From positions 453-32,452 of the forward strand of contig CAZPRK010000002.1 in assembly GCA_964589485.1 (NCBI GenBank): a DNA stretch of 32,000 bases, in the 5' to 3' direction. Position numbers and translations under genes: made by a program. This DNA is from an uncultured Methanosarcinales archaeon (GTDB lineage: Archaea > Nanobdellota > Nanobdellia > Woesearchaeales > CAYSVS01). How positions within the stretch are numbered: the first letter of the stretch is position 1; every line of letters starts with the position of its first letter. This document shows positions 1-32,000 of the stretch, in pieces. The notes under the pieces are model-generated. The model searched no databases. It was not told the DNA's origin and was given only the letters and a program-made list of their open reading frames with translations.

Positions 1-12
1 AATTCTATTTTC

Positions 13-1140
13 TTTTTATTGAGGTGATCTTATGAGTTTCAATCAATTTATTCTCAAAGAACAGTATGAAAAAGTTAAAGGTTTAGGTGATAGATTATCG
101 TTAATGAAAAACCAGATAGATTGGGAAGCATTTATCTCCCTTGTAAAAAGTGTTTATTATGATAACAAAAAAACTGGTGGACGACCACATACTGATGAAC
201 TTGTTATTGTTCGGTCAATTATTTTACAAGCTTGGTATGGACTTAGTGATCCAGAATTAGAATTTGCTTGCAACGATAGATTATCATTCAGAAATTTTCT
301 CGGATTTACAGAGAACATCCCTGATTTCTCTACTATTTGGAATGCAAGAGAACGATTAAAAATTGCTGGTGTTGAAAAAAAGATTTGGGTTGAGCTTCAA
401 AGACAATTAGATGAGAAAGGATATAAAATAAAAGAAGGAGTAATTCAAGATGCCTCTTTTATTGAAAGTGACCTTGGTAAGAAAAGATATTACAAAGAAA
501 AAAAAGCAAAAGAGAAAGGAGAAGAAATAGAGTACAACGAAAAGCAAAAGAAACACATCGATAAAGATGCAACATTTTCAGTTAAAAATAACCAAGTTCA
601 TTTTGGATATAAATCACACATTAAAGTTGACAGGGATTTTAATCTTATTAGAGAACAGGTTACAACTACTGCTTCTCTTTTCGATGGTGAGATCGATTTA
701 GGCAAAGGAGAAGAAGTCATTTACAGAGAAAGAGCATACACCGGCAAGGATACCAAAGCAAAGGGGAATACAAGTATGAAGCGTGGCAATTTAACACTAA
801 AAGAAAAATATAGGAATCAAAGAATAAGTAAGAAAAGAGTTCCAGGAGAAAGACCATTTGCTGTTATTAAGAATGTATTCAATGGAACGAGACAAGAGTT
901 AAAAATATTCTTAGAGTAGATATTAAAGAAATGTTCAAATGTTTTGCGTTTAATCTTTATCAGCTAGTTACTTTGGAAAGAAAGAAACTAGCGAGAGCTA
1001 CGTAAAAATAAGAAAAAAACAGAGAAAGTGAAGAAAAATGGAAGAGAGAAAAAATAACAAAATACAGATATTGACATAAATCACAAAAGTAAACCTGATT
1101 TTGAATTTTAAACGGGGTTAATCAAAGTCCTCAATAAAAA
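13..1140 (+). mobile_element. IS5-family insertion sequence (about 1.13 kb) with a disrupted transposase
   Basis: TTTTTATTGAGG at 13-24 and its exact reverse complement CCTCAATAAAAA at 1129-1140 bracket both transposase reading frames. The size fits IS5-type elements. Only 12 bp match, and a target-site duplication cannot be resolved in the T-rich flanks. Confidence 0.55.
32..1005 (+). pseudogene. IS5-family DDE transposase, split by a frameshift near 885-900
   Basis: It has an InsH/DUF772-type N-terminus (GGRPHTDELVIVRSIILQAWYGLSDPELEFACNDRLSFRNFLGF..PDFSTIWNARERL) and a DDE-type DASFIESD block. The frame stops at TAG 917-919. The typical IS5 C-terminus (RVKNILRVDIKEMFKCFAFNLYQLVTLERKKLARAT, stop 1003-1005) continues in the -1 frame from about 895. 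Confidence 0.85.
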
Positions 1141-1287
1141 TTTTTTCTAAATGACGTAATAATAATTAATACTTAATTAAAATAACAAAAAAATAATGGA
1201 TTCAAAACATTTAAATATAAGTATGACAATTACACAACTAGTTTCGTAATGGATTTTACGTTAAAAAACAAAAAAGGAGGTATTTTT

Positions 1288-2247
1288 ATGAGAAAAATAT
1301 TAGTAATATTGAGTTTATTTATATTATCTGCAGCAAGTGTTTTTGCGGGTAGTACAACAAATGAGACAGTGGGTACAACAATGAATGTTTCAGGAACAGC
1401 ACCAGTTATTTCTACAGTGGCAATGTACTTAAAAACTGATGCTGCAACAACAAATAATTTTGTTCTAACTGAAGGTTCAACTACAACTTTAAATTGTTCA
1501 GGAGCATTCTACGATTTAAACACAGATACAGTAATAATAACAGCAAGGTTTTATGATTTAAAGAATGTTACAAGTGTAGCAAGTGATCATAATAGAACGC
1601 ATTATACAAATGGAGCATGTACTGAATATCAAACAGCTGGAAGTAATAATGGAACTTATCATTGTGAGTTTCCAATAACTTTTAATGCTAACGGTGATAC
1701 AGTAAATGGAAATTGGGCATGTAATGTTACAGCAAGCGATGGAACATTAGAAAGTTATGCAAATAGCTCTGGTACATCAATTGACGATTTAGTTGCTATG
1801 GATTTAGAAGATGGAAGTATTGATTTCGGAAGTATGTCATTGAATACTTATGCACCAAATGATGTTGCATCTCAAAACCATACAGTATATAACTGGGGAA
1901 ATGTTTTGTTAGATTTCTTATGGGCGTCTTACAATAATTCTTTAGGTGATGGAATGAGTATGGAGTGTACAACAGGAAATCTTTCAGTTGGTCATTTAGT
2001 TGTTAATAAAGCTACTCTTGCAAATTTTGCTGCTGGAACAAGAATTTCAAATAGCGCTTTGACTGAACACGTTGAAATAGATTTACCAGTAGTATCTGAT
2101 AACGGACCTGCAACAGTAATTAAGAACAATGCAAACGCAACTTTAATTTACGGTATCTTTGCAAATCAAACTTCAAGTGATGCAGTAACTGCACCAGCAG
2201 GAAACTGTACAGGAAAGATACAAGTAGATACAAAAGCAAACGACTAG
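1288..2247 (+). CDS. Secreted, sequon-rich surface protein of unknown family
   Basis: AAGGAGGT lies 6-7 nt upstream of the ATG at 1288. The ORF-track start at 1249 lacks an RBS. There is a Sec-type signal peptide (MRKILVILSLFILSAASVFA), many N-x-S/T sequons and paired Cys residues. I recognise no domain. Confidence 0.7.
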   Translation: MRKILVILSLFILSAASVFAGSTTNETVGTTMNVSGTAPVISTVAMYLKTDAATTNNFVLTEGSTTTLNCSGAFYDLNTDTVIITARFYDLKNVTSVASDHNRTHYTNGACTEYQTAGSNNGTYHCEFPITFNANGDTVNGNWACNVTASDGTLESYANSSGTSIDDLVAMDLEDGSIDFGSMSLNTYAPNDVASQNHTVYNWGNVLLDFLWASYNNSLGDGMSMECTTGNLSVGHLVVNKATLANFAAGTRISNSALTEHVEIDLPVVSDNGPATVIKNNANATLIYGIFANQTSSDAVTAPAGNCTGKIQVDTKAND

Positions 2248-2424
2248 AATAGTTGTTTTTTTTTATTTTTTATTTTAATTTTTAAATTGATTTTAGAAAA
2301 TAACTATTAAGAACTAACTTTAATCTTTTAAATTAATTTATTTCTATTCAAAGTAATTTTTAGAATTATGATATATTAATTGAATGCGGTTTTTATTACT
2401 TTTTTAAAAAGTTATTCTCAACAA

Positions 2425-2545
2425 CTTGTGACCATTACCTGTCAATTCACTCAAAAATGCAACCATTTTTGGTGCACAGAAACCTAAATGGTTTCTCGTG
2501 AATTGGTGGCATACTCGCGACTACGTGGTTCGGATCACTCTTTCT
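2425..2545. ncRNA. Candidate structured small RNA (GC-rich island with nested hairpins); class and strand unresolved
   Basis: This stretch is markedly more GC-rich than its AT-rich, non-coding surroundings, as is the 5S gene. It has nested stems: CAATTCAC 2443-2450 pairs with GTGAATTG 2498-2505, and AACCATTT 2461-2468 pairs with AAATGGTT 2486-2493. TATA-like boxes and T-runs are present on both strands. No ATG-initiated ORF is present. Confidence 0.3.
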
Positions 2546-2708
2546 TGAACACTTTTTATATTCATTTGTTTAACTCATCCACTGGTCAACACACGAAAAA
2601 ATCTATGATTTTTTGTGTCTTAAAAATATTATATTTTTAAGAGACTAGTGGTATTAAAAGTATAAAAAATACAGAATAATTATAAACTTTAGAATTTAGG
2701 TTTTATTT

Positions 2709-3134
2709 ATGTTATGGTATACTCATATTACATTTGCTTTATTATTGGCTGAGTTTTTTAATTTTAATATATTTGAGTATGTAATTTTAATACTTGCTTC
2801 ATTATTGCCAGATGTAGATCACCCTGATAGTAAATTAGGGTATAGAATTAAACCAATAAGTAATTTAATTAAAATAATTTTTGGTCATAGGGGAATAATG
2901 CATAGCTTTTGGGCCTTGTTTGTTTTTACATATATTTTTTATTTATTCTCTAGCTATTCAATCCCTTTCTTTATAGGTTACTTTTCACATTTATTTATTG
3001 ATGGGTTTACTAAAGCAGGAATAAATTATTTAAATCCTTTATTAAATATAAGATTACAAGGGTTTATTAAAGTTGGAGGATTTTATGAATATATTTTGTT
3101 TATAATTTTGGTGGTATTAATTTGGATGATATGA
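2709..3134 (+). CDS. YdjM/DUF457-family membrane-bound metal-dependent hydrolase
   Basis: It is a multi-TM protein with the family motifs LLPDVDHPDSKLG, GHRGIMHS and SHLFIDGFTKAGI. Confidence 0.8.
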   Translation: MLWYTHITFALLLAEFFNFNIFEYVILILASLLPDVDHPDSKLGYRIKPISNLIKIIFGHRGIMHSFWALFVFTYIFYLFSSYSIPFFIGYFSHLFIDGFTKAGINYLNPLLNIRLQGFIKVGGFYEYILFIILVVLIWMI

Positions 3135-3664
3135 TATATGCAGGAACAAGAAAAGAATGGAGACAGTGGCTTAGGCTAAATCATAAAAAAGAAAATAAAG
3201 TTTATTTGATTAAATATAAAAAACATACTGGAAAGCCAAGCTTAAACAATAAAGAAGCAATGGAAGAAGCTATTTGTTTTGGGTGGATTGATACAACAAT
3301 AAAAAGACTTGATGATGAAAGGTATCAACAATGTTTTGCTAAAAGAACTGATAAAAGTAGGTGGAGTAATAATACTTTAAGATGTGCTCAAAACATGATT
3401 AAGAAAAATAAAATGAGTAAATTTGGAATGGAAATGTATCTTAAAGGAAAAGAAAAACCAACAATAGATCATAATTTCCCGAGAGATCCAGAAATTCCTA
3501 TCGAATTGAAAAAAGAATTGGTTAAAAATAAATTATTAGATGAATTTAATTTATTATCACCTTCTATGAAAAGATTGCATATATATGCGTTATTGAGAGC
3601 TAAAAGAGAAGAAACTAAGAAGAAAAGGATAAATGAAATTATAGAAACTTTTTTTAAAGTTTAA
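3122..3664 (+). CDS. YdeI/OmpD-associated family protein
   Basis: It shows the motif pattern EWRQWLRLNH..VYLIKYKK..GKPSL..KEAMEEAICFGWIDTT..RLDDERYQQCFAKRTDKSRWS, typical of the YdeI family. The start is uncertain (ATG 3122 or 3131). Confidence 0.75.
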   Translation: MDDMIYAGTRKEWRQWLRLNHKKENKVYLIKYKKHTGKPSLNNKEAMEEAICFGWIDTTIKRLDDERYQQCFAKRTDKSRWSNNTLRCAQNMIKKNKMSKFGMEMYLKGKEKPTIDHNFPRDPEIPIELKKELVKNKLLDEFNLLSPSMKRLHIYALLRAKREETKKKRINEIIETFFKV

Positions 3665-3706
3665 AAATTTCTATTGTTGGTTTATTTGTTAAGGGATGAT
3701 ATTTCC

Positions 3707-3756
3707 CACTGGACATTTTATTATAGACGACAAATAGCCACTGGACACACTGGACA
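3707..3756 (+). promoter_or_regulatory. Three copies of CACTGGACA upstream of the TATA box of the PC4-like/radA operon
   Basis: CACTGGACA occurs at 3707-3715, 3739-3747 and 3748-3756; the last two are directly tandem. A GC-rich GGTGCGCGTGAGC follows, then TATATAAA at 3770-3777. The 3853 gene has an AAGGAGGTG RBS. Confidence 0.5.
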
Positions 3757-3852
3757 GGTGCGCGTGAGCTATATAAATGATTCTTGGTTTATACATATTA
3801 CTCCCTAGAGAAATCTTGTGAAACAAAATGCGAAAGCAAGGAGGTGTTTGTA

Positions 3853-4113
3853 ATGGAGAAAATAAATAGACCTGAAAAAAAAATTAGAGCAGGAGCAATT
3901 CATGTTACTATTTGGAACAATGAATTTGAAAAAAATGGAGAACTTTCTGAATTCAAAACTATAAGTTTTGATAGAAATTATAAAGATAAAAATGGTGATT
4001 GGAAGTCAACTAATTTGTTACGAATTAACGATATTCCAAAAGCTGTTGCAGCATTGAATAAAGCTTATGAAACTTTAATTCTTAAAGATAATGCTAATGA
4101 AATAATTGCGTGA
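3853..4113 (+). CDS. Small PC4/YdbC-like putative ssDNA-binding protein (tentative)
   Basis: The ATG at 3853 is preceded by AAGGAGGTG; the ORF-track start at 3784 is a TTG extension. The pattern HVTIWNN..FKTISFDRNYKDKNGDWKSTNLLRINDIPKAVAALNKAYETL resembles the four-strand-plus-helix PC4 layout (REYW.D..GE.K....GISL). This assignment is by eye only. Confidence 0.4.
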   Translation: MEKINRPEKKIRAGAIHVTIWNNEFEKNGELSEFKTISFDRNYKDKNGDWKSTNLLRINDIPKAVAALNKAYETLILKDNANEIIA

Positions 4114-4124
4114 GGTGTAATAAA

Positions 4125-5183
4125 ATGAGTGAAGCAGAAGAATATGTAGTTGAAGAACCTAAAAATTTAAATAATGATTTGGAAGATATTGAATCAATGG
4201 AAGAAGAGAATAATGTTAGTGAATCAATTGAAGAAGAACAAGAAACTGAAGAAGTTGTTACTTTATCTGATTTATCTGGAGTAGGACCGGCAACAATTGA
4301 AAAATTAAATTCAGTTGGATATGGAGATTTAATGTCTGTTGCAGTTGCAACTCCTGGAGAATTAATAGATGCAACTGGAATGAGTCAAGCTGCAGCAAAA
4401 AAGTTAATTGCTCAAGCTAGATCTAATTTAAACATGGGTTTTATGTCTGGAGAAGATGTACTTAAGAAAAGATCTAAAGTAGTTAAAATAAGTACTGGGT
4501 CGGATAATTTTAATGAACTTTTGTCAGGTGGATTTGAAACTGGAGCAATCACTGAATGTTTTGGTGAATTTGGATCTGGGAAAACTCAAGTAGGTCATAT
4601 TTTATCAGTGAATATACAAAAACAAGATCCTGAAGCTGTTGCTGTATACATTGATACTGAAAATACTTTCAGGCCTGAAAGAATAAAACAATTAGCTGAA
4701 GGCATAGGGTTAGATTCTGAACAAGCTTTAAAAAATATAATGGTTGCTAGGGCTTATAATTCTGATCATCAAATGTTGTTAGCTGAAAAAATAGATGATT
4801 TGGTTAAAAAAGATGGTAAAAAAGTTAAGTTAGTCATAGTTGATTCATTAACTGCACATTTTAGAGCTGAATTTGTCGGAAGAGGAACTTTAGCTGAAAG
4901 GCAACAAAAATTGAATAAACATATGCATAATTTGTTAAAAGTAGCAGATGCACATAATATTTGTGTTTATGTGACAAATCAAGTTATGTCTAAACCAGAT
5001 CAATTTTTTGGAGATCCTACTGCAGCAATAGGTGGGCATGTTGTTGGGCATGCAAGTACTTTTAGAATTTATTTACGGAAAGGAAAAAAAGGTTGCAGGG
5101 TTGCTAAATTGATAGATTCTCCTAATTTAGCTGAAGGTGAAGCTAGTTTTATGGTTACTCAAGAAGGTTTGGATGATGTTTAA
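4125..5183 (+). CDS. radA: DNA repair and recombination protein RadA (Rad51/RecA superfamily)
   Basis: It has an HhH N-domain (LSDLSGVGPATIEKLNSVGYGDLMSVAVATPGEL), a Walker A motif (GEFGSGKTQ), a Walker B motif (LVIVDSL) and NQV...GGHVVGHAS. GAGGTG at 4112-4117 precedes the ATG at 4125. An acidic N-terminal extension of about 45 aa is present. Confidence 0.95.
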   Translation: MSEAEEYVVEEPKNLNNDLEDIESMEEENNVSESIEEEQETEEVVTLSDLSGVGPATIEKLNSVGYGDLMSVAVATPGELIDATGMSQAAAKKLIAQARSNLNMGFMSGEDVLKKRSKVVKISTGSDNFNELLSGGFETGAITECFGEFGSGKTQVGHILSVNIQKQDPEAVAVYIDTENTFRPERIKQLAEGIGLDSEQALKNIMVARAYNSDHQMLLAEKIDDLVKKDGKKVKLVIVDSLTAHFRAEFVGRGTLAERQQKLNKHMHNLLKVADAHNICVYVTNQVMSKPDQFFGDPTAAIGGHVVGHASTFRIYLRKGKKGCRVAKLIDSPNLAEGEASFMVTQEGLDDV

Positions 5184-5255
5184 TTATTCATCCTAAAATA
5201 GTAATTTTGTTCTTAATAGAAATGTTTATAAATTATATAATATAAAATTAATACT

Positions 5256-6203
5256 ATGAGTGTGTTACTAAAGGTTGACAACCTTACAAAAGCTTTCGGT
5301 AATAAAGTTGTTCTTGATAAAATTAGTTTTGACATAAATTCTGGAGAAATTTTTGGAATTATTGGATTATCTGGAAGTGGAAAAACTACTTTATTGAATA
5401 ATTTAGTTGGTTATTATATGCCGGAAGAAGGGGATGTGTTGTTAAGAACTCAAAATGATAACTTTTGTTCTTTAATACAAAGACATGATGAAATTAAACA
5501 TTTTATTGGAATGGCTCCCCAATCTAATTCTTTTTATCCTAAATTAAATGTGAAAGAAAATTTAGATCATTTTGCAACTTTACATGGAATGCCTACAGAT
5601 GCTAGGAAACATAATATTGATTATTTGTTAAAATTAGTTGGTTTAAATAAAGATTTTAAAACATTAGGGAAGGATTTATCTGGAGGGATGCAAAAACGAT
5701 TAGGTATAGCTTGTGCTTTAATTCATAGACCAAAAATTTTATTTTTGGATGAACCAACAGCTGACCTTGACCCTGTTACTAGAAAACAAATTTGGAGATT
5801 AATTAAAGAAGTAAATGATATTGGAACAACAATAATTATGGCTTCACATATGTTGGAAGAATTAGAAGCTTTATGTTCACGGATAGCAGTTTTATCTCAT
5901 AAGAAAGTTCAACAAATTGGAACTATTGCTGAATTGAAAGAAGATTTTTCAGATAAACAAGAAATTGTTTTTGAGTCTTCTCCTGGAAGGTATGAACAAA
6001 TTTTACATACAATGCAAAATTATAGTCTTCCTATTGAATCTTTATCTGATGAAGGGCATCAAGCTAGTATACAAACTGCTGAATCTGAGCAAGTTTTAAA
6101 TACTTTATTAAAAGTTTTAAAGGATAATAATGAAACTCTATTAGACGTGAGGGTCAATAAAGCTTCATTGGGTCAAGTGTTTGAGAATTTAACAAAGGGG
6201 TGA
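5256..6203 (+). CDS. ABC transporter ATP-binding protein
   Basis: It has a Walker A motif (GLSGSGKTT), an ABC signature (LSGGMQKRLG) and a Walker B motif (ILFLDEPTADLD). A TATA-like TTTATAAATT lies about 30 nt upstream. Confidence 0.9.
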   Translation: MSVLLKVDNLTKAFGNKVVLDKISFDINSGEIFGIIGLSGSGKTTLLNNLVGYYMPEEGDVLLRTQNDNFCSLIQRHDEIKHFIGMAPQSNSFYPKLNVKENLDHFATLHGMPTDARKHNIDYLLKLVGLNKDFKTLGKDLSGGMQKRLGIACALIHRPKILFLDEPTADLDPVTRKQIWRLIKEVNDIGTTIIMASHMLEELEALCSRIAVLSHKKVQQIGTIAELKEDFSDKQEIVFESSPGRYEQILHTMQNYSLPIESLSDEGHQASIQTAESEQVLNTLLKVLKDNNETLLDVRVNKASLGQVFENLTKG

Positions 6204-6207
6204 AAAT

Positions 6208-7965
6208 TTGAATAAGTTGTTTAAGCTTGTAGCTAAAGACTTTAAAATGTTATTTAGGTCAAAGGCAAGCTCTTTGGTAATTTTATTTGTACCTCTTTTA
6301 ATTATATTTTTAATGGGTATTGCGTTTGATCATAGTGATACTTATGCAATAAAGATAGGTGTGTTTTCTTCAGAATACAATGATGATGTTAATTCTTTAA
6401 TAAGTAAATTACAAACTAATGAATTTAGTGTATACAAAAAAGATACCGAGGAAGAATGTTTACAGGAAATGAAAGATGGAGGCATAAACACTTGTATAAT
6501 TTTTAGTGAAAATTTTAATTTACAAAGTAATAATGCACAAAGTGAAGTCACTTATTATGTTGATTATTCAAAAATTAATTTAGTTTATATGATAAGTGAT
6601 ACTCTTTCAGATACAATAAATGTAAGAAATGATGAAGTAAGTAAAAGTTTAACTTCAAATATTTTGGATAAGTTAGAAAATACTCGAAATGCAGTTTCTA
6701 ATCAAATTATAGTTTCAGATGAAATTAAAACTACATTGGGAGAAGATGAAGCTAAATTAGTTTCAATGAAAGAAAAAATTTCTGCTTTAGATTCTTCTTT
6801 TGATACTGGAAAAGTACAAACTGGAGTTGTTGAAGCGAAAGCAGTTAGCATTCAATCTCAACAACAAGAATTATTAGATTTTATTATAGTTGAAGTTAAT
6901 GCAAGTAAAAAAGATATACAAGATGCAAAAGATGACATACAAGGATCAAACTCTTCAAGTGGGGCAAATTCTGAGTTAAATGCAATAGATACTTCTTTAG
7001 GTTTAATTTTAGATAAAGCTAAATCTATAGCTTCAAATTTGAATTCAAGTTCTAATGAAATTATTTCTTTAATTAAAGAAGCTAATGTTGAATTGAGTAG
7101 TGTGAAGTCTAGATTTGAAAAAATTACTTCAACAAATAATGAAGTTGCTACAGAATTAGATTCTTTAGTTGATTCAAAAAAAGTTTTAATTGAAAAAATA
7201 TCTTCAATAATTCAAGTTTTAGAATCAAAGGAACAAGAATTGTCTACATTAACTGTGAGCAACGCAGATAAAATAGCTACCCCTGTAAAAACTCACATTA
7301 AACCAATATCAACAAAATCAAAACAATTAAATTTTATTTTTCCTTTAGTTATTGTATTAATTATAATGTTTGTAAGTATATTGTTAGCTTCAACTTTAAC
7401 TTTAATGGAAAAAAATTCACCTGCTGAGTTTAGAAATTTTATTTCACCTGTACATAAATTATTACATTTATTTGCTGTATTTTTAACTACATTGATAGTT
7501 ATTTGTTTTCAATTAATTGTAATCTTGGGAATAGGGAATTATTTTTTTGAAATAGATATAATAAATAATTTTGGAAGTTTATGTTTAGTAATAACTTTAA
7601 TTTCTTCTATTTTTATTTTATTTGGGTTACTTGTTGGAATGTTATTTAATTCAGAAGAAACTGGAGCATTAGGAGCAGTTAGTTTAAGTACATTATTTTT
7701 ATTTTTTTCAGATTTAATAACTCCTTTAGAAAGTATGAGTAAACATATTTTTAATGTTGCTCAATATAATCCTTTTGTTATTTCTACGAATTTAGTTAAA
7801 AAGGTATTACTTTTTGGAACTGAATTAAGTTTATTAAAATATGATTTACTTATTTTATTATCTTACTTAATAGTTTTATTTATAATTATATATTTTTTTA
7901 ATTCTACTTATTTTAGACATTTATATCATAGAATAAAGTCAAATAAATTTAGGAAAAGCAGATGA
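6208..7965 (+). CDS. ABC-2 type permease with a large extracytoplasmic coiled-coil insert (YhgE/Pip-like architecture)
   Basis: It has an N-terminal TM helix, a polar and coil-prone region of about 330 aa, and five or six C-terminal TM helices. It starts 5 nt after the ATPase gene. The start codon is TTG. Confidence 0.75.
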   Translation: MNKLFKLVAKDFKMLFRSKASSLVILFVPLLIIFLMGIAFDHSDTYAIKIGVFSSEYNDDVNSLISKLQTNEFSVYKKDTEEECLQEMKDGGINTCIIFSENFNLQSNNAQSEVTYYVDYSKINLVYMISDTLSDTINVRNDEVSKSLTSNILDKLENTRNAVSNQIIVSDEIKTTLGEDEAKLVSMKEKISALDSSFDTGKVQTGVVEAKAVSIQSQQQELLDFIIVEVNASKKDIQDAKDDIQGSNSSSGANSELNAIDTSLGLILDKAKSIASNLNSSSNEIISLIKEANVELSSVKSRFEKITSTNNEVATELDSLVDSKKVLIEKISSIIQVLESKEQELSTLTVSNADKIATPVKTHIKPISTKSKQLNFIFPLVIVLIIMFVSILLASTLTLMEKNSPAEFRNFISPVHKLLHLFAVFLTTLIVICFQLIVILGIGNYFFEIDIINNFGSLCLVITLISSIFILFGLLVGMLFNSEETGALGAVSLSTLFLFFSDLITPLESMSKHIFNVAQYNPFVISTNLVKKVLLFGTELSLLKYDLLILLSYLIVLFIIIYFFNSTYFRHLYHRIKSNKFRKSR

Positions 7966-8402
7966 AAGTAATAATAGTTACTGGTACTCCAGGAGTGGGA
8001 AAAACTATTTTTTCTAAACAATTAGCAAAAGAAAATGAATATTTGTATGCTAATATCACAGATATAGTTAAAAAAAATAAGTTATATGATTCTTTTGATA
8101 AAATTAAAGATTCTTTAATTGTAGATGAAGATAAGTTAGTTGAATTTATGATTAATTTTATTAAAAAAAGTAAAACTAAATTAGTTATAGATGGGCATAT
8201 GTCACATTACATTCCATCTAAATATGTTCAAATTTGTTATGTTTTAAAATGTGATATTAGTATTCTTAATAAACGATTAGCTAAACGAAAATACTCTAAA
8301 AATAAAATTAAAGAAAATATTGAAAGTGAAATTTTTGATATTTGTTTAAATGAAGCAATTGAATTTAAACATAATGTAAAAGTAATAAATTCAACTTATT
8401 GA
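7962..8402 (+). CDS. Adenylate kinase isoenzyme 6 / Fap7-type NTPase
   Basis: It has a P-loop (VTGTPGVGKT), a DGHMSHY motif and a short length (146 aa), typical of archaeal and eukaryotic Fap7. It overlaps the upstream gene by 4 nt. Confidence 0.8.
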   Translation: MKVIIVTGTPGVGKTIFSKQLAKENEYLYANITDIVKKNKLYDSFDKIKDSLIVDEDKLVEFMINFIKKSKTKLVIDGHMSHYIPSKYVQICYVLKCDISILNKRLAKRKYSKNKIKENIESEIFDICLNEAIEFKHNVKVINSTY

Positions 8403-8677
8403 TCTAATTCAAGAGTTTCTCCATCTAACTGGAATCCGCATTCACTACAATCTCTTTCTCGATCTGTAATAACTGAATTACATTCAGGGCATCTAATGAT
8501 GAAATCTACTTTAACTCCCCATTTTTCTAAACTACAATTACATGCGGGACAATCACTTCCTTGCCAAGAATCTCCAATATCTTTCTTACATTTTCCGCAT
8601 TTTCTAGTTATAAAACTTGTACTTTTCATACTTTTAGTTAATTCTATTGTTTTATTTAAATATTCCTCTTTATGCAT
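8396..8677 (-). CDS. Zinc-ribbon protein (multiple CxxC pairs)
   Basis: It has CGKC, CPAC, CPEC and CSEC pairs arranged as two zinc ribbons. It is convergent with Fap7 and overlaps it by 7 nt. Confidence 0.6.
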   Translation of the reverse strand: MHKEEYLNKTIELTKSMKSTSFITRKCGKCKKDIGDSWQGSDCPACNCSLEKWGVKVDFIIRCPECNSVITDRERDCSECGFQLDGETLELDQ

Positions 8678-8710
8678 AATTTTATAAACAACTTCACGAT
8701 TTTAGTAGTT

Positions 8711-9817
8711 ATGAAAAGTCAATTGGCGTCATTTGAGGTAGCATGTATAGTAAAAGAATTGCAAGAGTTAATTGGAGGGAAAATTGATAAAATTTTTCAG
8801 CCTTTAAAAAATGAATTAATTATACAGTTACATATCCCAAATATCGGAAAGAAATATTTAAAAATAGTTTCTGGCAGATTTATGTATTTAAGTTCTATAA
8901 AACAAAGTACTGTTAAACCACCTGGTTTTTGTATGTATTTAAGAAAAATTATTGGTCAAGCTAGAGTTAGAGGAATTAAACAATATGAATTTGAAAGAAT
9001 TGTTGAGCTTGAATTGGAAACTAAAGAAGATAAATTTAGTCTTATTTTTGAGTTATTTGGTACAGGGAATATACTTTTACTAAAAGATAATGTTATTTTA
9101 TCTGCAATTGAATATAAAAAATGGAAAGATAGGGATATTATGCCAAAACAAGAATATAATTATCCTAAAATGAAATATAATTTCTTAAAAATAACTGAAT
9201 CTGAATTGATTAAATTGTTAGAAGAAACTTCTAAGGAAAGTTTAGTTAAAGCTTTAGCTTTAGAATTAGGGTTAGGTGGAGTTTATGCAGAAGAATTATG
9301 TTTACGTGCAAAATTAAATAAAGATTCTTTACCTAATAAATTTAAAAAAATATCTGAATTATTTAATGAAATAAAAAAATTAAGAAAATTAAGTTTAAAG
9401 CCAATGGTTGTTGATAACGGGAAAGATATAACTCCTGTTGATTTGATGTATTATAAATTAGATAAAAAGCCTTTTTCATCTTTTAATGAAGCTTTAGATT
9501 CAATATTAAGTGAAAAAATTACTAAAGATATTAAAACTAAACTTGAAACTACTAAAAATAAAGATATTGTTAAAGTTGAAGCTATAATTAACGCTCAAAC
9601 TAAAGTTATAAAAAAGTTAACTAAAAATGAAGAATTGAATAAACAAAAAGCTGAATTGATTTATTCAAATTATAATTTGCTTGAGAATATAATTAAAGAA
9701 ATGAAAAAAGCAATGAGTAAGTTTACAGAAAAAGAAATTAAATCGAAATTGAAAGGACATAAAATAGTAAAAAGTTTTGATTTTAAAGAAAAGGCGATTG
9801 AAATTGAGTTCGAATAG
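8711..9817 (+). CDS. NFACT-N (FbpA/RqcH/Rqc2-like) protein, C-terminally short
   Basis: It has a typical NFACT-N start (MKSQLASFEVACIVKELQELIGGKIDKIFQP), ELFGTGNILL, an HhH-like LALELGLGGVYAEELC and a coiled-coil tail. No NFACT-R/DUF814 segment is present. The ATG at 8711 is preferred over 8672. Confidence 0.75.
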   Translation: MKSQLASFEVACIVKELQELIGGKIDKIFQPLKNELIIQLHIPNIGKKYLKIVSGRFMYLSSIKQSTVKPPGFCMYLRKIIGQARVRGIKQYEFERIVELELETKEDKFSLIFELFGTGNILLLKDNVILSAIEYKKWKDRDIMPKQEYNYPKMKYNFLKITESELIKLLEETSKESLVKALALELGLGGVYAEELCLRAKLNKDSLPNKFKKISELFNEIKKLRKLSLKPMVVDNGKDITPVDLMYYKLDKKPFSSFNEALDSILSEKITKDIKTKLETTKNKDIVKVEAIINAQTKVIKKLTKNEELNKQKAELIYSNYNLLENIIKEMKKAMSKFTEKEIKSKLKGHKIVKSFDFKEKAIEIEFE

Positions 9818-10691
9818 TTTATTAAAAAGATATGTAAAGTTAGGTGAGACTTTTGACCCTGCTACTGTTAAGTTAGAGTCTAGCTTAAGAGTAAATACAT
9901 TAAGAATAAAGGAAGAAGATTTAGTTTTAAGGTTAGAAAAAAAAAGGATTAAGTTAGAAAAAATACCTTGGCTTACTCATGGATATCATTATAGAAGCTA
10001 TTTTTCACTTGGAGCTACTCAAGAATATTTACAAGGTTATTATTTTTTACAAGAATCAGCTTCTCAAGCTGCAGTTGAAGCATTAAACCCTCAACCAGGA
10101 GAAACAGTGTTAGATATGGCTGCTTCACCTGGAGGAAAAACAACTCAAATTGCACAATATATGGAAAATAAAGGAAAAATAGTTGCTCTGGAAAAAAATA
10201 AAAAAAGGTTAAATGCTTTAATTAATAATATTCAAAGAATGGGAGTTACTAATTGTTTAGTATATGGGATTGATGCATTAAATGTAGAAATTTTAAAATT
10301 AGAATTTGATAAAGTTTTATTGGATGCACCATGTTCAGGGAACTTTACATCTGAATCAAAATGGTTTGAGAAACGGGACATGGAAGGAATACATAAAAAT
10401 GCTAAATTACAAAGAGAAATGTTAATTAAAGCATTTTCTGTTTTAAAGAAAAATGGAGTTTTGGTTTATAGTACTTGCAGCATGGAACCTGAAGAAAATG
10501 AATTAAATATTGAATGGCTTATGGATAAATTTGATACTAAGGTTGAAAAAATTGAAATTAAAAATGGATCCAATGGATTAACTCAAGTTTTTAATAATTC
10601 TATACGGAAAGAAATATCTAAAACTAAACGGTTTTGGCCACATTTACACCATACTCAAGGTTTTTTTATTGCTAAAATTACAAAAAAATGA
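9777..10691 (+). CDS. NOL1/NOP2/Sun-family RNA cytosine-C5 methyltransferase
   Basis: It has a SAM motif (DMAASPGGKT) and catalytic Cys motifs (DAPCSG, YSTCS). The start is uncertain: TTG codons at 9798 and 9804 would reduce the overlap with the upstream gene. Confidence 0.85.
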   Translation: MILKKRRLKLSSNSLLKRYVKLGETFDPATVKLESSLRVNTLRIKEEDLVLRLEKKRIKLEKIPWLTHGYHYRSYFSLGATQEYLQGYYFLQESASQAAVEALNPQPGETVLDMAASPGGKTTQIAQYMENKGKIVALEKNKKRLNALINNIQRMGVTNCLVYGIDALNVEILKLEFDKVLLDAPCSGNFTSESKWFEKRDMEGIHKNAKLQREMLIKAFSVLKKNGVLVYSTCSMEPEENELNIEWLMDKFDTKVEKIEIKNGSNGLTQVFNNSIRKEISKTKRFWPHLHHTQGFFIAKITKK

Positions 10692-11950
10692 AATTATTTT
10701 CTAAATCTATTAAATTTAAAAACCCAATTAAAGTTTATGAAGAATATAGATCAAAAAATTCTATATTGTTAGAAAGTCAAAAGAATGGAAGATATAGTTA
10801 CATTGCTTTAAACCCAGATATGATTTTTAGAAGTAAAAATGGAAATATTACTATTTCTAAAGGAAACAAAGTAATTAAAAAAAAAGGAGATGTAGTTAAA
10901 GAGTTACGTAAAATATTTTATAAAAAAATTCTTAGAAAAAATTTACCTTTGTTTTATTCAGGAGGGATAGGATATTTTGCTTATGATTTTATAAAAAAAC
11001 ATAAAATAGATGATTTGAATTTATCTGATGTGTATTTAATTTTTCCTAGAACAATTATATTTTTTGATCATTTAAAGAAAAAATCTAAAATAATTTCTAA
11101 AGATATGGATTTTAGTTTTGATAAGATTAAAAGTTTTAATACAAAACATAATAAAGTTAATTTTGTTTCAAATTTTAAATATAAAGATTATATAAAAAAT
11201 GTTAATAAATGTATAGAGTATATTAAAGCAGGAGATTCATTTCAAATTAAAATAAGTCAAAGATTTGAATGTACAATTAATGAAGATACTTTTGAAATAT
11301 ATAAACGGTTACGTAAAATAAATCCTTCTCCTTATGCATCTTACATGGAATTAGATGGATTTAGTGTTATTTCATGTTCACCTGAACATTTGATTAAAGT
11401 AGAAAATAATGTATTAGAAACTAGACCAATAGGTGGAACGTATCCTGTAACTAAAAAAGTTTCTGATTTTTTAAAAGATAGTAAAGAAAATGCTGAACAT
11501 AACATGTTAATTGACCTTGAAAGAAATGACTTAGGAAGGGTTGCTTCTTTTGGTTCAGTTAAAGTAAATGAAAATAAAGTTATTGAAAAATATTCACATT
11601 TAATTCATTTAGTAACAAATATTAAAGCTAAATTAGGGAAAGGAGATGTTTTTGATGTATTTATGTCAATGTTTCCTGGAGGGACTGTCACAGGATGCCC
11701 AAAGAAACGAACAATGGAAATTATAAGTGAAATGGAACCTATTAGTAGAGGATTGTATACAGGAAGTATTGGTTTTATTAATTATTCAAATGAAATGGAT
11801 TTTAATATTATTATTCGAACTTTAGTTGTGAAAGGAAATAAAGGATATGTTCAGGTAGGCGGGGGTATTGTTGCAGATTCAAAACCTAAAAAAGAATATA
11901 ATGAAACTATAATTAAAGGAAAAGCTTTATTTGAGGCGATTAATTTATGA
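10688..11950 (+). CDS. pabB: Aminodeoxychorismate synthase component I (chorismate-binding enzyme)
   Basis: It has the motifs SPEHLIKV..ETRPIGGT, EHNMLIDLERNDLGRV and PGGTVTGCPKKRTMEII..E...RGLYTGSIGF. The PabB rather than TrpE call rests on its context with pabA, pabC, folP and folBK. Confidence 0.8.
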   Translation: MKLFSKSIKFKNPIKVYEEYRSKNSILLESQKNGRYSYIALNPDMIFRSKNGNITISKGNKVIKKKGDVVKELRKIFYKKILRKNLPLFYSGGIGYFAYDFIKKHKIDDLNLSDVYLIFPRTIIFFDHLKKKSKIISKDMDFSFDKIKSFNTKHNKVNFVSNFKYKDYIKNVNKCIEYIKAGDSFQIKISQRFECTINEDTFEIYKRLRKINPSPYASYMELDGFSVISCSPEHLIKVENNVLETRPIGGTYPVTKKVSDFLKDSKENAEHNMLIDLERNDLGRVASFGSVKVNENKVIEKYSHLIHLVTNIKAKLGKGDVFDVFMSMFPGGTVTGCPKKRTMEIISEMEPISRGLYTGSIGFINYSNEMDFNIIIRTLVVKGNKGYVQVGGGIVADSKPKKEYNETIIKGKALFEAINL

Positions 11951-12513
11951 TTTTAATAATAGATAATTATGATTCTTTTACTTATAATATATATCAAAGG
12001 TTAGGAGAAATGGGGTTTAAGTCATTAGTTGTTAAAAATGATGAAGTTTCAATTTCTAAAGTAAAAAAAATAAATCCAAGTCATATTATTATTTCTCCTG
12101 GACCGTGTACTCCAAATGAATCAGGAAAAAGTAATTTGATTATTAAACATTTTTATAAAAAAGTTCCAATATTGGGAATTTGTTTAGGTCATCAATGTAT
12201 AGCTCAAGTATTTGGATCAAAAATGATTAGAACTATTCCATTTCATGGGAAGCCTGACTTTTTTAGTCATAATAAAGATGAATTGTTTAAAGGGATAAAA
12301 CAAAAATTTATTGCTGCAAGATATCATTCTTTAATTGTTCAAAGTTTACCTAAAGATTTTGAATTAATATCTTGGAATAAAGAAAATTTAATCATGGGGA
12401 TTAAACATAAACAGTTTAATTTATATGGAATACAGTTTCATCCTGAGAGTATTTTGACAGATGTTGGATATAAATTGTTAAGGAATTTTGTAAATGTATG
12501 CCATAATAAATGA
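11947..12513 (+). CDS. pabA: Aminodeoxychorismate/anthranilate synthase glutamine amidotransferase component II
   Basis: It has triad motifs (GICLGHQ, QFHPES), typical for class-I GATase. It overlaps pabB by 4 nt. Confidence 0.85.
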   Translation: MILIIDNYDSFTYNIYQRLGEMGFKSLVVKNDEVSISKVKKINPSHIIISPGPCTPNESGKSNLIIKHFYKKVPILGICLGHQCIAQVFGSKMIRTIPFHGKPDFFSHNKDELFKGIKQKFIAARYHSLIVQSLPKDFELISWNKENLIMGIKHKQFNLYGIQFHPESILTDVGYKLLRNFVNVCHNK

Positions 12514-13282
12514 TAAATTGGAAAAAAGTGCTAAAATTAGCGTTTATGATAGAGGTTTTTTGTTAGGTGACGGTATATTTGAAACTTTAAGAGTATATAA
12601 TGGAAAAATTTTATTCTTTGATGAACATTATAAAAGGTTTTGTAATTCTGCAAAATTGATAAAATTAGATTATAAATTTAGTAAACTGAAGTTATTAGAT
12701 AATGTAAATAAATTGATTATTAAAAATAAATTAGTTAATGCTAAGATAAGAATAACTGTAACACGGGGAGAAAGTAAATTAGGGTTAGCTTTTGGTAAAG
12801 TTAAACCAAATATTATTATTTTATCTGAGGAAGTTAAATTACTTGATTCTTGTAATATTGTAACTTTTAATTCTTTTAGAGAATATCCTGAAATTAAATC
12901 TTTAAGTTACTTGAAAAATGTAATGGCAAAATTACATGCTCAAGAAAATAATGCATTTGAATCTATATTTGTTCATGAAGGATATATTGGAGAAGGAAGT
13001 TTTTCTAATATTTTTATTGTTAAAAATGGAGTTGTTATTACACCTGAAAAAAATATTTTACATGGAATAACTAGGGATATTGTGATTAAGTTATGTAATT
13101 CTATTAAATTAGTTCAAAGAAGAGTTAAATTGAAAGAATTATTAGATGCAGATGAAGTTTTTATTACATTTAGTTCATGTGGTGTAGTTCCAGTATATAA
13201 AGTAAACAATAAATTTAAAAGACAAAATACTCTTTCTCAAAAGATTAAGAGTTTATATGAGGATTATATTGATAATGTTTAA
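12494..13282 (+). CDS. pabC: Class IV aminotransferase-fold protein, likely aminodeoxychorismate lyase
   Basis: It has YDRGFLLGDGIFETLRVYNGKILFFDEHYKRF and the class IV fold pattern. Function is assigned from operon position. Confidence 0.7.
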   Translation: MYAIINDKLEKSAKISVYDRGFLLGDGIFETLRVYNGKILFFDEHYKRFCNSAKLIKLDYKFSKLKLLDNVNKLIIKNKLVNAKIRITVTRGESKLGLAFGKVKPNIIILSEEVKLLDSCNIVTFNSFREYPEIKSLSYLKNVMAKLHAQENNAFESIFVHEGYIGEGSFSNIFIVKNGVVITPEKNILHGITRDIVIKLCNSIKLVQRRVKLKELLDADEVFITFSSCGVVPVYKVNNKFKRQNTLSQKIKSLYEDYIDNV

Positions 13283-14060
13283 CGAAAATAGAACTTACAT
13301 AATGGGAGTATTGAATGTTACACCTGATAGTTTTCATGATGGTGGAAAGTTTATAGATTTTAATCTAGCAATTGAACATGCAAAACAAATGATTCAAGAT
13401 GGTGTAGATATTATAGATGTGGGAGGGGAAAGTACTAAGCCTGGGTCTGATCCTGTAAGTGAAGAAGAAGAAATAAATAGAGTTATTCCTATCATTAAAA
13501 AGTTATCTTCACTTGATGTTATAATTTCAATAGATACTTCTAAACCTAGAGTAGCAGAACTTGCATTAAATGCAGGGGCTCACATTATCAATGATGTAAC
13601 TGGGTTAGATTTTGAGATGAGGGCAGTTGCATCTAAATTTAAATGTCCAGTTATTATAATGCATATGAAAGGAAAACCAAAAACTATGCAGAAAGATGTT
13701 GAATATGGTGATGTTGTTCAAGAAATAAAAGAGTTTCTTTCAGAAAGAGTTAAGTTAGCAAAAGAATCTGGAATAAATGAAATTTTCATAGATCCTGGGA
13801 TTGGATTTGGAAAAGAATTAAAACATAATTTGGAATTAATTAGAAGATTAAATGAATTTAATGAAGTTGCTCCTATTTTATTAGGTGTTTCTAGAAAATC
13901 TTTTATAGGGAAATTAATTGGTGAAGAAAATACTAATGAAAGGTTAGAAGGAAGTTTATCGGCTGCCGTGATAGGGATAATGAACGGTGCTAAAATAATT
14001 CGTGTACATGACGTAAAAGAAAGTAAAAGAGCTGCTTTGATTGCAGATAGTATAAAATGA
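13257..14060 (+). CDS. folP: Dihydropteroate synthase
   Basis: It has the motifs IMGVLNVTPDSFHDGG, DVGGESTKPG, DPGIGFGK and RVHDV. An alternative start at ATG 13275 is possible. Confidence 0.92.
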   Translation: MRIILIMFNENRTYIMGVLNVTPDSFHDGGKFIDFNLAIEHAKQMIQDGVDIIDVGGESTKPGSDPVSEEEEINRVIPIIKKLSSLDVIISIDTSKPRVAELALNAGAHIINDVTGLDFEMRAVASKFKCPVIIMHMKGKPKTMQKDVEYGDVVQEIKEFLSERVKLAKESGINEIFIDPGIGFGKELKHNLELIRRLNEFNEVAPILLGVSRKSFIGKLIGEENTNERLEGSLSAAVIGIMNGAKIIRVHDVKESKRAALIADSIK

Positions 14061-14869
14061 CAAAAATAAAAATAAATAATGCGAAATATTCTTGTATTGT
14101 AGGAATAAATGAAGAAGAAAAATCTATTAAAAGAGATATTTTTATTGATTTAGAGTTAAAATATGATATTATTCAATCGGTTGTTACTGATAATTTAGAA
14201 TATACTATTGATTATAGAACTGTAAATGAAATTGTTAAAGACTTAATTGAAAATAAAAATTATTGTTTAATTGAAACAATGGCTGAAGATATAATACATA
14301 ATATTACTTCTAATTTCAGAGTAGATTATATTAAAATTAATTTAAGAAAACCAACTGGGATAGAAAATGCAGATTCTTCTGAAATTGAAATTACTAGAGA
14401 ATTAAATAAAGTGTTTATTGCTCTAGGATCTAATATGGGAGATAAAGAAAAAAATATAGATAAAGCGATTGAGTTAATTTTAAGGAAAAGTAAATTAATT
14501 TCAAAATCTTCTTTTTTACAAAATCCACCTGAATTTTATAAAGATCAAGATGATTTTGTTAATGCTGTAATTTGTGTTGAAACTTATCTTGAGTCACGAG
14601 AATTAATTAATTTTTTATTGTCAATTGAAACTGAAGTTTTTAAACGTGAAAGGTTAATTAAAAATGGACCTAGGCCTATAGATTTAGATATCATTTTCTT
14701 TGGAAATAAAATTATCAATGAAGAAGGATTAAGAATTCCGCATCCTCATATGCATGAAAGATTCTTTGTTTTAAAACCAATGAAAGAAATTGCTTCTGAA
14801 TTTGTTCATCCTACATTGAATAAGACAATAAGTGAATTATTTTTACTTGAATCTAATCCCAAGCAATAA
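14057..14869 (+). CDS. folBK: Fused dihydroneopterin aldolase / HPPK
   Basis: The N-terminal half is FolB-like (IVGINEEEK...DNLEYTIDYRTVNEIV...LIETMAEDI). The C-terminal half is FolK-like (IALGSNMGD, RPIDLDI, PHPHMHERFFVLKP). Confidence 0.88.
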   Translation: MTKIKINNAKYSCIVGINEEEKSIKRDIFIDLELKYDIIQSVVTDNLEYTIDYRTVNEIVKDLIENKNYCLIETMAEDIIHNITSNFRVDYIKINLRKPTGIENADSSEIEITRELNKVFIALGSNMGDKEKNIDKAIELILRKSKLISKSSFLQNPPEFYKDQDDFVNAVICVETYLESRELINFLLSIETEVFKRERLIKNGPRPIDLDIIFFGNKIINEEGLRIPHPHMHERFFVLKPMKEIASEFVHPTLNKTISELFLLESNPKQ

Positions 14870-15391
14870 AAGTTCTTCATTTGTTCCTCTATTCCACTTA
14901 CCTTGTCCACCATTTGATAAATGACGCCATATATATTCAGCAGTAAATGATTTATTTTTAGTTATTGTTGTAGTAATTCCAAATCCAAAATAACTTTCAA
15001 ATTCTAATATACTATCTATATATTTATTTTTTTCATCTGTTTGAGCATCTGTTAAGAAAGCTCCAAGTCCAGCAGTAACATGTAAAGGAGAATGTGTATG
15101 GATTCTAATATTTTCAGATAATCCTATTGCTCCATGACCAGGTGTATTGTTTTCAAAATTAGTATAAGTTAATTCATGGGATAAACTAAATTTTAACCAT
15201 TTCCTTTTTTTTAAATGTTCATCCCTGAATTTAATTGTTCTAAGCCTATAATCGTTTCTTTTAGAATGGCTTGATACAGATGAACCATATATGATTTCAG
15301 TTGGAGTTTTAGTTAATTCTGCTACATAATGTCCCAAGTCTTGTGTATATGAAGTTGCTAAGTTTAATGCAAATAATAAAGTCTTTTTCAT
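14843..15391 (-). CDS. PagL/acyloxyacyl-hydrolase family (lipid A 3-O-deacylase-like) beta-barrel protein
   Basis: The C-terminal block AGLGAFL..LEFESYFGFGI..AEYIWRHLSNGGQGKWNRGTNEELLLLGIRFK parallels the P. aeruginosa PagL pattern (AGIGVAAF..LNFEDRIGAGL..IHYSNAG..N.G.E). It has a hydrophobic N-terminus and a near-terminal aromatic residue. It is convergent with folBK, overlapping by 27 nt. Confidence 0.7.
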   Translation of the reverse strand: MKKTLLFALNLATSYTQDLGHYVAELTKTPTEIIYGSSVSSHSKRNDYRLRTIKFRDEHLKKRKWLKFSLSHELTYTNFENNTPGHGAIGLSENIRIHTHSPLHVTAGLGAFLTDAQTDEKNKYIDSILEFESYFGFGITTTITKNKSFTAEYIWRHLSNGGQGKWNRGTNEELLLLGIRFK

Positions 15392-15436
15392 TAAGTAAGG
15401 AATAGGTTTATTCTTTATAAAAATAGTACCAAAAGC

Positions 15437-15444
15437 TTTATAAA
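15437..15444 (+). promoter_or_regulatory. TATA box of the 5S rRNA gene
   Basis: AAAGCTTTATAAATA places the TATA core about 23-30 nt upstream of the predicted 5S 5' end. Confidence 0.6.
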
Positions 15445-15466
15445 TAATCTCAGTTTTTTTACTTTT

Positions 15467-15580
15467 GGACGGTCATAGGGGCGTGGTTCACCTGTTCCCA
15501 TTTCGAACACAGAAGTTAAGAACGCCTCCGTTCAAGTGTGTACTGCACTTATGTGCGGGAAATCATGAAAGCTGTCCACC
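15467..15580 (+). rRNA. rrf: 5S ribosomal RNA
   Basis: The terminal helix pairs GGACGG with CTGTCC. The conserved CCCATTTCGAACACAGAAGTTAAG segment and a GTACTG...GGGAA loop-E region are present. It is a GC-rich island followed by a T5 run. Confidence 0.9.
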
Positions 15581-15585
15581 TTTTT
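15581..15585 (+). terminator. Oligo-T termination signal after the 5S rRNA
   Basis: TTTTT lies immediately after the closing helix of the 5S gene. This matches the archaeal oligo-T terminator type. Confidence 0.5.
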
Positions 15586-15627
15586 ATTCTAAAGTTATAT
15601 AAATGAAAAAACTTTCTACTAAAAATT

Positions 15628-16914
15628 ATGAAAATAACAGTAATAGGAGTAGGATATGTTGGATTAGTAACAGGAGCATGTTTTTCTGATTTAGGAAATG
15701 ATGTTATTTGTTTAGACGTTGATTCTTCTAAGATTGAAAATTTAAATAAAGGAATAATGCCTATATATGAACAAGGATTGAAAGATTTAGTTAATTTGAA
15801 TGTTCAACAAGAAAGGTTAACTTTTACAACTGATGTAAAATTTGCTATAGAAAATTCTGATGTTATTTTTATTGCAGTTGGTACTCCGCAAGATGAAGAA
15901 GGAAAAGCGGACTTAAAATATGTTAAAGAAGTTGCTAAAACTATTGGAACTTATATGAACACTTACAAAGTTATTGTAAATAAAAGTACAGTTCCAGTTG
16001 GAACTGGAGACTTAGTTAAATCTATAATTAAAAATGAAACAGATCATGAGTTTGATGTTGTAAGTAATCCTGAATTTTTAAAAGAAGGAGCTGCAATTAA
16101 AGATTTTATGACTCCAGATAGAGTTGTTTTGGGCGTTGAAAATGAAAAATCAAAAGAAATTATGTTACGGTTATACAAATCTTTGGAAAGAGTTGGAAAA
16201 CCAATTGTTTTAACTGACGTTAGAAGTGCAGAGTTAATTAAATATGCGTCAAATGCAATGCTTGCAACAAGAATATCTTTTATGAATGAATTATCAAGGT
16301 TATCTGAAAAAGTTAATGCTGATATTAAAAAAGTTGCAAGAGGTATAGGGTTAGATGATAGGATAGGACCTAGATTTTTACATGCAGGAGTTGGGTATGG
16401 AGGATCGTGTTTTCCGAAAGATATTCGAGCTTTAATTAACACTGGGAAAGAAAATCAAGTTAATTTGAAAATATTACAAGCAGTTGATGATGTTAATGAA
16501 GAACAAAAGAAAAGTATTGTTCCTAAAGTTTCAAAATTAGTTGGAGATTTATCTGGAAAAAAAATTGCAGTTTGGGGATTGGCATTTAAACCTAAGACTG
16601 ATGATGTAAGAGATGCTCCTGCTTTAGTTATTGTAAAAGAATTATTAGATAAAGGTTGTATAGTATTCGCTTTTGATCCAGTTGCTCAACATAATTTTTC
16701 TTCTTTGGTTTCAGGAGTAGAGTATGCAGAAAATCCTTACGATATTTTACAAGATGCAGATTGTTTGTTAATTTTAACAGAATGGGATTTGTTTAGAGAA
16801 CTTGACTTTGACAAAGTTAAAAGTTTAATGAAAAATCTTAATTTAGTAGATGGAAGAAACATATATGATCCCGAAGAAATGAAAGAATTTAATTATATTG
16901 GTGTAGGGAGATGA
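15628..16914 (+). CDS. ugd: UDP-glucose 6-dehydrogenase
   Basis: It has a Rossmann start (KITVIGVGYVGLVTGACFSDLGNDV), a catalytic GGSCFPKD and a C-terminal UDP-binding domain. TTATATAAAT lies about 30 nt upstream, so the mRNA is near-leaderless. Confidence 0.92.
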   Translation: MKITVIGVGYVGLVTGACFSDLGNDVICLDVDSSKIENLNKGIMPIYEQGLKDLVNLNVQQERLTFTTDVKFAIENSDVIFIAVGTPQDEEGKADLKYVKEVAKTIGTYMNTYKVIVNKSTVPVGTGDLVKSIIKNETDHEFDVVSNPEFLKEGAAIKDFMTPDRVVLGVENEKSKEIMLRLYKSLERVGKPIVLTDVRSAELIKYASNAMLATRISFMNELSRLSEKVNADIKKVARGIGLDDRIGPRFLHAGVGYGGSCFPKDIRALINTGKENQVNLKILQAVDDVNEEQKKSIVPKVSKLVGDLSGKKIAVWGLAFKPKTDDVRDAPALVIVKELLDKGCIVFAFDPVAQHNFSSLVSGVEYAENPYDILQDADCLLILTEWDLFRELDFDKVKSLMKNLNLVDGRNIYDPEEMKEFNYIGVGR

Positions 16915-17624
16915 AAGTAATTATTTTATGTGCAGGATATGCAACTAGACTTTATCCATTAACTATAGATAAACCTAAACCTTTACTTTCAGTTGGTGGA
17001 AAATTAATTATTGATTATATTTTAGATAAAGTAAAAGAAATAGATGTTTCCGATGTATTCGTAGTTACTAACGATAAATTTTATCCTTTGTTTAAAGAAT
17101 GGAATAATGATGTAAAAGTTATTAATGATAAAACTATTTCAAACGATGATAGATTAGGAGCAATAGGTGATATTCTTTATGTTATTGAAAATGAACATAT
17201 AGATGATGATGTTTTAGTTATAGCTGGAGATAATTTATTTGAATTTAGTTTACAGGAAATGCAAAATATGTTTAATGAAAAAGGAACTGTTGTTGCTTTC
17301 AGAGATGTTGGAGATAAAAATTTAATTGCAAACAAATTGGGAACAGCTGACCTTGATTCAAATAATAAAATAATTGAATTTTTAGAAAAACCTTCATTTC
17401 CAAAATCTACTTTAGCTGCAACTGCATGTTACATGTTTAAGAAAGAAGATTTAATTGAACTTAAAAAATGTATAGAAGAAAATAAAAAACCAGATAATTC
17501 TGGAGATTTTATTAAATATTTAATAAGTAAAAAGGATGTATATGCATTTGTGTTTAATGAGAAATGGTTTGATATTGGAAGTCATGATCAGTTAAAAGAA
17601 GCTGATGAATTTTATTCTGAATAA
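16911..17624 (+). CDS. Sugar-phosphate nucleotidyltransferase (glucose-1-phosphate NTP-transferase-like)
   Basis: It has the N-terminal motif ILCAGYATRLYPLTIDKPKPLL, a later GDNLF and WFDIGS. It overlaps ugd by 4 nt. Confidence 0.85.
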   Translation: MKVIILCAGYATRLYPLTIDKPKPLLSVGGKLIIDYILDKVKEIDVSDVFVVTNDKFYPLFKEWNNDVKVINDKTISNDDRLGAIGDILYVIENEHIDDDVLVIAGDNLFEFSLQEMQNMFNEKGTVVAFRDVGDKNLIANKLGTADLDSNNKIIEFLEKPSFPKSTLAATACYMFKKEDLIELKKCIEENKKPDNSGDFIKYLISKKDVYAFVFNEKWFDIGSHDQLKEADEFYSE

Positions 17625-17679
17625 AAATCCAAAACTATTTATATCATTTTAACTTAACTTTTTAAAACGGGGTGTTTTA

Positions 17680-18195
17680 ATGAGAAAATTAATATTATCT
17701 GTATTCTTTGTTTTAATTCTAGTTGTTTCTGTTTTCGGTTTTTTTTCTAATGTTCAAAAAGAGCAAGATTGTGTTGATATTGTACACGAAGAAGAAGTTA
17801 CTTCGGTATCAACATGTACTTCTGAACGAATAGTTAAAACTTGTGATGATACTAATACTACTTGTGATGAAATAACTGAATCTTTTCAACATAAATGTTT
17901 AAACACTTCAATAGTTAAAACAATAGAAAAAAAATGTGTAACTAAATCTTTAACTTTAGATAATCATAAAATTAATGTTGAAGGTTATGAATGTTCTGTT
18001 AATGATAATGTTGTAATTTGTGATTCTAAGTTTGATGGGAATGGAGACGGAATATGTACTTCTGGAGAAAGTTGTATGAAATTTGATTTTGATCAAGGAA
18101 GTTATACTCAGTATGAAAAGAATAGTAATTTGGATTTTGTTGAAAGTGATGAAAGTTTCTTTGTAGATAAAGCTTCAGTGGAGGTTTTAAAATGA
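17680..18195 (+). CDS. Small Cys-rich secreted or membrane-anchored protein, first gene of the toxin operon
   Basis: It has an N-terminal hydrophobic segment (LILSVFFVLILVVSVFGFF) and at least 14 Cys in 171 aa. GGGGTG lies before the ATG, and a TATA-like CTATTTATATC sits at about 17633-17643. I recognise no family. Confidence 0.65.
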   Translation: MRKLILSVFFVLILVVSVFGFFSNVQKEQDCVDIVHEEEVTSVSTCTSERIVKTCDDTNTTCDEITESFQHKCLNTSIVKTIEKKCVTKSLTLDNHKINVEGYECSVNDNVVICDSKFDGNGDGICTSGESCMKFDFDQGSYTQYEKNSNLDFVESDESFFVDKASVEVLK

Positions 18196-19910
18196 AAAGA
18201 TTAATTTTATTTTTATTATTACTTCCAATTGTAAGTGCATGGAACCTTCCAAGTGAAACTGATGGTTTTCATATGATTTTACCTTTAGATACTAATTTAT
18301 TAGATAGTGTTAGTAATAGTTCTACTGGTGGAAATTCTAATTGGAAACTTAATGCTGGAGCTACTAATTTTACTTCAATTTCTCGTGATGGGAACGGTGC
18401 TTACAGTATTCAAACTTCAAATGATAATACAATATATAATGATAGTAATTTTGATCAAGCATTTGCTAGTGGAGGAGCTATATGTTTTTCGGTTTATCCT
18501 CATGAGGATATTACTGTTGATGATACGATGATTTGGCAAAATCCAAATACTGGTGGTCAGTTTGATGGACATACTTCAATTGGATATAATGCAGTTTGGC
18601 CTTACAAATGGAGAAGGGAAGATAACCCTGGAGGATCCGGTGAAAAATCTATCACTATTCCATATAATGTAGAACTTGATGCTTGGAATTCTTTATGTTT
18701 AGTGTATAATAATAGTTACCATAAATTTTGGCTTAAGAATAATAATGGATCAGAATGGAGTGTTACGGATACAACTCAAAGTAGCGGTGCAGGGTTTGTT
18801 GGATCACATTCAGATTATTTAGGTAATACTTACCTTTATGGAAGTGCTGACGCCCCAGGAGATGTTGGAGTTAACGTTATCGTAGATGGTTTAGTTGGAT
18901 TTAAAATTTGGCCAGATGAACATTTATTAGAAAGTTATCATGCAGGAAATTGGACTATTGTTGATTCAAATGCTCCTGTGTTTTCATCAATAAATTGTAC
19001 ATCTTGTAATGATGCCGTTTCACCATACTCTAGTTCAAATTTATCTCCTTCATTTTATTTTGAAACAGATGTTAATGCAAATTGTAGAATTGCTAGTACA
19101 AATATAAATTATACTGCAATGGGAAGTTCAAAAAATTGTTATCAAGGTCAAGGTGAAAATACTCATACTTGTATTTTAACAGATGAATTAGATAGTGTTG
19201 TTGATTATGTGTATGCAGCATGTCAAAATAGTATTAGTTCTAATGAAAATTCAACAACTTTTTTGATGGACATAATTGCACCTCAAATTACAGCAATAAA
19301 TTGTACTTCATGTAACATTCCTAATGGTGATGTTGTTGCACCTTATACGACTTCAGATACAACTCCTACATTTACATTTAATACTGATGTTGGAAGTTAT
19401 TGTAGAGTTTCAGATTCAGCATTAAATTATTCAGTTTTAGGGGATTCTAGAAATTGTACAGGCGGACAAGGTGGAAGAAGTCATACTTGTAGTTTAACAG
19501 TTCAAGACGAATTAGTTTCTTCAACTGATAATATGTATGTGATTTGTGAAAATGGAGTAGTTGATAATGGGTATAGTACATTACAAATGGACATAACTAA
19601 CTTACAAGGTAATACTTCGAATGCAATTGAATGGGGAATTCAAAATAGTTCAATTTGGCCAAATGTTAAAATTTACACAAATCAACAAATTTATCTTCGT
19701 AATTTACAAAATCAACAAGTGTTGGCTACTGCCGATAAAGTTGCAGTTTATAAAAATCAAAGATGGATTTTAAATGTAGCTATTGATTCTGAAAGTAAAC
19801 TTGGATTGTTTAATTTAACGCCAGTTGTTTATGTTTTAGACATGGCTAACATTTCTATAACTGATATAAGGTCAAAAGTAAGTTCATTAATAACGGCTAC
19901 TGTAAAATGA
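18192..19910 (+). CDS. Secreted LamG/concanavalin-A-like lectin-fold protein with two Cys-containing repeat modules
   Basis: It has a signal peptide (MKRLILFLLLLPIVSA). The N-terminal 250 aa have a LamG_3-like pattern (LPLDTNLLDSVSN...GGAICFSVYP...WNSLCLVYNN). Two modules of about 102-107 aa start at INCTSCN. There are ATGA overlaps with both neighbouring genes. Confidence 0.6.
   Translation: MKRLILFLLLLPIVSAWNLPSETDGFHMILPLDTNLLDSVSNSSTGGNSNWKLNAGATNFTSISRDGNGAYSIQTSNDNTIYNDSNFDQAFASGGAICFSVYPHEDITVDDTMIWQNPNTGGQFDGHTSIGYNAVWPYKWRREDNPGGSGEKSITIPYNVELDAWNSLCLVYNNSYHKFWLKNNNGSEWSVTDTTQSSGAGFVGSHSDYLGNTYLYGSADAPGDVGVNVIVDGLVGFKIWPDEHLLESYHAGNWTIVDSNAPVFSSINCTSCNDAVSPYSSSNLSPSFYFETDVNANCRIASTNINYTAMGSSKNCYQGQGENTHTCILTDELDSVVDYVYAACQNSISSNENSTTFLMDIIAPQITAINCTSCNIPNGDVVAPYTTSDTTPTFTFNTDVGSYCRVSDSALNYSVLGDSRNCTGGQGGRSHTCSLTVQDELVSSTDNMYVICENGVVDNGYSTLQMDITNLQGNTSNAIEWGIQNSSIWPNVKIYTNQQIYLRNLQNQQVLATADKVAVYKNQRWILNVAIDSESKLGLFNLTPVVYVLDMANISITDIRSKVSSLITATVK
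18972..19598 (+). repeat. Tandem in-frame duplication (two units of about 306-320 nt) inside the LamG-like gene
   Basis: Unit 1 reads APVFSSINCTSCN..SPSFYFETDVNANCRIAS..NYTAMGSSKNCYQGQGENTHTCIL..FLMDII. Unit 2 reads APQITAINCTSCN..TPTFTFNTDVGSYCRVSD..NYSVLGDSRNCTGGQGGRSHTCSL..LQMDIT. Confidence 0.8.
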
Positions 19911-22900
19911 AATTAAAATTATTTTTTATGTTTTTGTTACTTGTTCAAGTTAGTTACGCGGCTAGTGAATATAGACCTTATTTACATGAAGCTGTAGTGC
20001 CAGAACATCCAGATGTAAAGTTATTTGGACAATATAGTACTAATTTATTTCCTGGAGCTGCAACTTATAGTTATGGTATAGAAGTTCCTAAAGGAGTAAA
20101 TGGTTTACAGCCTTTAATTTCTTTAAGTTATAATAGTCAATCAAATGATAAGTGGACTTTTACTTCAAGTTACATTTATAGAGATAGAAATAGTACTATT
20201 AGTGATGAAAGTGATGATGAGTTTATTTTAATTTTGGAAGGAGTTGCATATGAATTAAGGTATGATGGAAATTTTTGGCATACTGAAGTAGAATCTTATT
20301 TTAAAGTTGAAAATTATAGTAACCATTGGGTTTTGACTAAGAAAAATGGGAAAAAATATACGTTTGGAAATAATTCATTAATTTCTAATCATAGATGGTA
20401 TGTTGATCAAGTTACAGATTTACATGGAAATAATATTTATTATAATTATTTCTTAGATAATGGTACATTGAAAATATTAAACGTAAAATATAATAATGAT
20501 CAAACTAGAGAAATTAAATTTAATTATGAAGAAAAACCTAGACAAAGAGTTGTATATGATAATGGTTTAATAGTTCATGAAACAAAAAGAGTTAAAGATA
20601 TTTCTGTTTTTGCTCCTTCTTTAGTAAGAAGATATTCTTTTTCTTATACACAACTAAGTCCATTTATATCTTCACTTTCTTTAATTAAATATTTTGGAAG
20701 TGATAATAGTTCTATTTTACATAATATTAGTTTTGATTATTATATTTCTAATTTAGATATTGAAAATAGTACTGAAGATTGGGATGCACCTGAATCTTTT
20801 ACTAATGTGAATAATTATGATTTTGGGGTTAGGTTAGTTGATTTTAACCATGATGGATATGTTGATATGGTTCAAGGAAATCAAGATACTGAAACTAAAA
20901 ATGTTTGGATTAATAATAAAACAAAAGGATGGGTGAATTTAAGCACATGGAATGTTCCTGAATATTTTGTTCATACTGATAAAACAGATCAAGGAGTTAG
21001 ATTAATGGATATTAATAATGATGGATTTGTTGATACGATTAAAGCAAGAGATGGAGATAGAGTTGTTTATCTTAATAATAAAACTGGATGGAATTTGAGT
21101 AGTTGGGTAATGCCTTTAGATATTTTAAATTCTGTAGCAGAAGATATGGGTATTAGATTCGGAGATGTTAACGGAGATGGATTTATTGATTTTATTAGAG
21201 CAAAAGGTGGTAGTAGGAATGTTTATTTGAATAATAGAACTGGTTGGGTAGATTCATGGAATAATTTTCCTGCAGATTTTACAACTGCTGCTGGTAAGGA
21301 TAGTGGTTTAAGATTATTGGATGTAAATGGAGATGGATTGCCAGATCTTACTAAAAGTACTCCAACAAGTAGTAATACTTGGTTAAATAATGGATCAGGT
21401 TGGGAAAGTTATTCGAAATTTATATCTCCTGTTGCTTTTATAACTTCAGAAGATAAAGATAACGGAATAAGATTCTTAGATTTAAATAAAGATGGTTTAA
21501 TTGACTTTTGGGAGGGTCATGATACAACTTTGAAAGCTTATATAAATAACGGAACAGGTTGGATTGAAAATAATACTTGGGCTCCAAGAGAAGCTTTATT
21601 GTATAATAATGAGAATACAGGAAGAAGATTAGCCGATGTTAATGGAGATGGATTTGTTGATGTGATTATAAGTCATGATAATATTGGCAAGTATACTTAC
21701 TTGAGAAATTTTACACTTCCTTACTTATTAAAATCAATAACTAATGAATATGGAGGAAAGGTTGTAATAAATTATAGTACTTCTACTTCATTTAATAATT
21801 CTGAAAATGGATTTAGTGAACTTGGATTTAATTTATTTGTTGTAACTAATGTTACAATGAATGGGTCAGTTTCTTATAACTATTCTTTTGGAAAGTATAA
21901 TTATAATAAAAATGAATTTCGAGGTTTTGGGAAAAGTGTTGAAATAAAGCCTGGAAAAGTAATTAAACATTATTTTTATCAAGATGATCCTAGGAAAGGT
22001 AAAGAGTTTAAAACTGAAGTTTTTGGAAATAGTTTGTTATCAAAAAATGTTAAAGATTATAATTATACTTATAATGGAGTGTATAATGTAAGTTTAATTT
22101 TTTCTTCTGATTATATTTATGACGGTTTAGAAGTTCCTAAAGTTACAAATAAAACTTATGTTTATGATTCATTTCATAATTTAATTTCATTAAAAGATTT
22201 GGGAGATATTAATATAGAAGGAGATGAACATTATACTAATTATACTTATTCTACTAAAAATTGGATTTTAGATAGAATTGCCTCAGTTACTGAATTTGAT
22301 TCAGATAATAATAAAGTAAAACAAACTAAATATTTTTATGATAACTTAGGATTGAATGCATTAGGAAGTTTTGGAGATTTGACTAAAGTAGAAAAATGGT
22401 CTTCGAATAGTTCTTTTAATTATTTTGTATATGATAATTTTGGTAATTTGATTAGAGAAATTGATAGTCTCGGGGGAAGTACTAAATATGGTTATGGATT
22501 GTATAATACTTATTTAGCTTATTCAGTAAATCCTTTAGGACATATTACTTCTTTTGGATATGATTTGGGTACAGGTAACTTAATATTTCAAGAAAGTAAT
22601 GGAATTAATACTTCATTTGAATATGATGTTTTTGGTCGTATATTAAAAGAAATTAAACCTTATGATTCTTTACTTTTACCAACTAAGAACTATACTTATG
22701 TATTTGATGGGACTGTTCCTGAATTAGTTAAAGTTTCTTCAAGAACTACAAGTAATAAAAGTGATTCAATTTCTTATTATTATGACGGATATGGAAATTT
22801 AATTCAAATTAAAACAGATGTTGATTCAAGACAAATTGTAAAAAATATTTTTTATGATTCTGAATTTAGAGTTTTTTCAGAACAAAATCCTTATTTTTCT

Positions 22901-25240
22901 GCTAAAACTGAAAATTTATCTTCAATTTCAAATGATGCAAGAACATATTATACTTATGATGCTTTGGATAGAGTAATTGGTGTGTTGAATTCTGATTCTA
23001 CTTCTAAGAATGTTACTTTTTTACAATATAATATTACTGATTTTGATGAAAATAGTAATAAACATATTTATACATTAGATGGTCGTGGGAGAATTTCTAA
23101 AGTATATGAATTTAATTTGGGAGAAACTTATGTTACTTTTTATACGTATGATGGTAATGATAATTTAGTTTTAATTGTTGATAATGAAGGTAATGAATTC
23201 AGTTTTACTTATGATTCATTGAATCGTAAGGTTAGAATGAACGATCCAGATTTAGGAGAATGGAATTATTATTATGATGTTAATGGTAATTTGGTTAGGC
23301 AAGAAGATGCAAAAAATAATACTATTACTTTAAATTATGATTTATTGAATAGAATATTGCATAAAAATTCTTCTAATGTAAATATAACTTTCAATTACGA
23401 TAAAGATTATTTAGGAACTTTAAGTAATTTAACAATGGGAGACATTGTATTTAAGTATGAATATGATGATAGATTAAGGTTAGTAAAACAAATTCAAAAT
23501 TTGGAAGGAGTTGAAGTAACTAATGAATATCTTTATGATAGTCAAGATAGGTTAATTTCAGAAAATTCATTAGATTACATTTACAATTATCAAGGATTAG
23601 TTTCTTCAATTCCTGGGTATATTGATTCTTCTTTTTATAGTGCTTTCGGAACTATGCTTAATAGAAGTTATAATAATGGGTTATTACAAACTTTTAGTTA
23701 TATTGATGATAATAATAGATTAAAGTTAATTAATATTAACAATGTTCAAAATTTAAATTATACTTACGATAATGTTGGAAATATTTTGAAGATTGTAGAT
23801 TCAAATAAAAATCATATTTTAACTTATGATGGATTGGATAGATTAGTTACTGCAACAATTGGTTCTGATAATTACAGATATGCATATAATTCTATAGGAA
23901 ATATTATGAATCTAGTTAGTAATAATAATGCTAAGAAATTTATTTATTCATCAGGACATGCACCTGTTAAAATATTAGAAAATGTTTCCAGTGTTGATTT
24001 GTATAATCCAAAGGATACAAATTCAGGAAATAAAACCCGAACATTTAAGTTTAATTTAACTCAAGATACAAATATTAACAGTACAGCGAATTGGACAGTT
24101 TATTTTGGAGATGGTAGTAGTTCATCAGGTTCAACTACAGATTCTTTAGTAACTGTTCAGCATACTTATGCAAATGGGGGAACTTACGATGTTGGTTTTG
24201 TTACAGATTATGATGAACAAAATCTTTCTTTAACTTTTGGAGCAAGAGCTGAATCTTTAACTTTGGTTTCAAGTAATACTTCTACTAGATTATTTGAGTT
24301 AAAAATAACTAATGATATGTTAGAAAATGCATTAAATGTTGGTTGGAATTGCAGTTTGGGTTTAAGCTCTACTTCTTTGGTTAATTTATCTTCAGAGATG
24401 TATGTAAATATTACTGCAAACTTCACAACTCCTGGAAATAAATTGTTTAATTGTACAGTTACTTCAGATGATGGTAGTGAAAGTATTACTTTACCTTTAG
24501 AAGTTAAAGGATTAGAAGTTAAAGAGTATGATGTTTTATTAGAAAATAAATCTAAACGTATTGTGTCTTATAACTTAGTTAATCATTTTTCAACATTAAA
24601 TACTAACCTATCTCATAATATTGAAGGGTTTTCTACAACTGTAAATGTAAGTGATGATGTGATGGTGTTTGCAGAAGTAAATTATACTTCAGACGGACAT
24701 AATGAATTTATAATAACTTCAAATTATTCCACTGGATATGTGGATAGTTTTACTAAAGTTGGAGTTAGTATTGAGAATTTCTCAAGAGTAAATAATATAA
24801 TTAATATGATGTTATACAATTATTGGTATCCTGGAACTATTTATTTTAACATTAGCGAAGTAGATAACTCTACAACTGAAAATATACTTAAGTACAACAA
24901 AGAAGTTTCTAAAGATAGAGTTGAAGTTTCTGCATTTACTTCATCTTATGTTGATAAATTAATTAGTGTTTATTTAGGAAATCCTTTCCAAGTTTCATTA
25001 TTAACTTTACATGAAGGAGAAATAGTAGTAAATGAGTTAATTGTTGATAATGATCAAGGTCAGTTAATTGATTGGCAATTTAATACTGGAGTTGAAAATG
25101 TATTTTCTACAAATTCAGTAAATGATAGCGTAATGGTGTTTATAGAAAGTAATTATTCTATAGATGGAGTGTATAAAACTGTTGCAACTGTTAATAGTTC
25201 TTCTAATTCTAATAATGTTACTGGGGTGGTTGTTAAATGA
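19907..25240 (+). CDS. TcB/TcC-like RHS shell protein (SpvB N-domain, FG-GAP/VCBS propeller, YD repeats) with a C-terminal PKD/Ig-like region and no RHS core
   Basis: It has a signal peptide (MKLKLFFMFLLLVQVSYA) and an SpvB-type motif (GAATYSYGIEVPKGVNGLQPLISLSYNS). Six D.N.DG..D repeats span 20.83-21.67 kb (DFNHDGYVD, DINNDGFVD, DVNGDGFID, DVNGDGLPD, DLNKDGLID, DVNGDGFVD). It has a TcdB-mid-like ITNEYGG..NYS..FVVTNV and many YD repeats (YDNFGNLIREID, YDVFGRILKEI, YDGYGNLIQI, YDVNGNLVRQED, YDNVGNILKIVD, YDGLDRLV) up to about 23.92 kb. A PKD-like WTVYFGDGSSS...HTYANGGTYDV lies at about 24.09-24.21 kb, followed by repeated sequon-rich modules. Confidence 0.9.
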   Translation: MKLKLFFMFLLLVQVSYAASEYRPYLHEAVVPEHPDVKLFGQYSTNLFPGAATYSYGIEVPKGVNGLQPLISLSYNSQSNDKWTFTSSYIYRDRNSTISDESDDEFILILEGVAYELRYDGNFWHTEVESYFKVENYSNHWVLTKKNGKKYTFGNNSLISNHRWYVDQVTDLHGNNIYYNYFLDNGTLKILNVKYNNDQTREIKFNYEEKPRQRVVYDNGLIVHETKRVKDISVFAPSLVRRYSFSYTQLSPFISSLSLIKYFGSDNSSILHNISFDYYISNLDIENSTEDWDAPESFTNVNNYDFGVRLVDFNHDGYVDMVQGNQDTETKNVWINNKTKGWVNLSTWNVPEYFVHTDKTDQGVRLMDINNDGFVDTIKARDGDRVVYLNNKTGWNLSSWVMPLDILNSVAEDMGIRFGDVNGDGFIDFIRAKGGSRNVYLNNRTGWVDSWNNFPADFTTAAGKDSGLRLLDVNGDGLPDLTKSTPTSSNTWLNNGSGWESYSKFISPVAFITSEDKDNGIRFLDLNKDGLIDFWEGHDTTLKAYINNGTGWIENNTWAPREALLYNNENTGRRLADVNGDGFVDVIISHDNIGKYTYLRNFTLPYLLKSITNEYGGKVVINYSTSTSFNNSENGFSELGFNLFVVTNVTMNGSVSYNYSFGKYNYNKNEFRGFGKSVEIKPGKVIKHYFYQDDPRKGKEFKTEVFGNSLLSKNVKDYNYTYNGVYNVSLIFSSDYIYDGLEVPKVTNKTYVYDSFHNLISLKDLGDINIEGDEHYTNYTYSTKNWILDRIASVTEFDSDNNKVKQTKYFYDNLGLNALGSFGDLTKVEKWSSNSSFNYFVYDNFGNLIREIDSLGGSTKYGYGLYNTYLAYSVNPLGHITSFGYDLGTGNLIFQESNGINTSFEYDVFGRILKEIKPYDSLLLPTKNYTYVFDGTVPELVKVSSRTTSNKSDSISYYYDGYGNLIQIKTDVDSRQIVKNIFYDSEFRVFSEQNPYFSAKTENLSSISNDARTYYTYDALDRVIGVLNSDSTSKNVTFLQYNITDFDENSNKHIYTLDGRGRISKVYEFNLGETYVTFYTYDGNDNLVLIVDNEGNEFSFTYDSLNRKVRMNDPDLGEWNYYYDVNGNLVRQEDAKNNTITLNYDLLNRILHKNSSNVNITFNYDKDYLGTLSNLTMGDIVFKYEYDDRLRLVKQIQNLEGVEVTNEYLYDSQDRLISENSLDYIYNYQGLVSSIPGYIDSSFYSAFGTMLNRSYNNGLLQTFSYIDDNNRLKLININNVQNLNYTYDNVGNILKIVDSNKNHILTYDGLDRLVTATIGSDNYRYAYNSIGNIMNLVSNNNAKKFIYSSGHAPVKILENVSSVDLYNPKDTNSGNKTRTFKFNLTQDTNINSTANWTVYFGDGSSSSGSTTDSLVTVQHTYANGGTYDVGFVTDYDEQNLSLTFGARAESLTLVSSNTSTRLFELKITNDMLENALNVGWNCSLGLSSTSLVNLSSEMYVNITANFTTPGNKLFNCTVTSDDGSESITLPLEVKGLEVKEYDVLLENKSKRIVSYNLVNHFSTLNTNLSHNIEGFSTTVNVSDDVMVFAEVNYTSDGHNEFIITSNYSTGYVDSFTKVGVSIENFSRVNNIINMMLYNYWYPGTIYFNISEVDNSTTENILKYNKEVSKDRVEVSAFTSSYVDKLISVYLGNPFQVSLLTLHEGEIVVNELIVDNDQGQLIDWQFNTGVENVFSTNSVNDSVMVFIESNYSIDGVYKTVATVNSSSNSNNVTGVVVK

Positions 25241-26520
25241 AATCACTCCAAAGAATTGCTTTGCTTTTATCTATGCTTATGATATCTTTACCTATTGTAT
25301 TCTCATTAGAATTAACTTATGATGCGAATGGGAACTTAGTTACTGGTGATGGAAAATATAGAGAATATAATAGTTTGAATCAATTGTATAAAGTGTATAA
25401 TGGAAGTTCAGATGCAGGAACTTTATTACAGGAATATAAACATCATCCTACTGAGGAGAGAATTCTAGTTAAGAAAGAATATTTTGTTAACGGAAGTGTT
25501 AAGGAAAGAACTATTTATATTTCTAAAAGTTTAGTTAAGGTAATTAATAGTTCAGGTGAATTTGATTTTAATTATGTTTACCATAATGGTCAGTTGATAG
25601 CTCAAGAAATGAACGGAGATAAGAAGTTTATTCATGCAGATCATTTAGGAAGTAGTAGTGTTGTTACTGATAGTTCAGGCACAGTAATAGAGAATACTAC
25701 TTATTCTCCACATGGTGAAGTTGTATCGGGTGGAACTAAATCAAGATTCGGATACGAAGGCAAAGAGTTTGATTCTGTAGTAGGAGATACAGATTTCTAT
25801 TTTAGGAAATATAAACCTGAGTGGGGATTATTTACTCAACCTGATACTTTGATTCAGAACGTATACGACCCACAATCTCTAAACAGATACATGTTCGAGA
25901 GGGGTAACCCGTATAAGTATACTGATCCAAGCGGACATCAACCAGAATCTCCTGCGGGTGCAGTAGAAGAAGCAAATAAAGTAATAGCATCCTACCTTTA
26001 TGGTTTGGAAAGAAAAAGAATGGAGGAAGACAAACGTTATGAAAGATTATATGAGCTTTATCATGCTGAAAATCCAGAATTACCAAATAGTCCTTATGTT
26101 AATGTTTTAGTTTCAGCAGGGGGAAGCAGAACTATAGTTGAAAAACAAAGAAGAATAAGTTTAGGCATTCTTGAATCATGGAATTCTGTAAAATTAGATA
26201 AATTTGTTCAACAATCAAAAGTGATCCACATTGGCAATTCTTTAACTACTGCACAGCCTAAAATCTCTACTTCTTTAGATTCAGGAGGAAGTTCTTCAAG
26301 TGGATCATCTAGTGGAGGATTATTAAGTAAAATATGGAATTGGTTTACAGCAGGAGATGGAGATGATGGTTCTTCAAGTTCTTCTTCTTCATCAAGCAGT
26401 GGAAGTTCATCAAGTTCCTCTTCTAGTAGTAGTTCATCCAGCTCATCAGGAAGTTCATCCTCTTCAAGTGGAGGCGGATCCTCTGGAGATAGCAGTCCTT
26501 GGTGGTGTTTTTGGTGTTGA
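25237..26520 (+). CDS. RHS repeat-associated core protein with its own signal peptide, an unclassified C-terminal toxin region and a poly-Ser tail
   Basis: It has an N-terminal hydrophobic leader (IALLLSMLMISLPIVFS), a YD repeat (LTYDANGNLVTG) and core motifs (HADHLGSSSVVTDSSG..YSPHGE..FGYEGKEFDSVVGDTDFYFRKYKPEWGLFTQPDT..NRYMFERGNPYKYTDPSGH). The variable region after DPSGH starts at nt 25939. It has an ATGA overlap with the shell gene. Confidence 0.9.
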   Translation: MKSLQRIALLLSMLMISLPIVFSLELTYDANGNLVTGDGKYREYNSLNQLYKVYNGSSDAGTLLQEYKHHPTEERILVKKEYFVNGSVKERTIYISKSLVKVINSSGEFDFNYVYHNGQLIAQEMNGDKKFIHADHLGSSSVVTDSSGTVIENTTYSPHGEVVSGGTKSRFGYEGKEFDSVVGDTDFYFRKYKPEWGLFTQPDTLIQNVYDPQSLNRYMFERGNPYKYTDPSGHQPESPAGAVEEANKVIASYLYGLERKRMEEDKRYERLYELYHAENPELPNSPYVNVLVSAGGSRTIVEKQRRISLGILESWNSVKLDKFVQQSKVIHIGNSLTTAQPKISTSLDSGGSSSSGSSSGGLLSKIWNWFTAGDGDDGSSSSSSSSSSGSSSSSSSSSSSSSSSGSSSSSSGGGSSGDSSPWWCFWC

Positions 26521-26560
26521 CATTAATATTGGAAAAATTTAAAAATAATCAGGTGTTAAT

Positions 26561-27073
26561 ATGACTAATCAAATAAAAAAATTATTGATTCATCCTAAAA
26601 TGTTTTTTAGAGGTTTGAAAGAGGAAAAAAGCTATAAGAAAGCTTTAGTACCTTTCATCGTATTTTCTTTACTGATATATATATTTTGGTTTATTAAAAT
26701 TATATTACAAGTCAATAATACTCCTTTTTATTCAGGACCATCTTACTATGATTTTTTATTTGGAAACTTTGGTTTATTTTTTACCATCTATGCATTGGTC
26801 TTTTTGATTGCTGATATTATTATTTCACTTTTTTTCACGTTAGTAATAGTAGCTTTAGCTAAATTTATATGTTATTTAATAAAAGTAAAAATTTCTTTAA
26901 ATAAGATCTGGATTATATCAGTATATAGTTTAATTGCCTTTGTGTTGGCAAGTTTATTTCACTTTATAGCTTATTTTATCAACACTGCATTTTTAAAATA
27001 TGTTGGTTATGTATTCTACGCTTACTATCTCGTTCTTTTAATAATTGGAATTTTTGAGAATAGAGAAAAATAA
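26561..27073 (+). CDS. Multi-pass membrane protein, candidate immunity protein for toxin tip 1 (Yip1-like topology)
   Basis: It is 170 aa with 4-5 TM helices and starts 40 nt downstream of the toxin gene, the position expected for an RHS immunity gene. The family call is tentative. Confidence 0.55.
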   Translation: MTNQIKKLLIHPKMFFRGLKEEKSYKKALVPFIVFSLLIYIFWFIKIILQVNNTPFYSGPSYYDFLFGNFGLFFTIYALVFLIADIIISLFFTLVIVALAKFICYLIKVKISLNKIWIISVYSLIAFVLASLFHFIAYFINTAFLKYVGYVFYAYYLVLLIIGIFENREK

Positions 27074-27149
27074 TCCGTATAAGTATACAGGTCCAAGCGG
27101 ACATATAATTCCAGTACTAGCTCATCGAATTGAGTTTAGAAATGTTTAA
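27072..27149 (+). pseudogene. Remnant of an RHS core/toxin junction (NPYKYTGPSGH plus 14 codons)
   Basis: AATCCGTATAAGTATACAGGTCCAAGCGGACAT is near-identical to AACCCGTATAAGTATACTGATCCAAGCGGACAT at 25906-25938. It translates to NPYKYTGPSGHIIPVLAHRIEFRNV*. It has no start codon and begins at the immunity gene's stop codon. Confidence 0.8.
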
Positions 27150-27157
27150 ATAATACA

Positions 27158-27203
27158 TTTACGGTACGTAAAGTATAAAACTCAATTTTCCTTTTTTCTC
27201 GTC
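27158..27203 (+). repeat. Copy 1 of a 47-bp direct repeat containing TTTACG-GTA-CGTAAA
   Basis: TTTACGGTACGTAAA at 27158-27172 is identical to 29108-29122. A shared TTTTCTCGTC lies 36-37 nt downstream (27194-27203 and 29145-29154). The intervening sequence is about two-thirds similar and includes a TATA-like GTATAAAA. Confidence 0.8.
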
Positions 27204-27283
27204 ATAAATGGCTTTTTTAATTTCTAAAAAAACATGTTTTTTTCTATGGAATACTTTATATATTTTGAAGAAATTAGTTACTT

Positions 27284-28471
27284 ATGGAAGCTTTATATCC
27301 CGAATCAGTAAGACTTATCTCTAGTGATTTTTTTGGATTAAAGGAACTTAAAGGTATTAATGACGCAAATGGTAATTTATTACGAGATGGATCAGGCTTT
27401 CAAAGAGAGTACAATGGTTTAAATCAGTTGGTTAGAGTGCGTAATATTTCATCTAATATTGTTATACAAGAATATGTGCATGATCCATTTGAAGAAAGGA
27501 CTGTGATTAAGAAAATATATTTTAACAATGGAAGTCTGAAAGAGACTCACTTCTACTTTGATCGTGAATATGTAAGAATAACTAACAACACCGGAACATA
27601 CGATACAGAGTACGTCTTCATAGACAGTCAGCAAGTAGCAGAAGTTAAACATGATGGAGCTAAACAATATATACACACAGATCATTTAGGAAGTAGTAGT
27701 GTTGTTACTGATTCTAATGGAATAGTAATAGAGAATACTACTTATTCACCTCATGGAGAAGTATTAACAGGTGGAGAAGCAACTAGATTCGGATATGAAG
27801 GAAAAGAACATGATAGTGTAGTTGGAGATACTGATTTTCATTTCAGGAAGTACTGTTCAAGATTTGGTATATTCTGCCAACCAGATACAATAATACAAAA
27901 TGTATATGACCCACAATCTCTAAACAGATACATGTTTGAAAGAGGGAACCCGTACAATCAGATTGATCCTGATGGTCATTTACTGCCTTTATTATTCTGG
28001 GGTACATTTCTTATTGCTGCAGCGGTGGCAACAACAATTATTGCCATAGATAAATATCAAAAAGAGGACAATTCTGGTTTAGCAGAAACAGGTGTAACCC
28101 AAGCTGCTACAATAGTTTTTGAAAGTGTAGCACCTAAAGCAGCTGGCCCTGTTGGTGTAATATTAGGGAGTGCTTCAATAGCTGAGGGATTAGTTATTAC
28201 TTATGAAGATTTTACAAAAGATAAAGAAGGTGAAGAAAATACAGCTTCGCTTAAGATGAAAAAAATTACGTATATCGATGAAAATGGAAATCAAATACTT
28301 TTAACTGTGCCTGAAGAAACCAACAGATTATCAATCTCAACTGAGGGAGGTGGTATGACGAGGGCAGTTCCAGTTTATACAAGAAAAGATGGAAATGTTG
28401 TATGGGGTGACTCAAACAATGTTAATATTCCTGATGATGCTACTTCTATCGTAGATGATTTAGATAATTAA
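27284..28471 (+). CDS. Orphan RHS core protein with a second, different C-terminal toxin region (no signal peptide, no shell)
   Basis: It is homologous to 25237-26520 across the YD repeat and core (NDANGNLLRDG, HTDHLGSSSVVTDSNG..YSPHGE..FGYEGKEHDSVVGDTDFHFRKY..NRYMFERGNPYNQIDPDGH). The sequence after DPDGH (nt 27980 onward) is unrelated to tip 1 and begins with a TM helix (LLPLLFWGTFLIAAAVATTIIAI). Confidence 0.88.
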   Translation: MEALYPESVRLISSDFFGLKELKGINDANGNLLRDGSGFQREYNGLNQLVRVRNISSNIVIQEYVHDPFEERTVIKKIYFNNGSLKETHFYFDREYVRITNNTGTYDTEYVFIDSQQVAEVKHDGAKQYIHTDHLGSSSVVTDSNGIVIENTTYSPHGEVLTGGEATRFGYEGKEHDSVVGDTDFHFRKYCSRFGIFCQPDTIIQNVYDPQSLNRYMFERGNPYNQIDPDGHLLPLLFWGTFLIAAAVATTIIAIDKYQKEDNSGLAETGVTQAATIVFESVAPKAAGPVGVILGSASIAEGLVITYEDFTKDKEGEENTASLKMKKITYIDENGNQILLTVPEETNRLSISTEGGGMTRAVPVYTRKDGNVVWGDSNNVNIPDDATSIVDDLDN

Positions 28472-28512
28472 AATAGGTAAATTTATTAAATCTTGAAATA
28501 ATAAGGATAAAT

Positions 28513-28761
28513 ATGACACTAAATAAAAATGTTCAATGGTTAATTATTGCATTTGCACCGATATCTATTATATTTGCAGTTATTTTTAGTTATCCAATTA
28601 TTCTTACGCTATATTCTATTCTTATTTTATATTTGATAGGTAAATATGAGAATGAGTTTGTGCTTTGCCCAAAAAAATCAAAAGAGAAGTTTATATCAAA
28701 AGTATTTCTATATATTATAATTATATTCACAATTGCTATTCAAATATATATGTTGAGCTAA
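28513..28761 (+). CDS. Small two-TM protein, candidate immunity protein for toxin tip 2
   Basis: It is 82 aa with two hydrophobic helices separated by KYENEFVLCPKKSKEK. It starts 41 nt downstream of the orphan toxin gene. Confidence 0.5.
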   Translation: MTLNKNVQWLIIAFAPISIIFAVIFSYPIILTLYSILILYLIGKYENEFVLCPKKSKEKFISKVFLYIIIIFTIAIQIYMLS

Positions 28762-28787
28762 TTAACATGGCATTTATTAATAAATGT

Positions 28788-28801
28788 ATTTTACGTAAAA
28801 T
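28788..28801. repeat. Perfect 14-bp palindrome ATTTTACGTAAAAT
   Basis: It is self-complementary and shares the TTTACG/CGTAAA half-sites with the 47-bp repeats at 27158 and 29108. Confidence 0.7.
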
Positions 28802-28885
28802 ATATTGTATTATTTTATACGGTGACCAAATATAGTGAAACTTACTGTACTAACTTCGTCTATAAAATGCTTTTTACACCCACTT

Positions 28886-29092
28886 TTACTGGGTATTGAT
28901 TTTTAGCATTTTTTCAAGGTTTTTTTTCACTCCTTTTCTATGAGTGGCAAGTCCTAATTTCTTATACTTAGTTACTAAATTCTTATTTGAAACGATAAAC
29001 ATCCACCTATCTTTGTATTTTTTATTTAATGCTTTAACTTTATCACTACATTGTTTCCTCTTTTGCAATAAATTACCAGTTTCAATTTCCAA
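28886..29092 (-). CDS. Lys-rich small hypothetical protein (possible gene fragment)
   Basis: This 68-aa ORF starts at TTG, with the first ATG only at codon 31. Its composition is more protein-like than the overlapping plus-strand ORF. I recognise no motif. Confidence 0.3.
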   Translation of the reverse strand: MEIETGNLLQKRKQCSDKVKALNKKYKDRWMFIVSNKNLVTKYKKLGLATHRKGVKKNLEKMLKINTQ

Positions 29093-29107
29093 AGCATATA
29101 TTTTACT

Positions 29108-29154
29108 TTTACGGTACGTAAATTATACTCAGTGATAATTCTTATTTTCTCGTC
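29108..29154 (+). repeat. Copy 2 of the 47-bp direct repeat containing TTTACG-GTA-CGTAAA
   Basis: See copy 1. It lies in the gap between the small minus-strand ORF and the IS91-like gene. Confidence 0.8.
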
Positions 29155-29193
29155 TAAAGACAAATTTTTGAATTTTAAAAATGAGGTGATTTT

Positions 29194-29945
29194 ATGTTCT
29201 CTGTAAGGCAGATATTAAAGGACAACTGGGATAGGTATGTCCAAAGACACAATCCTAACAAATATCAGCGCCAAGTAGTGCGAGCTATGTTAAAATGTTC
29301 TAAATCAAGCTGCAACTCTAGGTTGTGCTCTTCTTGTGGAAAAAGATTCACCGATAGTTGGGCGAATTGGATTAAGGACTACTTATATGACATTAACCAT
29401 TTTCATGTACTTCTTACTATTCCAGCAATTTTAAGACCTAAGTTAAGAAAATGGAAAAATCTTAAAATCCTCATGGATTCGTCACGGGATTTTTTAGATC
29501 AATTTCTAGTGATAACTTTGGAATTATAGTAGTACTTCACACTTTTGGAAAAGACTTAAAGTTTAATCCACATCTTCATATTATATCAACAACCAGACTA
29601 AATGAAAGATTTAGCAGGATATGGAGAAAAATTGTTTTAGAAAACCTCCAAGCACCATCAAACAAATATTACTATGGATATTTTGTCTGGTCTGACAAAA
29701 GAAAATTAAATATCAGAAAGATATCTAAATATCTTGCTAGATATATAAGGCATCCTGTCATGGCTGATAAGAGAATTATTTTTTATAGGGGTGAAACCAT
29801 TCAATTCAAAGCAGGTCAGAATATTAAGAAAATGAAAACTGATGATTTCATAACAAGCTTAATTCAACATGTGCCGCCTAAACATTTTAGGCTGATAAGA
29901 CACTATGGAAGGTATAGAAGAAATTTTACGGATTACAATCCGTGA
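29194..29945 (+). pseudogene. IS91-family (Y2 HUH rolling-circle) transposase, frameshifted and shortened
   Basis: It has a zinc-binding N-domain (CSKSSCNSRLCSSCGKRFTDSW...HFHVLLTIP). After a stop at 29527-29529 the family motifs continue in another frame from about 29505 (GIIVVLHTFGKDLKFNPHLHIIST, YLARYIRHPVMADKRI, PPKHFRLIRHYGRY). The total of about 250 aa is shorter than I expect for an intact IS91-family transposase. Confidence 0.75.
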
Positions 29946-30095
29946 AGCTGCAGATTATGTTTCAAAAAACACCTCATCAAAATTTACGGATTATGTTCCG
30001 CAAATCATAAATAAATGTAAATAGTTGATGATGAACATCAAACACCCATTAATATTTACTAAACATTTATAAATTCTTGATGTAATTATATATTA

Positions 30096-30425
30096 ATGGA
30101 TTATGTTCAATATGTTAAGAACAAATTAAAAATTTACAAAAAAGATGATATAAAAATTACAGCTCATGCTTTGATAAGGTTAGCACAAAGACAAATAGAT
30201 AAAAAAGAGATAATTCAGAATTTAATCAATCCAACACGTTTAGATTATGCGATAAAAGAAGAAGCAAATGTTCCAAGTGAAGAAAAATTCGATTGCTATT
30301 TCGGATATAGCAAAACACAATGTCATAGATATGTGATAATATTAAAAGAAAATGTAGTAGTGGTTACAGTTGTTAAACTTAATAGAAGGTGGCAAAAAAT
30401 TGCAGAAAAAAAGCTTAAGAGGTAA
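30096..30425 (+). CDS. DUF4258-family protein (predicted toxin-like small nuclease fold)
   Basis: It has the motif pattern ITAHALIRLAQRQIDKKEIIQNLINP...RYVIILKENVVVVTVVKL, typical of DUF4258. A TATA-like TTTATAAATT lies about 25 nt upstream. Confidence 0.65.
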   Translation: MDYVQYVKNKLKIYKKDDIKITAHALIRLAQRQIDKKEIIQNLINPTRLDYAIKEEANVPSEEKFDCYFGYSKTQCHRYVIILKENVVVVTVVKLNRRWQKIAEKKLKR

Positions 30426-30431
30426 GTAAAA

Positions 30432-30791
30432 ATGTGGAAAAAATTCAAATTTGATTATGATTTAGAAAATGATGATTTATTTTTATATGATAAAAAATCA
30501 AAATCTAAAGGAAGTATTGAAATAGATGACATTGTTATAGATTTTGATACAAATATGGCTGTTTCTGCAATTGAATTGATGAATGCTTCAAAATTTTTTA
30601 AAGATTTAAGTTTTGAAGGTTTAAATATAGATAAAGAAGTACTTAACAAAATTCAAGAATGTAAAGTTGAAATAATTCCCAAAAGCAATTTTTTTGTAAT
30701 TAAACTATTATTATTGCTGGAATCTAAACAAGAAATAAGAACACCAATTATTATTCCTACTGTGAGTGAACCAAGTCCTGCTGTTGTTTAA
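30432..30791 (+). CDS. DUF2283-family protein (partner of DUF4258)
   Basis: It has YDLENDDLFLYDKK...IVIDFDTNMAVSAIELMNASK, the DUF2283 signature pattern (YD.E.D.L.I...iDld..G.ivGIEil.AS). It starts 6 nt after the upstream gene. Confidence 0.65.
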   Translation: MWKKFKFDYDLENDDLFLYDKKSKSKGSIEIDDIVIDFDTNMAVSAIELMNASKFFKDLSFEGLNIDKEVLNKIQECKVEIIPKSNFFVIKLLLLLESKQEIRTPIIIPTVSEPSPAVV

Positions 30792-30793
30792 CG

Positions 30794-30928
30794 ATGCTTG
30801 CAATCTACCCACAATCAGTAAGTATATTTGGATTAAACAACATCCATACAGATCATTTAGGAAGTAGTACTGTTGTTACTGATTCTAATGAAAATGTAAT
30901 TAATAACACAATCTATACACCTAATTGA
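30794..30928 (+). pseudogene. Collapsed third orphan RHS cassette (leader joined directly to a core fragment)
   Basis: It translates to MLAILPQSVSIFGLNNIHTDHLGSSTVVTDSNENVINNTIYTPN*. The first 16 aa parallel MEALYPESVRLISSDFFGLKEL of the 27284 gene. Nt 30849-30883 match 27678-27712 with one mismatch. Confidence 0.8.
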
Positions 30929-30986
30929 GATGCTGTTAGTTCATCATCCATAAATATTTATATACTATCACAAATTTCTTTACCAA

Positions 30987-31523
30987 ATGATTGATTCAAG
31001 AAGTATAATTTTACAATATATAAAAGGTAAAGATGTTTTAGATATTGGAAGTTGCGGTAATCAAGGAAGTAATAATAAATTACCAACTCAATATGAAATG
31101 ATTAAACAAAACGCAAATTCTGTTCAAGGAGTTGACCTTGAAAGTAATATGCCGGAAATAATTAAAGGAAATGCAGAAACAATTAACTTGGACAAACAAT
31201 TTGATGTAATAACTGCAGGGGATGTTATTGAGCATTTGCATAATGTTGGTTTGTTTTTAGATAACATGAATAAACATTTAAAACAAGATGGAATTTTAAT
31301 TCTAGTTACGCCTAATGTTAAATCAATAGGTTATTTGCCATTTAGAGGAAATTTATTTCATACTTGTTGGTATTGTGAACATACTTTGAAATATATAGTA
31401 GAAAAGCATAACTTTAAGGTAGAAAAAGTTTACAAAGGATTAAGAAAAAGAAAATCCCCATTAAATGATTTTTTAAGAAATATATTTGCAAATAATTTAA
31501 TTTTTGTTTGTAGAAAAAATTAA
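30987..31523 (+). CDS. Class I SAM-dependent methyltransferase
   Basis: It has motif I (VLDIGSCGNQG), a DVITAGDVIEHL motif and GILILVTPN. Confidence 0.75.
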   Translation: MIDSRSIILQYIKGKDVLDIGSCGNQGSNNKLPTQYEMIKQNANSVQGVDLESNMPEIIKGNAETINLDKQFDVITAGDVIEHLHNVGLFLDNMNKHLKQDGILILVTPNVKSIGYLPFRGNLFHTCWYCEHTLKYIVEKHNFKVEKVYKGLRKRKSPLNDFLRNIFANNLIFVCRKN

Positions 31524-32000
31524 TATCCAAAATCTTTATGTAAATTTAAATCAATTCTTTCGTTAATATAATTTACATCTTCTTTTGATAAATAATCTGT
31601 ATATCCGCCAGCTTTTCCTTTTCTTACTTTATATGATTCTTTATCTTTTGGATTTTTAGCTCTTAACCTGTTATCATGGAATAAATCTAATTCTTCAATT
31701 TTTCTCATATTTTCTATTGTTCCAAATTTAACAGCTTCATTTACTATTGCAGGGCTTACATTAAGTTTTAAAAATAAAGATATTTTTTTAAGTTCTTTAT
31801 TACAATTTTTTTTCATATCTTCATATCTTATTAGAAGAAAAGTATTTGGCTTTGAAACCATTTCTTTATGCCACATGTTCATGTATCTTATGATTTTTTT
31901 CAAAGTATATTTTTCTCTAATAAAAGAACTTATATCTCCTTTGTATAAATGATGCCTTTTAGTTAATTCGAAAAATAATGAAACAACAACATCTCTTGGG
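31520..32000 (-). CDS. Sulfotransferase-family protein, N-terminus beyond the window edge
   Basis: The minus-strand frame stays open upstream of the ORF-track TTG at 31903 all the way to nt 32000 (..PRDVVVSLFFELTKRHHLYKGDISSFIREKYTLKKIIRYMNMWH..LLIRYEDMKKN..). This matches the sulfotransferase pattern RdP.DvvvS.y and YEdl. Confidence 0.7.
   Translation of the reverse strand, partial: PRDVVVSLFFELTKRHHLYKGDISSFIREKYTLKKIIRYMNMWHKEMVSKPNTFLLIRYEDMKKNCNKELKKISLFLKLNVSPAIVNEAVKFGTIENMRKIEELDLFHDNRLRAKNPKDKESYKVRKGKAGGYTDYLSKEDVNYINERIDLNLHKDFGY

Follow-up and report, generated by a model that had tools for sequence, protein, structure and literature searches.

The window (the whole 32,000-nucleotide stretch of DNA that was analysed) contains seven co-directional genes between positions 17680 and 28761. 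We consider it likely that they form a resident polymorphic-toxin operon whose centrepiece is a two-part RHS 'cocoon', a homologue of TcB-TcC, and which works by the mechanism proposed below. We assign the locus, as a DPANN variant, to an established class of polymorphic toxins, SpvB/propeller/RHS ("TcdB/TcaC"). Systems of this general type have been described before, and the family is common in these archaea yet unstudied. Its novelty was overstated at first, since the class was defined in 2012 and the database holds more than 1300 relatives. The new details are the Sec signal peptides on both cocoon subunits, a conserved C-terminal domain in an accessory protein, and putative toxin tips that match no Pfam family apart from LamG-type lectin domains and, in about half of the cases, open with a transmembrane (TM)-like helix.

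All seven genes lie on the plus strand. The putative operon start region, read from the sequence, spans 17638-17674, upstream of the first ATG at 17680. It includes a TATA-like putative promoter element, TTTATATC (17638-17645), and a putative ribosome-binding site, the Shine-Dalgarno-like GGGGTG (17669-17674), directly 5' of this ATG. The first gene encodes a 171-aa protein (17680-18195) and is followed by genes for proteins of 572 aa (18192-19910), 1777 aa (19907-25240, hereafter B), 427 aa (25237-26520, hereafter C), 170 aa (26561-27073), 395 aa (27284-28471) and 82 aa (28513-28761). The sequence-only reading had described a five-gene set with a shared start region and three ATGA stop/start overlaps. 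The sequence motifs of the putative start region and the overlaps (at 18192, 19907 and 25237) were confirmed, and all five open reading frames were found in place, but the 395-aa and 82-aa genes also lie inside the range given for this set.

B is predicted to begin with a Sec-type signal peptide (MKLKLFFMFLLLVQVSYA; residues 1-18). This is followed by a SpvB-like N-domain (~20-285), a six-bladed FG-GAP propeller (~290-600), a TcdB_midN segment (561-693), an RHS/YD shell (~700-1345) and a PKD/Ig-like C-terminal region (1346-1777). Pfam and NCBIfam searches returned FG-GAP_3 (five matches), TcdB_toxin_midN (59.3 bits, cutoff 24.8), RHS_repeat (2e-26), YD_repeat_2x and PKD_4, and six blade motifs (D-x-G-x-R-[LF]-x-D-x-N-x-DG) were located between residues 305 and 585. 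The TcB features claimed earlier for this protein were recovered in part: the six blades, midN and RHS were found, but SpvB (PF03534) matched residues 114-219 with 19.8 bits (E 5e-4), below the 22-bit cutoff, and TcdB_toxin_midC (PF12255) gave no match at E<0.01. In these two profile searches B differs from TcB. PF03534 is carried by most close relatives.

A sequence search of the PDB with B returned TcdB1 and YenB, covering the propeller region. The AF2 model of residues 1-1200 had a pLDDT of 88.8 and a pTM of 0.85, with residues 600-1200 all-beta at a pLDDT of about 90. Foldseek gave this model a TMq of 0.79 to TcdB2-TccC3 and of 0.65-0.79 across TcdB2-TccC3, TcdB1 and YenB, against 0.23-0.32 for T6SS Rhs proteins. 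Thus the predicted structure bore out the proposed TcB fold, and on this model B is TcB-like, with N-domain, six-bladed propeller and YD shell.

C is a much shorter protein, with a predicted Sec signal peptide (MKSLQRIALLLSMLMISLPIVFS; residues 1-23), the last YD-shell repeats (~25-155), an Rhs core (156-234) and a tip (235-427). A hydrophobic, signal-peptide-compatible N-terminus was found in 92 of 121 C-like proteins (119 relatives plus the window's two). As in TcB-TcC, the RHS shell is divided between two polypeptides from adjacent genes. In fused relatives (Class II), the position of B residue ~1132 is followed directly by sequence corresponding to C from residue 25 on; compared with these relatives, B has ~210 aa more RHS (residues 1132-1345). 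As in TcC, the C protein ends in an Rhs core with R/D/D aspartyl autoprotease residues and then a hypervariable tip, but unlike TcC (~680 aa) it is very short, with ~210 aa of shell plus core. The presence of an RHS-core/toxin protein, noted previously, was borne out by TIGR03696 (Rhs_assc_core) scores of 52 bits for the 427-aa and 50 bits for the 395-aa protein (cutoff 32.5), the toxin role itself being putative. When aligned to YenC2 residues 599-692, the C core placed R190, D203 and D230 opposite R650, D663 and D686. R190 and D203 are invariant across 114 relatives, and D230 and H234 are conserved in at least 90%. The core is therefore predicted to carry the R/D/D autoprotease triad and to be cleaved after DPSGH234.

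B has neither core nor toxin of its own and ends in PKD/Ig domains, a ~430-aa extension that distinguishes it from TcB. This ending, together with some TEN_YD-shell similarity in the Pfam search and tips lacking a known toxin domain, could suit a teneurin-like, non-toxin surface protein in which shell and Ig/PKD domains mediate attachment between cells, the C-like genes being remnants in decay. We regard this explanation as improbable. The C-like reading frames are intact, with translational coupling through ATGA, their signal peptide is conserved, and the R/D pair is invariant; the tip-immunity pairing kept in one related locus (L010, see below) argues for selection on toxic activity. Teneurin identity as such was rejected: TEN_YD-shell scored 23.8 and 22.6 bits against a cutoff of 50, the propeller is of the FG-GAP and not the NHL type, and the B model reached a TM score of only 0.12-0.22 to teneurins.

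As reported earlier, no TcA-like component was detected: TcA-type domains were absent from every open reading frame of the 32-kb window, and, at six related loci (L007-L012), also from the genes called up to 7-8 kb away from the B-like gene. A classical ABC-type Tc toxin directed against eukaryotes, whose TcA injector gene would lie at another site in the genome, would fit the resemblance of the B fold to TcdB2, TcdB1 and YenB, all of which dock on TcA, and the presence of TcdB_toxin_midN. It appears very improbable given this missing partner and the Sec signal peptides of both B and C. Bacterial TcB and TcC are assembled in the cytoplasm and lack signal peptides. Moreover, the conserved gene upstream of B, which sets the locus apart from Tc toxins, encodes a small lectin/Ig protein; in Foldseek, the 572-aa accessory showed no structural similarity to TcA. 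Another difference from insecticidal Tc loci is that putative immunity genes and orphan cassettes follow, as is typical of interbacterial Rhs systems.

The 572-aa protein is predicted to be a secreted accessory. It consists of an N-terminal part of ~250 aa, for which the earlier LamG-like reading was not confirmed, two Cys-containing Ig-like repeats (~262-361 and ~364-468) and, at ~471-572, a conserved C-terminal domain. This domain is also encoded by the gene preceding the B-like gene in 6/6 relatives (L007-L012; 35-58% identity). In its AF2 model, residues 360-572 had a pLDDT of ~90 and the N-terminus was below 50, and Foldseek found generic Ig-like similarity only. In relatives, the N-terminal part contains lectin domains of the LamG_3, Laminin_G_2 or F5/8-C type. 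With 10 Cys and a hydrophobic N-terminal segment, the 171-aa protein is predicted to be secreted or anchored. It gave no Pfam match, and homologous segments occupy the equivalent position in L010 (35% identity) and L007 (37% identity).

The tips are hypervariable directly C-terminal to DPxGH, and 113 of them fell into 83 BLAST clusters. A search of 1.84 billion representatives found only 9 relatives of the C tip, which has a poly-Ser tail and ends in PWWCFWC. The 395-aa protein is an orphan C-like cassette made of a shell end, an Rhs core (154-232, DPDGH) and a tip opening with a TM-like helix; it has no signal peptide and shows weak Saf_2TM similarity (E 0.02). It is ~65% identical to C over residues 29-233 (to DPxGH), and the tips beyond are unrelated. 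Its tip type is that of the primary C-like gene in L008. Thus, from their sequences, both C and the 395-aa protein are short units of the TcC kind, with C-terminal tips unrelated to each other. Pfam searches with both window tips and those of the 114 relatives returned nothing besides LamG-type lectin domains. Because the tips match no Pfam toxin family, it is only the architecture that points to toxicity. A TM-like helix was present in 62 of 114 tips, and in 59 of these 62 it lies at most 30 residues from the cleavage site.

The membrane immunity candidate proposed earlier corresponds to the 170-aa protein, which has a Yip1 domain (Pfam, 2.3e-8) and five TM-like segments and is a candidate for protection against the C tip. 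The pair of C-type tip and Yip1-like protein recurs in L010 (58% and 50% identity, respectively). The 82-aa protein, with three TM-like segments, is an immunity candidate for the orphan 395-aa tip, assigned by position only; no homologs were found in L007-L010. Among relatives, the genes following the C-like gene mostly encode multi-TM proteins.

Such membrane-directed features might also belong to a host-interaction device, in which the cocoon of a DPANN episymbiont would deliver membrane-active effectors into the membrane of its host. Pores or bridges of this kind would serve the uptake of lipids and metabolites, and the immunity proteins would shield the symbiont's own membrane. The frequent TM-like helix close to the cleavage site, the multi-TM immunity candidates, lectin-type accessory domains that differ among relatives, as expected for host-surface recognition, and the concentration of the family in DPANN-labelled records all speak for this function. 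However, tips this variable, together with orphan cassettes and matched immunity pairs, are the mark of antagonism among close relatives and not of a conserved role in host access, and we hold a host-interaction role to be unlikely.

Some T6SS Rhs toxins, such as Tse5, are membrane-active and have membrane immunity proteins. The polymorphic-toxin operon favoured here shares with T6SS Rhs effectors (RhsA, Tse5, RhsP, Tse15) a YD shell, predicted autoproteolysis by the Rhs core, a polymorphic tip paired with a putative immunity protein, orphan cassettes and scars left by displaced tips. It differs by a TcB-type propeller plug at the N-terminus instead of PAAR/plug, and no PAAR, VgrG or T6SS domains were found among the window proteins. 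For archaea, Makarova et al. (2019) reportedly predicted polymorphic toxin systems that are contact-dependent and have RHS/YD features, and the present locus resembles them in these features. The Tc (ABC) toxins used for comparison were TcdB2-TccC3 of Photorhabdus (4O9X, 6H6F) and YenB-YenC2 of Yersinia entomophaga (4IGL); the likeness to TcB comprises the fold of B residues 1-1200, the propeller and TcdB_midN. The locus is assigned to the TcdB/TcaC class, defined by a signal peptide, SpvB, an integrin-like propeller and RHS, with no TcA, and listed for Euryarchaeota in Table 1 of Zhang et al. (2012, Biol Direct 7:18, PMC3482391). B has this layout, with a SpvB-like domain, and the fused relatives match the class exactly. 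The variable C-terminal tip, adjacent putative immunity gene, stand-alone cassettes and apparent recombination scars are also common to both. In contrast, the putative toxin-bearing end is here a distinct protein, predicted to be secreted separately, B ends in Ig/PKD domains, the tips match none of Pfam's catalogued toxin domains and the lineage is DPANN.

Residency in an archaeal genome, which the sequence-only reading had proposed from informational genes and AT-richness, withstood these analyses. The best match of the window's RadA is archaeal RadA, the contig encodes an AAA_18 (Fap7-type) protein, and the window also has an NFACT_N protein and a 5S rRNA. GC content is uniform, and the operon's GC and sequon density match those of the other secreted protein(s) of the contig. 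Five contigs independent of the window, which stem from five samples and were produced by three pipelines, are collinear with it across the 17.6-kb junction at 99.86-100%; therefore the locus is not chimeric. Neither a failure of the HMM searches nor a chimeric join was found. A survey of related MAGs located syntenic loci on long DPANN-labelled records: one on the 1.16-Mb NCBI record CP010425.1 (archaeon GW2011_AR15) and further operons on MAG contigs of 230-790 kb. Most of the relatives in the database carry the label Woesearchaeota, Pacearchaeota or Nanoarchaeota; some already bear the name 'toxin TcdB middle/N-terminal domain-containing protein'. Among ~20 named relatives, two are labelled as bacteria (Poribacteria, Ignavibacteria), and bacterial-looking genes (PagL-like, pABA/folate operon) lie directly upstream, as a mis-binned or chimeric bacterial fragment fused to archaeal DNA might produce, but the collinear contigs, uniform GC and syntenic archaeal operons make this barely credible. 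The sequence evidence thus indicates that the operon is real and resident in an AT-rich, tiny-genome DPANN-type archaeon.

In the proposed mechanism, B and C would leave the cell as separate proteins and come together outside it, where the mature C N-terminus (YDANGNL...) would continue the shell exactly at the joining point of the fused relatives. C supplies the final shell repeats and the Rhs core, which would cut off the tip and retain it within the shell. We know of no precedent for cocoon assembly outside the cell around an unfolded tip. The lectin/Ig accessory protein would dock via its conserved C-terminal domain and, jointly with the PKD/Ig tail of B, target a neighbouring cell. The released tip would act on the target's cytoplasmic membrane; therefore a TcA-type injector would not be required. 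The multi-TM proteins whose genes follow each tip would protect the producer.

Orphan cassettes may enable toxin switching through recombination in the conserved core, and an apparent trace of recombination lies ahead of the orphan module. Translation of 27072-27149 (plus strand) revealed the relic of an Rhs-core 3' end with a 14-codon stub. In the relic, NPYKYTGPSGH, a G has replaced the catalytic D, and a 34-nt segment (27071-27104) is 91% identical to 25905-25938 (repeat family D7). Judging from this identity, the relic at 27071 is the recombination scar of a displaced Rhs-core end. A ~77-nt direct repeat brackets the orphan module, with one plus-strand copy at 27154-27230, containing TTTACGGTACGTAAA, and the other at 29104-29181; their local alignment score was 60, against a shuffle maximum of 32. 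The second copy lies immediately 5' of a fragmented IS91-family transposase (29194-29945, plus strand; Pfam Zn_Tnp_IS91 at 29194-29529 and Y2_Tnp at 29760-29945), whose fragments border the toxin locus.

Seven co-directional ORFs lie between 17680 and 28761 and encode proteins of 171, 572, 1777, 427, 170, 395 and 82 aa. The stop/start overlap AAAATGAAA (ATGA) occurs at each of three junctions (18192, 19907 and 25237), and the first ATG of the operon is preceded by a TATA-like TTTATATC (17638-17645) and by a GGGGTG (17669-17674). Since ORF positions, overlaps and start-region elements were all re-read in the sequence, including the TATA-like element as placed, the gene coordinates and anatomy given by the sequence-only reading were right. 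Its count of five genes was incomplete: all five are present, and the same range actually holds two more. A scan of the window for sigma-70 promoters and terminators gave the same result as shuffled sequences, sigma-70 being the wrong model for archaea. The 171-aa Cys-rich protein (17680-18195) is partly conserved, with counterparts in equivalent position in 2 relatives. GC content was 0.22-0.33 per kb; the window is AT-rich throughout, with no step at the toxin locus.

The locus had been described as resident rather than as a bacterial fragment joined to archaeal DNA, and the data agree. RadA (4110-5183) matched archaeal RadA best (Pyrococcus 1PZN, 2e-108; Methanococcus 1T4G, 8.5e-100), with eukaryotic Rad51 ranking behind, and the contig also carries an AAA_18 (Fap7-type) protein, NFACT_N and a stand-alone 5S rRNA. 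Nine contigs, from assemblies of JGI, ENA and Logan, carry the 1777-aa protein (hereafter B) in identical form. The 17.6-kb junction was crossed by 5 of the 6 contigs fetched, at 99.86-100% identity, one of the five (L002) coming from a slightly different strain. The order accessory protein, B, C (the 427-aa protein), small membrane genes and orphan C cassettes recurs on records labelled DPANN, including the 1.16-Mb sequence of archaeon GW2011_AR15 (CP010425.1) and long MAG contigs. Chimeric assembly is thus unlikely, given collinear contigs over 17.6 kb and synteny in archaeal records; nor did the HMM searches fail to recover RHS and core domains (SpvB only below threshold), the other outcome that would have spoken against the sequence-only reading. 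The 572-aa and 1777-aa proteins have 3.0-3.5 N-x-S/T sequons per 100 aa and an unrelated secreted protein at 1249-2247 has 4.2, vs about 0.7 in cytoplasmic proteins; the toxin genes and the rest of the contig share a secreted-protein style. B has more than 1357 relatives. Among those with a name, Woesearchaeota, Pacearchaeota, Nanoarchaeota, Micrarchaeota and Altiarchaeota make up the great majority, and two carry bacterial labels. Searching genome contigs with B returned a single locus, L010, in a MAG labelled Methanosarcinales (45% identity).

B (19907-25240) had been credited with TcB features. Pfam recovered FG-GAP_3 in five stretches, RHS_repeat (2e-26), PKD_4 and TcdB_toxin_midN (59 bits vs a cutoff of 24.8), and NCBIfam recovered YD_repeat_2x; six propeller-blade motifs lie at residues 305-585. 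The propeller, midN and RHS assignments thus hold. SpvB stayed sub-threshold in B itself (19.8 vs 22 bits, the N-terminal 260 aa scanned by themselves), PF03534 (SpvB) being present in most close relatives, and midC gave no match in B. In a PDB sequence search, TcdB1 and YenB aligned over residues 226-638 and Rhs proteins over the repeats. Residues 1-1200 were modelled confidently by AlphaFold2 from an alignment of 79 sequences, with a pLDDT of 88.8 and a pTM of 0.85. Foldseek matched this model to TcdB2-TccC3 (TMq 0.70-0.79, E as low as 1e-51) and to TcdB1 and YenB (0.65-0.70), vs just 0.12-0.32 for T6SS Rhs proteins and teneurins. By its predicted fold, B is a TcB homolog, more than a mere RHS protein. 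Paralogy of residues 1132-1345 with the C N-terminus was also weighed and rejected, the similarity being at repeat level only (E 0.2).

The claimed RHS-core protein was recovered as well: both C (25237-26520) and the 395-aa protein (27284-28471) score above the cutoff for the Rhs-associated core TIGR03696 (NCBIfam). The two share about 65% identity between residue 29 and the DP(S/D)GH motif at 233/231, and are unrelated beyond it. The core of C aligns with residues 599-692 of YenC2, placing R190, D203 and D230 opposite R650, D663 and D686, which we take to be the catalytic residues of YenC2, and H234 opposite M690, the final residue of the crystallised chain. Titles of PDB entries (TccC3-D651A; Tse15 D1369N/D1391N, "toxin cleavage mutant") agree with cleavage by two Asp spaced by about 22-23 residues. 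Across 114 aligned relatives, R190 and D203 never vary, and conservation of D230 and H234 is at least 90%. The 395-aa gene, a classical orphan cassette, has no signal peptide. The tip of C (the region after the core motif) ends, in the C-terminal stretch at 26290-26520, in a Ser/Gly tract of about 50 residues followed by PWWCFWC. In L002, one independent assembly, a 391-aa variant (13982-15157) matches fully up to residue 375 and departs only from there on, in the Ser-tract region; this may reflect a slip in assembly or a polymorphism in length.

Architecture was compared among the 120 best relatives of B. About 50, the window's B among them, are split: B lacks the core and ends in a PKD/Ig region of about 430 aa. 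Another 33 are fused, the B part running to the equivalent of residue ~1132 (YDVNGNLV), directly followed by a segment matching C 25-234 and then by a tip. Past the signal peptide, mature stand-alone C proteins begin precisely at the YDANGNL motif, i.e. at the fusion point. A Sec-type hydrophobic N-terminus was found in 92 of 121 C-like sequences, typically finishing in ...FA or ...HA right before (E)LNLxYDANGNL, and B carries a Sec-type signal peptide too. The presence of Sec signals on both B and C suggests that the two halves are exported separately. Bacterial TcB and TcC are not known to have signal peptides. A programmed frameshift joining B to C was rejected, given the conserved C signal peptide and the Ig tail on B in about 50 relatives.

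Relatives share only the C-terminal ~200 aa of the 572-aa accessory protein (18192-19910). Its last ~100 aa (residues 471-572) are kept in the gene directly 5' of the B-like gene at 6/6 loci, of both split and fused B types, with 35-58% identity; from this conservation, the C-terminal domain is a putative docking signature. The C-terminal half was confidently modelled by AlphaFold2 as an Ig-like domain and an alpha/beta domain, and Foldseek found no significant PDB neighbour for it, TcA included. A resemblance of the accessory C-terminal domain to the TcB-binding domain of TcA gained no support, with no Foldseek match at E<=0.001 and just generic Ig-like similarity. N-terminal parts vary, relatives carrying LamG_3, Laminin_G_2 or discoidin domains. 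For the window's own N-terminus, Pfam gave nothing at E<5, hhalign of the first 260 aa against LamG-bearing relatives reached 39% probability, covering the signal peptide only, and the AlphaFold2 pLDDT was below 50 because relatives share the C-terminal 36-40% alone. The N-terminal 250 aa thus have no assignment, and "LamG-like", the earlier label of the protein, is a positional analogy.

Tips are extremely diverse. From 114 stand-alone C-like proteins, 113 tips of at least 40 aa fell into 83 BLAST clusters, and the tips of all 114 matched no Pfam family at E<1e-3 except LamG-type lectin domains. The 427-aa protein's tip has nine relatives among 1.84 billion representatives. No known toxin family was assignable to either tip of the window by Pfam or relative searches. 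A TM-like 19-mer is present in 62 of the 114 tips, in 59 of these within 30 residues of the cleavage site, and genes 3' of C-like genes in relatives are mostly multi-TM. In the window, the 170-aa protein (26561-27073) has a Yip1 domain with five TM-like segments and the 82-aa protein (28513-28761) has three. In L010, a 427-type tip is again paired with a Yip1-like gene, there as orphans (58% and 50% identity); this recurrence is the best available evidence that the tip and the Yip1 protein form a predicted cognate toxin-immunity pair. The 395-type tip is the primary tip type in L008, a Woesearchaeota MAG. Some C-like relatives of the 427-aa protein (P0185, P0215, P0245, P0249, P0255, P0258 and P0268) reach 600-700 aa and have extra lectin domains, either LamG_3 or a clostridial-neurotoxin receptor-binding-type jelly-roll. 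Judging from these predicted domains, a lectin module is sometimes fused onto the C unit itself.

Directly 3' of the Yip1 gene, 27071-27104 is a copy of the core's last 34 nt (91% identity), encoding NPYKYTGPSGH (Asp to Gly) and a 14-codon stub, as would be left behind where recombination in the core has replaced an old tip and immunity cassette by a new one; it is read as such a scar. In L009 (GW2011_AR15), the C-terminal part of B occurs a second time as a partial copy (RHS end and Ig region; 14704-16431, 39% identity over 582 aa), directly 5' of a second C-like gene, so cassettes can take in the B tail too. The independent contigs L003 and L004 both end about 130 nt into the C-like gene (window 25368), the break point expected if the population carries alternative C cassettes. 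A direct repeat of about 77 nt (27154-27230 and 29104-29181) flanks the module of orphan C-like and 82-aa genes; it contains the exact 15-mer TTTACGGTACGTAAA at 27158 and 29108 (chance expectation 0.05). Its second copy lies directly 5' of fragmented IS91 transposase ORFs, a hint that the orphan cassette was captured or moved by an IS91-type element.

Altogether, the locus comprises a subunit with the TcB fold, a TcC-like one whose autoprotease residues are intact, hypervariable tips, two signal peptides, membrane proteins after each tip, orphan cassettes, a recombination scar and a conserved accessory C-terminal domain. A purely adhesive role is unlikely, given intact, translationally coupled C-like genes, their conserved signal peptide and R/D pair, and the tip-immunity pairing in L010. 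B and C, exported separately via Sec, may form a cocoon outside the cell, assembling into a closed shell within which the cleaved tip would be kept. The accessory protein, with its variable lectin head, Ig repeats and novel ~100-aa C-terminal docking domain, may stand in for TcA targeting and, together with the PKD/Ig tail of B, would direct the particle to a neighbouring cell. The payloads may form a large and wholly uncatalogued set of self-inserting membrane effectors against host or rival archaea, the membrane-active tip being let go onto a target without an outer membrane. Such a target would make a TcA unnecessary. A TcA encoded elsewhere in the genome is unlikely, given the Sec signals on both subunits and no TcA-like gene in the window or within 7-8 kb of the B-like gene in L007-L012. 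The multi-TM proteins would confer immunity and recombination would switch toxin type. The main alternative concerns the target, which might be the host cells of an episymbiont, not competitors. With all its parts taken jointly, an 'A-less' Tc-like machine in DPANN archaea is a rather doubtful proposition; if true, it would give RHS cocoons a new logic of delivery, and DPANN-host or DPANN-DPANN contact biology a candidate basis at the molecular level.

This kind of system is already known, and the locus is a DPANN variant of it. Zhang et al. (2012) defined a "TcdB/TcaC" polymorphic toxin class by signal peptide, SpvB, integrin-like propeller and RHS repeats, with Euryarchaeota among its hosts. 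As cited in later work, Makarova et al. (2019) predicted polymorphic toxin systems in many archaea and described RHS/YD features in halocin C8 homologs of a bacterium; according to a 2021 paper, archaeal polymorphic toxin systems had had no experimental test up to then. Some database entries of the B/C family are already named for TcdB, RHS core or VCBS domains, and our literature searches found no paper on this toxin family of DPANN archaea. Compared with TcB/TcC of Tc toxins, the locus has the same encapsulation device, but without the TcA injector and with predicted Sec export of both halves. What sets it apart is that B and C are split and both carry Sec signals, that B has an Ig/PKD tail, that the C-terminal domain of the accessory protein is conserved, and that the tip repertoire is uncatalogued and largely of membrane type. 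Since SpvB/propeller-class RHS toxins, archaeal ones included, are in the literature, the locus adds detail and breadth to known biology and does not overturn it; it is a useful, testable example for specialists, not a surprise. It is a compact, well-delimited member of a family of more than 1300 relatives, which points to roughly at least 80 unrelated, uncatalogued tip families with membrane-type candidate immunity proteins. It bears on the little-explored dealings of DPANN archaea with hosts and rivals, and it supplies concrete constructs for autoproteolysis, assembly, targeting and toxicity.

Sugar-nucleotide, glycosyltransferase, methyltransferase and sulfotransferase clusters surround the operon (15628-17624 and 30987-31903) and its relatives (L011, L012); this repeated setting suggests that the toxin operon lies in a variable cell-surface island. 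A bacterial-style pABA/folate operon at 10688-14869 was probably acquired horizontally; it encodes a chorismate-binding PabB-like protein, a GATase, a class IV aminotransferase, the pterin-binding FolP and a fusion of FolB with HPPK. Adjoining the 5S rRNA gene, a 182-aa ORF (14843-15391, minus strand) matched PagL (PF09411, E 4e-11), annotated as a lipid A 3-O-deacylase of an outer-membrane beta-barrel family. Archaea are not known to have lipid A, which makes the match odd here. Just 3' of the IS91 fragments, a DUF4258/DUF2283 gene pair (30096-30791) can be read as a candidate toxin-antitoxin-like module. Finally, a DUF772/DDE_Tnp_4 transposase (32-919) lies at the left window edge.

Follow-up and report, generated by a model that had tools for sequence, protein, structure and literature searches.

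Does a toxin of the Rhs type need its shell and its core in one polypeptide, or can two genes supply them, and do the two products then work together? This question is raised by a locus within a 32,000-nucleotide stretch of DNA (the window), which is a polymorphic-toxin operon of the Rhs/Tc-toxin "cocoon" kind from a DPANN archaeon (Woesearchaeota-like). A large gene encodes the shell, and the gene that follows encodes a smaller protein, here called the cartridge, which carries the core and a predicted toxin (Table 1).

Locus organization

Table 1. Features of the locus, with positions given in window coordinates.
Feature	Position	Strand	Remark
171-aa ORF, hydrophobic N-terminus	17680..18195	+	Heads a chain of four ORFs with 4-bp overlaps
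572-aa protein, predicted secreted	18192..19910	+	Conserved partner upstream of the large shell gene
Large protein, whole ORF, 1777 aa	19907-25240	+	TcB-like, Rhs core absent
Large protein aa 1-1112: signal peptide, SpvB-like N-terminus, FG-GAP beta-propeller, TcdB_midN, YD shell	19907..23242	+	
Large protein aa 1113-1340 (YD10)	23243..23926	+	About ten extra YD repeats
Large protein tail, aa 1341-1777 plus stop codon	23927..25240	+	About 4-5 beta-sandwich domains
Translational-coupling junction	25217..25240	+	SD-like GGGGTGGT, then ATGA stop/start overlap
Cartridge, whole ORF, 427 aa	25237-26520	+	
Cartridge signal peptide, aa 1-23	25237..25305	+	LPIVFS↓LEL; family pattern
Cartridge conserved module, aa 24-234	25306..25938	+	About six YD hairpins and Rhs-associated core
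Cartridge variable C-terminal toxin (predicted), aa 235-427	25939..26520	+	
Candidate immunity protein, 170-aa Yip1-like membrane protein	26561..27073	+	Pfam Yip1
Orphan cartridge, 5'-truncated	27284..28471	+	Core intact, different toxin
82-aa hydrophobic protein	28513..28761	+	Candidate immunity protein for the orphan toxin, by position and hydrophobicity

Two ORFs precede the large gene. According to the ORF list, the 171-aa ORF ends at 18195 and its neighbor begins at 18192; a Pfam search with the former gave no match, and the 4-bp overlap suggests that it may be part of the system. A 4-bp overlap also connects the 572-aa ORF to the large gene. In at least 14 loci the C-terminal 200-300 aa of its product are kept immediately before the large gene, and a homologue (in locus L082) has a Laminin_G_3 domain.

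A TcB-like shell protein without a core

Judged by its sequence, the large protein is TcB-like, with a signal peptide, a propeller gate and a YD shell, and with YD10 and an Ig/PKD tail in place of the plug. Pfam and NCBIfam models identify RHS_repeat (E 2e-26), five stretches of FG-GAP_3 and TcdB_toxin_midN (aa 561-693), and a sequence search against PDB chains aligns aa 226-638 with residues 325-740 of TcdB1/YenB. The original prediction that this protein lacks the core motifs holds: Pfam and NCBIfam gave no Rhs-associated core in it, the DPxG[LH] and HxDHxGS motifs were searched for and are absent, and a profile of the cartridge family reached only E=3 against it, compared with 3.4e-70 for the positive control, a fused relative.

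YD10 is modelled as beta-hairpins (AF2, pLDDT ~85) with Foldseek matches to Rhs and TcC shells, and it ends with an invariant KxFxY....(A/G)HAP motif in which H1351 and P1353 do not vary. The YD strands stop near aa 1340-1346 (~nt 23926-23944), in agreement with the prediction that the repeats end at about nt 23920 and give way to a PKD-like, sequon-rich tail of about 440 aa. The tail has 437 aa, 24 NxS/T sequons (5.5 per 100 aa) and an all-beta AF2 model (mean pLDDT 80.6), whose Foldseek matches are chains of Ig/MG-like domains such as those of alpha-2-macroglobulin and complement C3. A PKD_4 match at aa 1372-1434 (nt 24020-24208) is borderline, at 27.5 bits for a cutoff of 27.

A secreted cartridge with core and variable toxin

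The cartridge has the complete core and the signal-peptide-like start that were predicted for it. TIGR03696 (Rhs_assc_core) matches aa 156-234 with 52 bits (cutoff 32.5), its cleavage motif reads P225xxxxDPSGH234, and the catalytic residues R190, D203 and D230 are invariant among 73 sequences. The predicted signal peptide, modelled by AF2 as a helix at aa 2-22, follows a pattern (a hydrophobic stretch, then LPxxFA↓xEL) that is kept in full-length family members. The one or two YD repeats originally counted are too few, as AF2 places ~six hairpins (12 strands, aa 26-164) at pLDDT >90. Residues 40-226 match the last 200 positions of a teneurin YD-shell profile, and the AF2 model of the conserved module can be superposed, at ~3.4 Å, with the final ~190-210 residues of the Rhs, teneurin and TcC cocoons.

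Proteins of this kind are numerous. The family numbers 1297 representatives at E<=1e-30, and among the best 150 of these ~136 are 250-490 aa long and match from near residue 1. The family comprises hundreds of 50%-identity clusters with lengths nearly all of 380-470 aa, and the conserved module is 50-70% identical within it.

Similarity among family members ends at DPxGH. The predicted toxin region that follows here contains a helix-hairpin-helix, a poly-Ser stretch and a terminal WWCFWC, with AF2 pLDDT ~90 over aa 242-330. This C-terminal domain recurs in L011, L014, P0001, P0002 and P0047, and homologues of the Yip1-like candidate immunity protein adjoin the same toxin type downstream in the first two. 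The orphan cartridge is 62.5% identical to the first cartridge over aa 29-234; it has no signal peptide, the alignment begins at aa 27, and its toxin opens with a TM helix. Comparable truncated orphan cartridges are found in many loci.

The split is a conserved two-gene architecture

The junction reads gtt gtt aaA TGA, with ATG at 25237, TGA at 25238-25240 and, as had been noted, a TAA immediately upstream in the second gene's frame (25234-25236). The -1 frame relation and the ATGA overlap at 25237-25240 are all that would favor an artefact or decay, whether through an indel in sequencing or assembly, a frameshift that recently pseudogenised the gene, or programmed frameshifting that yields a single fused protein. 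Across DPANN genomes, however, an [A/G/T]TGA overlap occurs in 30 of 30 tail-to-cartridge junctions, and an SD-like hexamer lies within 20 nt in 26 of these, against a background of 20% in upstream genes. The identical junction at ~30 independent places in many assemblies, the TAA directly before the ATG and a conserved signal peptide that would be senseless in mid-chain refute an indel or frameshift in practice; fused relatives, moreover, have no tail at all. We therefore give this explanation almost no weight and are close to certain that the two-gene architecture is real and conserved. The recurrence of the same 4-bp overlap at ~30 tail-to-cartridge junctions indicates that the split is under selection.

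Fused, stand-alone and single-chain relatives

Comparison of homologous loci revealed that most are split alike. The arrangement is common to dozens of DPANN relatives in many genomes, with at least 16 complete and ~5 partial split loci versus 5 fused ones, and the tail is kept at 27-38% identity in >20 loci. The fused (A-type) proteins (L003, L023, L080, L082 and P0238) consist of large-protein aa 1 to ~1112-1141 joined to cartridge aa 19/32-234, and they lack both YD10 and tail. The L003 protein, for example, is 50-60% identical to the large protein up to ~aa 1112 and then continues as cartridge-like sequence, a switch also seen in P0238. The cartridge is thus exactly the part of the cocoon that is missing from the large protein.

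Two further forms were identified. Stand-alone "YD10 + tail" proteins (B-type) of ~720 aa have their own predicted signal peptide and a fixed start; they are paired with a cartridge, and no full shell, in three of five readable loci (L003, L023, L029), and in L081 and L082 the cartridge is truncated or absent. One bacterial single chain of 2277 aa (L068) runs from shell through YD10 (with GPHAL) and a ~190-aa non-YD domain to a cartridge start (YTYDANGN; 35% identity, E 4e-7) and core. The order of the split genes is therefore found in cis as well, and the tail's place is taken by a foreign domain.

These relatives bear on the idea that only the fused form is functional and that the split is an "off" or reserve state, produced by recombination of a "YD10 + tail + cartridge" module into the main gene. 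Four loci with a fused main gene (L003, L023, L080, L082) do have YD10-tail sequence, in part with a cartridge, further downstream like displaced cassettes, and arrays hold many 5'-truncated fragments of both genes. Yet most loci have the split form, whose ORFs remain intact at 27-50% identity, and signal peptides on both products, SD-like motif and overlap are all kept, as are the signal peptide and fixed start of the B-type proteins. We consider a silent store improbable.

Do the two chains assemble?

We favor, at a probability of roughly 0.5, a reading in which the cartridge binds to the large protein extracellularly and the capsule is thereby completed. This estimate stands well below our confidence in the architecture because of the trans-assembly step. 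Both chains would be translationally coupled and each exported by Sec. The cartridge might then add its unpaired N-terminal beta-edge to the final YD strand of the large protein, and the core would plug the shell and release the toxin by cleavage within it. The Ig tail would loop out at the seam, with a possible role in attachment. Recombination could swap cartridges, and cartridges encoded elsewhere in the genome might also bind.

Beyond the composition of the fused relatives and the order in L068, several observations argue for assembly. The AF2 model of the cartridge is curved like a shell segment, and the end of its core (aa 206-239) is poorly predicted in isolation, as expected of a plug that depends on its shell. 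Cartridge and tail genes are strictly coupled, by 4-bp overlap and SD-like motif. In a rough NJ tree that lacks support values, the core of the fused protein P0238 falls into the stand-alone clade, suggesting that cis and trans forms can replace one another, and one toxin motif is common to a fused protein and a cartridge. Finally, the genomes that contain the solo cartridges L038 and L040 have a tail-plus-cartridge locus as well (L025, L021).

Other observations count against assembly. In the same rough tree, again without support values, fused-type cores mostly form a clade separate from cartridges. A chimeric query of tail end and cartridge start retrieved no natural tail-cartridge fusion among the 120 matches listed, and B-type proteins pair with cartridges in the absence of a full shell. 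YD10 (~200-228 aa) is also about as long as the YD+core module of the cartridge and could be a duplicate of that module that has since diverged (hhalign 82%), so that the large protein might close alone.

The cartridge could instead be an autonomous mini-Rhs toxin, a substantial possibility to which we give somewhat less credence. Its six hairpins and core would then form a self-cleaving release and stabilising module for a Sec-exported toxin, and the large protein would be an independent surface protein or an empty capsule, closed by YD10 and displaying an adhesin tail; the two would be co-expressed and at most loosely associated. Consistent with this, solo cartridges with a predicted signal peptide have no large gene within 10 kb (L010, L017, L059), cartridge modules directly follow LamG/lectin or Ig-like domains in shell-free proteins (P0184, P0216, P0204, P0063, P0100), and LamG is inserted within the core in P0098, P0104 and P0117. 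YD10, equal to the cartridge module in length, is weakly similar to it, and by arithmetic the large protein minus propeller and tail retains ~985 shell residues, near a complete single-chain cocoon. Single-layer beta-sheets can moreover be stable alone, and OspA mutants are weak Foldseek matches. Against autonomy, the module is an integral cocoon part in fused relatives, L068 has YD10 and the module in a single chain, and toxin types are common to cartridges and fused cocoon proteins. A ~190-aa toxin is too large for six hairpins to enclose, the C-terminal part of the core is ill-predicted alone, and overlap coupling is near-universal wherever the tail gene is present.

Comparison with known systems

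Bacterial Rhs toxins (T6SS RhsA, Rhs1/Tre23, RhsP and Tse15, and E. coli rhs loci) share with this system the YD shell, the TIGR03696 core with PxxxxDPxG[LH] and Arg/Asp/Asp autoproteolysis residues, and the variable C-terminal toxin, with its immunity gene as the next gene. Orphan cassettes that are 5'-truncated and retain core sequence are shared too (rhs-CT in E. coli rhs loci), but orphan units here can join the tail end of the upstream gene and a cartridge. In further contrast, shell and core are on separate genes here, a propeller and midN (a TcB feature) replace PAAR/VgrG-binding N-termini, and export is predicted to proceed by Sec, with T6SS absent.

A second comparison is provided by teneurins and bacterial teneurin-like proteins (TLPs), with which B. 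subtilis WapA is grouped as a Sec-exported YD-shell toxin protein. Teneurins and TLPs are Sec-exported YD shells on the cell surface, whose C-terminal toxins are polymorphic and are followed by immunity genes (PMC13018210). The cartridge profile matches the end of their YD shell, and in this group, WapA included, non-shell domains likewise lie outside the shell after the last repeats. These proteins are nevertheless single chains with no separate plug/toxin gene, and their gate is an FN-plug and NHL propeller rather than SpvB, FG-GAP and midN.

The closest parallel is TcB/TcC (TcdB2-TccC3, YenB/YenC2), in which two polypeptides form the cocoon. The premise that shell, core and toxin are normally one polypeptide overlooks these Tc toxins. 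TcB shares the SpvB-like N-terminus, FG-GAP propeller gate, TcdB_midN and RHS repeats of the large protein; TcC shares the last repeats, aspartyl-protease core and hypervariable toxin of the cartridge; and one B protein can be served by several C genes per genome (PMC7861908). Since the large protein bears these TcB hallmarks, including the TcdB1/YenB alignment, a two-chain cocoon is not in itself new. The window holds no TcA gene, and the large protein is its only ORF >600 aa. What does appear novel is the site of the cut, the Ig/PKD tail, the predicted Sec export of both chains, the archaeal host and the size of the C part, which has 427 aa with ~135 aa of repeats, where a length of 851-1050 aa is typical of TcC proteins (97%; PMC7861908). 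The B part further differs by its ten added YD repeats, and candidate immunity genes and orphan cassettes are present.

A plugless shell protein and a toxin cartridge in overlapping genes

The window is archaeal and AT-rich (GC ~28%), and Pfam scans identify RadA/Rad51, NFACT and other housekeeping genes as the neighbours of a chain of genes joined by 4-bp overlaps (see table). The last two members of this chain are a 1777-aa TcB-like shell protein (the large protein) and a 427-aa protein (the cartridge) that combines a signal peptide, YD hairpins, an Rhs core and a variable toxin. At their junction (..gtt gtt aaA TGA..) the cartridge ATG at 25237 overlaps the stop codon of the large gene at 25238-25240, and a TAA at 25234-25236 lies directly 5' of this ATG in the cartridge frame. 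Shell, core and toxin are not one polypeptide here, as is evident from the two ORFs, the stop/start overlap and the second signal peptide.

Genes and other features of the window, with coordinates in nucleotides
Feature	Coordinates	Strand	Remarks
Transposase fragment, DUF772/DDE_Tnp_4	32-919		near window start
Folate/pABA gene cluster	10688-14869		anthranilate/PABA synthase components I and II, class IV aminotransferase, FolP-like pterin-binding enzyme, FolB-HPPK
171-aa ORF	17680-18195	+	chained by 4-bp overlap; secreted product
572-aa ORF	18192-19910	+	chained by 4-bp overlap; secreted product
1777-aa ORF (large protein)	19907-25240	+	chained by 4-bp overlap
427-aa ORF (cartridge)	25237-26520	+	chained by 4-bp overlap
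Toxin domain of the 427-aa cartridge	25939-26517
170-aa ORF	26561-27073		after the cartridge ORF
395-aa ORF	27284-28471		second cartridge, 5'-truncated
82-aa ORF	28513-28761		after the 395-aa ORF
Transposase fragment, IS91 zinc-binding domain	29194-29945		directly 3' of the toxin array

ATGA overlaps link the genes of the secreted 171-aa and 572-aa proteins to the large gene. In the 572-aa protein, the C-terminal 200-300 aa are retained immediately 5' of the large gene at no fewer than 14 loci, and one homologue contains a LamG domain; this protein could be an adhesin or an 'A-like' capsule partner. Elsewhere in the window is a compact folate/pABA gene cluster, which is noteworthy in a DPANN-type genome because such genomes are usually biosynthesis-poor. 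Transposase fragments lie near the window start and directly 3' of the toxin array.

Shell repeats are recognizable in the large protein by Pfam (RHS_repeat PF05593, E 2e-26) and by NCBIfam (TIGR01643). Pfam additionally identifies five stretches of FG-GAP_3 (PF13517), a TcdB_toxin_midN domain (PF12256, aa 561-693) and a borderline PKD match (aa 1372-1434). The SpvB N-terminal domain was not found by Pfam in the window protein at E<=0.01, and scores above the cutoff in homologues at five loci (L068, L067, L031, L042 and L080). In sequence searches of PDB chains, aa 226-638 align with residues ~325-740 of TcdB1 and YenB and the YD part aligns with T6SS Rhs proteins; the best PDB matches by both sequence and fold are Rhs structures. 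An AF2 model of aa 1101-1777, built on a 22-sequence alignment, is all-beta (mean pLDDT 80.6), with YD hairpins continuing to ~aa 1346 and then ~4-5 beta-sandwich domains. We refer to the last YD segment (aa 1113-1340) as YD10 and to the remainder as the tail. Foldseek matches the first part of this region to Rhs and TcC shells and the tail only to generic chains of Ig/MG-like domains, which indicate no specific function. The tail carries 5.5 N-glycosylation sequons per 100 aa.

The original prediction saw no core motif in the large protein, and this observation held up. A cartridge-family profile gave E=3 against the large protein and 3.4e-70 against a fused relative used as positive control, and a motif search of the 1777 aa found neither DPxG[LH] nor HxDHxGS. 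A hidden Rhs core is ruled out by these searches. The large gene encodes a TcB-like, secreted shell protein that lacks a plug.

The missing elements are found in the cartridge. Its N-terminus is signal-peptide-like (..LPIVFS|LEL) and is followed by about six YD hairpins (aa 26-164, pLDDT >90 in AF2), the TIGR03696 core (aa 156-234, NCBIfam) and a variable C-terminus. The repeats before the core span ~135 aa, and ~210 residues of the cartridge are conserved. A TIGR03696 core ending in PxxxxDPxG[LH] is present in both the 427-aa and the 395-aa proteins. Across a 73-sequence cartridge alignment R190, D203, D230 and G233 never vary, and at least 90% of the sequences keep H234. By position, we take the Arg/Asp/Asp residues and DPxG[LH] to correspond to the protease and cleavage motif of TcC/Rhs cores such as YenC2 and TccC3. 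The title of PDB entry 8uxt names a D1369N/D1391N cleavage mutant, which we regard as equivalent to the Asp pair of the cartridge. Foldseek superposes the cartridge model at ~3.4 A on the last ~190-210 residues of cocoons of the Rhs, teneurin and TcC types; for aa 206-239, where the core ends, AF2 gives a poor prediction when the cartridge is modelled alone.

The two-gene arrangement is conserved in DPANN genomes

More than 160 close homologues of the cartridge were found, nearly all of 380-470 aa, and those with named hosts belong to Woesearchaeota or Nanoarchaeota. An exhaustive search with a cartridge profile recovered 1297 representatives of 50%-identity clusters at E<=1e-30, and ~136 of the best 150 matches are short proteins in which the match starts at the N-terminus. 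A scan of one genome per species located 75 loci, mostly in DPANN genomes and including the complete genome CP010425. By ORF and BLAST survey, at least 16 complete loci and about five contig-truncated ones have a 572-like gene, then a shell gene with YD10 and a homologous tail, then a cartridge. An [A/G/T]TGA overlap joins tail and cartridge genes at all 30 junctions listed. A hexamer matching GGAGGTGATC lies within 20 nt of 26 of these 30 (control windows, 20%), and this Shine-Dalgarno-like element may also be the reason why the tail has a conserved ..TGVV(V/I).. terminus.

The split between shell and cartridge that was originally proposed is therefore genuine, with order and overlap shared by homologous loci. 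The same junction is found repeatedly and homologues of the second protein keep its signal peptide, and on these grounds we reject an assembly indel, a pseudogene or a frameshifted fusion; the two-gene feature is real and conserved. A chimeric query joining the end of the tail to the start of the cartridge matched 281 proteins, and none of the 120 matches listed covered both halves.

Some taxonomic labels at these loci warrant comment. Many records titled 'uncultured Methanosarcinales archaeon' (L006, L011-L014 and others) carry the same DPANN-type operon at a GC of 32-40%, and these labels look unreliable. Two further records, both with close relatives of the archaeal system, are labelled bacterial: in L067 (OY762069, a Desulfobacter chromosome; 3720-11173) the system is split, shows the same 4-bp overlap and is preceded by a 572-like gene, and L068 (1386-8219) encodes the single-chain form. 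These labels indicate either DPANN-bacteria transfer or binning errors.

Fused, stand-alone and rearranged relatives

Only fused (A-type) relatives carry shell, core and toxin on one polypeptide (L003 2797-7500, L023, L080, L082 and the protein P0238). These chains share 50-60% identity with the large protein as far as ~aa 1112-1141 and then switch directly to cartridge aa 19/32-234, followed by a toxin. The split (C-type) form of the window is therefore what an A-type chain would be if YD10, tail, stop codon and signal peptide were placed in phase between two of its YD repeats. The translationally coupled, secreted cartridge carries exactly the piece that completes the cocoon in these fused relatives, with its protease residues intact.

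The YD10-plus-tail segment also exists by itself. B-type proteins are stand-alone, secreted and of ~700-735 aa, with their own signal peptide placed exactly at YD10 and the tail at the end (L003 7896-10004, L023, L029, L080, L081, L082 and ~12 more clusters). Their genes usually lie at the end of an A-type array. In L003, L023 and L029 the next gene is a cartridge that overlaps by the 4 bp; in L081 the cartridge is truncated, and L082 has none.

Other relatives place different domains around the same modules. In L068, whose MAG is labelled gammaproteobacterial, one 2277-aa chain comprises shell, YD10 (..GPHALTS), a ~190-aa non-YD domain and a cartridge start (YTYDANGNM..) that is 35% identical to cartridge aa 27-107 (E 4e-7); another inserted domain, the core and the toxin follow in that order. 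The C-type order therefore also occurs in cis, with a foreign domain replacing the tail. A second, Pacearchaeota-like lineage retains shell and YD10 with an unrelated 450-800-aa tail, and has the cartridge upstream of the large gene; it comprises L036, L041, L042, L052, L054, L060, L066, L069 and L075, with titles of Pacearchaeota, Nanoarchaeia, Nanoarchaeota, Woesearchaeota or 'Methanosarcinales'. The cartridge is preceded in L041 and L042 by 729-745-aa proteins that show no detectable similarity.

The cartridge module also occurs in shell-less fusions behind unrelated LamG or Ig-like domains (P0184, P0216, P0204, P0063, P0100); no homology was found between the large-protein tail and the N-terminal domains of P0184 and other cartridge fusions. 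In P0098, P0104, P0117 and P0033 a ~200-aa LamG domain (Laminin_G_3) is inserted within the Rhs core itself, between ..GYEGKEH.. and ..DFxFRKY.., with the last YD strands before it and the catalytic Arg after it. Such an insertion into the protease/plug domain is unusual. Solo cartridges with signal peptides occur in L038 and L040, whose genomes also hold a tail-plus-cartridge locus, and in L010, L017 and L059, with no large gene within 10 kb. A rough neighbour-joining core tree (no support values) places most A-type cores, along with the bacterial ones, in a clade apart from the cartridges, and it puts P0238 and the shell-less fusions within the cartridge group. This nesting indicates that fused and stand-alone cores probably interconvert at least occasionally.

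Toxins, candidate immunity genes and an orphan cassette

Similarity among cartridges stops at DPxGH, after which the C-terminus is variable. The toxin part of the window cartridge contains a helix-hairpin-helix, a poly-Ser stretch and a terminal WWCFWC; its fold has no Foldseek match, and toxin C-termini matched no family in Pfam or NCBIfam. The 170-aa protein encoded 3' of the cartridge is a Yip1-like membrane protein (Pfam), and in L011 and L014 the gene after the toxin homologue likewise encodes one of its homologues. Toxin/immunity pairs show this arrangement, and both roles are predicted here from gene order. The 395-aa ORF is a second, 5'-truncated cartridge without a signal peptide, 62.5% identical to the first over aa 29-234 and bearing a different toxin. 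The system thus combines polymorphic toxins and putative immunity genes directly 3' with orphan cassettes, all traits of Rhs polymorphic toxins.

In the window cartridge, P0001, P0002 and P0047 the toxin domain ends in an extended poly-Ser/Gly tract and the terminal motif WWC(F/I/L)WC(K/R), which is common to distant family members. A gene for a Yip1-like membrane protein lies 3' of this toxin type every time, and our guess is that such toxins are aimed at the membrane.

Assembly in trans or an autonomous toxin

The best reading of these data, to which we assign a probability of roughly 0.5, is that large protein and cartridge assemble in trans. Outside the cell, the beta-edge of the cartridge would dock on the end of YD10 and the tail would loop out at the seam, so that the whole would work like TcB/TcC cut much nearer the plug. 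Docking is favoured by L068, which has this order in cis, by how exactly the cartridge complements the shell when compared with A-type chains, and by how strictly the two genes are coupled. Several relatives argue instead for an autonomous cartridge, which we consider a real possibility somewhat short of an even chance: the module occurs in shell-less fusions and as solo genes, and B-type/cartridge pairs exist without a full shell. YD10 may moreover be a diverged duplicate of the cartridge YD part, leaving the shell self-closing; the two are of similar length, and an hhalign probability of 82% is suggestive of paralogy, though YD periodicity could cause it.

If the chains assemble in trans, the cartridge, with its ~210 conserved residues, would be smaller than any 'C' component so far known from a cocoon toxin, and would reveal at which point an Rhs shell tolerates a cut and can then be completed again. 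Such knowledge would help in designing capsules that can be loaded with cargo and in working out the folding of YD shells once Sec has exported them. If the cartridge acts alone, it would be a minimal self-cleaving Rhs toxin module needing no cocoon, and the view of the core as a plug only inside a shell would change.

DPANN archaea spend their lives attached to other cells, and little is known about how they interact with hosts or competitors. The family, with its hundreds of 50%-identity clusters, suggests a large, apparently unstudied DPANN toxin/immunity arsenal. A broader and rather doubtful proposal is that DPANN archaea construct a Tc/Rhs-type capsule extracellularly, with Sec exporting both of its chains. 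A shell gated by a propeller and ending in an adhesin tail would be loaded with any one of several 400-aa plug-toxin cartridges, encoded beside the shell gene or at other sites of the genome. The capsule would serve these episymbiotic archaea as a modular weapon or host-interaction device without a TcA or T6SS carrier.

Comparison with known systems

In the literature on DPANN/Woesearchaeota Rhs/YD repeats and archaeal Tc toxins, we found no description of the DPANN family; an earlier listing in the archaeal polymorphic-toxin survey of Makarova et al. 2019 (mBio 10:e00715-19) is possible. The original premise that shell, core and toxin are normally one polypeptide overlooks Tc toxins, whose cocoons consist of two chains, TcB and TcC. 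The system described here resembles their BC subcomplex in having cocoon parts on two chains and in the FG-GAP beta-propeller and TcdB_toxin_midN domain of the large protein. However, 97% of TcC proteins are 851-1050 aa long (PMC7861908), whereas the C part here has 427 aa and lacks the ~850-1050-aa format that supplies a large share of the shell. Unlike TcB, the large protein adds YD10 and an Ig tail. Both chains further differ from Tc toxins in bearing Sec signal peptides and belonging to an archaeal host, as does the system in its candidate Rhs-type immunity genes and orphan cassettes. No TcA partner gene was found in the 32-kb window, which holds no ORF >600 aa besides the large protein and has housekeeping genes as neighbours (Pfam).

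Bacterial teneurin-like proteins are Sec-exported YD-shell toxins with immunity genes (PMC13018210), but they are single chains, in contrast to the two chains here. The propeller also sets the system apart, being of the FG-GAP/TcB type rather than part of the single-chain FN-plug, NHL and YD superfold of teneurins and teneurin-like proteins; only the shell end and core resemble teneurins.

Follow-up and report, generated by a model that had tools for sequence, protein, structure and literature searches.

In bacteria, orphan modules that are loaded by recombination have been described (PMC3150448, PMC3967940), and the orphan Rhs of Salmonella is a precedent for an intracellular toxin-antitoxin-like module (PMC7043789). 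The loading that we propose below for the cartridges of an archaeal locus would follow the logic of the bacterial Rhs and CdiA orphans. Such a mechanism would be ordinary, in an unusual host and with an unusual split architecture; if true, it extends bacterial-type orphan-cassette logic to DPANN archaea.

The window, a stretch of 32,000 nt, carries all features given below on its plus strand. It encodes RadA (equivalog match), counted here as recombination machinery, and the loci nearest to its toxin locus come from Woesearchaeota and Nanoarchaeota. It is therefore archaeal, as an earlier note on this DNA had supposed, and the host is a DPANN archaeon, Woesearchaeota-like and of symbiotic type. 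Judged by sequence, the locus is an Rhs / TcB-TcC-like polymorphic-toxin operon. A coreless shell gene is followed by a mini-Rhs gene (A), a Yip1-like gene, a tip remnant, an orphan (B) with its membrane immunity gene, IS91 debris and a collapsed orphan (R3). A delivery component such as TcA is absent. The best explanation, which we hold to be fairly probable, is a split Rhs cartridge locus with spare and dead cartridges, between which short patches of sequence have been exchanged.

The first gene of the operon, orf171 (17680–18195), encodes a small Cys-rich secreted accessory protein with an N-terminal hydrophobic signal; it had no match in a Pfam search. Its homologs hold the same position in L010, L014, L022, L032 and L037 (L-numbered loci, such as L009, L010 and L012, are related loci in other genomes). 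The next gene, orf572 (18192–19910), encodes a secreted accessory protein with a signal peptide, without match in Pfam or NCBIfam, whose C-terminal 200 aa are kept upstream of the shell gene in L010, L011, L014, L016, L022, L032, L037 and L052. The shell protein (19907–25240, 1777 aa) has a signal peptide and no Rhs core. It consists of a TcB-like N-terminal part (FG-GAP propeller, TcdB_toxin_midN), RHS/YD repeats and about 430 aa of PKD/Ig-like domains, with Pfam matches to RHS_repeat (92 bits), FG-GAP_3, TcdB_toxin_midN and PKD, and a YD_repeat_2x score of 64.5 bits. Residues 226–638 align to TcdB1/YenB and residues 900–1348 to Rhs shells; comparison of the shell with the mini-Rhs revealed no specific homology.

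Gene A (25237–26520, 427 aa), an exported cartridge, overlaps with its start the stop of the shell ORF (ATGA) and is preceded by GGTG at −12. It is composed of a Sec signal peptide (25237–25308), the last YD repeats and the Rhs core, ending in DPSGH (25309–25938), and a variable, poly-Ser-tailed tip ending in WWCFWC (25939–26520). The earlier note took the copies for Rhs-core modules, and A and B indeed match TIGR03696 at 52 and 50 bits, for a cut-off of 32.5. Its wording of an expressed gene with shell was a misdescription, since shell and cartridge are separate ORFs: the gene at 25237 does not include a shell. About 120–135 homologs of the mini-Rhs were found, mostly of 250–450 aa, and 44 of the 58 with YDANGN near the start have a hydrophobic N-terminus. 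A shell and a mini-Rhs with its own signal peptide, separated by an ATGA overlap or short gaps, are also found in L009, L010, L011, L012 and L016; on this comparison the split architecture is real and conserved. In alignments, the conserved part of A and B matches teneurin YD shells at their C-terminal end, and the residues that are invariant across the homologous cores include two Asp positions and D..GH. We propose that the large shell (19907–25240) would be exported by Sec without a plug, and that the small cartridge A, exported separately by Sec, would supply it, the two assembling outside the cell. The core of A would be an aspartyl autoprotease ending in DPxGH, able to release the variable C-terminal tip that follows.

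Just downstream of A is encoded a small Yip1-like membrane protein with five TM segments (26561–27073; Pfam Yip1 34.5 bits, cut-off 28.6; AGGTG at −10 upstream). It is the presumed immunity protein of the A tip and would protect the producer. Yip1 homologs come after A-type tips in L009 and L010 as well, and a further one lies downstream of a mini-Rhs in L051, whose tip gave no match to the A tip. A survey of 120 tips of at least 60 aa revealed lengths of 79–265 aa, mostly 150–265, and sequences largely unrelated to each other. TM segments are present in 81 of 106 small downstream ORFs, and 54 of the 120 tips have a TM helix at their start, right after DPxGH. Toxin and immunity activities, if such they are, would probably be directed at membranes. 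A different reading is that the variable C-terminal parts are not toxic, the mini-Rhs being surface proteins with a signal peptide, YD repeats and core outside the cell, a TM helix and a tail in the cytoplasm; their arrays would vary the surface for attachment of an episymbiont to its host. The TM helices would fit such a layout, as would the many low-complexity, basic tails ending in recurrent motifs (RFWxK, WWCFWC), the adhesin-typical PKD/Ig-like domains of the shell, and the finding that the A and B tips matched no known toxin domain. However, neither the autoprotease core nor the cleavage motif varies, and cleavage would cut such an anchor off; the A-type tip has no TM helix, and a Yip1-like protein comes after it in each of the three genomes in which it was found. 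Covariation of a tip with a specific downstream membrane protein is a toxin/immunity signature, and we consider the surface reading decidedly improbable.

Behind the Yip1-like gene lies a displaced core end, NPYKYTGPSGH, with the first 15 codons of an older tip and then a stop (27072–27149). It is 91% identical to 25905–25938, and 81% identical over 47 nt to the core end and tip start of L012. The locus thus holds four core-derived copies and not three, this one having been missed in the earlier count. L027, L029, L044, L049, L050 and L079 contain core-end remnants of this kind as well.

The remnant is followed by the orphan cartridge B (27284–28471, 395 aa; TIGR03696 match), in which a leader, MEALYPESV..FGL, replaces the signal peptide. 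As claimed earlier, B keeps the YD part and an intact Rhs core, ending in DPDGH, and its tip and downstream membrane ORF differ from those of A: the tip is unrelated to the A tip, begins with a TM helix and has predicted TM segments, and the ORF (28513–28761, downstream of B in 13 of 13 contigs read) encodes an 82-aa protein with three predicted TM segments, presumed to be the B-tip immunity protein. The last orphan, R3 (30794–30928), is a collapsed ORF of 44 codons with a premature stop and no tip, its leader MLAIYPQSVSIFGL being fused directly to ..IHTDHLGSSTVVTD.. The letters MLAILPQSV previously given for this leader were wrong, whereas its resemblance to that of B stands, with AATCAGTAAG and TTTGGATTAAA in common. 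At least four further sources carry this leader on their downstream copies, and the common cassette format is therefore real.

Gene B may be expressed on its own rather than silent, since its ORF is intact and begins with ATG, its leader is conserved across genomes, and a TATA-like TTTATATA lies at −29 to −22 relative to the start codon, the distance expected for a leaderless archaeal transcript. B would then be an independently expressed paralog, and diversity would come from several cartridges, not from switching. It could be an alternative cartridge that takes another route by means of its non-signal leader, or else a toxin-antitoxin-like module acting inside the cell. The intact core, the adjoining immunity gene, the conservation of the leader (M-Q/E-S/A-L-H/Y-P...) on eight proteins from several genomes, and the operon-like position of cassettes in L009 and L010, 1–26 nt after the preceding immunity gene, are all in line with this. 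B has no signal peptide, however, and therefore would not be exported together with the shell. It also has no GGTG motif for ribosome binding, nor has R3, unlike A, the Yip1-like gene, orf171 and orf572. In L010, leader-type copies begin with GTG or TTG, and several such copies have lost 50–110 residues of the YD part; R3 is clearly dead, and TATA-like strings are common in AT-rich DNA. An active paralog in place of a silent reserve is thus possible, if doubtful.

The surroundings of B point to a mobile element. Between B and R3 lies a pseudogene of an IS91-family (Y2 rolling-circle) transposase with its upstream region (29100–29945, the upstream region at 29100–29190), in which Pfam recognised fragments of Zn_Tnp_IS91 (29194–29529) and Y2_Tnp (29760–29945). 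It is separated from R3 by a toxin-antitoxin-like DUF4258 / DUF2283 gene pair (30096–30791), whose Pfam scores of 26 and 25 bits are barely over the cut-offs. A copy of the sequence preceding the transposase gene (27150–27250) forms the left bracket of the B cassette. The 15-mer TTTACGGTACGTAAA occurs exactly at 27158–27172 and 29108–29122, for 0.05 occurrences expected, and similarity around the two copies extends over about 100 nt, so that B, its immunity gene and a small ORF are bracketed. This bracketing suggests transposition, not homologous exchange, and counts against the latter. B may have arrived with the IS91-type element, and one could suppose that such a rolling-circle element captured and dropped the cassette by ISCR-like read-through, recombination at core tracts being incidental. 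GC3, at 0.16–0.22 for the cassettes versus 0.13 for housekeeping genes and 0.11 for the shell, suggests a foreign origin. Yet the transposase is fragmentary, the TTTACGGTACGTAAA motif is found only in this strain, its hairpin is no more stable than shuffled controls, and the arrays of L009, L010, L011 and L016 have no IS91 genes. Transposition would leave unexplained both the exact in-frame core tracts and the core end behind the Yip1-like gene, and we regard it as an unlikely substitute for tract-mediated exchange.

Inspection of these tracts confirmed that tract 1, CAGATCATTTAGGAAGTAGTAGTGTTGTTACTGAT (35 nt), is exact in A (25637–25671) and B (27678–27712), and has one mismatch in R3 (30849–30883; G to C, Ser to Thr); in 100 shuffles, zero matches were expected. 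The three copies share one codon phase and code for DHLGSS(S/T)VVTD, which is DHLGSSSVVTD in A. A second exact A–B match of 29 nt, overlooked earlier, encodes DPQSLNRYMF (tract 2; 25867–25895 and 27908–27936). Within the core, the tracts coincide with the two peptide motifs that are conserved best, tract 1 with the foremost. Their identity might thus reflect strong protein constraint, combined with the extremely biased codon usage of a genome at 28% GC, and be uninformative on recombination. Each of the 11 codons in tract 1 is the one preferred by the genome (GAT 92%, CAT 95%, TTA 69%, GTT 64%), and tract 1 alone is therefore only moderately significant (permutation P = 0.0077 for the longest run of identical codons between A and B). 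At identical residues outside tract 1, however, A and B share the codon in 58 of 119 cases (49%), which is under the 64% expected from codon usage, versus 11 of 11 inside it. Tract 2 is identical in rare codons (GAC 8%, CTA 2%, AAC 12%, TAC 13%), whose independent choice in a second copy has a chance of about 2e-6. The R3 copy of tract 1 is kept at 34 of 35 nt, whereas identity to B in the aligned flanks of this copy is about 72% (a value derived from alignment figures). In other genomes the same peptides are written with different codons, even between paralogs of one array, which differ by 6–19 nucleotides. Codon bias as the whole cause is thus very improbable. Beyond the tracts, A and B have reached saturation at synonymous positions; with the rare codons of tract 2 and the different codons elsewhere, this argues that the tracts are conversion or crossover patches. 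The synonymous-site comparison proposed in the earlier note did not refute it, the tracts being far better conserved than the rest of the core. They are more safely read as footprints of past gene conversion than as proven sites of future crossover. Overall, that note's interpretation is partly supported: module identity, cassette format and tract conservation stand, the shell wording and the recombinant alleles do not.

In A and B, each tract forms a direct repeat whose copies are spaced by 2041 bp and share their codon phase, so that tip loading with the frame kept would be possible. The spares would be the older-tip stump, the intact signal-less B with its immunity gene, and the collapsed R3; the tracts, 35 nt in A, B and R3 and 29 nt in A and B, would be the patches of conversion or crossover between cartridges. 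If the two copies of either tract recombined with the help of RadA, the A tip and the Yip1-like gene would be lost, and the B tip would be joined to the 5' part of A that bears the signal peptide. Removal of the Yip1 immunity gene would leave the recombinant sensitive to its siblings, which counts against such an event. Recombinants were searched for in assemblies of the same strain, found in samples including JGI 3300008625, 3300007504 and 3300008954, ENA ERZ23498905 and SRR8062318. At least 13 contigs from 12 samples had a single gene order and were about 100% identical; none of these assembled contigs held a recombinant allele or an alternative tip at the expressed position. The exact tract was absent from the JGI contig collection.

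In the protein collection no relative was closer than 70%. Over the conserved part, the closest one found, L012, shares 69–71% identity; its tip is a different one, of the TM type, and the start of this tip matches the remnant behind the Yip1-like gene of the window. Arrays of other genomes have mosaic exact tracts of 20–239 nt at varying positions. The A tip is 49% identical over 193 aa to that of the L010 orphan P0055, and the pair of A-type tip and Yip1 comes first in the array here and takes up orphan positions in L010 (position 2) and L009 (position 3). With the displaced tip remnant behind the Yip1-like gene, these sequence comparisons show that tips move between array positions across genomes.

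The window is archaeal: the RadA that it encodes passes both archaeal equivalog models, it also encodes a 5S rRNA, its G+C content is about 28%, and it is contained in a 35.4-kb JGI metagenome contig. Two secreted accessory proteins, the Cys-rich product of orf171 (17680–18195, 171 aa) and that of orf572 (18192–19910, 572 aa), are encoded ahead of a shell gene (19907–25240, 1777 aa), whose product has a signal peptide, an FG-GAP propeller, a TcdB_toxin_midN domain, RHS/YD repeats and PKD/Ig-like domains, without Rhs core. Gene A (25237–26520, 427 aa) starts within the stop codon of the shell gene (ATGA). Its product begins with a typical Sec signal peptide, MKSLQRIALLLSMLMISLPIVFS. A stretch of about 210 residues comes next, matching both the C-terminal end of YD shells (teneurin) and the TIGR03696 model; after DPSGH, where the conserved part ends, comes a 190-aa tip that includes a poly-Ser tail and a WWCFWC end. 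The earlier note had read this expressed gene as a shell-bearing Rhs, which is not the case: the shell and the core-plus-tip are separate ORFs.

Downstream of A lie a gene for a five-TM, Yip1-like membrane protein (26561–27073), a remnant (27072–27149) made of a core end and the start of an apparently older tip, the orphan cartridge gene B (27284–28471, 395 aa), immB for an 82-aa membrane protein (28513–28761), fragments of an IS91-family transposase (29194–29945), a DUF4258/DUF2283 gene pair (30096–30791), and R3, a collapsed orphan of 44 codons (30794–30928). In B the leader MEALYPESVRLISSDFFGL takes the place of the signal peptide, the conserved part is as in A, and the tip that follows DPDGH starts with a TM helix and is unrelated to the A tip. 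In R3 the leader is joined straight to IHTDHLGSST, and an in-frame stop follows soon after. The resemblance of the R3 start to that of B, already remarked on, is real at the DNA level, but the sequence had been slightly misread, the actual reading being MLAIYPQSVSIFGL. The DUF4258/DUF2283 pair is toxin-antitoxin-like and sits between the IS91 debris and R3, the ATG of R3 being 2 nt past the DUF2283 stop.

Membership of A and B in the Rhs family was clear from the core. Both cover the full TIGR03696 model (positions 1–76), with 52 bits for A and 50 bits for B against a curated cut-off of 32.5 bits, whereas R3 and the remnant keep mere fragments of it. Against the TEN_YD-shell model, A and B match positions ~700–890 only, with 23.8 and 22.6 bits, below the cut-off of 50; among solved structures, they match the final ~210 residues of the YD shell of teneurin best (E = 4e-10). 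An AlphaFold model of the conserved 212 aa gave beta-hairpins for residues 1–130, a mean pLDDT of 56, a pTM of 0.35 and a pLDDT below 50 for the core, too poor for a fold search, so that sequence profiles were relied on. The Asp of EFDSVVG (numbering of A) is found in at least 90% of 16 sequences, and the Asp of QPDTLI and the D..GH are invariant; we take these two conserved Asp to be catalytic, as in known TcC/Rhs structures. The putative autoprotease cleavage motif is DPxGH, not DPxGL.

The repeats sit in the separate upstream ORF (RHS_repeat, 92 bits; YD_repeat_2x, 64.5 bits). The classical Rhs feature of a YD/RHS shell and core in one polypeptide is thus absent: the shell exists, split off. 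Its N-terminal region is of TcB type (TcdB_toxin_midN, 59 bits; FG-GAP_3, 65 bits) and aligns to residues ~325–740 of TcdB1 and YenB, the RHS/YD-repeat part aligns to Rhs shells, and the C-terminal PKD/Ig-like part spans ~430 aa. A search for a copy of the cartridge YD part within the shell ORF returned generic YD-repeat matches only (E > 0.6). A SpvB domain was detected in the shell homolog of one related locus only (L010). No TcA-like gene, nor anything of TcA size, is present within the window. Neither the orf171 product nor the orf572 product matches a Pfam or NCBIfam family, and their homologs in L010 and L011 have no match either or match Laminin_G_3.

The split arrangement recurs widely. 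About 120–135 homologs of the conserved 230 aa were found, mostly 250–450 aa long. The great majority belong to MAGs of Woesearchaeota, Nanoarchaeota and Pacearchaeota, and a few to CPR bacteria and Desulfobacterota; some are already labelled 'RHS repeat-associated core domain-containing protein' by NCBI. Most full-length homologs have a signal peptide first, ending in CFA before AELNLxYDANGNL. The operon orf171, orf572, shell (with Ig-like C-terminus), mini-Rhs is found in many DPANN genomes, and homologs of the window segment 17680–25240 were identified in L010, L011, L012, L014, L016 (the complete chromosome of archaeon GW2011_AR15), L022, L032 and L037. In these relatives the mini-Rhs gene starts with an ATGA overlap or after a short gap behind the shell gene (L009, L010, L011, L012, L016). 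The recurrence of the split operon across genomes therefore indicates a conserved architecture and not a frameshift. Mini-Rhs genes with signal peptides also occur in some bacteria, sometimes in tandem (L076, the Desulfonema magnum chromosome; L084 and L085, cable-bacteria relatives; L013, L055 and L069, CPR), so that the split cartridge exists outside the archaea too and has probably been transferred horizontally between DPANN and bacteria.

Similarity between A and B stops at DPSGH/DPDGH, and the tips of relatives (n = 120; 79–265 aa, mostly 150–265 aa) are largely unrelated to one another. Small membrane ORFs, presumed to confer immunity, stand behind both tips (26561–27073 and 28513–28761). 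Wherever the A-type tip was found (3/3 genomes), a Yip1-like protein came next, and TM segments were predicted in 81 of 106 small ORFs downstream of tips. A TM helix opens 54 of the 120 tips, and Pfam identified no known toxin domain in the A and B tips, the only match being a non-significant one of Saf_2TM to the B tip (E = 0.028). Because of these TM starts, the membrane ORFs downstream and the lack of an enzymatic toxin domain, the tips are probably membrane-directed. The C-terminal parts may instead serve surface variation without being toxins, a possibility that fits poorly with the invariant autoprotease and with the co-variation of the tip with the downstream protein.

Shared tracts were then located in the core copies. 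As the earlier note had it, a 35-nt tract (tract 1) occurs exactly at 25637–25671 in A and 27678–27712 in B, and with one mismatch at 30849–30883 in R3; none is expected by chance. It has the same codon phase in all three copies and encodes DHLGSS(S/T)VVTD, that is, the HxDHLGS motif at the entry of the Rhs core. All three core copies described there were recovered, and a repeat finder and alignments added two elements that had been missed. One is a fourth core-derived piece, the remnant at 27072–27149: NPYKYTGPSGH, a further 15 codons and then a stop, with 91% identity to the end of the core in gene A. The other is a 29-nt tract (tract 2), GACCCACAATCTCTAAACAGATACATGTT, exact at 25867–25895 and 27908–27936.

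Between A and B, identity reaches 77% over only 315 nt, and about 57–62% at the protein level. At residues identical in A and B, 58 of 119 codons outside tract 1 are the same (49%), no more than the 64% predicted from codon usage alone, so that synonymous sites are saturated. Within tract 1, 11 of 11 codons are identical (permutation P = 0.0077 for such a run), a result that is on its own moderately convincing since all these codons are preferred ones. Codon bias alone, as the cause of the identical tracts, is contradicted by tract 2, whose codons are rare in this genome (GAC 8%, CTA 2%, AAC 12%, TAC 13%) and would match independently with a probability of ~2e-6. The tracts are thus better conserved at synonymous sites than the rest of the core, the opposite of what would have told against the claim of the earlier note. 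In ~70 other loci the same peptides are encoded by many different codons, even between paralogs of one array, which speaks against a nucleotide constraint across the family; paralogs in other arrays share mosaic exact tracts of 20–239 nt at varying positions. Short-patch gene conversion or crossover between cartridges is the simplest reading of these alignments, and the 35-nt tract as such is what recombination between cassettes ordinarily leaves.

The proposal that B follows an orphan-module logic was borne out: in B the signal peptide and the GGTG motif are missing but the core is intact, a tip of its own is paired with immB, and R3 and the 27072 remnant are truncated. B may be expressed on its own. 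Its ORF is intact, a TATA-like box is present at −29 to −22, and at least five sources share its conserved leader; but no signal peptide is encoded, the GGTG motif that precedes A, Yip1, orf171 and orf572 is missing, and leader-type copies elsewhere have GTG/TTG starts and internal deletions.

The orphan leader, with the consensus M/V/L-Q/E-S/A-L-H/Y/R-P...V-E/D-V-x-V-V..FGL-K, is seen on signal-less downstream copies in the window (27284–27343 and 30794–30835), in L009 (1376, 3103 and 10001) and in L010 (10001 and 11700). It starts with ATG, GTG or TTG, and the place where it joins the conserved region differs. The DNA that encodes it in L009 and L010 is C-rich and conserved at the nucleotide level (TGCAAyCCCTyCACCCTTCCCAAAT). 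An origin of the leader as decayed or frame-shifted signal-peptide or shell-3' sequence was rejected, local DNA alignment scores being no higher than those of shuffled controls.

Strain variants were surveyed by exact-protein look-ups of A, B, Yip1 and immB, which returned at least 13 contigs from 12 JGI/ENA/Logan samples, all of the same strain. All contigs with an exact match to any of these proteins had the same order and were essentially identical; no recombinant or alternative order was found among them. Switching was therefore not observed in the assembled contigs of this population. The same arrangement was assembled independently by the JGI, ENA and Logan pipelines, which rules out an assembly chimera. 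The sole difference among these contigs was on scaffold L005, where the poly-Ser region of gene A (26362–26385) contains a run of N and the Ser-codon repeat is 14 nt short. The assemblies thus leave the length of the poly-Ser tail uncertain or differ in it. The exact tract had no match in the JGI metagenome contig collection, from which the source contig is absent too, making this search uninformative for recombinants. The protein collection contained no relative closer than 70%.

Five independently assembled contigs break between B and the remnant, three of them (L003, L100, L101) ending at 27257 and two (L007, L008) starting at 27246, and the others read through. A perfect palindrome, AAAAAAACATGTTTTTTT (A7CATGT7), lies beside the breaks at 27226–27243, and no alternative junction sequence was found at 27246/27257. 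Structural heterogeneity may have caused the breaks, with a technical cause equally likely, and they were not counted as evidence.

Comparison across genomes gave the evidence for tip exchange. The A-type tip is homologous end to end with that of P0055 (49% over 193 aa, E = 3e-41), the second, leader-type copy (GTG start) in L010, which is also followed by a Yip1-like protein. A third A-type tip/Yip1 pair occupies the third position in L009. The same toxin/immunity pair thus stands at the expressed position here and at orphan positions elsewhere. The closest relative found for gene A, P0007 in L012 (69–71% identical in the conserved part), has a signal peptide and core as in A, joined to a TM-type tip starting VIPILMAVG. 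The remnant behind Yip1, in which GPSGH is followed by IIPVLAH, is 81% identical over 47 nt to the core end and tip start of P0007. Judged by this alignment, the remnant appears to be the displaced ancestral tip, left over from a putative incoming tip-plus-immunity block that displaced the resident tip. This block ends at the Yip1 stop TAA, which overlaps the first codon of the remnant. Similar core-end stumps, holding the last ~30 core residues, were found in L027, L029, L044, L049, L050 and L079. The unit displaced in AR15 extends to the 3' end of the shell gene, which is part of it.

The B cassette may have arrived by another route. The ~100 nt upstream of B (27150–27250) resemble the region upstream of the IS91-type transposase fragments (29100–29190), and an exact 15-mer, TTTACGGTACGTAAA, is present at 27158 and 29108 (0.05 expected), so that the cassette is bracketed by IS-associated repeats. 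These brackets may reflect an ISCR-like capture, and the third-position G+C of cartridges and immunity genes (0.16–0.22, 25309–28761), higher than that of housekeeping genes (0.13, 1–17624) and of the shell gene (0.11), is consistent with a foreign origin. In place of the intact Y2 HUH transposase with defined ori/ter that characterizes IS91/ISCR, the window holds fragments only (111-aa Zn_Tnp_IS91, 61-aa Y2_Tnp), and the ends of the element are undefined there. The 15-mer motif occurs in this strain only, and a hairpin in it is no more stable than those of shuffled sequences. IS-mediated arrival of B is plausible, but it leaves the in-frame core tracts unexplained.

Bacterial Rhs proteins and the orphan rhs-CT/rhsI modules of Salmonella Typhimurium LT2 and Dickeya dadantii likewise have a core ending in a DPxG motif, an unrelated tip and a small cognate gene downstream; their orphans keep varying core homology, miss export and translation signals, and share direct repeats that allow tip loading (PMC3150448, PMC3967940). 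Here, in contrast, the modules are found in a DPANN archaeon, outside any T6SS or PAAR/VgrG context; what varies is an entire small gene, separate from the shell ORF and with a Sec signal of its own; the orphans carry a conserved non-signal leader; and homology between main gene and orphan amounts to only 77% over 315 nt plus the 35- and 29-nt exact patches. CdiA-CT/CdiI arrays share the tandem tip/immunity pairs behind an expressed gene, orphans mostly without initiation signals, interspersed IS fragments, and a module position that differs between strains (PMC3150448). Unlike them, the locus has no CdiB/TpsA secretion domain, FHA repeats or VENN motif, its boundary being the Rhs core DPxGH.

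The TcB-TcC cocoon of Tc toxins (Photorhabdus/Yersinia TcdB1-TccC, YenB-YenC) is also a two-polypeptide shell, with a TcB-type propeller and TcdB_toxin_midN in the first polypeptide, and an Rhs core autoprotease and a hypervariable region in the second, of which several alternatives may exist per locus (PMC7861908). However, 97% of TcC proteins have 851–1050 aa and supply roughly half of the shell (PMC7861908). In the present locus the second subunit has 395–450 aa, of which only ~210 aa are shell plus plug. In further contrast to Tc toxins, both partners have Sec signal peptides, there is no TcA translocator, the shell ends in PKD/Ig-like domains, and small membrane 'immunity' genes, which Tc loci do not have, are present. 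The locus thus departs from two defining features of Tc toxins (TcC size, TcA gene) and from one of classical Rhs (shell and core in one polypeptide). The YD shell of teneurin, whose end is matched by A and B, is a single polypeptide in a eukaryotic adhesion receptor, without cassette array.

For archaea, surveys list the TcdB/TcaC-type RHS class of polymorphic toxins, which the locus matches in its parts, in some Euryarchaeota (Zhang et al. 2012, PMC3482391) and predict arrays of C-terminal cassettes (Makarova et al. 2019 as quoted in PMC8416519). As here, a long gene comes first in these systems, and behind it stands an array of genes that resemble its C-terminal part and are each paired with an immunity gene (PMC3482391; PMC8416519), but the hosts listed are Euryarchaeota. 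In the literature found, with the 2019 survey represented by the papers quoting it, there was no description of DPANN loci, of a split signal-peptide cartridge or of leader-type orphans. The tract and orphan logic is ordinary for Rhs/CdiA-type systems; what is new here is the group of hosts, the split cartridge with a signal peptide, and the conserved leader of the orphans. Orphan arrays of Rhs/CdiA type are the textbook case of bacterial diversification of contact-dependent weapons, of which archaeal counterparts have so far been predictions only. In a Woesearchaeota-type DPANN archaeon the full bacterial logic is now seen: expressed module, immunity, displaced tips, orphans and conversion patches.

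Family membership, split operon, tracts and tip turnover between genomes, all read from sequence comparison, lead by analogy with Rhs and TcB-TcC biology to the following mechanism. Shell and cartridge would together form a cocoon, in which the conserved Asp pair would cleave off the tip at DPxGH; the tip would be the payload, and the downstream membrane protein would protect the producer. As each partner carries a Sec signal, the two would have to be assembled outside the cytoplasmic membrane, a more speculative step. Recombination across the tracts, which are direct repeats in phase and lie 2041 bp apart, would join the signal peptide and N-terminal part of A to the core end and tip of B, followed by immB, and would delete the A tip and Yip1. 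The exact 35-nt and 29-nt stretches reach or exceed the shortest lengths reported for recombination by RecA-family proteins, and a RadA gene is present within the window. As described for CDI orphans (PMC3150448), the recombinant would then be sensitive to the A toxin of its siblings, save where a duplication came first (PMC3967940).

It is possible, though we think it rather improbable, that DPANN archaea and a few bacteria use a so far undescribed 'cartridge' Rhs cocoon, in which a plug-less shell and a 400-aa plug-plus-payload are exported separately via Sec and assembled outside, one shell serving interchangeable cartridges, and in which copies with the MQSLHP-type leader form a second functional class, stored or differently routed, and are not decaying pseudogenes. 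DPANN hosts of this type are organisms with very small genomes that presumably live attached to other cells. If the cartridge reading were true, such an episymbiont system could act on the membrane of the host cell rather than on competitors. 

The compact architecture of a shell and a ~400-aa signal-peptide cartridge is conserved in dozens of genomes, and such a small modular unit is a possible test system for how a shell is loaded with the plug and payload of an Rhs protein. Concrete candidates for the first archaeal polymorphic toxin experiments are the tips and immunity proteins of membrane type.

An IS5-family transposase at the left end of the window (32–919; NF033581, 162 bits) and a folate-biosynthesis gene cluster at ~10.7–14.9 kb are unrelated to the array. 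Recurrent ends were observed on otherwise unrelated tips, either ALxRFWxK with a basic tail, or WWCFWC/WWCLWC after a Ser-rich stretch, in the window (26400–26520), in P0007, P0010, P0029, P0055 and P0057, and in L009 and L010. Their recurrence suggests a shared C-terminal signal or a membrane-active element.
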